Shown here: positions 1 through 17,927 of the stretch, in pieces
Position numbering within the stretch: the stretch's first letter is position 1
Layout of the letters: each line of letters begins with the position of its first letter
IMG/VR virus record: IMGVR_UViG_2541047837_000002
DNA: 17,927 bases
Source: a virus
Taxonomy: Duplodnaviria > Heunggongvirae > Uroviricota > Caudoviricetes
Reading direction: 5' to 3' (one strand)
Notes under the pieces: generated by a model
What the model saw: the letters and a program-made list of their open reading frames with translations, nothing else
Told to the model about the DNA's origin: nothing
The model's database searches: none
Made by a program: the position numbers and the translations under genes

Positions 1-996
1 TTAACGAACCAGCCAGACCAGCATCAGGATAATCGCGACTAACAGTATCCACAGCGCGGGACGCGTTGCCATATTTTGCAACGTGTCCATCATCGGTGGA
101 AAAGGATTAAGCAGCGGTTGCATAACACGCGGATCAATCCCTTTAACCCGCCGTTGATAAAGCTGATTAAGAATATCCTCGGCCTGGGCAGAAGAAAGCG
201 ATGATTGCGCAGAAAGACCATATTTTTGCTGGATATATGCCGATAACGCCGCCAGTTCACTGGCATCTAAAGGTTGTTTTAGCGTCATCTGTAGTGATTC
301 CAGCGTCGGCGTATTTTGCTGGCTTAGCGTCTGACGCGCCTGTAGCCAGGTCACCAGATGGTTAAACAGTTTCGCTGGAATTAACTCGCCATCTTTCACC
401 CCGGAAAGTTCCAGCATCGATTGCCAGATCTGTTTGCTGGGTTCCCCCGTTGCCGCCGCAAGTTTGGTCACCAGCTGTTTTAGCGCATTGTGCTCCGCCG
501 GTAATAAAGGACGGTCGGTCGCCTCGCGCTGCTGTGGTTGCGGAATAACCATCTTCCCTTCCTGCAACAGGGTGAGAATGGTTTTTAATTGCTCCGGTGA
601 GAGCTGATTCAGCGGCGTCTGACCAAAGTTATGACGGATATAATCCGTGACCGCCTGACGATTATTCCCCAGACGTAAATACTCCCCTAATTGCGCTAAA
701 AGCTGGCGGGCAGAATGGCTTTTTTGCGCGGCCAGCAGACGTTGCGCCAGATTATGCTCAGCGGCAGGGAAGTGACGCGAAAGCAGCGGTGAATCTCCCG
801 ACAGACCAATATCGTGCCTGATACCCGCCCACAGTTCTGCTCTTTGCTGTTGCGTCAGTGAGGTCACTTTCGTCATTAAGCTTTCCAGCGAAGTACGTTG
901 CTGACTGGATAAAGGCTGATTGCCCGTGCCAGACGGCAGATTATCTCCCTGACCTGGTGGTTGCCCAGGAGGAGGGCCGGAAATAGGTTGTATCAT
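1..996 (-). CDS. flk: Flagellar regulator Flk, C-terminally membrane-anchored
   Basis: 331-aa ORF with Pro/Gln-rich N-terminus (MIQPISGPPPGQPPGQ...) and a single C-terminal hydrophobic anchor (ALWILLVAIILMLVWLVR), matching enterobacterial Flk as I recall it. Stop codon sits at the window edge (1-3). Confidence 0.85.
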   Translation of the reverse strand: MIQPISGPPPGQPPGQGDNLPSGTGNQPLSSQQRTSLESLMTKVTSLTQQQRAELWAGIRHDIGLSGDSPLLSRHFPAAEHNLAQRLLAAQKSHSARQLLAQLGEYLRLGNNRQAVTDYIRHNFGQTPLNQLSPEQLKTILTLLQEGKMVIPQPQQREATDRPLLPAEHNALKQLVTKLAAATGEPSKQIWQSMLELSGVKDGELIPAKLFNHLVTWLQARQTLSQQNTPTLESLQMTLKQPLDASELAALSAYIQQKYGLSAQSSLSSAQAEDILNQLYQRRVKGIDPRVMQPLLNPFPPMMDTLQNMATRPALWILLVAIILMLVWLVR

Positions 997-1191
997 TACG
1001 TATCCTTATACCTGAAATCTTCGCAAGTATGCCTGGCCGCGAGATTATGGCACACTTGTCCGGTTAACTCTCGTCTCATACAGGTAACACAAACGTGAAA
1101 ATCCTTGTTGATGAAAAAAATGATGATTTAATTTATTGATATAAAAGGATTTATATCAGCACGTGTCCACGTAGTGACCACATTTTCGAGT

Positions 1192-1237
1192 TACAGATAA
1201 CACAAAGCCCGTTTTCACGGGCTTTGTGTTATCTGTG
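1192..1237. terminator. Long near-perfect inverted repeat (about 18-20 bp stem, 6-nt loop) between flk and the AT-rich operon
   Basis: cagataacacaaagcccg / ttttca / cgggctttgtgttatctg read directly. It lies just downstream of the minus-strand 297-aa ORF, but no strong U-tract follows on either strand, so the terminator call is weak. Confidence 0.35.
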
Positions 1238-1263
1238 ATTGTGGCTAAGCCACATGATTTATG

Positions 1264-2157
1264 CTATTTCCAGTTACAAGCAGCTTGAAGTGGTTTTAGC
1301 GCGTTTGACAGGCCGTTTAAATTGAAAGTTGCACTTACAGGGCTCTCATTATAAGGAGTTATTTTTGTATACATTTTGTTTGAGTTGGCTAGTTTTCGGA
1401 TGAAATCAATGTCATTACCTTTATAAAAAACAGCCTTTGTATCTGTAGATACTAGCCAGTTTCGCTCAACTGCTTTCTGTTTATCAAGACGATAAAGCAT
1501 GCTGGTTTGTTCAAGGCCTAAATATACATCCCAACTAAGAAATACTTCGGTTTTCTTTTCTCGGCAAGCTATAAACAGAGTAGGAGTAACCGCTTCTCCA
1601 AATGGAGTTCTGATATAATCATCACTTTCTAACGATAAAATTACATTTTTCGAATCATCAATTGGCGATGTAGTAATGGATGTGTGCCATTTTCCTACAT
1701 CTGTGGCTTTCTCTAATTTTGATTCAGCTTGAACAGCTTTATCCTGTGGGAATAGTTTATCGTAGCAGTTTAGTCTGGCTTCTTTATCATTTTCTGCTCG
1801 GCATTTAGATATCTCAGAAAGATTTGGTTGCTGAGCCTCTGTTGTTACTGGCTTTTCCGTTTTAGATTTTGAGTTTACAGATGGAGTAAATGTTGGAGAA
1901 AAAAAACGATCATAACAAGATAAACGTCTGTCATCATCTTTCTCATCAGGGCATTGATCTCTGTTTTCGAATTTTTCAGCAACTTTCGTTCGAGTCGGTT
2001 GTATTGACTTATCGTAACAAGAAAGTCTGTCTTTATTATTTTCTATTGCTCGGCACTGGAGTACTGCATTGAAGTTATTATGTTCAGTTGCTGCGTGAAC
2101 AGGCAGTACACTAATTGATATAAATGATGCACCTATAGAAAAAATTATATTTTTCAT
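1264..2157 (-). CDS. Secreted protein of unknown function with three Cys-pair repeats
   Basis: 297-aa ORF with an N-terminal signal peptide (MKNIIFSIGASFISISVLPVHA|ATE). Three degenerate repeats of the form C-x8-RL-[SN]-CYD-[KR]: CRAIENNKDRLSCYDK, CPDEKDDDRRLSCYDR, CRAENDKEARLNCYDK. AT-rich codon usage unlike the neighbouring flk. Confidence 0.7.
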   Translation of the reverse strand: MKNIIFSIGASFISISVLPVHAATEHNNFNAVLQCRAIENNKDRLSCYDKSIQPTRTKVAEKFENRDQCPDEKDDDRRLSCYDRFFSPTFTPSVNSKSKTEKPVTTEAQQPNLSEISKCRAENDKEARLNCYDKLFPQDKAVQAESKLEKATDVGKWHTSITTSPIDDSKNVILSLESDDYIRTPFGEAVTPTLFIACREKKTEVFLSWDVYLGLEQTSMLYRLDKQKAVERNWLVSTDTKAVFYKGNDIDFIRKLANSNKMYTKITPYNESPVSATFNLNGLSNALKPLQAACNWK

Positions 2158-2161
2158 TTTG

Positions 2162-2494
2162 TTATCCTTTTGGTTTAGTAAGAAACACTAAAATTCCGAT
2201 AATGATATCGCCAATAACCCATAAACTTCCAATGGTAATTAAACCTAAGCCTGTACCAATAACTGCACCGGCTTTTTCGGCATCGGATGTAGCATTATTT
2301 ATTATTTCACTAGTGCCTCCCAGTCCAACTAAAAGCGTATAGATCATAAAAATATTAAATAATATAAAAATCCACTTAATGAGCTTTCCAAAAAATGAAC
2401 GCTTAAGTTTTTTTATTTGTTTACCGCAAGCAGGGCAATACAATGCTGAATCGCTCACCTCTTTCTGGCATTCAGGACATTTGATTAATGCCAT
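2162..2494 (-). CDS. Small zinc-ribbon membrane protein (N-terminal CxxC-x12-CxxC, two predicted TM helices)
   Basis: 110-aa ORF: MALIKCPECQKEVSDSALYCPACGKQI, then two hydrophobic segments (IKWIFILFNIFMIYTLLVGL and ITIGSLWVIGDIIIGILVF). AAGGAGG-like RBS 8 nt upstream of the ATG. Its stop is 5 nt from the start of the 297-aa ORF, so the two are probably co-transcribed. Confidence 0.7.
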   Translation of the reverse strand: MALIKCPECQKEVSDSALYCPACGKQIKKLKRSFFGKLIKWIFILFNIFMIYTLLVGLGGTSEIINNATSDAEKAGAVIGTGLGLITIGSLWVIGDIIIGILVFLTKPKG

Positions 2495-2755
2495 GTAATC
2501 CGCCTCCTTTGGATCAATACGAGTTGATATTTGTTACAAAACATTTTGATTTTATCAGATTTTTTTTTATTGATAAGTGTCAATTGATTAGCTGGTATAG
2601 AGTGAGACATAAAGAAGGTCAGATCTGTATCAGTAGTGATGCAAAAATCCCACAGTTTCATGGAATTTTTGCATTTAGAGCCGTGAGATAGGGTGCCTTA
2701 TCGACCTTACCCTGGCAACCGATTGACGGGGGATTACTCCCCCGTCGCGGTTTCC

Positions 2756-2896
2756 TTACTGCTTACACTGTAAGAACGCCGCAAACTCCGCTCCCCAGAA
2801 ACTCATCCGTATTTCGCACAGCGAACCGTGCAACATCCAGATGATGAGGATTACCGTCACGCAGAACGTGATGGCTGTAAGCGATTTTTGCGACAT
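2756..2896 (-). CDS. Hok/Gef-family type I toxin (small membrane peptide)
   Basis: 46-aa ORF missing from the ORF track: MSQKSLTAITFCVTVILIIWMLHGSLCEIRMSFWGAEFAAFLQCKQ. It has one TM helix followed by the family-typical SLCEIR ... E-x-AAF-x-x-C motif. GGAG RBS upstream (aaaaGGAGcaagtgctATG). Confidence 0.7.
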   Translation of the reverse strand: MSQKSLTAITFCVTVILIIWMLHGSLCEIRMSFWGAEFAAFLQCKQ

Positions 2897-3086
2897 AGCA
2901 CTTGCTCCTTTTCCGGAGAGGCGCTAACCTTTCACTTGCTTAGGGTAGACGGTTAGGGCCTCGGTTAAACAAAAGTGTTTTCCGGGGCCTTTCCACATCT
3001 GGCCTTCGGGTATTCCCTCCGACCATCAGCCGAAAGGCACCCGCGCGTAATCTATCGCTTTTTTGTTACTCCGGCAATTCTGCTTG
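2897..3086 (-). promoter_or_regulatory. Putative hok mRNA leader (mok-like upstream ORF, expected Sok antisense target)
   Basis: By analogy with hok/sok loci the 5' leader should hold a short overlapping or upstream reading frame and the antisense RNA gene. A 24-codon upstream ORF (MWKGPGKHFCLTEALTVYPKQVKG) ends about 25 nt before the hok ATG, and a hairpin (gacggggg-attact-cccccgtc, 2725-2746) sits in the 3' UTR. Exact RNA ends cannot be determined from sequence alone. Confidence 0.3.
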
Positions 3087-3347
3087 TTAATTCTTAGGTA
3101 AAGGCAAACTCATCTGATTGTTTCCCCTGTGTGAAGCTGGTAGCTCATGCCACGGGATACCTTCTGAAGAGTGAACGCCGGAGGCGTGTTTCGATGTGAA
3201 TTTATGGAAAGCTTCCAGTGTTGAGAAGCATACGCCGCATTCCAGATTGTTACACTGGTAATACTTTTGCCGCACGGTGTTTGAATCATTTTCCGGACGA
3301 CTTGTGCGGATACGGGCAGATGCGCCACAAAGCGGACAACGGAACAT
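3087..3347 (-). CDS. ogr: Ogr/Delta-family zinc-finger late-gene transcriptional activator
   Basis: 86-aa ORF starting MFRCPLCGASARIRTSR ... YYQCNNLECG, i.e. the Cys4 arrangement and N-terminal signature of P2 Ogr (MFHCPLC...RTSR...QC.N..C). GGGAGG RBS upstream. Confidence 0.85.
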   Translation of the reverse strand: MFRCPLCGASARIRTSRPENDSNTVRQKYYQCNNLECGVCFSTLEAFHKFTSKHASGVHSSEGIPWHELPASHRGNNQMSLPLPKN

Positions 3348-3538
3348 AGCGACCTCCCTTAACGTGGTGTTGCCGCTATTCTAGATTGTACGATCCCTAA
3401 TTCCAACTAACAGCTCGCTCTGTGCGAAGAGTGAAAATTGAACTTTCAATAGTTGTTGAACTTCCATACATCCAATGTGAAAATTCATACGTTCATAATA
3501 GTTAAAATTTAAAATATTGTATATCAGGTGAATAAAGC

Positions 3539-4561
3539 ATGGGAAGAGATATAACGCTGTACCCTAAAAAAGCAACTAGAAACGAACTTAAAAATTACCT
3601 TGAAAATTTAGGTTTTAAAAGGTGTAAACATTTGTGGGAATGGCCCCAAGGAACGTTGAATTACTCTTGGTTTGATGATACGGACTTCAAATCTACAGAT
3701 GGAGTTTCGGCTGATATATATCCTGTTTCAAATGACGAACTACACATATCTGGTAATAAATGGGCATTGCATGTGCGTAATTTATATAGCGCTAGTTGGC
3801 ATGATGTAAAAATGCTTAATGATGTTCTAAAAGGCGCACGGAGTCTTTTTGGTGGAACACTTATAGGTGATTATGGGAAAAATAGGTACGCTCCTCTATG
3901 GAAGGATTCTAGTAGTCCGATCAGTCGTGGCATTTCTTCAATATTTAATCATGTCCATCATGAGATTTCCGCTGTTAAACATGCCTTACCTGAACCTTCT
4001 ATTAAATTAAACCTACCGGAAGATGGCGGCTTATCCGAATACTTTGATTACATGCAATGTATGGATCCCAGTAGAGTTATATATAATGGATTAGTACCTT
4101 TTGCGGTTGCTATGTTTGAATATTTTTTCTCTAGAGCTTTTCAAATACTTATAAAGTACGATCCTTTCGCAATAGCAAAAAGAACATCGTATAAGCAAAA
4201 AGTTGATTTTGATATTCTGCTTGAGATAGAGAAAGGAAATATTTCAATAGAAAGTGTTATTGCAAGAAATTACACTTTTCAAAACTTAACCCACCTAAAC
4301 AAAGCATATAAAGAGTGGCTGGATATAGATGTGAGAGCGATTCTTTATAAGAAAAAAAGAATTGGAAAATCAGTTGATTTTCTTGAGAATCGAATTTCTG
4401 AAATCATACAATATAGACATGGGATAGTTCATCACTTTGAGTTGGATAGGACCTTAAATCGGGATGGATATATTCATATATTAGATGCGATAGAAAAAAG
4501 CATAATTGAATTTATCCATTACATAGAAGGCAAATACAAATTTAAATTAAATGCGTATTAA
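3539..4561 (+). CDS. Hypothetical cargo protein with a C-terminal HEPN-like Rx4H motif; candidate abortive-infection or defence protein
   Basis: 340-aa ORF, conspicuously AT-rich compared with the flanking ogr and D, with an AT-rich promoter-like upstream region and an AGGTGA RBS. C-terminal segment ENRISEIIQYRHGIVHHFELDR contains R-x4-H. No other family signature recognised. Confidence 0.75.
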   Translation: MGRDITLYPKKATRNELKNYLENLGFKRCKHLWEWPQGTLNYSWFDDTDFKSTDGVSADIYPVSNDELHISGNKWALHVRNLYSASWHDVKMLNDVLKGARSLFGGTLIGDYGKNRYAPLWKDSSSPISRGISSIFNHVHHEISAVKHALPEPSIKLNLPEDGGLSEYFDYMQCMDPSRVIYNGLVPFAVAMFEYFFSRAFQILIKYDPFAIAKRTSYKQKVDFDILLEIEKGNISIESVIARNYTFQNLTHLNKAYKEWLDIDVRAILYKKKRIGKSVDFLENRISEIIQYRHGIVHHFELDRTLNRDGYIHILDAIEKSIIEFIHYIEGKYKFKLNAY

Positions 4562-4589
4562 GCAATCAACCTTACATAGGGATGACAAA

Positions 4590-4613
4590 GTCCGCTTCTG
4601 ACACGGAGCGGAC
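4590..4613 (+). terminator. Possible terminator hairpin downstream of the cargo ORF
   Basis: gtccgct ... agcggac inverted repeat followed by a moderately T-rich stretch (cgtcgtttatgttt). Weak. Confidence 0.3.
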
Positions 4614-4681
4614 CGTCGTTTATGTTTAATTCTATACTGTAAACTTGCCAGTTTAAGTCTGAGCTAATATGTCTAAGTTGC

Positions 4682-5782
4682 TCACTCTGTTTCTGCTATC
4701 CATTCCGGGATTTTTGCCTCAAGCTCAAGCTGTGTGGTAAAGCCGCTGTTATCAATGGTGTGCTCGGCTTTTGCAATAATCCAGTCCTGATTATCAATCT
4801 CGCTTTTAAAGCCTGTTACCGTGCCATGCATTTCGGGGTAGAGTTCTGCGCGTCCGCGTGCCAGCATGATGGAGAATGATGCGGCTCCGCGTTGTAGCTG
4901 CTGCCACTTTGCCGCCGCTGCGCGTCTTGCTGCCTGCTCGTTCTGATAAGTCTTGCGTAACACAAACACATTGCCTTCCGCGCCTTCCATATAATCACCT
5001 TCACGGCTGCTGCTTTTCTCCTTTTTCGATTTGCGGCGTTTCACGCTGACTTTTTTCTTTTTCCCGTAATTAAGATCAAGCCAGTAGGCGCGTACACCCG
5101 TATACGCCTCGCGGTCAGCAATGCGAAACTGATGGCGATCGCCGCTGCTGCGTGTGATGGCAAACGATGGCAATGGTTTTCCCTGCGCGTTCACGCCACC
5201 GCCTGGCATGATGAATAACAGATTACCGCTTTTTACCGTGGTGATTGCGCCCAGCATTTCCGCCATGCGCGTAAGGAAGGACATGTCACTTTCTTCGGTC
5301 TGGTCGGCGTGGTCGATTTCGATATCCATCAGCATTTCGCTAATTTGCGGTTTCAGACCGTACCGATGAGCGATGGCGGATACCACACGCTCAACGGTCA
5401 CATCATGCCAGGACACCTCACGTTTAACGTTAAATTCATCCCGAAAATCTGCGCTTCTGGCCGAAATGGTCAGCCTGTCCGGCGGTCCTTCGTGAGCGAT
5501 TTCATCAACAATGTAAGTGCCTTTTTCTGTCAGCGGTTCTCCTTTCCAGCCAATGAGAACCGTCAGGCGCGCGCCCCGTGGCGGTAGCTGCAACTGACCA
5601 TCCGCATCATCCAGCGTGATGGTGAGCTGGTCCGCCTCAAATCCCCGGTTGTCGGTCAGTGACAGGCTCATCAGGCGCTCTGCCACGCCTGACAGCGTTT
5701 TACCCTCCGCGAGAATATCAAAATCCGGCATTTTCACGGGGTCTGTGCCCTGACTGAGCAATTGCATGGTGGTGTCGGTCAT
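4682..5782 (-). CDS. D: P2 gpD-like tail protein
   Basis: The ORF track gives 410 aa from a non-ATG start. The likely true start is the ATG at 5782 (MTDTTMQLLSQGTDPVKMPDFDIL...), which has a GGGAGGG RBS 5 nt upstream. Size and sequence are consistent with P2 late gene D. Confidence 0.85.
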   Translation of the reverse strand: MTDTTMQLLSQGTDPVKMPDFDILAEGKTLSGVAERLMSLSLTDNRGFEADQLTITLDDADGQLQLPPRGARLTVLIGWKGEPLTEKGTYIVDEIAHEGPPDRLTISARSADFRDEFNVKREVSWHDVTVERVVSAIAHRYGLKPQISEMLMDIEIDHADQTEESDMSFLTRMAEMLGAITTVKSGNLLFIMPGGGVNAQGKPLPSFAITRSSGDRHQFRIADREAYTGVRAYWLDLNYGKKKKVSVKRRKSKKEKSSSREGDYMEGAEGNVFVLRKTYQNEQAARRAAAAKWQQLQRGAASFSIMLARGRAELYPEMHGTVTGFKSEIDNQDWIIAKAEHTIDNSGFTTQLELEAKIPEWIAETE

Positions 5783-5939
5783 CTGTTCCCTCCCTGTGCG
5801 GCATGGTCGCATGTGCGTGCGGAGGGGGTTACTGCTTTTTGTTGTCGCCGGGTCGGGAGAACGGCGCAGGGGTGAGATTACGCGCGTGGTGGGTGATGAT
5901 TGTTGCCGAATCATTTAACGGATACAAGGGGCTGAAGCT

Positions 5940-7124
5940 ATGAGTGAAACTCGTTTTCATGGTGCCCGTGTTACGGAAAATACCGACCTGGTAACAGCGA
6001 TTAACGATGTTGATTCCAGCGTTATCGGTATCGTGGCAACGGCGGATGATGCGGACGCGAAGCTGTTCCCGCTGAACAAGCCCACACTGCTGACCCGCGT
6101 CAATGACGTGCTGGGAAAATGCGGGACAACGGGGACGCTTTATCGTGCACTTAAGGCCATCGCAGACCAGGTGAGCACAAAGGTGATCGTCGTTCGCGTG
6201 GCTGAACACAAAGAAGAAGACGGAAAGACGCAGGATCAACTGGTTATCGGTGGTTCTGAGGATGACGGCAGCTATACGGGGATGTATGCGCTGCTTGTTG
6301 CAGAGCAGGATGAAAGCATCGGATACCGTCCGCGTATTCTGGCCGCGCCGGAGCTGGACACGGAGGCTGTAACAAAATCCCTGTGCGTGATTGCAGGTAA
6401 ACTGCGCGCGTTTGTGTATGCCTCATGTTACGGCTGTAACACGATGGCTGAGGCGATTACCTACCGCCAGAAATTCAACGAACGTGAGGTGATGCTCTTA
6501 TGGCCGGACTTCATCGCCTACAACCCGAAAAGTGGCAAAAACGAAACGTTCCCCGCGCCTGCCTATGCGTGCGGCCTTCGTGCGTACATTGACCATGAGC
6601 AGGGCTGGCACAAATCATTGTCCAACGTTCCGGTTAAAAATGTGCTGGGGATGTCGAGGCATGTGTTCTGGTCGTTGCAGGCCGAAGACAGCGATGCCAA
6701 CAGCCTCAACAACAAAGAAATCACGACCATTATTCGTCGCAACGGGTTCCGCTTCTGGGGCAACCGCACACCGGAAACGAACGCCTACATCTTTGAGGTG
6801 TATACCCGAACCGCACAGGTGCTGGCTGATTCAATTGCGGAAGCGCAGTTTGAAACCATCGACAGTCCACTGACGCCTGCGAATGTGAAGGATGTTATCA
6901 GTGCCATCAGGGCAAAACTGGATTCGCTGGTTACTGCCGGGAAACTGATTGGTGCGGAGTGCTGGTATGACGTGGTGGATAACGGCACCACGAATTTACG
7001 TCAGGGGCGTGTGCGTATTCGCTACAAATATACGCCCGTTCCGCCACTGGAAGACATGGAGCTTTACCAGACGTTTACTGATGAATACTTTGAACCCGCA
7101 TTTGCGGTGCTGGGAGGTGCCTGA
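5940..7124 (+). CDS. FI: Contractile tail sheath protein (P2 FI-like)
   Basis: 394-aa ORF with conserved blocks shared with P2 FI as I recall it (FPLNKP, KLRAF.Y, EQGWHK.LSNV, RRNGFRFWGNRT, YKYTPVPPLE). Stop overlaps the FII start (TGATG). Confidence 0.9.
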   Translation: MSETRFHGARVTENTDLVTAINDVDSSVIGIVATADDADAKLFPLNKPTLLTRVNDVLGKCGTTGTLYRALKAIADQVSTKVIVVRVAEHKEEDGKTQDQLVIGGSEDDGSYTGMYALLVAEQDESIGYRPRILAAPELDTEAVTKSLCVIAGKLRAFVYASCYGCNTMAEAITYRQKFNEREVMLLWPDFIAYNPKSGKNETFPAPAYACGLRAYIDHEQGWHKSLSNVPVKNVLGMSRHVFWSLQAEDSDANSLNNKEITTIIRRNGFRFWGNRTPETNAYIFEVYTRTAQVLADSIAEAQFETIDSPLTPANVKDVISAIRAKLDSLVTAGKLIGAECWYDVVDNGTTNLRQGRVRIRYKYTPVPPLEDMELYQTFTDEYFEPAFAVLGGA

Positions 7125-7636
7125 TGGCTGTGCCAAAACATCTTCGCTTTTTTACGCTGTTTGTGGATGGTGAAAACGAAGTGGGTAAGGTGACGTCCGT
7201 CACTCTGCCTAAGCTGACGCGCAAAACCGACAGCTACCGGGGGGGCGGCATGATGGGTGCGGTAAGCATTGATCTCGGTCTGGAAGACTCCGCGCTTGAT
7301 GCGAGCTTTGTCATGGGGGGCGCAGTTCGTGAGCTGTTCCTTAAGTATGGCGGCACGATTGACGGCACGCTGCTGCGTTTTGCGGGTGAATACTACACCG
7401 ATGCAGAAAGTGACCTGTATGAAGTCGAAATGCGCGGACGTGTGACGGAAATTGATATGGGGGAAGCCAAACAGGGCGAAGCCACATCACACACTTACGC
7501 CATTAAAAACACCTACTACAAGCTGAGTGTTAACGATCGCCCGTTGTGGGAGATTGACCTGCTGAACTTCATTTACCGGAAGGACGGCAAGGACATTGTG
7601 CCCGATCGCATCCGTTCCGCGCTCGGGCTTGGCTGA
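7124..7636 (+). CDS. FII: Tail tube protein (P2 FII-like)
   Basis: 170-aa ORF immediately after the sheath gene with a 1-nt stop/start overlap. Size and position match P2 FII. Confidence 0.88.
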   Translation: MAVPKHLRFFTLFVDGENEVGKVTSVTLPKLTRKTDSYRGGGMMGAVSIDLGLEDSALDASFVMGGAVRELFLKYGGTIDGTLLRFAGEYYTDAESDLYEVEMRGRVTEIDMGEAKQGEATSHTYAIKNTYYKLSVNDRPLWEIDLLNFIYRKDGKDIVPDRIRSALGLG

Positions 7637-7690
7637 TAAGTAATATGCAGGCGGCGCAGTGCGTCGCCTCTGACTGAAAGGAGTTTCCTG

Positions 7691-8056
7691 ATGAAAGAGA
7701 CGAAAAACATCGATACCGAAAACACGGTAGTTACTGACACTGTGAAAGAAACCAGTGAGCGTGGCGTAAAACTTACCCAACCAATTGAGCGAGGCGGCGA
7801 AAAAATCACGTATGTGGAGATCACCGGGGCTATTGAGCAGGCTGGATCTCTGCGAGATTTGTCGCTGTCTGATGTGCTGAATCTGAAAGCGGAATCCATG
7901 TTTACGCTGCTGTCACGCGTGACATCACCGCGACTGGATGAAGTGACGATCAAAAAAATGGCATCCCGTGACTTTATTCAGTTATGTGTGGTTGCCGTAA
8001 ATTTTTTGAGCGGTGCGGACTCTGGCGGGAAGAACGAACAGGCGACGGAAGCCTGA
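7691..8056 (+). CDS. E: Tail assembly chaperone E (zero-frame product)
   Basis: 121-aa ORF with an AAGGAG RBS. The internal block DVLNLKAESMFTLLSRVTSP resembles P2 gpE. It contains the TTTTTTG slippery heptamer near its 3' end. Confidence 0.8.
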   Translation: MKETKNIDTENTVVTDTVKETSERGVKLTQPIERGGEKITYVEITGAIEQAGSLRDLSLSDVLNLKAESMFTLLSRVTSPRLDEVTIKKMASRDFIQLCVVAVNFLSGADSGGKNEQATEA

Positions 8057-8220
8057 TCACGGTTGTGTGCTTTGAGCACATTGAAGACTTTGTGGCAGAT
8101 ATTGCCGTTATTTTTAACTGGTCGCCCGCCGAAATCTTCATGATGACGCCCGGCGAAGTGGTTAGCTGGCGTGAGCGGGCGGCACTTCGCAGCGGGAATG
8201 CAGACAATGAAGACTCTTGA
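7691..8220 (+). CDS. E+E' tail chaperone fusion made by programmed -1 ribosomal frameshift
   Basis: The -1 frame ORF 7984-8220 has no plausible independent start and continues from the slippery site at 8002-8008. This is the conserved chaperone pair located between tube and tape-measure genes. Confidence 0.7.
8002..8008 (+). promoter_or_regulatory. -1 frameshift slippery heptamer T TTT TTG
   Basis: X XXY YYZ heptamer in the E reading frame (codons AAT TTT TTG). After a -1 shift it reads FFERCGLW..., identical to the 7984-8220 ORF. Confidence 0.7.
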
Positions 8221-11014
8221 TATCCGGGTCGCTTTCAGCGCCGTTGACAGGCTGACCCGACCTGCCGAAAACGCCCGCCGCCTGATGGGGCAGTTTGGTG
8301 ACTCCATCCAGCGAACGCAGGGGGCGATCAAAAATCTCGAGCGTCAGGCGCGATCATTTGAGCGCGCCCGCGACGCTGTCAGTAAAGCGGACGCGGGCAT
8401 CGTGAAAGCACGACGCCAGCTTAACGCCCTTAATCAGTTACAACGCACGGGTACAGTGCTCAGCGAAAAACAACAAAAGCTGATGCAGCAGTTAAGCACC
8501 CGGCTTGAACGCCTGAATGAATCGCGCACACGGGAAATTCAGAAAATGCGGGAGCTTGGCGGAGAACTGAAACGCCACGGCATTTCCCTGACAGGCAGCG
8601 ATAACACCATTCAGCAGGCCATCAGACGCACCGAACAGTACAACAACCAGCTTGAACGCGAACGGCAGGCGCTTGCGCGTGTAACGCGGGCGCGTGAGCG
8701 GTATTCGCGCGCGCAGGAAACCGCGGGAAAACTGAAAACAGGTGGTGCGCTGGCAATTGGTGCGGCAGCGGCGGGCGGCTATGCTGCCGGGCGTTTTTTG
8801 CAGCCTGCGATCGGGTTCGGCAAAGAGATGTCCCGCGTTCAGGCACTGACGCGAATCGACAAAAACAGCCCGCAGTTTAAGGCGCTGCGTGAGCAGGCGT
8901 TAAAACTGGGCTCTGAAACGCAGTTCACCGCAGGCGATGCCGCCAGTGGGCAGGCATTTCTTGCAATGGCTGGCTTTACACCACAGGCCATTCAGGCTGC
9001 GCTCCCTGGCGTACTGAGCATGGCAACGGCTGGCGGTATGGACCTCGGTGAGACGGCGGATATTGGCTCAAATATTCTGACGCAGTTCGGTCTTTCTGCT
9101 GACCAGATGGACCGGGTCGGCGACACACTCACCGCAGCGTTTACCCGTACCAACACTGACCTTCGCGCACTGGGTGAAACCATGAAATATGCAGGTCCGG
9201 TGGCGGGTAAGCTGGGAATATCGCTGGAGCAGGCCGCAGCGATGGCGGGCGTGCTGGCGAATATGGGTATCAGGGGGAGTGATGCTGGTACGGCAATGCG
9301 TGCCAGCCTGGCTCGTCTGGCATCACCGCCAAAGGCGGCAGCAGAGGCGCTGAAAGAGCTTGGCGTGTCTGTCTCGGATGCCGGGGGCAAAATGCGCCCG
9401 ATGGAGGATGTGCTGGCTGACCTTTATAAAGCTACCCGCAAATACGGGGAAGTTGACCGGGTATCGTTCTTTAAGGACATTGCCGGAGAAGAGGCTTTCA
9501 CATCATTTATGGCCCTCGTTGATGCGGCAGGTGACGGCTCCTTACCCAAACTGAGAAAAGAACTTGAAGGCGCGCGCGGTGAGGCTGAACGCACGGCAAA
9601 GGTTATGGCCAACAACCTTGACGGCGATCTGAAATCACTCAGCAGTGCATGGGAAGGGTTGCGCATCCGCATTGCAGATCTGATTGACGGTCCGCTGCGT
9701 TCTGTCACGCAGTGGCTCACGCGTGTGGTATCAAAGGTGACGGCGCTGGCGCAGGCCCATCCCGCACTGACGCGCCAGCTACTGATTGCAGGCGGTGCAC
9801 TGCTGGCAATGACTGCAACGGTTGGCTCGTTGTCGCTGGCTATTGGTGTGCTTGCTGGCCCGCTGGCAAAACTGCGTCTTGGTTTTTCCCTCCTGACCGG
9901 ATCAATGAATGCTGTCAGGGTTCTGCCAGCACTATGGGGAATGGTGACGGGTTCCGTTTCTTTACTGGGAGGCGCTATCGGGGCGTTGTTCAGTCCGGTT
10001 GGTCTTATCGTGGCTGCGCTTGCCGGAGCTGCCGTTCTTATCTGGAAATACTGGGATCCCATCAGGGCATTTTTTGCCGGGGTGTTCAGCGGGATTATGG
10101 AAAGGCTGACCCCGTTGCGCGAAACCTTTGAACGGTTTGGTCCTGTTTTTGACGCAATCGGGAGTGGGATCAGCCAGGTGTTTAACTGGTTTAAATCGCT
10201 GCTGTCACCGATGGAGTCCAGCAAGGAAACTCTGGATAAATGTACCAGTGCTGGCGAGATATTCGGTAACGTTCTTGGCGGTGCGTTACAGCTTGTTCTG
10301 ACACCTGCAAAAATGTTGCTGGATACGCTGGCGTGGATACTTGAAAAGCTTGGTGTGCTTCCGGATGAAGCGGAAAGGGCGCGCAAGAAAATCGAAGACG
10401 CACAGCGTGCGGCCATTCTTCAGGACAAGGTTGCCTTGCTTCAGGGGGACCTGGCGAAAATCAATCCGCCGAAGCCTGTGGAAAATGGCAATGGCACCGG
10501 AGGTGATAACCCCAAAGACAATAAACCGCTCACAGACAGCAATACCGGTACGCTGCGCAGACTCAGCAAAATTGCTGATAACACAGGTAAGCTGGTTGAG
10601 GAGACGAAAAAACGCATTGGCCCCGGCGATATTGTCTTTAAAAACCTGCCCCGAGCACTTGCTGTTCGTGGGGAGTGGCAGGAGCGGAAGATTGCGCAGG
10701 TCAGTAAGCCTGCCCCCGCAATTAATATCACACCCGTGGTCCCGGCTCCGCTGCCTCCGGCGCTGGTCCCTGTTGTTGCGGCCAGCTCCCGCCCGGTGGC
10801 GGAGGCTATACGATCTCCAGTGGCATCAGTTCCTGTAACTTCCCGTAACCGGGAGCCTGTTGCCTCCGGATTTGGTGGTGAAATTCATGTTCATCTGCAT
10901 AACGTTGTTACGCAGAATCCCCGCGAACTGGCGAAACTGGTCGGTGAAATGGTCAGGGCAGAAATGGAACGGCGCGCCCGTGCCGGGCGTGGCAGTTTTT
11001 ACGATAAAGATTGA
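8198..11014 (+). CDS. T: Tail tape-measure protein (P2 gpT-like)
   Basis: Ala/Gly-rich ORF of about 938 aa with a coiled-coil N-terminal part and internal hydrophobic segments, placed between E/E' and U. The start is uncertain between the ATGs at 8198 and 8207; the ORF track's 8171 is a non-ATG start. Confidence 0.88.
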   Translation: MQTMKTLDIRVAFSAVDRLTRPAENARRLMGQFGDSIQRTQGAIKNLERQARSFERARDAVSKADAGIVKARRQLNALNQLQRTGTVLSEKQQKLMQQLSTRLERLNESRTREIQKMRELGGELKRHGISLTGSDNTIQQAIRRTEQYNNQLERERQALARVTRARERYSRAQETAGKLKTGGALAIGAAAAGGYAAGRFLQPAIGFGKEMSRVQALTRIDKNSPQFKALREQALKLGSETQFTAGDAASGQAFLAMAGFTPQAIQAALPGVLSMATAGGMDLGETADIGSNILTQFGLSADQMDRVGDTLTAAFTRTNTDLRALGETMKYAGPVAGKLGISLEQAAAMAGVLANMGIRGSDAGTAMRASLARLASPPKAAAEALKELGVSVSDAGGKMRPMEDVLADLYKATRKYGEVDRVSFFKDIAGEEAFTSFMALVDAAGDGSLPKLRKELEGARGEAERTAKVMANNLDGDLKSLSSAWEGLRIRIADLIDGPLRSVTQWLTRVVSKVTALAQAHPALTRQLLIAGGALLAMTATVGSLSLAIGVLAGPLAKLRLGFSLLTGSMNAVRVLPALWGMVTGSVSLLGGAIGALFSPVGLIVAALAGAAVLIWKYWDPIRAFFAGVFSGIMERLTPLRETFERFGPVFDAIGSGISQVFNWFKSLLSPMESSKETLDKCTSAGEIFGNVLGGALQLVLTPAKMLLDTLAWILEKLGVLPDEAERARKKIEDAQRAAILQDKVALLQGDLAKINPPKPVENGNGTGGDNPKDNKPLTDSNTGTLRRLSKIADNTGKLVEETKKRIGPGDIVFKNLPRALAVRGEWQERKIAQVSKPAPAINITPVVPAPLPPALVPVVAASSRPVAEAIRSPVASVPVTSRNREPVASGFGGEIHVHLHNVVTQNPRELAKLVGEMVRAEMERRARAGRGSFYDKD

Positions 11015-11020
11015 GGAGTC

Positions 11021-11515
11021 ATGGCCATGATGATGATCTACGGCATGTTTGTTTTTGAGCTGCGCACGCTGCCGCATCAGCAGTTACAGCAAAACAAAAG
11101 CTGGCGGCATGTGAAAAATGAACGCGTTAACCGTTCAGCAAGCTGGCAGTATATCGGTGCAGGTGATGATCGCATCGTTCTTTCTGGTGTGCTTTATCCT
11201 GAAATTACAGGTGGCGAAGTGTCGCTGTCGCTGCTGACCACGCAGGCGTATACAGGACGACCCTGGCCTTTGATTGATGGCGTCGGGCAGATTTACGGCA
11301 TGTATGTCCTGACTGAAACGAATACGACCCGCTCCGAGTTTGATCGCTACGGTAAGGCGAAAAAGATAGAATTTTCACTGACTCTTGAACGCTGTGATGA
11401 GGATTTGCGGGAGCGCCTGCAATCCTCATCGTTCAGTGATATGCTGTCCGGCTTCAAAGATAAGGTGACATCATCTCTTAACAGCGCGGCCAGTTCAGTT
11501 AAAGGGCTGTTCTGA
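11021..11515 (+). CDS. U: Tail protein U (P2 gpU-like)
   Basis: 164-aa ORF (MAMMMIYGMFVFELRTLPHQ ... YPEITGG ... YGMYVLTE) resembling P2 gpU, directly after the tape-measure gene. Confidence 0.85.
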   Translation: MAMMMIYGMFVFELRTLPHQQLQQNKSWRHVKNERVNRSASWQYIGAGDDRIVLSGVLYPEITGGEVSLSLLTTQAYTGRPWPLIDGVGQIYGMYVLTETNTTRSEFDRYGKAKKIEFSLTLERCDEDLRERLQSSSFSDMLSGFKDKVTSSLNSAASSVKGLF

Positions 11516-11526
11516 TTTAACACAAA

Positions 11527-11556
11527 AACCGCTAATGGTCAGATTAGCGGTTTTCA
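11527..11556. terminator. Bidirectional intrinsic terminator between U (+) and the invertase gene (-)
   Basis: Stem aaccgctaat / attagcggtt (11527-11536 and 11543-11552) with loop ggtcag, flanked by T-runs on both strands (ttttcatttt downstream on plus; ttttgtgtt on minus). Confidence 0.6.
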
Positions 11557-12143
11557 TTTTCCTGAGTCTGCCCGGTTGTTTCTTCAGTCTGTATATCGCC
11601 TACAGGGTGATAACGATAAATCGTCGATGTGCCAATGCCGTAAATTATTGCCAGTTGTTTTCTGTCGTGCCCGTTTTTGATTAGCCTTGCTATTTGCTCA
11701 TGCTGTTCTTTTGTCAGCTTCGGTCGACGTCCGCCTGTGCGCCCCCTTGCGCGCGCTGCCGCCAGCCCGGCCAGTGTACGTTCAACAATTAATTCACGTT
11801 CCATTTCAGCCAGGGCACCCATCACGTGGAAGAAAAAACGCCCCATTGGAGAAGATGTGTCTATGCTGTCGGTCAGACTGCGAAAATTAATCCCTCGCTC
11901 CCGTAGTTCCCCGACGAGAGAAATCAGATGTTTCATGCTTCGCCCGAGGCGATCCAGTTTCCAGACAACCAGCGTGTCACCTTTTTGAAGGCGCTTTAAA
12001 GCGCGTTTTAATCCCGGTCGGTCTGTCTTTGTCCCGCTTAATTTATCTTCAAATATTTGTTCACATCCTGCACAAACAAGAGCGTTTCGTTGCAGGTCTG
12101 TATTCTGGTCATTTGTTGATACCCTTACATAGCCAATCAGCAC
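11544..12143 (-). CDS. Serine-recombinase DNA invertase (Hin/Gin/Cin/Pin family)
   Basis: The N-terminus LIGYVRVSTNDQNTDLQ carries the catalytic-Ser motif of the resolvase/invertase family, and a C-terminal HTH-like region (LAIIYGIGTSTIYRY) follows. The likely start is the GTG at 12143, preceded by AGGAGA; the ORF track's 12161 is a TTG further upstream. Confidence 0.85.
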   Translation of the reverse strand: MLIGYVRVSTNDQNTDLQRNALVCAGCEQIFEDKLSGTKTDRPGLKRALKRLQKGDTLVVWKLDRLGRSMKHLISLVGELRERGINFRSLTDSIDTSSPMGRFFFHVMGALAEMERELIVERTLAGLAAARARGRTGGRRPKLTKEQHEQIARLIKNGHDRKQLAIIYGIGTSTIYRYHPVGDIQTEETTGQTQENENR

Positions 12144-12197
12144 ACTGAATCTCCTGTCCAAAAGCGCAAATCATGCCATGCAGGCCAGAAACGGCCA

Positions 12198-12223
12198 TTA
12201 TTTAAAACCTCGGTTTACAGGAA
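12198..12223. other. Invertase crossover site, gix/hix-like 26-bp (left boundary of invertible segment)
   Basis: ttatttaaaacc-tc-ggtttacaggaa has imperfect dyad symmetry with half-sites TTATTTAAAACC and TTCCTGTAAACC around a 2-bp core. It matches the reverse complement of the site at 14876-14901 at 21 of 26 positions. Confidence 0.75.
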
Positions 12224-13084
12224 ACGGTAAACAGGGCTGGTAACGCCGTGCAAAAAAATGGCGATACCTTGTCCGGTGGGCTTACTTTTGAAAATGACTC
12301 AATCCTTGCCTGGATTCGAAATACTGACTGGGCGAAGATTGGATTTAAAAATGATGCCGATGGTGACACTGATTCATACATGTGGTTTGAAACAGGCGAC
12401 AACGGCAATGAATATTTCAAATGGAGAAGCCGCCAGAGCACCACAACAAAAGACCTGATGACGCTGAAATGGGATGCACTAAATATTCTTGTTAATGCTG
12501 TCATTAATGGCAGTCTTGGAGTTGGTTCGACGAATGCGTTAGGTGGTAGCTCTATTGTTCTTGGTGATAATGACACCGGATTTAAACAGAATGGAGACGG
12601 TATTCTGGATGTTTATGCTAATAGTCAGCGTGTATTCCGCTTTCAGAATGGAGTGGCTATTGCTTTTAAAAATATTCAGGCCGGGGATGGTAAAAAATTC
12701 ACGCTATCCAGCTCCAACAACTCCACAAAGAATGCAACGTTTAATTTATGGGGTGCTTCAACCCGTCCAGTAGTTGCAGAGTTAGGCGATGAGGCAGGAT
12801 GGCATTTCTATAGCCAGCGAAATACAGATAACTCGGTAATATTTTCTGTTAACGGTCAGATACAGCCCAGCAACTGGGGGAATTTTGATTCACGCTATGT
12901 AAAAGATGTTCGCCTGGGTACGCGTGTTGTTCAATTGATGGCGCGTGGTGGTCGTTATGAAAAAGCCGGACACGCAATTACCGGATTAAGAATCATTGGT
13001 GAAGTAGATGGCGATGATGAAGCCATCTTCAGACCAATACAAAAATACATCAATGGCACATGGTATAACGTCGCACAGGTGTAA
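12212..13084 (+). CDS. Silent alternative tail-fibre C-terminal (host-range) cassette Sv', promoterless in this orientation
   Basis: The reading frame is open from the crossover core (GLQETVNRAGNAVQKNGDTLSGGL...) and ends with INGTWYNVAQV, parallel to the expressed fibre C-terminus ...INGTWYNAGSI. The ORF track begins it at the GTG at 12248. Confidence 0.75.
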   Translation, partial: GLQETVNRAGNAVQKNGDTLSGGLTFENDSILAWIRNTDWAKIGFKNDADGDTDSYMWFETGDNGNEYFKWRSRQSTTTKDLMTLKWDALNILVNAVINGSLGVGSTNALGGSSIVLGDNDTGFKQNGDGILDVYANSQRVFRFQNGVAIAFKNIQAGDGKKFTLSSSNNSTKNATFNLWGASTRPVVAELGDEAGWHFYSQRNTDNSVIFSVNGQIQPSNWGNFDSRYVKDVRLGTRVVQLMARGGRYEKAGHAITGLRIIGEVDGDDEAIFRPIQKYINGTWYNVAQV

Positions 13085-13087
13085 ATT

Positions 13088-13615
13088 ATGCAGCATTTAA
13101 AAAATATTAAGTCCGGAAATCCAAAAACAAAAGAACAATATCAGCTAACAAAAAATTTTGATGTTATCTGGTTATGGTCCGAAGACGGTAAAAACTGGTA
13201 TGAGGAAGTAAATAACTTTCAGGACGACACCATAAAGATTGTATACGACGAAAATAATATTATTGTTGCCATAACCAAAGATGCCTCAACACTTAATCCC
13301 GAAGGCTTTAGCGTCGTTGAGATTCCCGATATAACAGCCAATCGTCGTGCCGATGATTCAGGGAAGTGGGTGTTTAAGGACGGAACTGTGGTTAAGCGGA
13401 TTTATACAGCAGACGAACAGCAACAACAGGCCGAATCACAAAAGGCCGCGTTACTTTCAGAAGCTGAATCAGTCATCCAGCTTCTGGAACGTGCTGTCAG
13501 GCTGAATATGGCAACAGATGAGGAACGTACACGACTGGAAGCCTGGGAACGCTACAGCGTTCTGGTCAGCCGCGTGGATACGGCAAAGCCAGAATGGCCA
13601 CAAAAACCAGAGTAA
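13088..13615 (+). CDS. Tail-fibre assembly chaperone (silent copy, Tfa/gpG-like)
   Basis: 175-aa ORF paralogous to the minus-strand chaperone at 13644-14177 (shared [19 protein letters not shown] and [17 protein letters not shown] blocks). Confidence 0.8.
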
Positions 13616-13620
13616 AAATT

Positions 13621-13640
13621 AAGGCCCGATATCGGGCCTT
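13621..13640. terminator. Palindromic bidirectional terminator at the centre of the invertible segment
   Basis: 20-bp perfect palindrome aaggcccgatatcgggcctt between the two convergent chaperone genes, followed on the minus strand by a U-run (aattttt). Confidence 0.55.
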
Positions 13641-13643
13641 CTC

Positions 13644-14177
13644 TCATTCTGGTTGTTCGGGAAACGTTACTGGCAGGCTGGAGGTGTCTGTAGATTCGAC
13701 TTTCTGCGCAAAGAGCATCCACTCGGTTAATTTCTGCTTATTCTCGTCGGAAATGATGCCCAGCCGTAGCTGTGAGTCCCATAGCTGGGTTTTATCCCTG
13801 ACAAGTTGCAACAGGCTTTGCTTTTCATTTTCCGCTTGTTGTCTCTGCTCTTCCTCGGTATAAGTTCGCTTTATCACTACGCCATCTTTGAACATCCATT
13901 TCCCCGAAATATCAGCCCGGCGATTTGCTGTAATATCAGGTAATTCAACGACGCTTGCGCCTTCCGGATTAATTGCTGAAACATCCTTTTCAATACAAAT
14001 AATAACGCCGTTATGGTCATAGACCATTTTCAAAGTGTCTGGCTGGAAATTCTTTTGTTCCTCATACCAGTTTTTTCCATCATCTGAATAAAGCCATTTG
14101 ATGTTAAATTGCTTTGTTAGCTGATATTGCTCTTTTGTTTTAGGGTTGCCAGCAGTAATGTTTTTTAAGTGCATCAT
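13644..14177 (-). CDS. Tail-fibre assembly chaperone (expressed orientation, Tfa/gpG-like)
   Basis: 177-aa ORF directly downstream of the tail-fibre gene with a 4-nt overlap. Paralogue of 13088-13615. Confidence 0.85.
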   Translation of the reverse strand: MMHLKNITAGNPKTKEQYQLTKQFNIKWLYSDDGKNWYEEQKNFQPDTLKMVYDHNGVIICIEKDVSAINPEGASVVELPDITANRRADISGKWMFKDGVVIKRTYTEEEQRQQAENEKQSLLQLVRDKTQLWDSQLRLGIISDENKQKLTEWMLFAQKVESTDTSSLPVTFPEQPE

Positions 14178-14179
14178 CG

Positions 14180-16165
14180 TTAAATACTCCCCGCGTTATA
14201 CCACGTCCCATTAATGCAATACTGAATTGGCCTTGCCTGTGTTGTATCAATTAATTCATCACGGTTTCCGTTAACTGAACCCGTAACGACATAACCTGAC
14301 CTGTCAGACCAGCCGGGACCATTCCATGTCTGAACAGATGACAGACCGCCAAGGCGAATACCTGTAATAAACCTTGAGTTACATTCTGCCTGCGTATATG
14401 CACCAACATCTCCCGCTGAAGGTTTTCGTGTCGTGGTATAGAAATCTGACCAACCTAATTCAAACCCATAACCATCACGAGCCGACCTGTAGGAAATGCC
14501 ACCATTTTTATAATTCACACGGAATTGTACGGCAGGACAGCTACCAGCATTTATATTAAAGTGAAGAATTAATACAGATGCACCACCAATCAGGGCGTTA
14601 TATGCACCACTATCCCAATTCCATCCAACGGATGTATCACCATTAACAGTATTACCTGTTTGTCGGAGTGCAAATGCATTGACATTTTTGGCACTAATTG
14701 AAATATCGCTAGAACCATCAAAACCAACTCCAGCAATTTTTCGTGCTGTTTTCAGCTTTGTTGCAGTAGCGGCATTGCCGGACAGTTCCCCAGAAAGGCC
14801 ACCGCTGAATGTTTGTCGATTGGTCCAGGTATTCGCTGTACTGAGTAACGGTATTTTCTCCCCGCTTGTGCCGAGTTCTCGTAAACCGAGGTATTCGATA
14901 ACGGCGGCAACGGTCGATTTCGCAAGAATATCCCGCCCGACTTTTGTCAGGGTTGCCAGGCTGGCGACATCATTCCCCGTAAAATACGGAAACTTGTCTG
15001 CCGCAGTAGCAAGCCCGGCCAGCGCCGTCAGGGTGGCATCTTTCGGTTGCTTACCCGCAAGCGCGTTAGTCATGGTGGTCGCAAAATTCGGGTCGTTTCC
15101 CAGCGCCGCCGCTAACTCGTTCAGCGTATTCAGTGCGTCAGGTGACGAATCTACAAGGGCGGCAATCGCAGCCATAACGAAAGCCGTGCTTGCGATTTGG
15201 GTATTATTCGTTCCCTGTCGCGCAGTTGGCGTTGTTGGCGTTCCGGTCAACGCAGGACTGTTTAAGGGCGCTTTCTTGTTCGTTTCATCCATTACCGCCT
15301 TAACCGCTTTCGATGTCGCGGCCAGTGTTTCAGACGTGCTGTTGGTGGCACTACTGAGCTGGACTATCCCTTTTTGTGCCGTCGTAGCGTCTTGAGCGGT
15401 ATATTTTGCGTTAGCAAGGTCATACGCGGCCTTTACTGCTTTCGGCGTTGCAGCCTGCGTTTCAGACGTGCTGTTGGTGGCGCTACTGAGCTGGACAAGG
15501 CCTTTTCGCGTCGTGCTGGCATCCTGCGCAGTATATTTACCGTTAGCAAGATCATACGCGGCCTTTACTGCTTTCGGCGTTGCAGCCTGCGTTTCAGACA
15601 CGCTGTTAGTGGCGCTACTGAGTTGAACAAAGCCTTTTGCGGTCAGAGAGGCGTCCGGGTGACGTCGTGACTGTTCATGCTCTTTCAGTTTGTCATCCAC
15701 GTAATCCACTGTGGCCATCACCATGGTGTTATCCACGGTAAGCGCCACGGTGGCAGTGCTGGATACGGTCAGAATGGTGCGAAATGTTTGTGCACGTCCG
15801 GACCCTTCGGCAACGGCTGGCTTGTAACTTTCGGCAGTATTTCCCACCGCGATTAAATCGCCGTGCTCATCAAATACACCAATTTCCCGGATCCAGAATC
15901 CGCCCGTTTCAGGAGGAATAACCAGCTCCGCAATAATGCGGTTCTGATGTGTTGCGTCCAGGATGACGCGATTAACAGTATGTCGCCACACCTCATGCAC
16001 CAGACGGGTCTGCTTACTGTCTGGTGTGGGCAACGTGCCGCCACCGTCGCCCACGGCCATATGAGTCAGGCGGACAGGCTTACCATCTGGCGCGGCTGCC
16101 TGCGCTAATTTTTTGGCACCCGTATCGGTGATAACGGTTTTAAATTTACGTGTTGTGGTACTCAT
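14180..16165 (-). CDS. H: Tail fibre protein (P2 gpH-like constant N-terminal part fused to a variable C-terminal domain)
   Basis: 661-aa ORF. The N-terminus (MAVGDGGG, HEVWRH, IIAELVIPPE.GGFW, AESYKP) and central region (GIVQLSSATNSTSETLAAT ... ALNTLNELAAALGNDP.FATTMTNALAGKQPK) resemble P2 H as I recall it. Resemblance to P2 H ends at IEYLG, which is where the crossover site lies. Confidence 0.9.
   Translation of the reverse strand: MSTTTRKFKTVITDTGAKKLAQAAAPDGKPVRLTHMAVGDGGGTLPTPDSKQTRLVHEVWRHTVNRVILDATHQNRIIAELVIPPETGGFWIREIGVFDEHGDLIAVGNTAESYKPAVAEGSGRAQTFRTILTVSSTATVALTVDNTMVMATVDYVDDKLKEHEQSRRHPDASLTAKGFVQLSSATNSVSETQAATPKAVKAAYDLANGKYTAQDASTTRKGLVQLSSATNSTSETQAATPKAVKAAYDLANAKYTAQDATTAQKGIVQLSSATNSTSETLAATSKAVKAVMDETNKKAPLNSPALTGTPTTPTARQGTNNTQIASTAFVMAAIAALVDSSPDALNTLNELAAALGNDPNFATTMTNALAGKQPKDATLTALAGLATAADKFPYFTGNDVASLATLTKVGRDILAKSTVAAVIEYLGLRELGTSGEKIPLLSTANTWTNRQTFSGGLSGELSGNAATATKLKTARKIAGVGFDGSSDISISAKNVNAFALRQTGNTVNGDTSVGWNWDSGAYNALIGGASVLILHFNINAGSCPAVQFRVNYKNGGISYRSARDGYGFELGWSDFYTTTRKPSAGDVGAYTQAECNSRFITGIRLGGLSSVQTWNGPGWSDRSGYVVTGSVNGNRDELIDTTQARPIQYCINGTWYNAGSI
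14876..14901. other. Invertase crossover site, gix/hix-like 26-bp (right boundary, inside the tail-fibre gene)
   Basis: ttctcgtaaacc-ga-ggtattcgataa, inverted relative to 12198-12223 with the same 2-bp core. It encodes IEYLGLRE in the fibre frame, and the left site gives NLGLQE in the same frame, so the frame is preserved on inversion. Confidence 0.75.
15266..15640. repeat. Tandem repeats of about 132 bp (about 2.8 copies) within the tail-fibre gene
   Basis: DNA blocks gcctttactgctttcggcgttgcagcctgcgtttcagac and gtttcagacgtgctgttggtggc recur at about 132-bp spacing. They encode three 44-aa repeats (VQLSSATNS.SET.AAT.KAVKA ... YTAQDA.T..KG). Confidence 0.7.
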
Positions 16166-16167
16166 GC

Positions 16168-16611
16168 TTAATCGTCCGGATAAATGGTAATGACTTCACC
16201 GTCGTAAGTTGCTGCCGCCGCGAAAATATCTCCCGGGATCTCCTGAATGATATTCAGCCCTGTCATGTGGCGGCTGACCGGGCGGGCATCAGCAATCAAC
16301 CGCTCCATTTCCAGATACATTTCCTCCGTCACGCCACTGTCCAGCGTGCCCACTTCAACGGTAAATGTTCCCGGTTCTCCGCCGAACTCCCACCACTCAG
16401 ACACACGAATGAGGTATCCCAGCGGCTCAATGGCCCGGCGCAGTGCGCTGATGGTTCCCTTGTGTCGGTGTACCAGCCATGCATCACGAATCACCTGTCG
16501 TTTTGTCTCTTCCGGCCAGTTGCGATCCCAGCGGTCAACGGAAAATGCCCAGGCGAGATAAGGCAGCAGGTGCACCGGGCAGGTGTCCGGCGACCACAGC
16601 GTGTTGAGGTC
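16168..16611 (-). pseudogene. I: Truncated baseplate protein gpI (C-terminal part only, N-terminus deleted)
   Basis: The translation LWSPDTCPVHLLPYLAWAFSVDRWD ... EMERLIADA ... ATYDGEVITIYP matches the C-terminal two-thirds of P2 gpI. The frame has no proper start and hits an in-frame stop at 16615-16617. Confidence 0.75.
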
Positions 16612-16625
16612 TAACTAACTATGAG

Positions 16626-16826
16626 GTGAGGGGGAAGCAAGTAACAGAGGGTGCCTTACTTAAGGTTACGAAACACCCTAAATTTAAGAAGTATGCTTAT
16701 TGGTTATCAACAGATGAAACGATGCCGGAGGTCGGGCAAATTTCTCCGGCTCTCTCTCTTGATGGTTCCTGCAATTCGGAGGGAGATCGCGTTTCAACCG
16801 AAACAATCCAAAAATTATCCCGCTGA
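16626..16826 (+). pseudogene. Probable C-terminal fragment of a P2 C-type immunity repressor
   Basis: Sits directly upstream of int and co-directional, where C lies in P2. The block FKKYAYWLSTDETMPEVGQISPALSLDG resembles the C-terminal region of P2 C as I remember it. N-terminal HTH part is absent. Low certainty. Confidence 0.45.
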
Positions 16827-16922
16827 GGCCAGAAAACTGGTTAGACCTGCTTTTTGTCTGGTCTGATTATTGCTGGAAAGAGGCTGGAGAAATTGTAGAG
16901 CGGTTCATTGGAGGGCTTCGTA

Positions 16923-17927
16923 ATGTCGATTAAGAAGCTCGAAGATGGTCGTTATTTGCTGGACATCAGGCCGAACGGACGCAAGGGAAAGCGCGTGCGT
17001 AAGGTATTTGACAAAAAATCGGTAGCGGTGGCCACTGAACGCTACATCATGGCGAACGCTGAAAAGCGGGAATATATACAGGGCTACCGTGATCGTCGAA
17101 CGCTAAATGATTTGCTTGAGTTGTGGTGGATGTATCACGGCCAGCACAGGCGTAAGGCGGAAGAAGACCGAAAACAACTGCGCAACATAATTAATGAGCT
17201 TGGCGCTGATATGCAGGCTGTGGATCTTGATAAGCTGAAAATTATCGCGTGGCGTTCTCAAAAGATAGCTGAAGGATTGAAACCGTCATCTGCTAACAGG
17301 TACATGAATCGGTTATCCGGAATGTTTACCGTGCTGAAAAAAATAGGTCTTTGGGATGCAGAACATCCAGTAAGGGGAATTTCTATTCTTTATGTATCTC
17401 CACGAGAAATGGCGTTCCTGTCACAGAAGGAAGTGGCGCTATTGCTCGATACACTGGAGGGCGACTACTGGCGTGTTGCGCTTTTGTGTTTAAGCACAGG
17501 GGCGCGCTGGAGTGAAGCTTGTAAGCTTCGTGGTGAACAGATAGTTCATAACCGTGTAACGTTTCTTGAAACCAAAAATGGCCGGAAGAGAACAGTGCCA
17601 ATTTCGCAGGCAGTTTGTGAGGCGATCAAAACCAGAGAAACAGGCAGCTTGTTTGAGGTGAAGTACCGGGAATTCTGCCTGGCGCTGAAAAGAGTTAAGC
17701 CCGATTTACCAAAAGGCCAGGCTGCACATGTGCTGCGGCATACGTTCGCCAGCCATTTTGTGATGAACGGAGGAAACATTATTGCGCTTCAGAAGATTCT
17801 TGGTCACGCAACCATTCAGCAAACAATGGCATATGCGCATTTTGCACCGGATTACCTGCAGGATGCGGTGGCCCTTAATCCGCTGAAAGGTGGCGTAAGT
17901 GTCCACGCAGTGTCCACGGGGGATTAA
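16923..17927 (+). CDS. int: Tyrosine integrase, P2 Int family
   Basis: The N-terminus MSIKKLEDGRYLLDIRPNGRKGKRVRKVFDKKS and the catalytic region (LSTGARWSEA, HNRVTF, HVLRHTFASHF, ILGHATIQQTMAYAHFAPDYLQDA) closely parallel P2 Int. The ATG at 16923 has a GGAGGG RBS; the ORF track's 16908 is a TTG. The ORF is complete, with its stop at the window edge. Confidence 0.9.
   Translation: MSIKKLEDGRYLLDIRPNGRKGKRVRKVFDKKSVAVATERYIMANAEKREYIQGYRDRRTLNDLLELWWMYHGQHRRKAEEDRKQLRNIINELGADMQAVDLDKLKIIAWRSQKIAEGLKPSSANRYMNRLSGMFTVLKKIGLWDAEHPVRGISILYVSPREMAFLSQKEVALLLDTLEGDYWRVALLCLSTGARWSEACKLRGEQIVHNRVTFLETKNGRKRTVPISQAVCEAIKTRETGSLFEVKYREFCLALKRVKPDLPKGQAAHVLRHTFASHFVMNGGNIIALQKILGHATIQQTMAYAHFAPDYLQDAVALNPLKGGVSVHAVSTGD

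What the first reader, a model, noticed from the sequence alone, without database searches (positions are those of the whole stretch)
1264..2700. AT-rich two-gene envelope module: zinc-ribbon membrane protein plus secreted protein with three C-x8-RLxCYD repeats
Seen in sequence: two tightly linked minus-strand ORFs (2494 to 2162, then 2157 to 1264) sit in a block that is visibly AT-rich relative to flk and the phage genes. The first has a cytoplasmic CPEC...CPAC zinc ribbon followed by two TM helices. The second has a cleavable signal peptide, three repeats each with a Cys pair, and a C-terminal domain of about 130 aa that I cannot place. Inference: a horizontally acquired periplasm-facing module, possibly a membrane sensor with a periplasmic partner, an immunity-type protein, or an uncharacterised defence or exclusion pair. 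I cannot assign either protein to a named family.
Basis: partly seen in the sequence, partly recalled or inferred. Interest (0 to 1): 0.6.

Follow-up and report, generated by a model that had tools for sequence, protein, structure and literature searches.

The report
Prophage cargo pair facing the periplasm
The two genes are real, but they are accessory cargo at the end of a defective P2-like prophage: a small zinc-ribbon membrane protein and an exported relative of the poorly understood type VI secretion protein VasI/TagO, a pair that many P2-like prophages of enterobacteria carry and whose job is still unknown.

Summary
Two coupled minus-strand genes (2494-2162, 110 aa; 2157-1264, 297 aa) lie in a 33-39% GC block.

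Both genes can now be placed:
- The 297-aa protein passes the Pfam VasI threshold (PF11319), and NCBI's PGAP annotation calls it "TagO". Its C-terminal domain models as an IalB-like beta-sandwich.
- Its three C-x8-RLxCYD units are a triplication of the single N-terminal motif of the family. That motif is a mobile periplasmic module also found on phospholipase A1, Sel1 and TonB_C proteins.
- The 110-aa protein is a C4 zinc ribbon plus a two-helix membrane hairpin weakly similar to the division and Rcs-activating protein DrpB.

The pair lies inside a P2-like prophage inserted in the first codons of pdxB, between ogr and attR (core 1098-1117).
- The same pair follows ogr in 65 of 75 viral contigs.
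- T6SS core genes were found next to it in none of them.
- 240 of 5,426 complete E. coli genomes carry it.
- Intact alleles are under purifying selection, and the pair persists in degraded prophages.

The function is untested. My best guess (about 0.35) is a lysogen-expressed envelope guard against incoming injection machines. Rivals are Rcs or divisome modulation, a T6SS accessory acting in trans, and abortive infection. It is a new variant of a known, uncharacterised family and of moderate interest.

The parts
1098..1117 (.). Prophage attachment-site core (attR side), AAAATCCTTGTTGATGAAAA. It equals codons 2-7, and part of codon 8, of pdxB.
   Evidence: A perfect 20-nt direct repeat has its second copy at the start of pdxB in strain VE-F10 (L002 37111-37130). 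It occurs once in the window, with 0 expected by chance. The K-12 empty site equals the window's flk side plus the core plus pdxB.
1193..1236 (-). A 20-bp perfect hairpin just downstream of the gene 2 stop codon. It looks like a terminator but has no U-run.
   Evidence: Folding window 1190-1263 (-) gives -43.4 kcal/mol, z = -10.5 against shuffles.
1264..2157 (-). Gene 2, a 297-aa exported VasI/TagO-family protein. Sub-features: signal peptide (aa 1-22, nt 2157-2092); three disulfide-type helical hairpin motifs C-x8-RLxCYD (aa 35-49 = nt 2055-2011; aa 69-83 = nt 1953-1909; aa 119-133 = nt 1803-1759); IalB-like beta-sandwich (aa 155-297 = nt 1695-1267).
2162..2494 (-). Gene 1, a 110-aa inner-membrane protein. 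Cytoplasmic C4 zinc ribbon (aa 4-26, nt 2485-2417) plus a DrpB-like two-helix membrane hairpin (aa 28-109, nt 2413-2168). Shine-Dalgarno AGGAGG at 2508-2503.
   Evidence: ORF. Zn_Ribbon_1 E 1.8e-07. phrog_6586 E 7.4e-43 over the full length. NCBIfam DrpB NF038392 E 1.4e-4, positions 2-84 of 86, below its cut-off. Helices 34-66 and 71-105. Family conservation. dN/dS 0.19-0.29.
2549..2576 (-). Sigma-70-like promoter candidate upstream of gene 1: TTATCA, 16 nt, TAAAAT, with TG before the -10 hexamer.
   Evidence: Consensus scan, 9 of 12 matches. The region holds no more such sites than shuffled sequence does (4 found, 6.3 expected), so this is only a candidate.
2724..2747 (-). G+C-rich hairpin after the hok-like gene. 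It separates the ogr-hok unit from the AT-rich pair.
   Evidence: -25.3 kcal/mol, z = -5.2; also listed.
2756..2896 (-). Context: a Hok/Gef-family toxin gene of 46 aa, another prophage cargo gene.
   Evidence: Pfam HOK_GEF E 3.7e-07; phrog_251 E 2.5e-23.
3087..3347 (-). Context: ogr, the P2 late-gene activator. It is the last backbone gene of the prophage before the cargo.
   Evidence: Pfam Ogr_Delta E 5.1e-14; the same gene order appears in phage records.

Best explanation
SHOWN. This is a two-gene accessory operon (a 'moron') at the ogr-attR end of a P2-like (Peduoviridae) prophage. In this window the prophage is a defective remnant of about 16.8 kb, inserted in the first codons of pdxB.
- Gene 1 encodes a small inner-membrane protein: a cytoplasmic C4 zinc ribbon joined to a two-helix hairpin with a very short periplasmic loop.
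- Gene 2 encodes a protein with a signal peptide, three tandem copies of a Cys-bracketed helical hairpin (C-x8-RLxCYD), and a VasI-family, IalB-fold beta-sandwich.

INFERRED. The pair is expressed from the resident prophage. It works at the periplasmic face of the inner membrane as an envelope guard, a superinfection-exclusion-type function.
- The exported VasI-fold protein, held near or cooperating with the membrane protein, would bind a periplasmic component of an incoming envelope-crossing injection machine, or a host component that machine needs. The machine could be a phage tail, a tailocin or a T6SS.
- This would block productive penetration of the inner membrane.
- The extra hairpin copies would add valency or reach.

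The identity and context part I hold at about 0.9. The exclusion mechanism I hold at about 0.35, and that is the confidence given.
For: Position:
- The pair lies inside the att boundaries, after ogr and before attR. It has the same position in the phages 500465-2, PhiR44_2 and Klebsiella 3LV2017, where attR is annotated after the pair.

Linkage:
- Of 75 IMG/VR contigs that encode the protein, 65 have the zinc-ribbon gene directly upstream. 67 have ogr, 67 have gpD and 66 have the tail sheath gene. None has T6SS core genes nearby.
- The same pair sits at different chromosomal sites in Klebsiella, Raoultella, Dickeya, Brenneria and Enterobacter.

Accessory character:
- GC is 33-39% against about 50-60% in the phage backbone.
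- There is a candidate promoter and strong flanking hairpins.
- Canonical virion and lysis functions are encoded elsewhere.

Retention:
- The pair survives in heavily degraded prophages. This window keeps only tail genes and the integrase. Enterobacter remnants keep the pair next to a KAP NTPase gene.
- Intact alleles are under purifying selection (dN/dS 0.05-0.29).

Localisation and fold:
- The protein has a signal peptide.

Analogy by position:
- Solo VasI-like exported genes sit directly after CI-type repressor genes in Brucella phage BiPBO1 and Klebsiella phage ST11-VIM1phi8.1. One sits next to the integrase of a non-P2 element.
- From general knowledge, these are typical places for genes expressed in lysogens, including exclusion genes.

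Family phenotype:
- V. cholerae VasI (VCA0118) is dispensable for Hcp and VgrG secretion but is needed for killing. The family therefore acts on how an injection machine performs at the envelope, not on its assembly (PMC3166118).
Against: - There is no sequence match to any known defence or exclusion family (PADLOC: none).
- Expression in the lysogen is not shown. The pair lies downstream of ogr on the same strand, and the promoter call is weak, so lytic-phase expression is possible.
- One E. coli allele group (about 92% identity) carries a frameshift that splits gene 2. The same split is seen in 6 of 75 viral contigs. The gene is therefore dispensable in some lineages.
- Some P2-like prophages carry gene 2 without gene 1, or with a different zinc-ribbon/TM2 protein on the opposite strand.
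- Gene 1 also occurs alone in Pantoea and Haemophilus. A strict two-part mechanism is therefore not proven.
- The fold matches give no biochemical activity.
Confidence: 0.35

Rival explanations
1. Envelope-state converter acting through the DrpB-like membrane protein. Gene 1 would mimic DrpB, which joins the divisome and, in multicopy, switches on the Rcs (capsule) and Psp responses. Gene 2 would modulate or sense from the periplasm. The lysogen would gain capsule-mediated or stress-mediated protection, or altered division. This overlaps the best explanation in outcome (protection) but differs in mechanism: signalling rather than direct blocking.
For: - Residues 28-109 of gene 1 align collinearly with the whole NCBIfam DrpB profile (positions 2-84 of 86; E 1.4e-4).
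- Several homologues carry precomputed Pfam PF28000 DrpB hits.
- BLASTP against K-12 DrpB gives E 4e-5 for the single comparison, and hhalign gives E 1.6e-3.
- DrpB T89, the only tested residue required for Rcs induction, aligns with T106, which is invariant in the family.
- DrpB has the same layout: about 100 aa, two TM helices and a tiny periplasmic loop (PMC11709261).
Against: - All scores are below the curated cut-offs (22.1 against 50 bits).
- hhalign probability is only 16%.
- In my shuffle test the family HMM scored DrpB at 5.2 bits. That score was reached by 2 of 2,000 global shuffles and by 12 of 2,000 shuffles that keep the hydrophobic layout. The similarity is suggestive, not proven.
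- DrpB has no zinc ribbon and no VasI-like partner.
- The alternative partner in another prophage is TM2-type and shares only the zinc ribbon.
Confidence: 0.2
2. T6SS accessory supplied in trans. The prophage would give its host an extra VasI/TagO that tunes the host's own type VI secretion system, which would be lysogenic conversion of interbacterial competitiveness.
For: - The protein belongs to the VasI family by Pfam.
- It is homologous to the E. coli T6SS-cluster VasI (26% identity over 195 aa, E 5e-11).
- VasI is needed for full T6SS killing in V. cholerae.
- P2-type tails and the T6SS are related contractile machines (general knowledge).
Against: - No T6SS core gene lies within the flanks of any phage-type locus. 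That is 0 of 75 viral contigs and none of the genomic loci. The control locus L026 was detected.
- The score is below the equivalog cut-off of TIGR03360 (76.2 against 124.2 bits).
- T6SS-cluster VasI has no zinc-ribbon partner.
- Related solo genes occur in phages of Brucella and Pasteurella. To my knowledge these hosts lack a T6SS; this was not tested here.
Confidence: 0.15
3. Abortive-infection-type sensor and effector. The exported protein would sense envelope damage or a periplasmic phage component. The zinc-ribbon two-helix protein would be a membrane-disrupting effector that kills or arrests the infected cell.
For: - Small two-TM proteins are common effectors in defence systems (general knowledge).
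- The two genes are tightly coupled (4-nt gap).
- The pair has prophage cargo status next to other conflict genes: hok, and a HEPN-like gene between ogr and gpD.
- In Enterobacter the pair sits beside a KAP NTPase gene.
Against: - There is no PADLOC match.
- Gene 1 occurs alone as a conserved chromosomal gene in Pantoea and Haemophilus, without an apparent partner to restrain it.
- One contig carries a fusion that keeps only the zinc ribbon in front of gene 2's signal peptide and lacks the two-helix part. It is a single record, so it carries little weight.
Confidence: 0.1
4. Host-interaction or virulence-type surface factor, as the name of the structural relative IalB ('invasion-associated locus B') suggests, or some other lysogenic-conversion trait unrelated to phage or T6SS conflict.
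For: - The module occurs in extraintestinal pathogenic strains such as IHE3034 and avian pathogenic isolates.
- Zheng et al. speculated that VasI might act as an adhesin.
Against: - The pair is spread across plant-associated, environmental and commensal Enterobacterales: Dickeya, Brenneria, Pantoea, Pectobacterium and Raoultella.
- Nothing in the sequence points to outer-membrane or surface exposure. It has a signal peptide only, with no lipobox and no beta-barrel.
- The IalB mechanism is itself unknown.
Confidence: 0.1

Closest known systems
T6SS-associated protein VasI / TagO (Pfam PF11319, formerly DUF3121; TIGR03360; V. cholerae VCA0118; E. coli T6SS-cluster VasI)
   Same: - Homologous over the last hairpin motif plus the whole C-terminal domain. 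Pfam E is 2.5e-25. Identity to EDL933 VasI is 26%.
- Both have a signal peptide and the C-x8-RLxCYD motif.
- The conserved Cys pair in the beta domain (C198 and C294) is kept.
   Different: - Three motif copies instead of one.
- The score is below the equivalog cut-off.
- It is never next to T6SS genes. It is prophage cargo after ogr, coupled to a zinc-ribbon membrane gene.
- The parent family has no known mechanism. A 2026 review lists its function as 'Unknown' (PMC13584744).
IalB, invasion-associated locus B protein (Pfam PF06776; PDB 3dtd, Bartonella henselae)
   Same: - There is a weak sequence signal (E 5.3e-4).
   Different: - The sequence score is below the Pfam threshold (20.6 against 22.1 bits).
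- IalB lacks the hairpin motifs.
- Its taxonomic and genomic context is different.
- Its function is also unknown.
DrpB (YedR), a small divisome-associated inner-membrane protein of E. coli that activates Rcs in multicopy
   Same: - Same size and layout of the membrane part: two TM helices and a minimal periplasmic loop.
- Collinear weak similarity from RSxxGKL to the C-terminal TRP(K/R).
- DrpB T89 aligns with the invariant T106.
   Different: - Gene 1 has an N-terminal C4 zinc ribbon that DrpB lacks.
- The similarity is below curated cut-offs and only modestly above shuffles.
- Gene 1 is phage-borne and has an exported partner.
Periplasm- or membrane-located superinfection-exclusion proteins of phages (P1 Sim, T4 Imm and Sp, HK97 gp15, P22 SieA), recalled from general knowledge
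   Same: - Prophage-encoded accessory genes whose products sit in the inner membrane or periplasm.
- Located outside the virion and replication modules.
- Retained in lysogens.
   Different: - No sequence or fold relationship was found.
- The exclusion activity of this pair is an inference, not a result.
P2 lysogenic-conversion genes (old, tin, Z/fun) and cargo slots of P2-like phages, recalled from general knowledge
   Same: AT-rich, non-essential cargo of P2-like prophages with presence/absence variation between relatives.
   Different: - The slot is different: ogr-att rather than the old/tin or Z/fun slots.
- The products act in the envelope rather than the cytoplasm.
- There is no homology.

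Membership tests
VasI/TagO (Pfam PF11319) | Sequence match above the Pfam gathering score | tested here: met
   89.6 bits against a cut-off of 26.5. Residues 118-296 cover profile positions 1-184 of 184.
VasI/TagO (NCBIfam TIGR03360 equivalog) | Score above the equivalog cut-off, meaning the same function as T6SS VasI | tested here: not met
   76.2 bits against a cut-off of 124.2. Identity to the E. coli T6SS-cluster VasI is only 26%.
VasI/TagO | Architecture: signal peptide, one C-x8-RLxCYD motif, and a beta domain with a conserved Cys pair | tested here: met
   All elements are present, but the motif is triplicated. Homologues carry 1, 2 or 3 copies.
VasI/TagO | Encoded within a T6SS gene cluster ('T6SS-associated') | tested here: not met
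   tblastn with TssB, TssC, TssF, TssH, TssK and Hcp found none in the flanks of any phage-type locus. That is 0 of 75 viral contigs and none of the genomic loci. The control cluster L026 was detected.
VasI/TagO | Contributes to T6SS-dependent killing | not testable with these tools
   The only experimental datum comes from V. cholerae VCA0118 (PMC3166118).
IalB (Pfam PF06776) | Sequence match above the gathering score | tested here: not met
   20.6 bits against 22.1, E 5.3e-4.
IalB fold | Structural similarity of the C-terminal domain | tested here: met
   [not shown]
DrpB/YedR (NF038392, PF28000) | Sequence match above the curated cut-off | tested here: not met
   22.1 bits against 50. hhalign probability 16%. 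Shuffle test: 2 of 2,000 global and 12 of 2,000 layout-preserving shuffles reach the real score.
DrpB/YedR | About 100 aa, two TM helices, minimal periplasmic loop, conserved C-terminal Thr | tested here: met
   Helices 34-66 and 71-105. T106 is invariant and aligns with DrpB T89. An extra N-terminal zinc ribbon is present.
DrpB/YedR | Septal localisation and Rcs activation | not testable with these tools
   Needs reporter and localisation experiments (PMC11709261).
Prophage moron / lysogenic-conversion cargo | Lies inside the prophage boundaries but outside the backbone modules | tested here: met
   The att core flanks the element. The pair lies between ogr and attR, as in phage records.
Prophage moron / lysogenic-conversion cargo | Composition differs from the backbone, and presence varies among related phages | tested here: met
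   GC 33-39% against 50-60%. Related prophages have variants with 1 to 3 motifs, without gene 1, or with other cargo.
Prophage moron / lysogenic-conversion cargo | Own promoter and terminator; expressed in the lysogen | tested here: inconclusive
   One weak promoter-like site, not enriched over shuffles. Strong hairpins on both sides but without U-runs. No expression data.
Known anti-phage defence systems (PADLOC-DB) | Match to a defence-system protein model | tested here: not met
   No hit for either protein at E <= 0.01.

The most novel reading that the evidence does not exclude
The zinc-ribbon/DrpB-like membrane protein and the multi-hairpin VasI-fold periplasmic protein form a previously unrecognised kind of envelope-level defence carried by P2-like prophages. 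It would stop contractile injection machines (superinfecting myophages, R-type tailocins, T6SS) at the periplasm or inner membrane, or sound an Rcs-type alarm. By extension, the long-unexplained T6SS accessory protein VasI/TagO would be a device that manages or protects the envelope around a firing injection machine.
Probability: 0.15. Interest if true: 0.75.

Novelty: new variant of a known kind. Interest (0 to 1): 0.42.

Why it matters
- VasI/TagO is one of the T6SS accessory proteins still listed as 'function unknown'. A distinct branch of the family travels as cargo of P2-like prophages and never sits next to T6SS genes. It is tightly coupled to a conserved zinc-ribbon membrane protein. 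This gives a simple two-gene system, testable in E. coli K-12 or C, for asking what the fold does.
- If the pair protects lysogens at the envelope, it adds a periplasmic layer to the known cytoplasmic defences of P2-like phages. It would also explain why the pair is kept in decaying prophages.
- If it acts through a DrpB-like route, it would be a phage-encoded input into envelope stress signalling.
- The work also corrects an annotation habit. 'T6SS-associated' on these prophage genes should not be read as evidence of a T6SS or of virulence cargo.
- The C-x8-RLxCYD hairpin turns out to be a mobile periplasmic module shared with outer-membrane phospholipase A1, Sel1 and TonB_C proteins. That is a small finding of its own.

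Tried and rejected
Searches that found nothing or could not be run:
- PADLOC gave no hit for either protein, nor for the neighbouring 340-aa gene.
- A sequence search of the PDB with the family profile gave only noise, E >= 0.15.
- The AlphaFold-database fold library was not available. The viral fold library returned only uncharacterised phage proteins, including some from T4-like phages.
- The genome-collection scan with the broad alignment failed for lack of a conserved stretch. The narrower alignment returned only 10 loci, so I used viral contigs for the census.
- Literature: there was nothing on the phage pair, its accession numbers or PF11319. The only experimental paper on the family is Zheng et al. 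2011.

Ideas considered and given little weight:
- Natural fusion as Rosetta-stone evidence. P0052 joins the zinc ribbon to gene 2's signal peptide. It is a single contig and looks like an in-frame deletion that removes the two membrane helices.
- The TM2-domain protein next to a two-motif VasI-like gene in another E. coli prophage. It shares only the zinc ribbon with gene 1, and it is on the opposite strand. It is not the same partner.
- An independent genomic island next to flk. This is rejected by the att-site analysis.
- A rearranged prophage (gpD and ogr opposite to the FI-U genes). This is rejected because it is the normal order in this Peduoviridae lineage.
- Complex prediction. The structure tool takes single chains only, and the two ORFs are not in frame, so I did not attempt it.
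Full report
**1. What is in the sequence**

The two minus-strand ORFs exist as described: 2494-2162 (110 aa) and 2157-1264 (297 aa).
- Four nucleotides separate the first stop codon from the second ATG. An AGGAGG box lies 8 nt before the first ATG.
- GC content falls to 0.33-0.39 across 1001-2600. It is 0.49-0.55 in flk and 0.50-0.61 in the phage tail genes.
- A 20-bp perfect hairpin (1236-1193, -43 kcal/mol, z -10.5) follows the second gene. A G+C-rich hairpin (2747-2724) precedes the AT-rich upstream region.
- One weak sigma-70-like site lies at 2576-2549. Such sites are not enriched over shuffled sequence.

**2. Where it sits**

RefSeq genomes identical to the window show this gene order: fabB, yfcJ, flk, [TagO, zinc-ribbon protein, Hok, Ogr, hypothetical, gpD, tail genes ... 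integrase], pdxB.
- A perfect 20-nt direct repeat, AAAATCCTTGTTGATGAAAA, lies at window 1098-1117 and again at the start of pdxB.
- The K-12 flk-pdxB empty site equals the window's flk side, plus the core, plus the pdxB side of the lysogen.
- Everything from 1118 onward is therefore prophage. The pair lies 147 nt inside attR, after ogr.
- The window equals VE-F10 coordinates from flk to the end of the integrase. One internal segment is inverted.
- In the VE-F10 annotation, tail protein I is truncated and is followed directly by the integrase. The element in the window is thus a defective remnant of about 16.8 kb.

**3. Identity of the proteins: gene 2**

- It matches Pfam VasI (PF11319; 89.6 bits, cut-off 26.5). 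Residues 118-296 span the whole profile.
- It matches phrog_1848.
- It scores below the equivalog cut-off of TIGR03360 (76.2 against 124.2 bits).
- It shares 26% identity with the VasI encoded inside the E. coli EDL933 T6SS cluster.
- The AlphaFold2 model is confident for residues 155-297 (pLDDT above 90). It places each Cys pair in a helical hairpin.
- Homologues carry one, two or three copies of the C-x8-RLxCYD unit. The copy next to the beta domain is the ancestral one.
- A profile of the unit finds 336 cluster representatives at E <= 0.001, usually right after a signal peptide and sometimes in tandem.
- Among 82 longer hits, the accompanying Pfam domains are VasI (56), Sel1 (5), phospholipase A1 (4), and TonB_C, among others. 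The unit is therefore a mobile periplasmic module.

**4. Identity of the proteins: gene 1**

- It is a C4 zinc ribbon followed by two long helices joined by a very short loop.
- The family is highly conserved, with 72% mean column identity across Enterobacterales and a Haemophilus sequence. Invariant residues include C6, C20, C23, W92, G95, T106 and P108.
- It matches phrog_6586 over its full length.
- Its membrane part aligns collinearly with DrpB/YedR. NCBIfam gives E 1.4e-4 over positions 2-84 of 86. BLASTP against K-12 DrpB gives E 4e-5 and hhalign gives E 1.6e-3. DrpB T89 aligns with T106.
- This similarity is below the curated cut-offs. In my shuffle control, the real score was reached by 2 of 2,000 global shuffles and by 12 of 2,000 layout-preserving shuffles. 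I treat it as probable but unproven.
- DrpB is a divisome-associated protein. In multicopy it activates Rcs through the RcsC periplasmic domain, and T89 is required for that (PMC11709261).

**5. Distribution and linkage**

- The pair occurs in 240 of 5,426 complete E. coli genomes, in several allele groups.
- It is present in deposited P2-like phages of Escherichia, Citrobacter and Klebsiella. In Klebsiella phage 3LV2017, attR is annotated just after it.
- It occurs in prophages at other chromosomal sites in Klebsiella, Dickeya, Raoultella, Brenneria and E. coli ECONIH5.
- It is also present in Enterobacter remnants that have lost nearly all phage genes.
- Among 75 IMG/VR contigs: 65 have gene 1 directly upstream, 67 have ogr, 67 have gpD, and 66 have the sheath gene. 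None has T6SS core genes. 44 have three motifs, 3 have two, and 28 have one. Six of the one-motif cases are frameshifted three-motif alleles.
- Exceptions: gene 2 alone after ogr; gene 2 opposite a zinc-ribbon TM2-domain gene; gene 1 alone in Pantoea and Haemophilus; and orphan gene 2 relatives in Photobacterium.
- More distant exported VasI-like genes sit right after repressor genes in a Brucella phage and a Klebsiella phage. Others sit among tail genes of a Pasteurella phage, and next to the integrase of a non-P2 element.

**6. Selection**

- Between intact E. coli alleles, dN/dS is 0.05-0.07 for the beta domain, 0.23-0.37 for the signal peptide plus repeats, and 0.19-0.29 for gene 1.
- One allele group, about 92% identical to the window, has a frameshift after the second motif.

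**7. What is known about the family**

- A 2026 review lists the function of TagO/VasI as unknown.
- In V. cholerae, VCA0118 is not needed for Hcp or VgrG-1 secretion. It is needed for killing of amoebae and contributes to killing of E. coli.
- I found no paper on the phage-borne pair.

**8. Interpretation**

What is shown:
- The pair is prophage cargo.
- It consists of an inner-membrane zinc-ribbon protein and an exported VasI/IalB-fold protein with a triplicated hairpin module.
- It is widely conserved after ogr in P2-like prophages, under purifying selection, and not linked to T6SS genes.

What is inferred, with rough probabilities:
- 0.35: a lysogen-expressed envelope guard of the superinfection-exclusion type.
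- 0.2: envelope-state conversion through a DrpB-like route (Rcs, Psp or the divisome).
- 0.15: a T6SS accessory acting in trans.
- 0.1: an abortive-infection sensor and effector.
- 0.1: a host-interaction factor.
- The remainder is unassigned.

The label 'T6SS-associated' fails the context test for this branch. I therefore file the protein as a new variant of the VasI family, not as a T6SS component.

**9. Verdict**

It is of moderate interest as a tractable entry point to an uncharacterised fold and as a conserved, unstudied prophage cargo.

Noticed in passing
window 12194-14905 (invertase gene 11544-12161, minus strand): The tail-fibre segment next to a Hin/Cin-type recombinase gene is in the opposite orientation to the otherwise near-identical genomes VE-F10 and IHE3034. 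This is an invertible host-range segment caught in its other state.
   Followed up: partly
window 1098-1117, and L002 37087-37130: The prophage integrates within the first codons of pdxB. On the integrase side, phage DNA replaces the native pdxB upstream region and its GTG start, and the annotated pdxB start moves upstream into phage sequence.
   Followed up: partly
window 3539-4561 (+): An AT-rich 340-aa gene sits between ogr and gpD on the opposite strand. It has a weak HEPN_RiboL-PSP match (E 1.2e-4, below cut-off) and no PADLOC, PHROG or NCBIfam hit. It is absent from phage PhiR44_2 and is replaced by an alpha/beta-hydrolase gene in another E. coli prophage. This is a second variable cargo slot and a possible defence gene.
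   Followed up: partly
window 2756-2896 (-): A 46-aa Hok/Gef-family toxin gene (MokW-like PHROG) lies between ogr and the pair. It is present in the E. coli versions of the prophage but not in the Klebsiella or Dickeya versions.
   Followed up: partly
window 4682-11515: gpD and ogr are transcribed divergently from the FI-FII-E-T-U tail genes. This looked like a rearrangement compared with P2, but it is the standard order in this Peduoviridae lineage (Gemsvirus, Reginaelenavirus and related prophages).
   Followed up: yes
L027 (DEQA01000038.1, 'Planococcaceae bacterium UBA3378'): A 4.2-kb contig of a Firmicute metagenome-assembled genome encodes proteins 97-100% identical to the window's pair, hok and gpD fragment (its ogr is only 75% identical). 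It is most likely contamination of that bin.
   Followed up: no
L037 (E. coli AST20) 1483-2393; also L061 and L068-L072: An allele group about 92% identical to the window carries a 1-nt frameshift after the second hairpin motif. RefSeq then annotates a 'hypothetical protein' plus a shortened 'TagO'.
   Followed up: yes
L010-L012 (Pantoea, cueR-copA interval): The zinc-ribbon gene alone is a conserved Pantoea gene that sits exactly where P2-like phages integrate; in one genome an integrase lies next to it. It may be a domesticated relic of an earlier prophage.
   Followed up: no
L017 9097-9513 and L026 17166-17615: LprI/DUF1311-type genes (a lysozyme-inhibitor family) lie near an orphan VasI-like gene in Photobacterium and at the edge of the E. 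coli EDL933 T6SS cluster. This may be coincidence.
   Followed up: no

Follow-up and report, generated by a model that had tools for sequence, protein, structure and literature searches.

Among the Hok systems described so far, hok/sok of plasmid R1, the chromosomal hokA of E. coli and hokW-sokW of the Stx2 phage Sp5/933W are the references with which the locus reported here is best compared. The R1 module is also known to exclude other phages. Its mRNA has a long leader with alternative tac/fbi and tac/ucb pairings, a closed hok ribosome-binding site and a stabilising 3' hairpin, and the promoter of its antisense RNA overlaps the region of the hok ribosome-binding site (PMC9841398). In R1, hok is translated only when mok is translated up to the hok ribosome-binding site (PMC9841398). 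A recent survey of Hok peptides grouped the family into clusters at 60% identity and found that 42 of 45 assayed homologues were toxic, the three named non-toxic ones belonging to clusters other than the one relevant here, cluster 72 (bioRxiv 10.1101/2025.08.07.668861). The survey dealt with coding sequences only and explicitly placed Mok, Sok and the mRNA elements outside its analysis (bioRxiv 10.1101/2025.08.07.668861), so that the RNA anatomy given below is added detail.

The DNA analysed here, referred to as the window, is a stretch of 17,927 nt from a Caudoviricetes record (IMG/VR IMGVR_UViG_2541047837_000002). Between ogr on one side and the attachment junction within pdxB on the other, it very probably carries an intact type I toxin-antitoxin module of the hok/sok family, borne as cargo by a P2-like prophage (Peduoviridae). 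Up to position 1117, inside pdxB, the sequence has 100% identity to E. coli K-12, taking in flk, the intergenic region and 23 nt from the start of pdxB; the host identity ends there, and the DNA from 1118 onwards is foreign. The junction is followed by genes for a VasI/TagO-like protein (1264–2157) and a zinc-ribbon membrane protein (2162–2494), after which hok is reached. On the other side lies an ogr/Delta-like late-gene activator (3087..3347, minus strand; Pfam Ogr_Delta, 5.1e-14, with a zinc finger), which is annotated in RefSeq. It is on the same strand as hok, and its stop codon is 10 nt upstream of the predicted hok -35 box; a terminator scan called nothing between the two genes. Further along are a 340-aa protein with a weak HEPN match (3539–4561) and an intact gpD (4682–5914). 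The preliminary description had spoken of a prophage remnant. This is not borne out by the window, in which gpD and the sheath, tube and tape-measure ORFs that follow it are all intact. The gene order indicates that hok is prophage cargo and lies in the variable part that separates ogr from the attachment site. The hok locus is free of IS elements and rearrangements, and PADLOC-DB gave no match for Hok or for three neighbouring cargo proteins.

The hok gene (2756..2896, minus strand) has 46 codons (MSQKSLTAITFCVTVILIIWMLHGSLCEIRMSFWGAEFAAFLQCKQ) and is supported by the ORF list, Pfam, PHROG and RefSeq. The peptide has one transmembrane helix, an SLCE motif and a second cysteine at residue 44. 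It matches Pfam HOK_GEF (PF01848) with 30.1 bits against a cut-off of 22 (E 3.7e-07), the alignment covering profile positions 5–42 of 42, and it matches PHROG 251 ("MokW-like host killing") at 2.5e-23. When placed in the survey's own alignment, it retains all seven residues that are conserved in the family logo: M1, C16, T18, L30, C31, E32 and E41 of the logo correspond to M1, C12, T14, L26, C27, E28 and E37 here. The ORF is intact in 72 of 73 unique homologous modules. The peptide is a true member of the Hok/Gef family, and a chance resemblance is ruled out. The preliminary description was borne out on several points here: the 46-codon Hok/Gef ORF running from 2896 to 2756, the GGAG ribosome-binding site (2908–2905, 8 nt before the ATG), the 3' hairpin (2746–2725) and, in the profile search that it had suggested, a HOK_GEF score above the cut-off. 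The best NCBIfam models are HokA and Hok, and both scores are far under their cut-offs (NF007290, the HokA equivalog, 35.8 bits against 89; the Hok subfamily model NF007279, 23.6 bits against 73), which makes the peptide a Hok family member while excluding it as an orthologue of HokA.

HokA is nevertheless the closest characterised peptide, with 43% identity over 47 residues by BLASTP against a HokA reference sequence that agrees closely with entry 1397 of the Hok survey. In both HokA and the window peptide the two cysteines are encoded directly, so that TadA editing is not needed (bioRxiv 10.1101/2025.08.07.668861), but the genomic context differs and is mobile here. R1 Hok is 39% identical over 31 residues (BLASTP). 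It shares the small, single-helix build and the SLCEIR and AAF motifs. In contrast to R1 Hok, which has 52 amino acids, the window peptide has 46, with its second cysteine hard-coded at residue 44, and the module resides on a prophage instead of a plasmid. Like the window module, hokW-sokW is a prophage-borne hok/sok, and PHROG 251 groups both; RefSeq phage records carry the label "MokW-like host killing" for genes of the window type. However, HokW has 51 amino acids, starts with MKQQKAM and belongs to another peptide cluster. The relative of the window module in Stx phages (82% DNA identity) is a separate 46-aa gene and not HokW. Within cluster 72 of the Hok survey, entry 1628 is the exact window peptide, 72_1621 is its V15A variant and 72_1589 is the Stx-phage type (bioRxiv 10.1101/2025.08.07.668861). 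The latter two were both cloned for the toxicity assays (bioRxiv 10.1101/2025.08.07.668861), and the one-residue variant 72_1621 is toxic by elimination.

The preliminary description had called the locus unannotated. This is correct for the program-made ORF track in which the gene was missing, but not for RefSeq, where it is already named "Hok/Gef family protein" (WP_000078920.1) beside ogr in IHE3034. A region of 451 nt is 100% identical in many E. coli chromosomes, and about 1750 of 5426 complete E. coli genomes, or about a third, carry a homologous module, in up to nine copies per genome. It was also found in 198 phage records and on 35 plasmids. Among these, the P2-like Peduoviridae P88, 500465-2 and P884B11 carry copies of 93–99.8% identity, and many Stx phages carry the relative at ~82% DNA identity; further contexts include lambdoid tail regions and a site beside serS with three tandem copies. 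The module is thus already known, annotated and catalogued, as ordinary cargo of P2-like E. coli prophages. With the gene in RefSeq, the cluster catalogued and a near-identical peptide assayed for toxicity, the locus carries little weight as a discovery. It does illustrate that small type I toxins are easily overlooked by ORF tracks, even when the module is common.

The limits of the module were obtained from its relatives. In alignments of copies from unrelated contexts, similarity is lost just upstream of the -10 box (TAnATT) and just after GGCACCC, and BLAST hits of the module stop at the same limits, so that the coinciding ends define a unit of ~350 nt. Computation shows this module to be one conserved, mobile unit. 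Including the -35 box, it runs from ~3077 to 2691, with limits that coincide with the -10 box and fbi, which amends the preliminary description. We infer a hok promoter at 3049..3077 (minus strand), with a -35 box TTGCCG (3077–3072), a 17-nt spacer and a -10 box TAGATT (3054–3049), and a start site at G3042. The TAnATT box is kept across genomic contexts in the alignment of relatives, and TTGCC(G/C) recurs at a 17-nt spacing from the -10 box in three differing contexts. A strict consensus promoter scan did not call this promoter, which matches at 8 of 12 positions. The predicted full-length hok mRNA would comprise 352 nt (2691..3042, minus strand), the homology block ending exactly at both of its termini. 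A terminator scan called nothing after fbi, where there is no clear intrinsic terminator. A weak A-tract/hairpin/U-tract arrangement can be discerned by eye at ~2668–2635 on the minus strand, outside the conserved block.

The leader of this transcript carries the RNA hallmarks of hok/sok, as RF01794, RNAfold, RNAalifold and the antisense hairpin indicate, and the earlier assignment to a hok/sok-type locus is thereby upheld. With the full model, Rfam RF01794 (hok/sok) matches 3042–2883 on the hok-sense strand at 51.9 bits (E 1.5e-10), somewhat below the gathering score of 59; what it recognises here is the 146-nt leader of hok. At gathering thresholds, Rfam gave no match anywhere in the window. 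Other matches under permissive settings, IhtA, sR1 and CsrC, were dismissed as chance (E 0.17–8.4).

RNAfold gave -158.9 kcal/mol for the 352-nt RNA (3042–2691). In the minimum-energy fold of the full length, nucleotides 1–15 pair with nucleotides 337–352, which joins the 5' end, tac (GGGUGCCUUUCGGCU, 3028..3042, minus strand), to its complement at the 3' end, fbi (GGUCGAUAAGGCACCC, 2691..2706, minus strand). The ucb element (GGCCCCGG, 2982..2989, minus strand) is paired with a GAGG segment (CCGAGGCC), and the GGAG of hok is shut by an upstream CUCC (nt 135–138 with nt 125–128) within a hairpin at 2905..2920 (minus strand). When 22–39 nt are removed from the 3' end, nucleotides 1–11 pair instead with nucleotides 50–59, that is, tac with ucb. 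In this truncated fold a hairpin of the form GAGGC.CUAACC/GGUUAG.GCCUC appears (2918..2962, minus strand), which is the predicted Sok target, and the hairpin of the ribosome-binding site is reduced to 2 bp. The consensus structure of RF01794 pairs the same ucb segments as RNAfold. A 3' stem-loop (GACGGGGGAGUAAUCCCCCGUC, 2725..2746, minus strand), identified by RNAfold and by the terminator scan (2724–2747, plus strand), would cap the processed hok mRNA, whose predicted length is ~318 nt. All these features, including the stabilising 3' hairpin, are shared with R1 hok/sok (PMC9841398). The tac/fbi pairing with the alternative tac/ucb pairing after trimming, which is characteristic of R1-type modules, was found in silico only.

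The structure was compared across 42 representatives that are 70–100% identical to the window. Standard pairs were found in 89.3% of cells against 38–44% with the partners slid, and 29 pairs were changed on both sides against 8–17, a comparison with the slid controls that is inflated because the structure was derived from the window sequence itself. The covariation score was reached by none of 500 shuffles. Pairing amounts to 96% in the terminal tac/fbi helix (helix 1), to 89% in the adjacent helix 2 and to 93% in the hairpin of the hok ribosome-binding site (helix 9); the changes in helices 1 and 2, some one-sided and some two-sided, preserve it. In the 3' hairpin (helix 17) the value is 99.7%, with 5 of 9 pairs changed on both sides. 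Helix 8 of the full-length form joins the 3' UTR to the loop of the target hairpin, and 7 of its pairs are changed on both sides. The best-supported helices are the 3' hairpin, the long-range helix between target loop and 3' UTR and the extension of tac/fbi. RNAalifold independently retains the terminal helix and the 3' hairpin, as well as a helix between the hok AUG region and an invariant UUGCGGCGU in the coding region. Both arms of the Sok-target hairpin are invariant in the 42-sequence alignment. As for tac/fbi itself, the core 7-bp helix is almost invariant and so yields no covariation, and the pairing is supported by the adjacent helix 2 and by divergent copies: in two of these (L035 and L083) both strands are changed, and the variants of the fbi strand (GGUCGA, GGCUGA, AGCCGA and GUCAGCC) all retain pairing. 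The compensatory changes in the alignment show selection on RNA structure. A few single-sided variants of the core (GGATGCC, GGGTGTC and GGCATCC) are uncompensated.

The antisense partner can be outlined in a similar manner. A Sok promoter is predicted at 2902..2930 on the plus strand. Its -35 box TTGCTC (2902–2907) coincides in part with the hok ribosome-binding site, and 17 nt separate it from a -10 box TAACCT (2925–2930). As in R1, the promoter of the antisense RNA, here a predicted one, would thus overlap the region of the hok ribosome-binding site (PMC9841398). The consensus scan left this promoter uncalled, its match to the sigma-70 consensus being poor, and we infer the assignment from the sequence; all or nearly all of the 42 aligned sequences have GGTTAG and CAAG unchanged. 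The predicted Sok RNA would have ~55 nt, roughly from 2938 to 2992 on the plus strand, with a single-stranded 5' tail and a terminator hairpin (2956–2990) followed by UUU; it would not extend over about 2900–3080, as had been suggested. The hairpin folds with -20.2 kcal/mol (z -4.4) on the plus strand but with only -14.1 kcal/mol (z -2.4) on the sense strand, where the G.U pairs of the plus strand become C.A mismatches. In all 60 unique modules, too, the antisense version is favoured (means -23.0 and -13.6 kcal/mol). UUUC or UUUU follows the hairpin in 22 of the 24 distinct hairpin sequences listed, and UUC in two divergent copies. In sequence, the 5' tail of the predicted Sok complements the target hairpin along its 5' arm and in its loop.

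Taken together, these elements suggest the following course. The promoter abutting ogr would produce the 352-nt hok mRNA (3042 to 2691) with tac clamped to fbi. In the clamped form both the Sok-target region and the hok ribosome-binding site would be base-paired, and the mRNA would be stable and silent. Slow trimming of the 3' end to the stable hairpin at 2746–2725 would strip off fbi and allow tac to pair with ucb, upon which the GAGG target hairpin may form and the hairpin of the hok ribosome-binding site may weaken. Sok (~2938–2992, plus strand) would then bind the target hairpin and bring about decay of the activated mRNA. If Sok were lost, Hok would be made, enter the inner membrane and depolarise or kill the cell. 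Translation of Hok is probably under the direct control of RNA refolding and Sok.

What the module does for its carrier is a separate matter. By analogy with described systems, it could plausibly keep the prophage or its cargo in the cell, aid lysis when the prophage is induced or exclude other phages. One heading of the Hok survey states that hok is not enriched near defence systems (bioRxiv 10.1101/2025.08.07.668861). An alternative to prophage stabilisation and host defence is that the module mainly serves the phage by bringing lysis and phage release forward once the prophage is induced, as hokW-sokW does in the Stx phage Sp5. There, mitomycin C causes SokW to vanish and HokW to be made, a response that depends on RecA, and when the locus is deleted growth arrest comes ~40 min later and half as much phage is released (PMC8621323). 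The arrangement in the window would suit such a role: ogr is followed directly by hok on the same strand, the scan called no terminator between them, and the order recurs, an ogr-like ORF being found within 450 nt upstream in 67 of 115 copies in a sample of IMG/VR contigs. This recurrence in P2-like phages makes it worth asking if the phage benefits from the toxin when it is induced. However, HokW represents another Hok cluster in a lambdoid phage, and the module also occurs in non-phage contexts, in tandem by serS and on plasmids, which indicates that its role is not tied to one host element. A main role in lysis is possible but doubtful.

The switch itself differs from that of R1 in one respect, the mok frame. 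The preliminary description had pointed to a mok-like frame upstream of hok, and an ORF of 24 codons does exist there (2924..2998, minus strand), in the same frame as hok and ending at a TAG inside the Sok -10 box. However, it stops 27 nt before the hok ATG without overlapping the gene, and it is unconserved. Across 74 unique modules the ORF has anything from 0 to 78 codons, in any frame; 11 of them have it reduced to ATG-stop, and the ATG is missing in 5. The AUG is kept in the other 69, but this AUG and the first codons lie within ucb and the Sok-terminator sequence, which accounts for their conservation. In both folds, a hairpin hides the AAGG ribosome-binding site of the ORF. The three frames of the window are open over 27, 43 and 35 nt ahead of the hok ribosome-binding site, with no ATG, GTG or TTG in these stretches, and no ORF with such a start reaches that site in 47–49 of 73 unique modules, the window among them. 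R1 uses a GAGG as the mok ribosome-binding site; this GAGG is retained here, where it takes part in the ucb/terminator pairing, but the place after it that is equivalent to the R1 mok start has no start codon. As candidates for mok, the ORF from the conserved AUG, an ATG/GTG/TTG ORF overlapping hok and an ORF reaching the hok ribosome-binding site were each rejected as unconserved; the target loop also offers a mini-ORF, GUG-AAA-GGU-UAG, which was discarded since Stx-type copies have GUA at that place.

Judged on the sequences compared, mok is absent as a conserved frame: unlike in R1, no mok frame overlaps hok or reaches its ribosome-binding site, and of the defining hok/sok features looked for it is the one that is missing. 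This conflicts with the R1 rule; either the mechanism differs here or expression may be poor. A tentative proposal, which we would not rate as likely, is that the whole 46-aa Hok cluster is mok-free, with refolding and Sok switching hok, and that read-through from ogr may couple the toxin to induction. Such read-through would be possible because hok is immediately downstream of ogr with no terminator between them. If mok is truly absent from cluster 72, the textbook coupling to mok is not universal in the Hok family.

A further alternative is that the module works as in R1, with the upstream ORF (2998–2924) as mok and its translation opening the hairpin of the hok ribosome-binding site by coupling. 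The UAG of this ORF in the window is 3 nt short of the CGCCUCUCC arm that closes the hok ribosome-binding site, so that a terminating ribosome could melt the arm, and R1 does depend on mok translation up to that site (PMC9841398). That the ORF exists and that its AUG is widely kept also agree with such coupling. However, the varying length and frame, the modules in which no ORF reaches the hok ribosome-binding site, the buried AAGG site, the lack of a start codon after GAGG and the explanation of the AUG by ucb and the Sok terminator all speak against it, and R1-type coupling is regarded as improbable.

The preferred reading remains an intact module that is probably switched by refolding and Sok. 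That the locus is instead an inactive relic, comparable to the chromosomal hok loci of E. coli K-12, is very unlikely: although a passage of the Hok survey cites hokA, hokB and hokC as having given no post-segregational killing (bioRxiv 10.1101/2025.08.07.668861), and although the mok frame is missing and both promoters are weak by consensus, the ORF, tac, fbi, the 3' hairpin and the antisense hairpin are all intact at a locus free of IS elements and rearrangements, representatives of cluster 72 are toxic (bioRxiv 10.1101/2025.08.07.668861), the ORF is kept in all but one of the 73 unique modules alongside compensatory changes in the RNA structure, and hundreds of genomes, as well as viable phages such as P88, carry the same elements in identical or almost identical form.

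The Rfam family RF01794, which is named 'sok antitoxin', matches the window at 2883–3042 on the minus strand, which is the sense strand of hok, the 46-codon Hok/Gef-family toxin ORF. The 3' end of the RF01794 consensus coincides with the hok AUG. At this locus, the family therefore picks up the toxin leader (the 5' region of the hok mRNA) and not an antitoxin RNA. The start codon and first codons of hok, AUGUCGCAA (2896–2888, minus strand), are predicted to pair with UUGCGGCGU, which lies within the FAAF codons of the same ORF (2777–2769, minus strand). Both arms are without variation across 42 relatives, the homologous modules aligned to the window copy, which suggests that the predicted pairing acts as an additional block of translation initiation within the coding region.

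The hok module lies very close to its upstream neighbor ogr, the gene of an Ogr/Delta-like late-gene activator. Just 10 nt separate the hok -35 box from the ogr stop codon (3078–3089, minus strand), and no terminator was called between the two. It is therefore possible that ogr transcripts continue into the hok leader, which would produce hok RNAs with an extended 5' end. The module can also be present in several copies, up to a counted maximum of nine per genome. Beside serS in E. coli 2013C-3033 (300–1900 of that locus), three copies stand in tandem with 71–87% identity to the window copy, and each has its own leader and its own fbi, the 3' end element predicted to pair with the mRNA 5' end.

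Between ogr and the gpD-like tail gene, a 340-aa ORF (3539–4561, plus strand) runs on the strand opposite to both. Its sole match was a weak, sub-threshold one to HEPN RiboL-PSP (E 1.2e-4; 22.5 bits versus 28.4), and searches of PHROG, NCBIfam and PADLOC gave none; it is possibly an abortive-infection or defence cargo gene. The gpD-like gene itself is intact (4682–5914, minus strand; 410 aa), whereas in the otherwise identical region of E. coli IHE3034 the annotation lists a version of 786 nt and, in addition, a fragment marked as a pseudogene. This difference indicates that the window's source strain carries the less decayed prophage.

The window matches E. coli K-12 across flk and the intergenic region and for 23 nt into the start of pdxB, and identity stops after position 1117. 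This end of identity (junction at 1095–1118) places the P2-like prophage inside pdxB at its 5' end, which is an unusual location for such an insertion. Unless a substitute promoter is provided by the phage at the other junction, the insertion should cut pdxB off from its own. The stretch from the junction to hok contains two cargo genes, both on the minus strand. One encodes a zinc-ribbon protein with hydrophobic segments (2162–2494; 110 aa; phrog_6586), the other a VasI/TagO type VI secretion-associated domain protein (1264–2157; 297 aa; PF11319, 2.5e-25; phrog_1848), so that a P2-like prophage here carries a domain associated with type VI secretion.

Follow-up and report, generated by a model that had tools for sequence, protein, structure and literature searches.

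Hallmarks of the HEPN superfamily are an all-α helical bundle, a conserved Rx4-6H motif with a polar residue after the arginine, placed at the junction ahead of the last long helix, and metal-independent RNase activity from a composite site in a dimer. HEPN domains of the RiboL-PSP-HEPN type (PF18735) have been listed as active and as distantly related to AbiD/AbiF (Anantharaman et al. 2013, PMC3710099). PF18735 is listed as the source of the HEPN domain in validated E. coli defence systems, among them PD-T4-2 and PD-T4-5 (PMC10952713), PD-T4-2_B being a RiboL-PSP-HEPN protein. The accessible parts of the DefensePredictor study describe a further validated two-gene system, whose HEPN protein has PD-T4-2_B as its closest known defence homologue and is represented by an R258A variant in the plaque-assay table; this system is apparently DS-33 (WP_014639476.1 and WP_000354965.1, internal label 'GNAT'). 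AbiD, AbiD1, AbiF and PD-T4-5 (Abi_2), by comparison, are single HEPN proteins of ~300-350 aa that are carried on mobile elements and give abortive infection.

In P2-family phages, unrelated AT-rich accessory genes, many of them defence-related, interchange at fixed hotspots, namely old/tin between A and Q and Z/fun within the tail genes. Recent surveys call this accessory-gene exchange rapid and leave its mechanism unexplained (PMC13586616); the spacer between ogr and D is not named as a cargo site in the P2-family literature surveyed. Here we describe an insert in that spacer, in a window of 17,927 nucleotides (the whole stretch of viral DNA analysed), together with the domain assignment and invariant residues of the one protein that it encodes, the absence of a partner, and the mobility and genomic context of the gene. 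The reading that we favour, with a probability somewhat above even, is that of a one-protein abortive-infection or anti-phage defence gene.

A cargo cassette between ogr and D

The host element is a P2-family, P88-like (Peduoviridae) prophage of E. coli. The locus comprises the following features:

3087-3347, minus strand: ogr (Pfam Ogr_Delta, 5e-14)
3380-3388, plus strand: left direct-repeat copy TCTAGATTG, 8-9 bp, at the cassette boundary
3384-4671, no strand assigned: inserted cargo cassette, 1288 bp, in the ogr-D spacer of the P88-like prophage
3392-3419, plus strand: left cassette-end element, degenerate GGCTCAGACTCCAACTGACAGTT, common to cassettes with unrelated cargo
4644-4671, plus strand: right cassette-end element CTTGCCAGTTTAAGTCTGAGCTAATATG, an inverted repeat of the left-end element
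4672-4680, plus strand: right direct-repeat copy TCTAAGTTG, just 5' of the D stop codon in the window
4682-5914, minus strand: D (Phage_GPD, 2e-17)

The ends of the insert are defined by comparison with the empty junction of phage P88, where homology ends at 3383 and restarts at 4672; the span of 3348-4681 given in an earlier note on this DNA lay close to it, off by 36 bp on the left and 10 bp on the right. That note had also described an interrupted ogr-D adjacency and an open reading frame far richer in AT than its neighbours, with an AT-rich region upstream, and each of these observations holds. The two genes abut in P88, Shae_phiSM, PhiR44_2, P884B11 and Chuche. The insert has a GC content of 0.342, the ORF one of 0.337 (33.7%; GC3 0.261) and the 155-bp stretch upstream of it one of 0.323; the flanking genes have higher values, 0.479 in ogr and 0.541 in D (GC3 0.586), i.e. 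48-54%. D faces FI, which might have pointed to a scrambled and defunct prophage; this idea was rejected, since the cultured phage P88 has the identical order. The window also encodes a Cin-like invertase (11544-12161).

The variable cargo slot proposed earlier is borne out by the alternative occupants of this position. At least eight other cargos, defence-like genes among them, have been found in the ogr-D slot, in every case at a single TCTAAGTT site and flanked by common inverted repeats; they include DUF2971 (PADLOC candidate PDC-S31, 5e-27), a PsyrT-like PRTase, a PIN_4 protein and others. The empty site holds a single copy of TCTAAGTT, which is present on each side of the cargo in all nine of the occupied sites compared, and the left end of the cassette can be aligned with the right ends once these are reverse-complemented. 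A dispersed MITE as the source of these ends was rejected, as they occur at one place per genome and the window contains no further copy. Confined to P88-like phages, the slot shows the features of a moron or hotspot: a fixed position that is either occupied or empty, an atypical base composition, expression signals of its own and different cargos in different genomes. It thus resembles the P2 hotspots, yet lies at another location than old/tin and Z/fun, and its cassettes have inverted-repeat ends and a flanking repeat of 8 bp in common.

Expression signals

The cassette carries a single gene with the following signals:

3456-3484, plus strand: candidate promoter, TTGAAC (3456-3461), 17-nt spacer and TGTGAAAAT (3476-3484; extended -10), found by eye
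3526-3531, plus strand: ribosome-binding site AGGTGA, 7 nt 5' of the ATG
3539-4561, plus strand: coding sequence of a 340-aa protein (WP_000532200.1), ATG start, stop codon included
4590-4613, no strand assigned: hairpin from a terminator scan, -23.9 kcal/mol, z -3.66 on the plus strand

The ribosome-binding site is a good one, and the start codon agrees with the homologues, all of which begin with MGRD at the aligned position. Judged from its sequence, the element at 3456-3484 is a probable promoter candidate; a consensus promoter scan returned no plus-strand promoter upstream of the ORF, and the element is not conserved in the loci of distant homologues. The hairpin, noted before as a possible terminator, is followed by a weak U-rich tail and offers an identical stem on the minus strand; it is a plausible terminator of non-canonical type, probably serving both the cargo gene and D in a bidirectional manner. 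The cassette would form a self-contained accessory unit ('moron') with its own ribosome-binding site, probable promoter and terminator, and transcription of the cargo would run antisense to the phage late genes.

A two-domain protein with a predicted HEPN nuclease

The protein can be divided as follows:

3539-3913, plus strand: N-terminal α+β domain of unrecognised family, residues 1 to ~125
4064-4558, plus strand: predicted C-terminal HEPN domain, RiboL-PSP-HEPN type, residues ~176-340
4415-4432, plus strand: putative Rx4H catalytic motif R293-H-G-I-V-H298, from residue conservation

By sequence, the C-terminal half belongs to the RiboL-PSP-HEPN type of HEPN domains and is a predicted ribonuclease. 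A Pfam profile search, one of the checks named in the earlier note, matched PF18735 at E 1.2e-4, yet with 22.5 bits, below the Pfam gathering cut-off of 28.4 bits. The C-terminal 150-160 residues cover positions 29-189 of the 191 in the profile, the same profile is matched by 46 of 73 relatives at E <=0.01 (best 5e-9), and a precomputed PF18735 match exists for most close homologues. The Rx4H motif that had been pointed out in the C-terminal region lies in ENRISEIIQYRHGIVHH (residues 283-299; R293 at nt 4415-4417, H298 at nt 4430-4432) and is upheld by the conservation pattern: E194, R293 and H298 are the only invariant columns among the 73 relatives, which reach down to ~20% identity, and H294 is conserved in at least 90% of them. 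These three invariant residues are likely to form the catalytic core. Residues 292-299, including the motif, are the sole low-confidence stretch (pLDDT <50) of the predicted structure, a monomer model, and the position of the motif in the fold and the geometry of the active site are therefore not firm.

Other searches added little. The protein had no match to the PADLOC v2 models at E up to 1, NCBIfam and PHROGs scans gave nothing usable, a sequence search of PDB chains gave no match below E 0.1, and Foldseek against PDB and BFVD gave nothing below E 0.03, the best matches being the N-terminal domains of spermine synthase and BamC, both generic α+β folds.

The N-terminal part had been described as lacking a recognisable family, and this domain of ~125 aa indeed remained blank in Pfam, PDB and viral-structure comparisons. 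It is strongly conserved and fused to the HEPN domain in every case. Its occurrence on other effectors was considered and rejected: the seemingly partial matches P0123 and P0197 are frameshift-like junk, and P0206 and P0243 share the two-domain plan. We propose that it acts as a sensor or autoinhibitory domain.

Comparison with known HEPN systems

The protein shares with the RiboL-PSP-HEPN family the acidic residue of helix 1 and the R-[H/N]-x3-H motif. The features that gave the family its name, fusion to an endoRNase L-PSP domain and a ParB neighbour, are absent here (the former domain occurs in none of the 73 members), and in their place the protein bears an unrelated, uncharacterised N-terminal domain. 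In an hhalign comparison that covers the full HEPN domain, E194 and R293-x4-H298 fall in register with E and R258-x4-H of the DefensePredictor HEPN protein, in a match that is itself marginal (E 0.009, probability 4.5%). The HEPN protein of the apparent DS-33 system likewise has an extra N-terminal region, of ~130 aa, which does not align with the one described here. Both PD-T4-2 and the apparent DS-33 consist of two genes, whereas this locus has no partner and no PADLOC match.

In being a lone HEPN protein carried on a mobile element, the gene product resembles AbiD, AbiD1, AbiF and PD-T4-5. Pfam Abi_2 is matched by none of the 73 members, which between them match six Pfam families in total, and AbiF-type systems need an upstream non-coding RNA with abiF motifs that blocks the HEPN site, of which there is none here. 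The only HepT-type family seen was HepT-like_2, in one of the 73 members (E 0.0077), and the adjacent MNT nucleotidyltransferase antitoxin of HepT-MNT modules is absent from this single-gene insert. Membership of RnlA/LsoA (RNase LS) was rejected: hhalign against E. coli K-12 RnlA gave a probability of 0.1%, the fold match to RnlA is weak, and no downstream antitoxin ORF like rnlB/lsoB is found in the insert or beside homologues.

A stand-alone gene

That the gene stands alone, as supposed earlier, was borne out by every search for a partner. A small-ORF listing revealed no antitoxin or partner ORF in the insert, and an all-against-all BLAST of 255 neighbours from 30 loci found no conserved neighbour, no family occurring in more than three loci; together these results rule out a hidden partner gene. 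An AbiF-like RNA antitoxin is ruled out by three further results: Rfam models run across 2400-4800 with an E cut-off of 1 yielded no abiF motif, no tandem repeats or repeat array were found, and the upstream DNA is not conserved among homologue loci. The Rfam scan did return a sok-like match and a weak CsrC match (E 0.46), both to the left of ogr and outside the cassette.

These results bear most directly on the possibility that the gene is a selfish toxin or addiction module that stabilises the prophage or the cassette by post-segregational killing, with an antidote provided in cis by the N-terminal domain, by a small RNA that escaped annotation or by a host factor. A lone toxin without a labile antidote cannot give post-segregational killing, and neither an antitoxin ORF nor a repeat array, an Rfam match, conserved upstream DNA or a conserved neighbour was seen across the 30 loci; we consider this explanation unlikely. 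Many toxin-antitoxin and Abi systems act in defence too, and to that extent it overlaps with the defence reading.

Distribution and mobility of the family

A total of 295 homologues were found, the best 120 of which are ~340 aa in length and 64-99% identical, and relatives span more than 10 phyla. A dN/dS ratio of ~0.10 in comparison with the Hafnia and Mixta counterparts denotes strong purifying selection, and synonymous sites have reached saturation even where the proteins retain 66-73% identity; together these values indicate a real, constrained gene. Defence genes usually diverge fast, and conservation this strong across phyla is unusual for them; the cross-phylum protein identity of 56-88% was accordingly counted against the defence reading.

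Several lines of evidence support the earlier proposal that the gene was acquired horizontally: the site is empty in close relatives (the ogr-D junction is intact and unoccupied in ~720 E. coli genomes), the gene is carried by only 65 of 5426 E. coli genomes, ~1% of complete genomes, and its AT content exceeds that of the flanks in all 30 loci compared, which come from many phyla. Relatives are repeatedly found in prophages, in islands or beside known defence systems. Their locations include a lambdoid prophage, with a SIR2_2 gene nearby, and a P4-like island that also carries int, AlpA and DUF927. Close relatives outside phages occupy chromosomal islets in Shewanella and Aeromonas and a non-phage island in Pseudomonas. 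In other phyla, the neighbours lying within 6 kb include a type VI retron RT, HamB, a type I R-M system, a CBASS cyclase, PDC-S11, PDC-S25, PDC-S34 and MazF, a signal that lacks a matched control and stands among many neighbours that are housekeeping genes.

This distribution also weighs on the alternative that the gene serves the phage itself, as an RNase that reshapes host or phage transcripts on induction, as a counter-defence factor or as a weapon against P4-like satellites. P4-like satellites exploit Ogr-controlled late genes, and the gene lies within the late region adjoining the late activator ogr, in a slot restricted to P88-like phages; RNases and anti-defence genes are known in variable phage slots. 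Against this, its antisense orientation to ogr and D, followed by a terminator-like hairpin, makes membership of the late operon unlikely, the gene is missing from most P88-like phages, including cultured P88, and its close relatives reside in the chromosomal islets and non-phage island mentioned above. A role in the phage's own programme is quite improbable.

It is very improbable that the HEPN fold is a non-cleaving scaffold for nucleotide or protein binding, as in the C-terminal HEPN of AbiA or in sacsin, with the real activity possibly in the conserved N-terminal domain, given that the catalytic-type residues R293 and H298 together with E194 are the sole invariant positions in the family, that H294 after the arginine is the polar residue typical of active HEPNs, and that the family is listed as active (PMC3710099).

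A proposed model for defence

How might a one-protein defence gene of this kind work? We infer its RNase activity, trigger, autoinhibition in cis and defence phenotype, and the following sequence of events is proposed. Within a lysogen, the nuclease would be kept inactive in cis, presumably through autoinhibition by the N-terminal domain. That domain would sense a cue supplied by an infecting phage, probably a protein or an alteration of some conserved host component; HEPN domains would then pair to create a composite active site, and the active pair would cut cellular or phage RNA (tRNA, rRNA or mRNA). Cleavage would bring translation to a stop and thereby block the superinfecting phage. The literature surveyed reports no experiment on this protein or a close relative, and the protein is absent from the DefensePredictor supplements, as far as these are available as text, several being incomplete in that form.

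Outlook

Two linked readings go further and are offered as speculation, unlikely as they stand: that the proteins make up an unrecognised one-protein HEPN immune family, and that the ogr-D spacer is a site-specific dock for cassettes. Under the first, the novel N-terminal domain, 56-88% identical across more than 10 phyla at saturated synonymous sites, would sense a universally conserved cellular or phage cue, for instance a component of the translation machinery, and not a fast-evolving phage protein. Under the second, the dock would consist of a TCTAAGTT core and cassettes with inverted-repeat ends of ~30-80 bp, which would hint at a hitherto undescribed mechanism by which P2-family phages exchange defence genes.

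If lysogens prove to be protected, the prophage-borne immunity genes would gain a HEPN effector that is compact (1 kb), acts without a partner and brings a new sensor domain, and a gene listed as 'unknown', present in many other phyla besides ~1% of complete E. coli genomes, would be accounted for. The unusual sequence constraint makes the family a good case for learning what a single-protein abortive-infection nuclease senses, and the common cassette ends and fixed ogr-D site provide a testable handle on how P2-family phages exchange their accessory genes.

A single-gene cassette between ogr and D

The cargo inserted between the late activator gene ogr and the tail gene D is a mobile, single-gene cassette that carries its own signals. 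The earlier note had described an AT-rich, stand-alone 340-aa ORF that interrupts the D-ogr adjacency, and position, composition and interrupted junction are all borne out. The GC content of the ORF is 0.337 (GC3 0.261), compared with 0.479 for ogr, 0.541 for D and 0.536 for the tail sheath gene. The two flanking genes abut in P88 and in four other phages (Shae_phiSM, PhiR44_2, P884B11 and Chuche), and homology between the window and P88 stops at 3383 and restarts at 4672, which defines an insert of 1288 bp.

Features of the ogr-D region (positions in the window)
3087-3347, minus strand: ogr (Pfam Ogr_Delta, 5e-14)
3380-3388 and 4672-4680: the two copies of TCTAAGTT
3392-3419 and 4644-4671: cassette-end elements, imperfect inverted repeats of each other
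3456-3484, plus strand: candidate promoter, TTGAAC, 17-nt spacer and TGTGAAAAT, picked by eye
7 nt upstream of the cargo ATG, plus strand: ribosome-binding site AGGTGA, read from the sequence
3539-4561, plus strand: cargo ORF, 340 aa, ATG start (ORF call)
4590-4613: stable hairpin 3′ of the cargo stop codon (-23.9 kcal/mol, z -3.66)
4682-5914, minus strand: D (Pfam Phage_GPD, 2e-17)

A consensus scan returned no plus-strand promoter upstream of the cargo ORF. The suspected terminator is upheld as far as the hairpin is concerned, but its U-rich tail is weak. The insert holds no other credible ORF and no tandem repeats, and the only Rfam hits (sok-like and a weak CsrC) lie left of ogr, outside it.

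An orderly docking site

Of the 5426 complete E. coli genomes, this type of ogr-D region is present in 1457 and an intact, empty junction in 720. The cargo gene occurs in 65; every time it is chromosomal, present once and located between ogr and D, and RefSeq labels it 'hypothetical protein'. Alternative cargos of the slot, in other E. coli genomes and in phage 520873 (loci L013 and L015-L021), mostly lack a defence annotation. They include a PIN_4 protein of 500 aa and a SEC-C/YecA-like protein of 379 aa. A DUF2971 protein matches PDC-S31, a candidate system of PADLOC (5e-27), and a ComF-like phosphoribosyltransferase that resembles PsyrT (1e-7) comes with a partner of 185 aa. Four more are unrelated hypothetical proteins, 465, 384, 221 and 132 aa long.

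All nine cassettes compared use the same point of the ~35-bp ogr-D spacer, and their cargos are unrelated. TCTAAGTT is present once at the empty site and on each side of occupied sites; this doubling may stem from duplication of the target site, from an att-like core or from a deletion between direct repeats. Across unrelated cargos the ends of the cassettes remain conserved, over ~30 bp in most and ~80 bp in two, and include a terminator-like motif. The end element is slot-specific and found in one place per genome, which rules out a dispersed repeat. The classical P2 hotspots are old/tin and Z/fun, whereas this cassette sits in the ogr-D spacer; the literature searched yielded no mention of this spacer or of the cassette ends.

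The resident prophage

E. coli IHE3034 carries the cassette region (3348-4681) and the wider 3087-5914 segment in its chromosome at 100% identity, and the gene order annotated there agrees with the window ORFs. This locus takes in the right-hand end of a prophage of the P2 family that is integrated beside flk and belongs to the P88-like group (Xuanwuvirus/Gemsvirus, Peduoviridae). Unlike in P2, FI-FII-E-T-U (5940-11515, plus strand) runs opposite to D, followed by a Cin/Gin-type recombinase (11544-12161, minus strand) and duplicated tail-fibre/assembly segments. D faces this block throughout the P88-like phages, and since cultured phage P88 has the identical order, the opposed layout is a lineage trait and not evidence of decay. 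A 2024 preprint has noted invertases, with adjacent genes inverted, at this P2 locus. The start of D is inconsistently annotated across records, since its length is 410 aa as the longest ORF here and 366 aa in P88, and for several genomes PGAP annotates only a protein of ~261-266 aa together with a small pseudogene fragment.

Beside ogr lies a hok/gef family toxin gene (~2756-2896, minus strand), annotated in IHE3034 and P88. A match to a sok-like antisense RNA accompanies it (2883-3042, minus strand; Rfam RF01794), scoring 51.9 bits where the gathering score is 59 bits; this hok/sok-like type I toxin-antitoxin is kept in all P88-like loci examined. A second AT-rich cargo (1264-2494, minus strand; GC 0.35-0.36) occupies the end of the prophage, between hok and flk. 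It encodes a 297-aa VasI/TagO-like protein (PF11319, 2.5e-25; phrog_1848) together with a zinc-ribbon membrane protein of 110 aa (phrog_6586), neither matched by PADLOC. A type VI secretion accessory-like gene is odd in a P2-family prophage.

A two-part protein with a HEPN signature

The most conserved feature of the cargo protein is its HEPN active-site signature. The HEPN-like Rx4H motif noticed earlier, in the peptide at residues 283-299 (ENRISEIIQYRHGIVHH), proved to be a family trait: across 73 members, aligned down to ~20% identity, only E194, R293 and H298 are invariant, while H294, N183 and F247-Q248 in the C-terminal half and G55, D89, N94, F104-G105-G106 and G113 in the N-terminal half are nearly so. 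Pfam HEPN_RiboL-PSP (PF18735) aligns over nearly its whole profile to residues 181-329, at 22.5 bits, below the 28.4-bit threshold, and matches 46 of the 73 relatives (best E 5e-9). The C-terminal half is very probably a genuine HEPN domain that, judged by profile similarity, would belong to PF18735 or sit at its edge. PF18735 as defined involves an L-PSP fusion and a ParB neighbour (PMC3710099), both absent here. The HEPN assignment is already supplied by automated annotation and is therefore not new.

The AlphaFold2 monomer (pLDDT 84.8, pTM 0.75) consists of two parts linked by a long helix: a β-α-β-β-β-α-β domain (residues 1 to ~125) and an all-helical domain (~167-333). The Rx4H stretch (292-299) is the sole low-confidence segment of the model. 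HEPN active sites are formed at dimer interfaces.

Distribution, constraint and neighbours

A search of 5.8 billion proteins recovered 295 homologues, from sources including Pantoea, Proteus, Shewanella, Aeromonas, Pseudomonas, Methylococcaceae and Halochromatium; the best 120 of the 295 are all ~340 aa and 64-99% identical. Searching 1.84 billion representatives exhaustively with a profile gave 343 clusters at E <= 0.001, whose full-length members (~330-350 aa) match end to end. The N-terminal domain was never seen among family members apart from HEPN or fused elsewhere.

Scanning a single genome from each species located 33 homologue loci, mostly 56-88% identical to the query, in Gamma- and Betaproteobacteria, Bacteroidota, Desulfobacterota, Gemmatimonadota, Patescibacteria, Spirochaetia, Cyanobacteria, Acidobacteriota, Verrucomicrobiota and others. 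Taken together, the homologues span more than 10 bacterial phyla. The homologue is AT-richer than its flanks in 30/30 loci, by 0.03 to 0.24. dN/dS is ~0.10 when the gene is compared with those of Hafnia and Mixta. In the comparison with Shewanella, Aeromonas and Pseudomonas, synonymous sites have reached saturation (pS 0.78-0.89) and the proteins are still 66-73% identical, so that the high identity reflects strong constraint and not only recent transfer. Conservation is highest in the N-terminal domain (76%), followed by HEPN (69%) and the linker (46%). Constraint across more than 10 phyla is unusual for a gene borne on mobile elements.

The Pantoea homologue lies in a lambdoid prophage near a SIR2_2 gene, that of Pseudomonas in a P4-like island (integrase, AlpA, DUF927) adjoining a UvrD-type helicase, and those of Shewanella and Aeromonas in small islets amid housekeeping genes. 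At several loci, PADLOC models run on genes within 6 kb of homologues gave very strong hits: a type VI retron RT (2.5e-97) and the HTH protein that goes with it, HamB (E = 0), type I R-M subunits (down to 2e-294), a CBASS cyclase (9e-74), PDC-S34, PDC-S25, PDC-S11 and MADS components; Pfam added integrases, transposases, MazF toxins and a STALD domain. This association with defence genes is suggestive, not statistical.

No neighbour family is common to more than three of 30 loci in an all-against-all BLAST of 255 neighbouring ORFs, in keeping with a stand-alone gene. Homologues from five distant hosts have, in the 300 nt before the gene, nothing in common with the window's upstream region. Some homologues have a 200-300-aa same-strand gene directly beside them (L005, 9064-9957; L009, 7236-7937; L004, 7244-7849); these are not mutually homologous, so no hidden partner family emerged.

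Known systems and a possible mechanism

No PADLOC model matched the cargo protein. The validated E. coli systems listed with PF18735 include PD-T4-2 and PD-T4-5 (PMC10952713). Another validated system, from the DefensePredictor study, has two genes and is apparently DS-33, with a 320-aa HEPN protein whose closest known defence homologue is PD-T4-2_B and whose R258A variant appears in the plaque-assay table. By hhalign, R258-x4-H and the helix-1 glutamate of that protein align to R293-x4-H298 and E194, weakly (E 0.009). These systems offer a precedent within the same HEPN subtype, and the cargo protein is predicted to be comparable in action to single-protein HEPN Abi proteins and RnlA/LsoA. 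Membership of those families was rejected: the 73 members have no Pfam Abi_2 (AbiD/AbiF) match and Rfam no abiF RNA, and hhalign to RnlA gives 0.1% probability, with the antitoxin gene absent. The MNT partner of HepT-MNT and the GNAT partner of the apparent DS-33 likewise have no counterpart beside the cargo gene.

We consider a defence or abortive-infection mechanism somewhat probable. The cargo protein would be an RNase kept inactive in the lysogen. Given that no partner is present, the natural candidate for restraining it is its own N-terminal domain, acting in cis. Infection would switch the nuclease on and the HEPN domains would pair; RNA cleavage would then arrest translation and abort the infection. 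The gene may instead encode an addiction-type toxin, a reading that overlaps with defence; it may serve the phage itself, or its HEPN domain may be non-catalytic. The earlier interpretation as a defence gene is supported as a hypothesis.

Candidate HEPN defence genes are common in P2-family prophages. What goes beyond the routine here is an N-terminal domain that is uncharacterised and under strong constraint, the total lack of a partner, and the orderly cassette dock between ogr and D.

Follow-up and report, generated by a model that had tools for sequence, protein, structure and literature searches.

We asked whether the tail genes of a P2-related prophage stand in a rearranged or in a native order. 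The whole stretch of DNA analysed (17,927 nucleotides, referred to here as the window) carries D and ogr on the minus strand and FI-FII-E/E'-T-U on the plus strand (5940-11515), i.e., the reverse of phage P2, with FI diverging from D and U converging on an invertase gene. These strands are as first described in the initial annotation, and its reference order also agrees with the P2 record, in which FI-FII-E-T-U-D-ogr are co-directional and D lies within the F operon. The initial annotation explained the layout by an inversion of about 5.7 kb that would orphan D from its late promoter, and its two "breakpoints" coincide exactly with the D/FI spacer (5783-5939, 157 bp) and the U/invertase gap (11516-11543). 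The evidence presented below argues for another reading, to which we give a probability of about 0.9: the layout is native to a clade of the P2 family, it goes back to one ancestral inversion of FI-U, and one dyad would now serve two divergent promoters. The genes concerned are the following:

3087-3347, minus strand: ogr/Delta-type zinc-finger late activator gene (Pfam Ogr_Delta, E=5e-14; 42% identity to P2 Ogr)
4682-5782, minus strand: gene D, tail baseplate hub, intact, 366 aa (Pfam Phage_GPD)
5940-7124, plus strand: FI, tail sheath (Pfam sheath domains; 46% identity to P2 FI)
7124-7636, plus strand: FII, tail tube (Pfam Phage_tube, E=7e-47)
7691-8056 (E) and 8065-8220 (E' frame), plus strand: E and the -1 frameshift product E+E' (near-identical strain's annotation; slippery site)
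8207-11014, plus strand: T, tape measure protein (Pfam PhageMin_Tail, E=4e-58; start taken from the RefSeq annotation of a near-identical strain)
11021-11515, plus strand: U, tail protein (Pfam Phage_P2_GpU, E=6e-39; 46% identity to P2 U)
11544-12143, minus strand: serine DNA invertase of the Gin/Cin/Pin/Hin type (Pfam Resolvase and HTH_7)

Beyond the invertase gene, tfa, H and a gpI fragment are also on the minus strand. The genes of the window are orthologous to those of the P2 F operon (pF: FI FII E E' T U D, then ogr), with 42-50% identity, and the two share the internal order from FI to U, the E/E' -1 frameshift site (slippery TTTTTTG at 8003-8009 within E, where the near-identical strain is annotated with a tail protein and a GpE family protein) and a late-activator dyad upstream of FI. 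The difference lies at the ends of the block. P2 has D directly after U, on the strand of U and within the pF transcript, whereas in the window D is located upstream of FI on the other strand, and U converges on fibre and invertase genes. ogr is downstream of D, at a spacing of 42 bp in PhiR44_2 and Chuche. The D product shares 98.9% identity with that of P88 and 50% with P2 gpD. The ATG at 5782, which has the ribosome-binding sequence GGGAGGG ahead of it, is the true start of D; the start at 5914 given by a mechanical ORF list was rejected in favour of this one. In these prophages RefSeq often shortens the D start, labels D as "VgrG/Pvc8 family" and adds a spurious small ORF inside the D/FI spacer, a matter of practical relevance to annotators.

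The tail-gene layout is an ordinary one: P88 and its relatives, a large P2-related group, have the "inverted" block as their normal and conserved gene order. An identical layout was found in P88, PhiSM, PhiR44_2, Chuche, SEN4 and one Reginaelenavirus, as well as, without exception, in 80 IMG/VR loci selected as the closest relatives (D identity 64-98%). The D/FI junction was present in at least 1380 of 5426 complete Escherichia coli genomes, about a quarter, including IHE3034, E2348/69 and O157:H7, and all listed E. coli matches that covered the D/FI spacer consisted of one collinear piece each. An assembly artefact was considered and rejected, given that more than a thousand complete genomes share the junction independently. 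Plaque formation has been reported for P88 (PMC5285337), PhiSM (PMC6456863) and SEN4 (PMC5261728), in papers that make no mention of an inversion or of gene orientation. The same native order was found in these three intact, plaque-forming phages and in every relative examined, which contradicts the view of the layout as a strain-specific or degenerative lesion.

The closest systems are Xuanwuvirus (P88, PhiSM, P884B11, 500465-2), and its sister genera Reginaelenavirus and Senquatrovirus (SEN4). P88-like phages and the window have in common ogr-D on one strand, FI-FII-E-E'-T-U on the other, the invertase or other cargo, and then tfa-H-I, i.e., ogr-D is divergent from an FI-U block that converges on tfa-H-I. 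The window was 96-97% identical to 500465-2, PhiSM, P884B11 and P88 over 48-70% of its length, the uncovered parts being host flanks, cargo and the variable fibre. A D homologue is present in 530 phage records. The co-directional U-D order was seen in P2, Kapieceevirus, Felsduovirus, Arsenicumvirus, Citexvirus and Baylorvirus. A D tree built on dereplicated data, with a small outgroup sample of six genera, recovered the inverted-type phages as monophyletic in 100 of 100 bootstraps; since they form one clade, a single old and fixed inversion fits best. The proposal of a single inversion thus stands as the most economical account, only the FI-U block being reversed relative to P2, but not as a recent lesion. 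The ancestor of this clade of Peduoviridae temperate phages (Xuanwuvirus, Reginaelenavirus, Senquatrovirus and many uncultivated relatives) would have fixed one inversion of FI-FII-E/E'-T-U, splitting the F operon of P2.

The window itself is a truncated, defective P88-like prophage remnant between flk and pdxB. Two of its features are the following:

3384-4667, plus strand: low-GC cargo insertion between ogr and D (GC 0.32-0.36), absent from P88
16168-16613, minus strand: truncated gpI (Pfam Tail_P2_I, profile positions 38-138 of 139 only), marked as a pseudogene in RefSeq

Inside gene I, at 16613, phage homology stops, with the integrase gene (16908-17927) beside it. This junction marks the internal deletion that makes the prophage defective and that removed all sequence between mid-gene I and the integrase. 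Compared with P88-like phages, the window is without J, W, V and the head, lysis and replication genes, and so falls short of a complete genome with baseplate, head, lysis, replication and lysogeny modules; the deletion nevertheless left D and the FI-U genes intact. It further differs from P88 by the 1.3-kb low-GC insertion (window positions 2685-3383 and 4668-12235 are adjacent in P88) and by the opposite orientation of the fibre segment. One cargo ORF (3539-4561) gave a weak HEPN_RiboL-PSP match (E=1.2e-4) below the curated Pfam cut-off. A PADLOC scan of the three low-GC cargo ORFs returned no match, and an Rfam scan of the window found no family at gathering score and no recognisable hok/sok-type RNA.

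We then inspected the D/FI spacer, which is the same in the window as in its Xuanwuvirus relatives, for late-promoter elements:

5783-5939, no strand: divergent D/FI spacer of 157 bp, putative bidirectional Ogr-dependent late promoter (conservation, dyad)
5803-5808, minus strand: -10-like hexamer GACCAT of the putative D promoter (conserved block, 46 bp from the dyad centre)
5841-5862, centre 5851.5, no strand: P2-type late-activator dyad GTTGTCGCCGGGTCGGGAGAAC (GTTGT-N12-AGAAC; match to the P2-type motif)
5895-5900, plus strand: -10-like hexamer GATGAT of the putative FI promoter, pF (conserved block, 46 bp from the dyad centre)

The spacer was 98% conserved across five Xuanwuvirus-like phages, and its length was ~147-163 bp in 71 of 73 distinct spacers of relatives. 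The dyad occurred at a constant position with two mismatches or fewer in all 73 (perfect in 19), its centre lying 65.5-83.5 bp (median 69.5) from the ATG of D and 80.5-88.5 bp from that of FI; the counts carry no independence, as these spacers share descent. The most conserved columns were the dyad half-sites and two flanking blocks, and the N12 was variable; the promoter argument is drawn from this pattern of half-sites kept while the spacing sequence is free, and not from a probability. The published activator consensus is TGT-N12-ACA (PMC3931495). No perfect copy of it was found in the D/FI spacer of the window, whose imperfect dyad has AGAAC instead of ACAAC and thus reads TGT-N12-AGA, with one mismatch, upstream of a late gene; in many relatives this position is occupied by a perfect GTTGT-N12-ACAAC. 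In the window the site becomes clear only through the extended GTTGT half-site and the relatives. The same dyad motif is present in the O/P spacer of P88, and the cognate zinc-finger activator is encoded by the element itself (ogr).

On the D side, 62 of 72 spacers had a NANNNT hexamer exactly 46 bp from the dyad centre; on the FI side, 67 of 72 did. The predicted transcription starts are ~5796-5797 for D and ~5907 for FI. GACCAT is a weak -10 element, and the predicted D leader is short, only ~14 nt. A scan of the spacer for sigma-70 consensus promoters found no site, its one match falling inside D; this is expected for activator-dependent promoters but gives no support. The P2 record annotates one activator site for both pO and pP, with starts 55.5 bp to either side. 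Both the P2 pP/pO spacer and the D/FI spacer have a central GTTGT-N12-xxAxC dyad, a length of ~150-170 bp, divergent late genes and -10-like hexamers 46 bp on either side, implying starts ~55 bp from the dyad centre; the genes served are P and O in P2, and D and FI in the window, where the starts are predicted only. From this shared geometry we infer, by analogy, one bidirectional Ogr-dependent promoter in the D/FI spacer.

Other origins of the layout were weighed against the ancestral inversion. A 5.7-kb inversion that took place recently, in the decaying prophage of one strain, and disconnected D from pF would suit a defective element with a truncated gene I and no baseplate, head, lysis or replication genes, and the layout does differ from that of P2. 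We nevertheless regard it as extremely improbable: the identical layout is found in plaque-forming phages, in every relative examined and in the E. coli genomes counted above, D and all FI-U genes are intact, and the D/FI spacer is conserved together with its late-promoter dyad. The active-looking invertase gene adjoining the U end of the block could point to a programmed segment switched by that enzyme, whose family does flip the neighbouring fibre segment, with both orientations seen in near-identical strains:

12194-14905, no strand: invertible tail-fibre segment (inverted repeat and pattern matches)

A clear gix/cix-type pair, 12198-12223 (TTATTTAAAACCTCGGTTTACAGGAA) and 14876-14901, bounds this segment, which is flipped in the otherwise near-identical strain LR-64-2. 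It is of the same kind as the segments of the Gin/Cin/Pin/Hin systems (Mu G, P1 C, e14 P), with a serine invertase, 26-bp crossover sites, alternative fibre C-termini and tfa genes, and it is 88-93% identical to the segments of Mu, D108, P1 and SfMu. The FI-U block, in contrast, has no inverted crossover sites at its ends. The initial annotation had seen neither gix-like sites nor long inverted repeats there, and both the pattern and the inverted-homology searches agree: no gix/cix-like site was found at 5783-5939 or 11516-11543, the only two matches (12199 and 14877) flanking the fibre segment, and the best short inverted homology between the block ends was a 7-mer, at chance level. Moreover, all of the phage loci compared, over 90 in number, had the block in one and the same orientation, as did each listed E. 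coli match covering the D/FI spacer, and PhiR44_2, Chuche and SEN4 have this orientation without an invertase. A programmed switch of FI-U is accordingly almost inconceivable. The invertase belongs to the adjacent tail-fibre switch, unrelated to the orientation of FI-U, and flips only the neighbouring 2.7-kb segment.

It is also conceivable, though unlikely, that the ancestor gained a foreign FI-U cassette, with its own promoter and in the opposite orientation, by recombination. P2-like genomes are mosaic, cargo hotspots lie at both block ends, and the mechanism of the ancient event is not readable from the present sequence. However, the distances of FI, U and D to the P2 orthologues are much alike (46%, 46% and 50% identity), as expected of joint vertical descent, and the promoter dyad matches that of the O/P spacer of the same phage; both points speak against replacement of the module. 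A replacement would give the same present-day function as an inversion in place.

Returning to the ancestral inversion, D has probably not lost its late promoter, judging from the sequence, because the conserved activator site next to it is the one that serves FI, the sheath gene. The claim that D is orphaned is contradicted by the viability of the phages and by the conserved central dyad with -10-like hexamers on both sides. The inversion would have brought pF, with its dyad-symmetric Ogr-binding site, directly upstream of D. The site centred at 5851.5 would now serve two divergent late promoters, as does the single pP/pO site in P2: a rightward output to FI-U via GATGAT (start ~5907), and a leftward output to D via GACCAT (start ~5796) which, in intact relatives, would also cover ogr, 42 bp downstream of D. 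At the other end of the block we found a candidate termination signal:

11525-11554, no strand: bidirectional intrinsic terminator with a 12-bp stem, AAAACCGCTAAT/ATTAGCGGTTTT (terminator scan, sequence)

It sits between the convergent U and invertase genes, with an A-run before the stem, a T-run after it and the right arm overlapping the 3' end of the invertase gene. This hairpin would end the rightward FI-U transcript and also that of the convergent invertase gene.

These results correct the reference used for this very common E. coli prophage group: P2 is the wrong standard for its gene order, and a D gene diverging from FI should not be taken for a sign of damage or of recent rearrangement. 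A way in which the splitting of an essential operon can be tolerated is suggested by the conserved central dyad: a symmetric site can drive both directions, as one already does at P2 pP/pO. We consider it rather more probable than not that in P88-type phages one dyad-symmetric Ogr site became a second bidirectional late promoter (pD/pF), of which we found no description in the literature searched. If so, an inversion that split an operon would have been able to become fixed without loss of D expression thanks to the symmetric activator site, and the placement of D-ogr under Ogr control would create a positive feedback loop on the late activator.

Between flk (1-996) and the pdxB side, the window holds the remnant of a P2-family prophage lying in an E. 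coli chromosome. By sequence comparison its tail proteins are clearly orthologues of P2 proteins. The strand layout described in the initial annotation, with D and ogr on the minus strand and the FI to U genes on the plus strand, was confirmed.

Features of the window (identities are to the P2 counterparts)
1264-2494, minus strand, two low-GC cargo genes
~2756-2896, minus strand, hok/gef-family toxin gene, adjoining ogr
3087-3347, minus strand, ogr (42%)
3539-4561, plus strand, low-GC ORF between ogr and D
4682-5782, minus strand, D (50%)
5940-11515, plus strand, FI, FII, E/E', T and U (FI 46%, U 46%)
11544-12143, minus strand, serine invertase
between invertase and tfa, plus strand, alternative fibre end and second tfa
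13644-14177, minus strand, tfa
14180-16165, minus strand, H
16168-16613, minus strand, truncated gpI
16908-17927, integrase gene

The D start was placed at the ATG at 5782, preceded by GGGAGGG, which gives 366 aa, the same length as D of phage P88 (98.9% identity); the start at 5914 in a mechanical ORF list was rejected. RefSeq (PGAP) gives D in these prophages a shortened start (792 bp, "contractile injection system protein, VgrG/Pvc8 family"; window 4682-5939 and 10682-11526 of record L002) and adds a small pseudo or hypothetical ORF beside it, although the full 366-aa frame is intact; this inconsistency was seen again across many genomes. An internal tandem repeat lies within H (15297-15641); its two copies (15297-15510 and 15429-15641) are 214 bp long, overlap and share about 85% identity.

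The initial annotation had explained the FI-U block by a single inversion of about 5.7 kb. Its two breakpoints coincide exactly with the D/FI spacer and the U/invertase gap, and comparison with relatives showed that the layout is not strain-specific: it was shared by all relatives examined. P88 (NC_026014) matches the window in gene order and strand (D, FI FII E E' T U, invertase, alternative fibre, tfa H I J W V onwards), and the layout recurs in Citrobacter phage PhiSM, in PhiR44_2 without any invertase, in Chuche with a glycosyltransferase after U, in a Klebsiella Reginaelenavirus and in Salmonella phage SEN4 (genus Senquatrovirus), whose D is only 63% identical. Plaque formation has been reported for P88 (PMC5285337), PhiSM (PMC6456863) and SEN4 (PMC5261728); the order is thus native in plaque-forming phages and the reading as a lesion fails. 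In an IMG/VR scan with a D alignment, all 80 loci recovered (D identity 64-98%) had U-T-FII-FI diverging from D-ogr on the opposite strand. A 1.3-kb probe spanning the D/FI junction had matches in at least 1380 out of 5426 complete genomes of E. coli, among them IHE3034 (100% identical), E2348/69 and O157:H7 strains. Of the matches listed, all that spanned the D/FI spacer did so as a single collinear piece. We consider the arrangement native, with a probability above 0.95. "Inverted relative to P2" is fair as a comparative description but not as a sign of damage, since the layout is conserved across the clade. Regarding the public records, P88 ogr (1082-1339, 98% identical to the window ogr) is unannotated in RefSeq, and products in the PhiSM record are shifted, the D gene being labelled "ogr" and the sheath gene "late control gene D".

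In six other genera D comes directly after U, on the same strand: P2, Kapieceevirus, Felsduovirus, Arsenicumvirus, Citexvirus and Baylorvirus. When 31 dereplicated D proteins were placed on a neighbour-joining tree, phages of the inverted layout grouped as one clade in 100/100 bootstraps; the economical reading is a single old inversion that became fixed in an ancestor of the clade. The neighbouring invertase was considered as the cause of the FI-U orientation. The window has just two gix/cix-like sites (12198-12223 and 14876-14901), which bound a 2.7-kb fibre segment (12194-14905), and, as noted initially, none lies at the block ends; the best inverted match between the breakpoints was a 7-mer, the length most often obtained with shuffled sequence. 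The block was never seen in the other orientation among the relatives examined and its orientation is unchanged in those lacking an invertase; the invertase is therefore a neighbour and not the cause. The fibre segment between the two sites is invertible and of the Gin/Cin type: strain LR-64-2 shares 99.98-100% identity with the window in the flanks but has the segment flipped, which changes H from 661 to 716 aa, and the fibre switch of this defective prophage therefore still works or did very recently. The 28-bp U/invertase gap contains a hairpin (11525-11554) whose 12-bp stem has an A-run on one side and a T-run on the other, a bidirectional intrinsic terminator overlapping the invertase gene end; in relatives this junction carries different cargo or none.

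D and every gene of the FI-U block have their full length, with 97-99% identity to the P88 counterparts. Phage homology ends at 16613 within gene I, adjoining the integrase; hence the modules for baseplate, head, lysis and replication are gone, and 16576-16907 is the junction of a deletion that removed roughly half of the genome of the phage (J, W, V, lysis, head, replication, immunity). Several E. coli strains carry this same remnant, 100% identical. A 1.3-kb insertion between ogr and D (3384-4667, GC 0.32-0.36) is absent from P88; its ORF (3539-4561, 340 aa) matched only HEPN_RiboL-PSP, below threshold, and PADLOC gave no hit for it. As the D-ogr gap varies from 42 bp to ~4 kb in relatives, the junction resembles a hotspot for cargo, perhaps of defence genes. 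At the flk end, 1264-2494 encodes a 297-aa protein (RefSeq "T6SS-associated TagO") and a 110-aa zinc-ribbon protein, without PADLOC match; both genes also occur in PhiSM and PhiR44_2 and are therefore phage cargo. The hok/gef-family toxin gene is also present in P88 and Chuche, and no sok-like antisense RNA reached the gathering score in Rfam.

Since these phages are viable and the tail gene D is essential, D must have a promoter; the 157-bp D/FI spacer is the sole non-coding DNA upstream of it. The published P2 late-promoter consensus is TGT-N12-ACA (PMC3931495). An extended left half, GTTGT, is common to the P2 sites. The window spacer carries GTTGTCGCCGGGTCGGGAGAAC at 5841-5862, and P88 has the same motif type both in its D/FI spacer and in its own O/P spacer. 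Spacers extracted from all relatives gave 73 distinct sequences, kept near 150-160 bp in length, which share descent, so that counts over them are not independent tests: GTTGT-N12-ACAAC with at most two mismatches occurred in 73/73 and perfectly in 19, its centre lying 65.5-83.5 bp (median 69.5) from the D start and 80.5-88.5 bp from the FI start. Conservation in a weighted alignment was highest in the columns of the two half-sites, with drift in the intervening N12. Two more conserved blocks flank this dyad, left and right, as NANNNT hexamers centred exactly 46 bp from its centre (FI side in 67/72 of these related spacers, D side in 62/72); the D-side hexamer of the window, GACCAT, is weak. 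The hexamer-to-dyad geometry equals that of P2 pO/pP, for which the record annotates one activator site common to both divergent promoters, with starts 55.5 bp either side of its centre. A rightward start is predicted near 5907 and a leftward one near 5796-5797, the latter giving a short leader with the D ribosome-binding site. P88 presents two further near-matches to GTTGT-N12-ACAAC in or beside coding regions (18277-18298 and 25678-25699), bringing its total to six versus 1.2 expected; these two could be extra late promoters or could have arisen by chance.

The initial annotation had expected the inversion to orphan D from its late promoter. Given viable phages and a conserved activator dyad in the centre of the spacer, D is very probably not orphaned, and conservation and geometry suggest that it is probably expressed from a shared, dyad-centred promoter (pD/pF) in the spacer. 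Within this widespread phage clade, for which genomes have been published before, the layout is ordinary and conserved; the putative shared pD/pF promoter is the only modestly new element.

Follow-up and report, generated by a model that had tools for sequence, protein, structure and literature searches.

A probable Gin-family tail-fibre inversion switch in a P88-like prophage remnant of Escherichia coli

The locus examined here raises the question of whether a tail-fibre switch carried by a defective prophage is still complete, whether it can still invert, and what the inversion could then act on. The window, namely the whole stretch of 17,927 bp that was analysed, holds a P88-like prophage remnant of E. 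coli (P2 family; Peduoviridae, genus Xuanwuvirus), inserted between flk and pdxB. A preliminary description had recognised in it the architecture of the Mu G, P1 C and e14 P segments, and every element defining a Gin/Cin/Pin-type system can indeed be recognised in the sequence. The locus is very probably a two-state site-specific inversion switch of the Gin family (Din), directly homologous to the Mu G and P1 C segments. This type of system is already well known, being an ordinary Mu/P1-type switch of tail-fibre tips.

Sites, cassettes and invertase

The features of the locus are listed below (coordinates in the window, strand, description).

11525–11554, no strand: hairpin where the convergent gpU and invertase genes meet, likely a two-way terminator
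11544–12143, minus: serine DNA invertase, 199 aa, GTG start (Pfam Resolvase 1.5e-50 and HTH_7 4.4e-13)
12054–12125, minus: predicted Fis-dependent recombinational enhancer (invertase nt 19–90), collinear with nt 19–90 of cin in the P1 record
12144–12197, minus: spacer separating the left site from the first codon of the invertase, with an AGGAG ribosome-binding site and a presumed weak promoter; aligns without gaps with the Mu gixR–gin spacer
12198–12223, plus: left crossover site (equivalent of Mu gixR, beside the invertase gene), core TC at 12210–12211
12210–14889, no strand: invertible segment, core to core, 2,680 bp; inverting exactly this interval reproduces strain LR-64-2
12212–13084, plus: silent cassette B, encoding a fibre tip of the P2 gpH C-terminal type in frame with the site
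13088–13615, plus: chaperone B (P2 gpG/Mu U type), Caudo_TAP; P2 G 91%, Mu U and P1 U 95%
13621–13640, no strand: G+C-rich hairpin between the convergent chaperone genes (8 pairs, 6 of them G–C, minus-strand T-run), likely a terminator
13644–14177, minus: chaperone A (Mu U' type), now co-oriented with H, Caudo_TAP; Mu U' 97%, P1 U' 96%
14180–14887, minus: expressed fibre-tip cassette A (Mu S'/P1 type), last 165 aa 89% identical to Mu S'
14876–14901, minus: right crossover site (gixL equivalent, inside the fibre gene), core GA on the plus strand at 14888–14889
14888–16165, minus: constant N-terminal fibre part (P2 gpH homologue), Pfam Phage_tail_fib N-terminal domain and three fibre repeats
16168–16613, minus: gene I, 5'-truncated, covering only profile positions 38–138 of Pfam Tail_P2_I and ending at the deletion junction

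The left site reads TTATTTAAAACCTCGGTTTACAGGAA and the right site, as its reverse complement, TTATCGAATACCTCGGTTTACGAGAA. The two 26-bp sites stand in inverted orientation, match at 21 of 26 positions and share the asymmetric core TC, an arrangement characteristic of the Din family; the positions given to them in the preliminary description, and the common 2-bp core, were all correct. A degenerate site pattern occurs at exactly two places in the window, compared with 0.00 expected from 200 shuffles, and this search found no third crossover site within the window. The pair was also recovered independently by a repeat search, as a 30-nt repeat with 80% complementarity. The left site is identical to the gix sequence from the Mu record at 24 of 26 positions, and the outer half of the right site, TTATCGAATACC, resembles that of P1 cixR, TTATCCAATACC.

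The sites had been said to bracket about 2.7 kb holding two convergent cassettes, each with a fibre tip and a chaperone, and this agrees with the measured segment and its two Caudo_TAP genes. As in Mu G and P1 C, a constant fibre N-terminus is followed by either of two alternative in-frame tips, each provided with its own chaperone. The constant part is collinear with aa 4–379 of P2 gpH, save for one additional 44-aa repeat. In the present state, H covers 14180–16165 on the minus strand, encodes 661 aa and reads ...VIEYLGLRELGTSG... across the site, while in-silico inversion from core to core leaves an open frame of 716 aa that reads ...VIEYLGLQETVNRAG.... The fibre frame, proposed to continue through either site, is thus open in both states. 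The NLGLQE reading at the left site is preceded by TAA, so that the flank there is non-coding, as expected. The resemblance to P2 gpH was thought to stop at the right site (IEYLG), which is true of the present orientation; the rest of gpH (aa 380–669), together with gpG, sits in the silent cassette, and flipping would therefore yield a P2-type fibre from end to end. Cassette B is identical to P2 gpH aa 380–669 at 280 of 290 residues (96.6%), and DNA identity with the P2 H–G region reaches 91% over 1,402 nt. In cassette A, LRELGTSGEKIPLLSTANTW... finds its match in P1 S immediately inside cix.

The serine invertase gene, placed immediately outside the left site in the preliminary description, lies 54 bp from it. 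It really begins with the GTG at 12143 rather than with the upstream TTG of the mechanical ORF, and Mu gin likewise starts with GTG. The protein, found in relatives as WP_000905061.1, matches the Gin entries 4M6F and 3UJ3 of the PDB (E 3e-100 and 1.4e-99) and carries Ser9 (RVSTND). It shares 84.5% identity with Mu Gin overall, with 117 of 119 residues identical in the catalytic domain (aa 2–120) and 36 of 61 at aa 121–181, and 98% to 99.5% identity with the invertases of phages P88, P884B11 and Citrobacter phiSM. With its catalytic Ser and C-terminal helix-turn-helix, it has the make-up of the small serine recombinases of the Din family, and both its ORF and the putative enhancer stretch are undamaged.

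A Fis-dependent enhancer had been expected in the 5' part of the invertase gene, and its likely position can now be given by homology to Mu gin and to the P1 cin annotation. Nucleotides 1–102 are 100% identical to Mu gin (158 of 160 over nt 1–160), so that the enhancer region is retained, and the stretch from site to gene shows zero indels relative to Mu, hence a site-to-enhancer distance equal to that of Mu. With a loose Fis consensus, nt 34–48 and 71–85, 37 bp apart, are picked out in both the invertase gene and Mu gin, a pair that does not reproduce the 48-bp spacing of the Hin enhancer. Since this loose scan is uninformative, we relied on the identity with Mu gin, from which Fis binding is predicted. 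The eLife 2013 paper on Hin provides no coordinates for the Gin enhancer. With regard to expression, the spacer upstream of the gene differs from its Mu counterpart by a few substitutions, and a simple sigma-70 scan found no strong consensus for the invertase. Mu gin is also weakly expressed.

These features suggest a mechanism in which the 199-aa invertase would bind both 26-bp sites, assisted by Fis bound at the enhancer within the 5' end of its own gene. Inversion in Din-family systems depends on Fis and on negative supercoiling, within an invertasome. Strand exchange at the central TC would then invert the 2,680-bp segment and join the constant fibre part (aa 1–426) to one of the two tips, giving either the present 661-aa fibre, with a Mu S'-type tip and a U'-type chaperone, or a predicted 716-aa fibre with a P2 gpH-type tip and a gpG/U-type chaperone.

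Orientation of the segment in E. coli genomes

Among 5,426 complete E. coli genomes, 2,497 of which had some match to the query, the segment is oriented as in the window in 78 records and flipped in 61. Strain LR-64-2 carries the same remnant as an exact copy of the window flipped in silico: only 2 SNPs, neither of them within the switch, separate the two over 17,927 bp, and there are 0 differences from 5030 to 17927. The remnants of VE-F10 and PEC399 are likewise flipped, and all three share the 16612/16613 deletion junction with the window. Outside the remnants, UTI89 and NU14 on the one hand, and 32F4 and 33E on the other, show 0 mismatches over 15,698 bp once the core-to-core interval is inverted, with half-sites swapped as predicted for a crossover within the shared ACCTCGGTTTAC. 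Comparison between strains thus points to inversion by core crossover, as is proper to the Din family, and shows that natural strains undergo inversion at these sites, this remnant lineage among them after its deletion. These flipped relatives also bear out the earlier proposal that the switch is intact and should still be able to flip although the prophage is defective. Flipping at the level of cultures has been reported in P2-like prophages of EPEC E2348/69 (PMC4272514).

The same strains could be explained differently if the switch were an intact fossil that does not invert here, its flipped sisters having had theirs replaced, by homologous recombination, with the flipped segment of a P88-like phage that was either incoming or co-resident; the two crossovers would lie in the invertase/U flank and in the H-constant flank. 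Donors do exist, since P88-like prophages with near-identical segments are common (the 2,497 genomes mentioned above), and a promoter consensus for the invertase was not seen. However, the donor would need to have had the very same sequence, given the absence of differences in the flipped remnant, the half-site swaps fit core crossover exactly, and the invertase ORF and its predicted enhancer region are undamaged. We regard this explanation as scarcely credible.

Another possibility is that the segment is flipped in trans by a different Din-family invertase of the host, such as a Pin-type enzyme of e14 or a Mu-like Gin, the gene of the remnant being silent or irrelevant. Din invertases cross-complement, PinQ of Qin inverting the e14 P segment (PMC12529663), and action of Fels-2 Fin on hix is cited in PMC4272514. 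The local gene is nevertheless intact, WP_000905061.1 also occurs in complete prophages showing both orientations, and in VE-F10 and 364_BP0073 megablast, which misses more distant invertases, found only a single locus resembling the 3.7-kb query. Action in trans therefore appears unlikely, and inversion by the element's own Gin-family invertase remains the preferred reading.

A switch in a deleted prophage

Through a deletion of about 20.1 kb, the remnant has lost genes J, W and V, the first part of gene I, the genes for lysis, head and replication, and the immunity/early promoter region; its baseplate, head and late-promoter regions are thus absent. A BLAST comparison with the complete prophage of IHE3034 locates the junction at 16612/16613, with a 2-bp overlap; the prophage is defective because of this deletion, which ends there in gene I. 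No virion can be formed, and flipping therefore cannot alter the host range of any virion in the remnant. The preliminary suggestion that the fibre specificity can still flip consequently stands for the DNA but not for particles, H having also lost its native late promoter through the deletion. In the remnant, the switch would have no virion to act on, and the DNA state alone would change, possibly with a low-level putative fibre product. In complete relatives such as IHE3034, UTI89 and P88, host-range switching would be expected.

Several peculiarities of the remnant were considered and set aside. Expression of H from an early promoter brought in by the deletion was rejected, since the repressor gene is interrupted by the junction and the promoter region has been removed. 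The tail block FI–U (5940–11515) has the opposite orientation to H, D and ogr, which is not the case in P2, and we therefore considered whether it had become inverted in the remnant, possibly through action of the invertase on secondary sites. This was rejected because the same layout is found in the complete UTI89 and IHE3034 prophages and in phage 503458, and because the window has no further gix-like sites; such an orientation is the normal architecture of the P88-like genus. Gene D was not retained as truncated or chimeric (410 aa as a mechanical ORF, 264 aa according to PGAP), as a plausible gpD of 366 aa can be read from the ATG at 5782, behind GGGAGGG. An Rfam gathering scan of the window gave no match.

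The preservation of the switch in such a remnant might also reflect co-option by the host, one orientation's fibre or chaperone altering the cell surface or blocking the adsorption of other phages. A precedent has been reported for PinQ and StfE2 of e14 (PMC12529663), and in a prophage reduced by about 20 kb, no lesion affects the invertase, either cassette or either chaperone. On the other hand, the remnant is rare, being found at 100% identity in 4 of the 5,426 complete genomes; one carrier has an IS5 inside cassette A; H is without native promoters; and PADLOC matched neither the invertase nor the cargo genes. Moreover, across the junction the remnant hardly differs from the complete prophage of IHE3034, so that the deletion looks recent and intactness requires no selection. 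We consider co-option highly improbable. A related idea, that a live invertase is useful to the host, either by acting in trans to flip the segments of other phages, resident or incoming, or by toggling an orphan fibre and chaperone that alter phage susceptibility, appears very unlikely. An effect of this latter kind was recently claimed for PinQ and StfE2 of e14 (PMC12529663), but nothing in the present data points to a host-relevant invertase.

Returning to the Gin-family switch, its importance goes little beyond correct annotation. The 'hypothetical protein' and 'phage tail protein (pseudo)' of RefSeq at this locus represent the silent cassette of a phase-variable fibre gene, and where assemblies that are otherwise identical differ in orientation, the cause is biological and not an error of assembly. 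As a minor point, a Gin-type switch still inverts despite the loss of about 20 kb by its phage, a lesson already drawn from e14.

Relation to known inversion systems

At the DNA level, the segment is about 90% identical to the segments of Mu (G), P1/P7 (C), D108 and SfMu. The Mu system comprises Gin, the sites gixL and gixR, the sis enhancer and the gene pairs S–U and S'–U'. Read along the fibre strand, it shares with Mu G the order constant part, site, tip and chaperone, inverted chaperone and tip, site, invertase, as well as chaperones 95% to 97% identical and an S'-type tip 89% identical. It differs from Mu G in that its constant part resembles P2 gpH and not Mu S, its cassette B is of the P2 H type and only 46% identical to Mu S, its sites are alike at 21 of 26 positions whereas gixL and gixR of Mu are identical, the DNA-binding domain of its invertase has diverged from that of Gin (36 of 61), and its carrier is a P2-family prophage.

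The C segment of P1/P7 (Cin) and the B segment of Shigella boydii (PinB) share 90% to 92% DNA identity with the query over about half of its length, and the P1 record itself remarks that its segment is 93% identical to the pinB locus. Immediately inside the site, the tip region (LRELGTSGEKIPLL...) agrees with P1, and the outer half-site variant AATACC is common to cixR and the present element. However, cin points towards its segment, with its 3' end at cixL, the P1 core is TT instead of TC, and the C segment measures 4.2 kb.

P88-like phages (Xuanwuvirus: P88, P884B11, Escherichia phages 503458/520873 and Citrobacter phiSM) are of the same phage type and have the same layout, with the 98–99.5% identical invertase annotated as 'DNA invertase', whereas the window copy is a deletion remnant. 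In P884B11 and Citrobacter phiSM, the whole site-to-site module is 95.7% to 97.6% identical. Inversion is not mentioned in the P88 paper.

The flipped-state fibre is collinear with P2 gpH from end to end, with 83% identity over 710 aa, and P2 H contains TTATCGAATATCTCGGTTTACAGGAA, which is the predicted flipped junction with one base changed. P2 has no invertase, second cassette or second site, and looks like a fixed version of the P2-type state. Finally, e14 of E. coli K-12, which bears the P segment with Pin, is lambdoid and has other fibre genes (stfE/ycfK) and a segment of 1.8 kb, but it too is a defective prophage, and its Din-family switch continues to flip in culture (PMC4272514).

The invertible segment and its crossover sites

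The preliminary description had proposed two 26-bp crossover sites for the tail-fibre switch, and their coordinates, their match at 21 of 26 positions (left site versus reverse-complemented right site) and their common 2-bp core, which is TC, were all borne out. The pair is also listed, as repeat I3, in an independent repeat search of the window. A degenerate pattern describing both sites occurs at two places only in the 17.9 kb, against 0.00 expected (200 shuffles), and a window scan with a looser core pattern returned no third crossover site, so that this is a simple two-state switch and not a multi-site shufflon. The core-to-core interval of 2,680 bp holds two convergent units, namely, cassette A, in the expressed orientation, and the silent cassette B.

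Features of the switch (window coordinates, strand, description)
11544-12143, minus: serine invertase (Pfam Resolvase and HTH_7)
12198-12223: left site, TTATTTAAAACCTCGGTTTACAGGAA, core TC at 12210-11
12212-13084, plus: fibre tip of cassette B (silent), 280/290 identical to P2 gpH aa 380-669
13088-13615, plus: chaperone of cassette B (Pfam Caudo_TAP), 91% to P2 gpG and 95% to Mu U
13621-13640: G+C-rich hairpin between cassettes A and B
13644-14177, minus: chaperone of cassette A (Pfam Caudo_TAP), 97% to Mu U'
14180-14887, minus: fibre tip of cassette A (expressed), 89% to Mu S' (last 165 aa)
14876-14901: right site, reverse complement TTATCGAATACCTCGGTTTACGAGAA, core GA at 14888-89 on the plus strand

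In its present state, the fibre gene H (14180-16165, minus strand), a P2 gpH homologue, codes for 661 residues, reading ...VIEYLGLRELGTSG..., and in-silico inversion yields an uninterrupted 716-residue frame reading ...VIEYLGLQETVNRAG..., in agreement with the earlier proposal that the fibre frame is kept in both states. The constant part of H carries, at 15300-15640 (minus strand), three Phage_fiber_2 repeats versus two in P2 gpH, corresponding to 44 additional residues.

The invertase gene and its predicted enhancer

The true start of the invertase is a GTG, as in Mu gin, giving (M)LIGYVRVSTND, whereas the mechanically delimited ORF begins at a TTG farther upstream. The protein matches the Gin structures 4M6F and 3UJ3 (E 3e-100 and 1.4e-99, respectively) and possesses the catalytic Ser9. 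It shares 117 of 119 residues with Mu Gin over aa 2-120, but only 36 of 61 over aa 121-181, and DNA identity to Mu gin falls from 88-100% up to nt ~360 to about 40-60% beyond (11544-11785, nt ~360-600). This drop indicates a mosaic invertase, in which a Gin catalytic domain is joined to a DNA-binding domain of different origin. The closest relatives (98-99.5%) are the 'DNA invertase' proteins of phages P88, P884B11, 503458, 520873 and Citrobacter phiSM, all classified in Peduoviridae, genus Xuanwuvirus.

A Fis-dependent enhancer had been expected in the 5' part of the gene, which is where the Mu enhancer lies within gin (as reported by Kahmann et al. 1985). In the P1 record, the enhancer of Cin-mediated inversion is annotated at cin nt 19-90, and this region aligns without gaps among the window invertase gene, Mu gin and P1 cin. 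The window gene does not differ from Mu gin at any position over nt 1-102 and matches it at 158/160 over nt 1-160, and the spacer of 54 nt that separates the site from the start codon shows zero indels relative to Mu. The predicted enhancer region is thus as in Mu, and so is its distance to the nearest site.

Deletion and gene content of the remnant

IHE3034 carries a complete prophage at this same position, and mapping against it placed the deletion junction at window 16612/16613, where the joined ends overlap by 2 bp (microhomology). Gene I, without its first ~28 codons, is there fused to what is left of the HTH repressor gene upstream of int, namely its final 215 bp. Relative to IHE3034, the remnant lacks about 20.1 kb, comprising the remaining part of I, then J, W and V, the genes for lysis, head and replication, and the early/immunity promoter region, while ogr, a cargo gene, D, FI-FII-E-E'-T-U, the invertase, the segment, H, I' and int remain. 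The native late promoter of H is gone and virion production is impossible; the switch in this strain alters the DNA state only, and fibre expression is putative. At 100% identity, the remnant is present in only four complete E. coli genomes.

The tail block FI-FII-E-E'-T-U (within 4682-11515) runs opposite to D/ogr and H/I/J, whereas the order in P2 is collinear. Damage was rejected as an explanation, since complete P88-like prophages and phages share this layout, which is normal for the genus. Between D and FI, which are divergent, lie 157 bp (5783-5939). For gene D (4682-5782, minus strand), the most probable start is the ATG at 5782, which follows GGGAGGG and yields a 366-aa product; RefSeq annotates the identical gene either as a 264-aa 'VgrG/Pvc8 family' protein accompanied by a tiny pseudogene or as 'late control D family protein'. 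Between ogr and D, 3539-4561 (plus strand) codes for a 340-aa 'hypothetical protein', absent from the UTI89 phage copy, with a weak sub-threshold Pfam match to HEPN_RiboL-PSP (E 1.2e-4) and no PADLOC match; it may be a cargo or defence gene of the phage. The prophage end adjoining ogr carries a Hok/Gef family toxin gene (~2756-2896, minus strand), annotated in relatives, and an Rfam scan of the whole window returned no family at threshold, Sok included. Between flk and this hok end, 1264-2494 (minus strand) codes for two proteins, one VasI/TagO-like (Pfam VasI, 2.5e-25) and the other a small zinc-ribbon protein, both outside the phage as seen at the UTI89 serS site.

Inversion in nature and relation to known systems

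Among 5,426 complete E. coli genomes queried with the 3.7-kb region, 78 records carry the window orientation, and the in-silico flipped region retrieved a further 61, several at 100% identity. LR-64-2 harbours the remnant between flk and pdxB, with the same I'-to-repressor' junction but flipped, and over 17,927 bp only two SNPs, at positions 462 and 5029, set it apart from the flipped window; neither lies in the switch. The VE-F10 and PEC399 copies are flipped too, and 364_BP0073 is the sole database copy of the remnant in window orientation. The latter carries an IS5 within the expressed cassette A (window ~14706-14712; own locus ~17310-18510).

With regard to near-identical strain pairs, the 15,698-bp loci of UTI89 and NU14, and of 32F4 and 33E, differ at ~1,970 positions in their deposited form, a number that falls to 0 once the core-to-core interval is inverted. 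The half-sites are exchanged (TTATTTAAA-ACCTCGGTTTAC-GAGAA and TTATCGAAT-ACCTCGGTTTAC-AGGAA), confining the crossover to 12 shared bases around TC. Together, the flipped remnants and strain pairs show that inversion at these sites occurs in nature, including since the remnant-making deletion. Flipping at culture level has been published for P2-like prophages of EPEC (PMC4272514). These inversions could, however, have been catalysed in trans by another invertase of the Din family (Gin/Cin/Pin/Hin), as PinQ acts in trans on e14 (PMC12529663). That the switch appears able to flip although the prophage is defective, as suggested beforehand, follows from the LR-64-2 sequence; as for fibre specificity, the claim stands for DNA inversion, seen in sister remnants, and fails for host range, as virions cannot be made.

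The system has every feature by which a Din-family tail-fibre switch is defined in sequence, enhancer function and Fis dependence being predicted. The host-range consequence for virions is absent from the remnant, which has no phage to release. The system belongs to the best-studied site-specific inversion family, and cultured phages and hundreds of E. coli genomes carry annotated copies that are nearly identical to it; the one result of modest use is the clear-cut proof by comparison that, in the remnant, the switch flipped after the deletion that made it.

The invertible DNA shares ~90% identity with the Mu G, D108, SfMu, P1 and P7 segments, and P884B11 and phiSM have the site-to-site module (12194-14905) at 95.7-97.6% identity. 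Resemblance to P2 gpH does not end at IEYLG, as had been thought, but goes on in the silent cassette B. P2 gpH is collinear end to end with the flipped-state fibre (83% over 710 aa), which has one extra 44-aa repeat, and codons ~375-384 of P2 H contain TTATCGAATATCTCGGTTTACAGGAA, a vestigial crossover site that departs from the predicted flipped junction at one base. With neither invertase nor second cassette, P2 looks like a fixed version of the state in which cassette B is joined to H.

Follow-up and report, generated by a model that had tools for sequence, protein, structure and literature searches.

P88, the type of its group among the P2-like phages of the Peduoviridae, is a mitomycin-inducible, plaque-forming, contractile-tailed myovirus (PMC5285337). 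In P2, both C and int are expressed from the promoter Pc, located in the C-cox intergenic region, and excision requires Cox as directionality factor (PMC3936717). A complete P2-like prophage is expected to carry the structural genes, a complete switch, int, attL and attR, and cryptic P2-like prophages devoid of the regulatory region are common in enterobacterial genomes (PMC3448106).

The stretch of DNA analyzed here, referred to as the window, is 17,927 nucleotides long and contains the following features.

1-996, minus strand: flk, a host gene (ORF listing, Pfam, RefSeq annotation of identical DNA)
1227-1236, no strand: flk-side att core TGTTATCTGT (longest string common to both prophage-host junctions in VE-F10)
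1264-2157, minus strand: TagO/VasI-like (type VI secretion-associated) gene (ORF listing, Pfam, RefSeq annotation)
2162-2494, minus strand: zinc-ribbon membrane protein gene (ORF listing, Pfam, RefSeq annotation)
2756-2896, minus strand: hok, Hok/Gef toxin (ORF listing, Pfam, RefSeq annotation)
3087-3347, minus strand: ogr, late-gene activator, retained (Pfam Ogr_Delta, E=5e-14)
3539-4561, plus strand: 340-aa ORF between D and ogr (ORF listing)
4682-5791, minus strand: gene D, retained, full length (Pfam Phage_GPD; comparison with P88_4B11 gpD)
5940-11515, plus strand: tail module FI, FII, E/E', T and U, retained (ORFs; same protein accessions as in the IHE3034 prophage)
11544-12143, minus strand: serine DNA invertase of the Pin/Gin/Cin type (Pfam Resolvase and HTH_7; 'DNA invertase' in P88_4B11)
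12194-14905, no strand: invertible tail-fibre segment (blastn against intact and remnant loci)
14180-16165, minus strand: tail fibre gene H, 661 aa in the present orientation of the segment (Pfam Phage_tail_fib and Phage_fiber_2; IHE3034 gene order)
16168-16611, minus strand: gene I fragment, residues 30-176 of 176 plus stop codon, pseudogene (translation, Pfam, IHE3034 alignment)
16612-16613, no strand: deletion junction, 2-bp TA common to both parental arms (three-way alignment)
16614-16826, plus strand: gene C 3' fragment, codons 37-106 plus stop codon (IHE3034 alignment, P2 C structure match)
16827-16922, plus strand: native C-int spacer, unchanged (inside a 100% match to intact prophages)
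16923-17927, plus strand: int, P2-type tyrosine integrase, intact (Pfam; WP_000023404.1)

In complete genomes, pdxB is the next gene after int according to the RefSeq annotation. Therefore, everything from position ~1230 to the end of the window is prophage DNA, inserted between flk and pdxB. The att core TGTTATCTGT is also present in the attP region of P88_4B11, and the partner core is located outside of the window, 78 nt beyond the int stop codon. The retained arms are collinear with P88, P88_4B11 and the prophage of E. coli IHE3034, and 96-100% identical to them. The prophage is of the P88 type (Xuanwuvirus, Peduoviridae; P2-like), and the element belongs to this known group as a defective member and does not represent a novel type of element. 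A preliminary description of this DNA had taken P2 as its model; the phage is P2-like but is not P2 itself. No Rfam family was detected at gathering score anywhere in the window.

The hok, zinc-ribbon and TagO/VasI-like genes are all present in phage P88_4B11; hence the att-proximal cargo consists of phage genes and not of host genes. The D frame is uninterrupted, and its product shares 98% identity with P88_4B11 gpD along the entire 369 aa. For this region (4682-5914, minus strand), RefSeq calls in several genomes a 264-aa 'VgrG/Pvc8 family' protein and a small pseudogene. The short D of RefSeq reflects an annotation start-site problem and no truncation. Furthermore, FI-U is inverted relative to P2, and FI and D are divergently transcribed, in all intact Xuanwuvirus genomes examined, showing that this arrangement is native and no part of the damage. 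A search for the Ogr-type dyad TGT-N12-ACA returned 2 matches versus 4.5 expected, none of them in the FI/D intergenic region (5792-5939). The 340-aa ORF is found between D and ogr both in the window and in IHE3034, whereas it is absent from P88_4B11, in which ogr directly follows D. Its product has a sub-threshold Pfam similarity to HEPN_RiboL-PSP (E=1e-4, 22.5 bits versus a cut-off of 28.4) and no PHROG or PADLOC match, and could possibly be encoded by an accessory or defence gene.

We mapped the junction by blastn and three-way alignment against the intact prophage of IHE3034 (locus L003), which occupies the same chromosomal site. The I-side arm, which contains tail genes H and I (window 14881-16613), corresponds to L003 24762-23030 with 99.9% identity, and the C-side arm, with the 3' part of C and int (window 16612-17927), corresponds to L003 2931-1616 with 100% identity. 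Matches of 99.9-100% over 1.3-1.7 kb far exceed chance. The two arms overlap by 2 bp only, the TA at 16612-16613, and the intervening 20,100 bp of the intact prophage are absent from the window, close to the roughly 20 kb that had been estimated beforehand. In the three-way alignment, the I-side match ends with ...GAGGTCTA and the C-side match begins with TAACTAACTATGAGG..., which defines both breakpoints to the base. Gene I is broken at codon 29 with the loss of 85 nt. Gene C is broken at codon 36 with the loss of 106 nt, within P-Y-G-T-V|T-N-Y-E, which lies in the recognition helix based on alignment to P2 C and HTH_3. The same alignment revealed no homology or repeats at the breakpoints beyond the 2-bp TA, and no IS or foreign DNA at the joint. 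An overlap of 2 bp is about the chance level and tells little about the mechanism, except for the absence of long homology.

Two details of the preliminary description change at this resolution. The string ctaactaact is indeed present at the junction, but it is not a stop-codon filler; it is native coding sequence read in other frames, partly from I (..GGTCTA) and partly from C (GTA ACT AAC, coding for V36, T37 and N38). The C frame had also been said to start about 15 bp after I. However, TAACTAAC belongs to the coding sequence of C, which leaves no room for a 15-bp spacer: C sequence begins at the junction itself (16612/16614), and position 16626 is only the first in-frame GTG.

Altogether, we conclude with a probability of about 0.9 that this region is the scar of an illegitimate, homology-independent deletion within a P88-like prophage of the P2 family inserted between flk and pdxB. 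The 20,100 bp between codon 36 of C and codon 29 of I were lost, leaving a joint that shares only the 2-bp TA. End-joining or replication slippage could be the route of this illegitimate recombination, which fits a joint that contains no IS, no foreign DNA and no homology longer than 2 bp.

We then used the 151-bp junction as a query against 5,426 complete E. coli genomes. The whole junction was found in four of them (VE-F10, LR-64-2, PEC399 and 364_BP0073), and one or the other of its halves in approximately 1,070. All four are complete circular chromosomes sequenced independently of one another; their origins are Viet Nam, Cambodia, a pig isolate and a human isolate. The identical 151-bp junction in four independent complete assemblies refutes the proposition that the junction is an assembly or window artefact resulting from a collapsed or chimeric contig, a general risk with any single assembly; we assign it virtually no weight. 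The deleted 20.1-kb block is present at a coverage of at least 80% in 918 of the 5,426 genomes, and at ~100% identity in IHE3034 and OkiPb01716 only. None of the four junction genomes is among the 60 best of these 918 matches, and a near-identical translocated copy of the block in the junction strains is therefore unlikely, this check being an indirect one that rests on absence from the 60 best matches. The locus itself contained no further phage modules in the VE-F10 and 364_BP0073 chromosomes, for which flanks of 20 kb and 3 kb were inspected, respectively, confirming that the missing modules do not lie elsewhere at this site.

Furthermore, the retained proteins have the same accessions in the remnant and in the IHE3034 prophage, and the 12.2-kb left arm differs from IHE3034 by 16 mismatches and 0 gaps. 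Such near identity of the retained genes to their intact copies suggests that the deletion is recent, and it would have arisen once, in the ancestor of a small lineage. In 364_BP0073, the closest complete genome, H is interrupted by IS5 (17858-18838, at about window positions 14706-14712). This insertion is absent from the window, which is therefore a fifth, slightly less decayed member of the junction lineage.

A second remnant of this prophage was found at the same flk-pdxB locus in PEC389 (NZ_CM168012.1, 25400-42300). PEC389 was considered as a near-isogenic intact parent and rejected, as it carries a different, independent remnant. Its gene order is int, full-length C, cox, a few early genes, two IS1A, a tail-fibre-assembly fragment, a family-9 glycosyltransferase, U-T-E-FII-FI, D, ogr and cargo. 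Like the window, it has kept the flk-side cargo, ogr, D, FI-U and int and has lost the replication, head and baseplate genes. In contrast to the window, its breakpoints are different and associated with two IS1A, C and cox are complete, and the tail fibre and invertase genes are lost. At least two losses of the center, each by a route of its own, have thus affected this prophage.

The preliminary description had invoked one large internal deletion. The loss is real; one deletion and successive deletions are indistinguishable in the final state, so a single event is not proven. The junction could have resulted from several deletions in succession, or from an IS-mediated deletion after which the IS itself was lost. 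The PEC389 remnant, which lost its center beside two IS1A copies, shows that stepwise and IS-driven decay does happen in this family, and the IS5 in the tail fibre gene of 364_BP0073 is also in keeping with it. Nevertheless, the junction carries neither IS nor foreign sequence, the two arms adjoin directly and share 2 bp, and no intermediate form was seen in a non-systematic look at the genomes matching the junction halves. We thus consider such a stepwise or IS-mediated origin unlikely.

The invertible tail-fibre segment raises another alternative to homology-independent deletion. The segment is bounded by crossover sites at 12198-12223 and 14876-14901, whose 26-bp sequences are TTATTTAAAACCTCGGTTTACAGGAA and TTATCGAATACCTCGGTTTACGAGAA, both with a central TC. 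The LR-64-2 and PEC399 segments were judged to have the orientation of VE-F10 from a shared match pattern (85%, two pieces). By blastn, the segment of the window is flipped relative to VE-F10 and IHE3034 (opposite strand) and lies on the same strand as in 364_BP0073. Both orientations are thus associated with an identical junction. Therefore, inversion occurred after the deletion, and the dead prophage still undergoes recombination by its invertase or by a Pin-type enzyme provided in trans.

Serine recombinases carry out strand exchange at a 2-bp core. With an invertase gene present and inversion having happened in the lineage, the prophage's own serine invertase might have deleted the block at two pseudo-crossover sites in direct orientation, the 2-bp overlap corresponding to the core of the staggered cut. 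When the parental breakpoints were compared with the genuine sites, 4-8 of the 26 positions matched, for a background mean of 7.0 and a 95th percentile of 11 across all 26-mers of the prophage locus, and pseudo-sites were rejected. Moreover, the genuine crossover sites have a central TC, whereas the junction has TA. A deletion by the invertase is accordingly very improbable.

The deletion left two truncated genes at the joint. The I frame is open from its stop codon (16168-16170) up to 16611, i.e. over 147 codons, followed by a junction-derived Leu codon and TAG, and its translation reads ...DLNTLWSPDTCPVHLLPYLAW...IYPDD*. This fragment matches Pfam Tail_P2_I (PF09684) with E=2e-44 and 151 bits, well within the family (gathering cut-off 20.6), over profile positions 26-138 of 139, whereas the intact homologue of 176 aa covers positions 1-138. 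It is not a full-length gpI, as residues 1-29 (profile 1-25) and the native start are missing; the earliest in-frame start-like codon is a GTG at 16575. At the DNA level, it is 99.9% identical to L003 23030-23475. In four genomes, PGAP labels it 'incomplete, missing N-terminus' and flags it as a pseudogene. The gpI-like frame running to about 16611 without a start, as first described, was thus confirmed.

On the other side of the joint, the DNA of the plus-strand frame with its end at 16826 matches without any difference (100% identity) the last 215 nt of a 106-aa HTH gene located upstream of int in intact prophages (L003 2931-2717). The intact 106-aa parent protein is homologous to characterized C proteins: it matches the solved P2 C repressor (PDB 2XCJ/2L49) with E=4e-16, shares 42% identity with the 'C protein' of phage Wphi and is annotated as 'immunity repressor' in phage PhiR44_2. 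The 70-aa fragment alone matches phrog_147 (transcriptional regulator) at positions 36-93 of 100 with E=3e-17. The preliminary description had recognized in this frame the C-terminal part of the P2 C repressor, and had considered that the 16626 ORF might prove unrelated to C; DNA identity, phrog_147 and, through the parent protein, the P2 C structure all identify it as C. By itself, the 66-aa ORF starting at GTG 16626 has no Pfam match because the remaining part of C lies outside any Pfam model, and neither the C fragment nor the cargo ORFs gave PADLOC (defence) matches. HTH_3 spans residues 12-54 of the parent protein, and the window copy begins at residue 37, inside the recognition helix. 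Consequently, the fragment has no N-terminal helix-turn-helix: helices 1-2 are missing together with the initial half of the recognition helix, and so are the native start and promoter. Unlike the I fragment, the C fragment is left unannotated in the RefSeq genomes; its short frame at 16626-16826 represents a repressor pseudogene and no new small gene. Since both the I and C fragments are deprived of native starts and promoters, we infer that they are non-functional pseudogenes.

Conversely, int is intact, in agreement with the preliminary description. It starts with an ATG at 16923, in an ORF open from TTG 16908, is full length with both the Int_N and Phage_integrase Pfam domains, and its product, WP_000023404.1, has the same accession in the remnant and in intact prophages.

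The content of the missing block was read from the IHE3034 annotation between the breakpoints. From the C side, the prophage has lost 106 nt at the start of C, cox and the 113 bp that separate the two genes, followed by approximately 10 small early genes, the replication endonuclease (gpA type), parM/parR-like genes and an ead/Ea22-like gene. The genes for portal, large terminase, scaffold, major capsid, small terminase, head completion and tail protein X are also missing, as are those for holin, endolysin and spanin, for tail completion (R and S types) and for the baseplate (V, W and J). On the I side, the loss extends over the initial 85 nt of I. Gene H has thereby lost its native upstream genes V-W-J and their promoter region. 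The genome record of Xuanwuvirus P884B11 (phage P88_4B11) shows the same gene order for the block, and both this phage and IHE3034 place cox and the early, replication, head, lysis, R, S, V, W and J genes between I and C, as had been deduced from P2.

What was kept consists of the I and C stumps lying back to back, both att cores, an intact int, the tail genes for sheath, tube and tape measure with U and D, the tail fibre and invertase genes, ogr and the cargo genes. With sheath, tube, tape measure, U, D, fibre and ogr all intact, the element could be mistaken for one that never had head or replication genes, such as a natural tail-only (tailocin-like) module or a satellite. This has hardly any chance of being correct, as both genes at the joint are internal fragments with 99.9-100% DNA identity to the interiors of full-length genes, and no tail can be built with V, W, J, R and S missing. 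Compared with a complete P2-like prophage (PMC3448106), int and the att cores are present, and the switch (C 5' end, intergenic region and cox), head, lysis, baseplate and replication genes are absent, so that the element counts as cryptic.

Because int and the att cores were kept but cox and the C-int promoter region are gone, int has probably been deprived of both a Pc-type promoter and Cox, and the element is probably fixed in the chromosome. The abnormal regulation of int that had been proposed on first description is made more plausible by the deletion of the C-cox region and by the lack of a sigma-70-like site on the plus strand upstream of int: none was found in 16000-16920 by a simple scan, which in the intact locus picked up a Pe-like plus-strand site and missed a Pc-like site and is therefore weak evidence on int transcription. 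Excision could nonetheless take place by way of weak or read-through promoters, or if Cox came from a P2-like phage in the same cell; otherwise, it would require Cox and Int in trans. The remnant itself should be unable to replicate or to form particles. Furthermore, C-type immunity and repression of the early promoter by the C fragment are expected to be absent since the HTH, start codon and promoter are gone.

Defective P2-related prophages act as a recombination reservoir for incoming phages. It is conceivable that the remnant was kept because it is useful and not merely because it has yet to decay. As a reservoir, its invertible fibre cassette and intact tail genes would rescue or re-target incoming P2-like phages. 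Alternatively, the HTH-less C-terminal (dimerization) part of C, expressed from GTG 16626, would act in a dominant-negative manner on the repressor of a superinfecting phage of the same immunity. The conservation of the same arms in the window and in PEC389, two independent remnants, is compatible with selection, and equally with chance or with the hok locus, which could penalize the loss of the flk-side arm. We find retention for usefulness, in either form, very improbable. Decay of this kind is ordinary for prophages, and it matters little here beyond annotation. The scar means that the flk-pdxB prophage of the source strain is dead, with no particles, no immunity against phages of its own immunity type and probably no excision. 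The locus provides a clean example of recent decay, resolved to the base, in a phage family found in about one-sixth of complete E. coli genomes, and its junction could mark the lineage of the few strains in which it occurs.

Compared with known systems, the window has the same gene order as P88, Xuanwuvirus P884B11 and the IHE3034 prophage (inverted FI-U, invertible fibre, ogr, hok, zinc-ribbon and TagO-like cargo, int and C), and the same attachment site as the IHE3034 prophage. It differs from all three by the absence of the central 20.1 kb, which begins with the 5' part of C and extends to that of I. With P2, it shares homology of C, a Tail_P2_I gpI, a P2-type integrase and the lysogenic C-int arrangement, with a Cox family protein in the intact relative. 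However, C is only ~40-45% identical to that of the P2/Wphi group, the integration site differs, the FI-U operon is inverted and the fibre is controlled by an invertase. Finally, as in the cryptic P2-like remnants described previously (PMC3448106), structural genes are kept and the switch is incomplete. In contrast to those remnants, int and both att cores have survived here, and the existence of nearly identical intact prophages allows base-level mapping of the scar.
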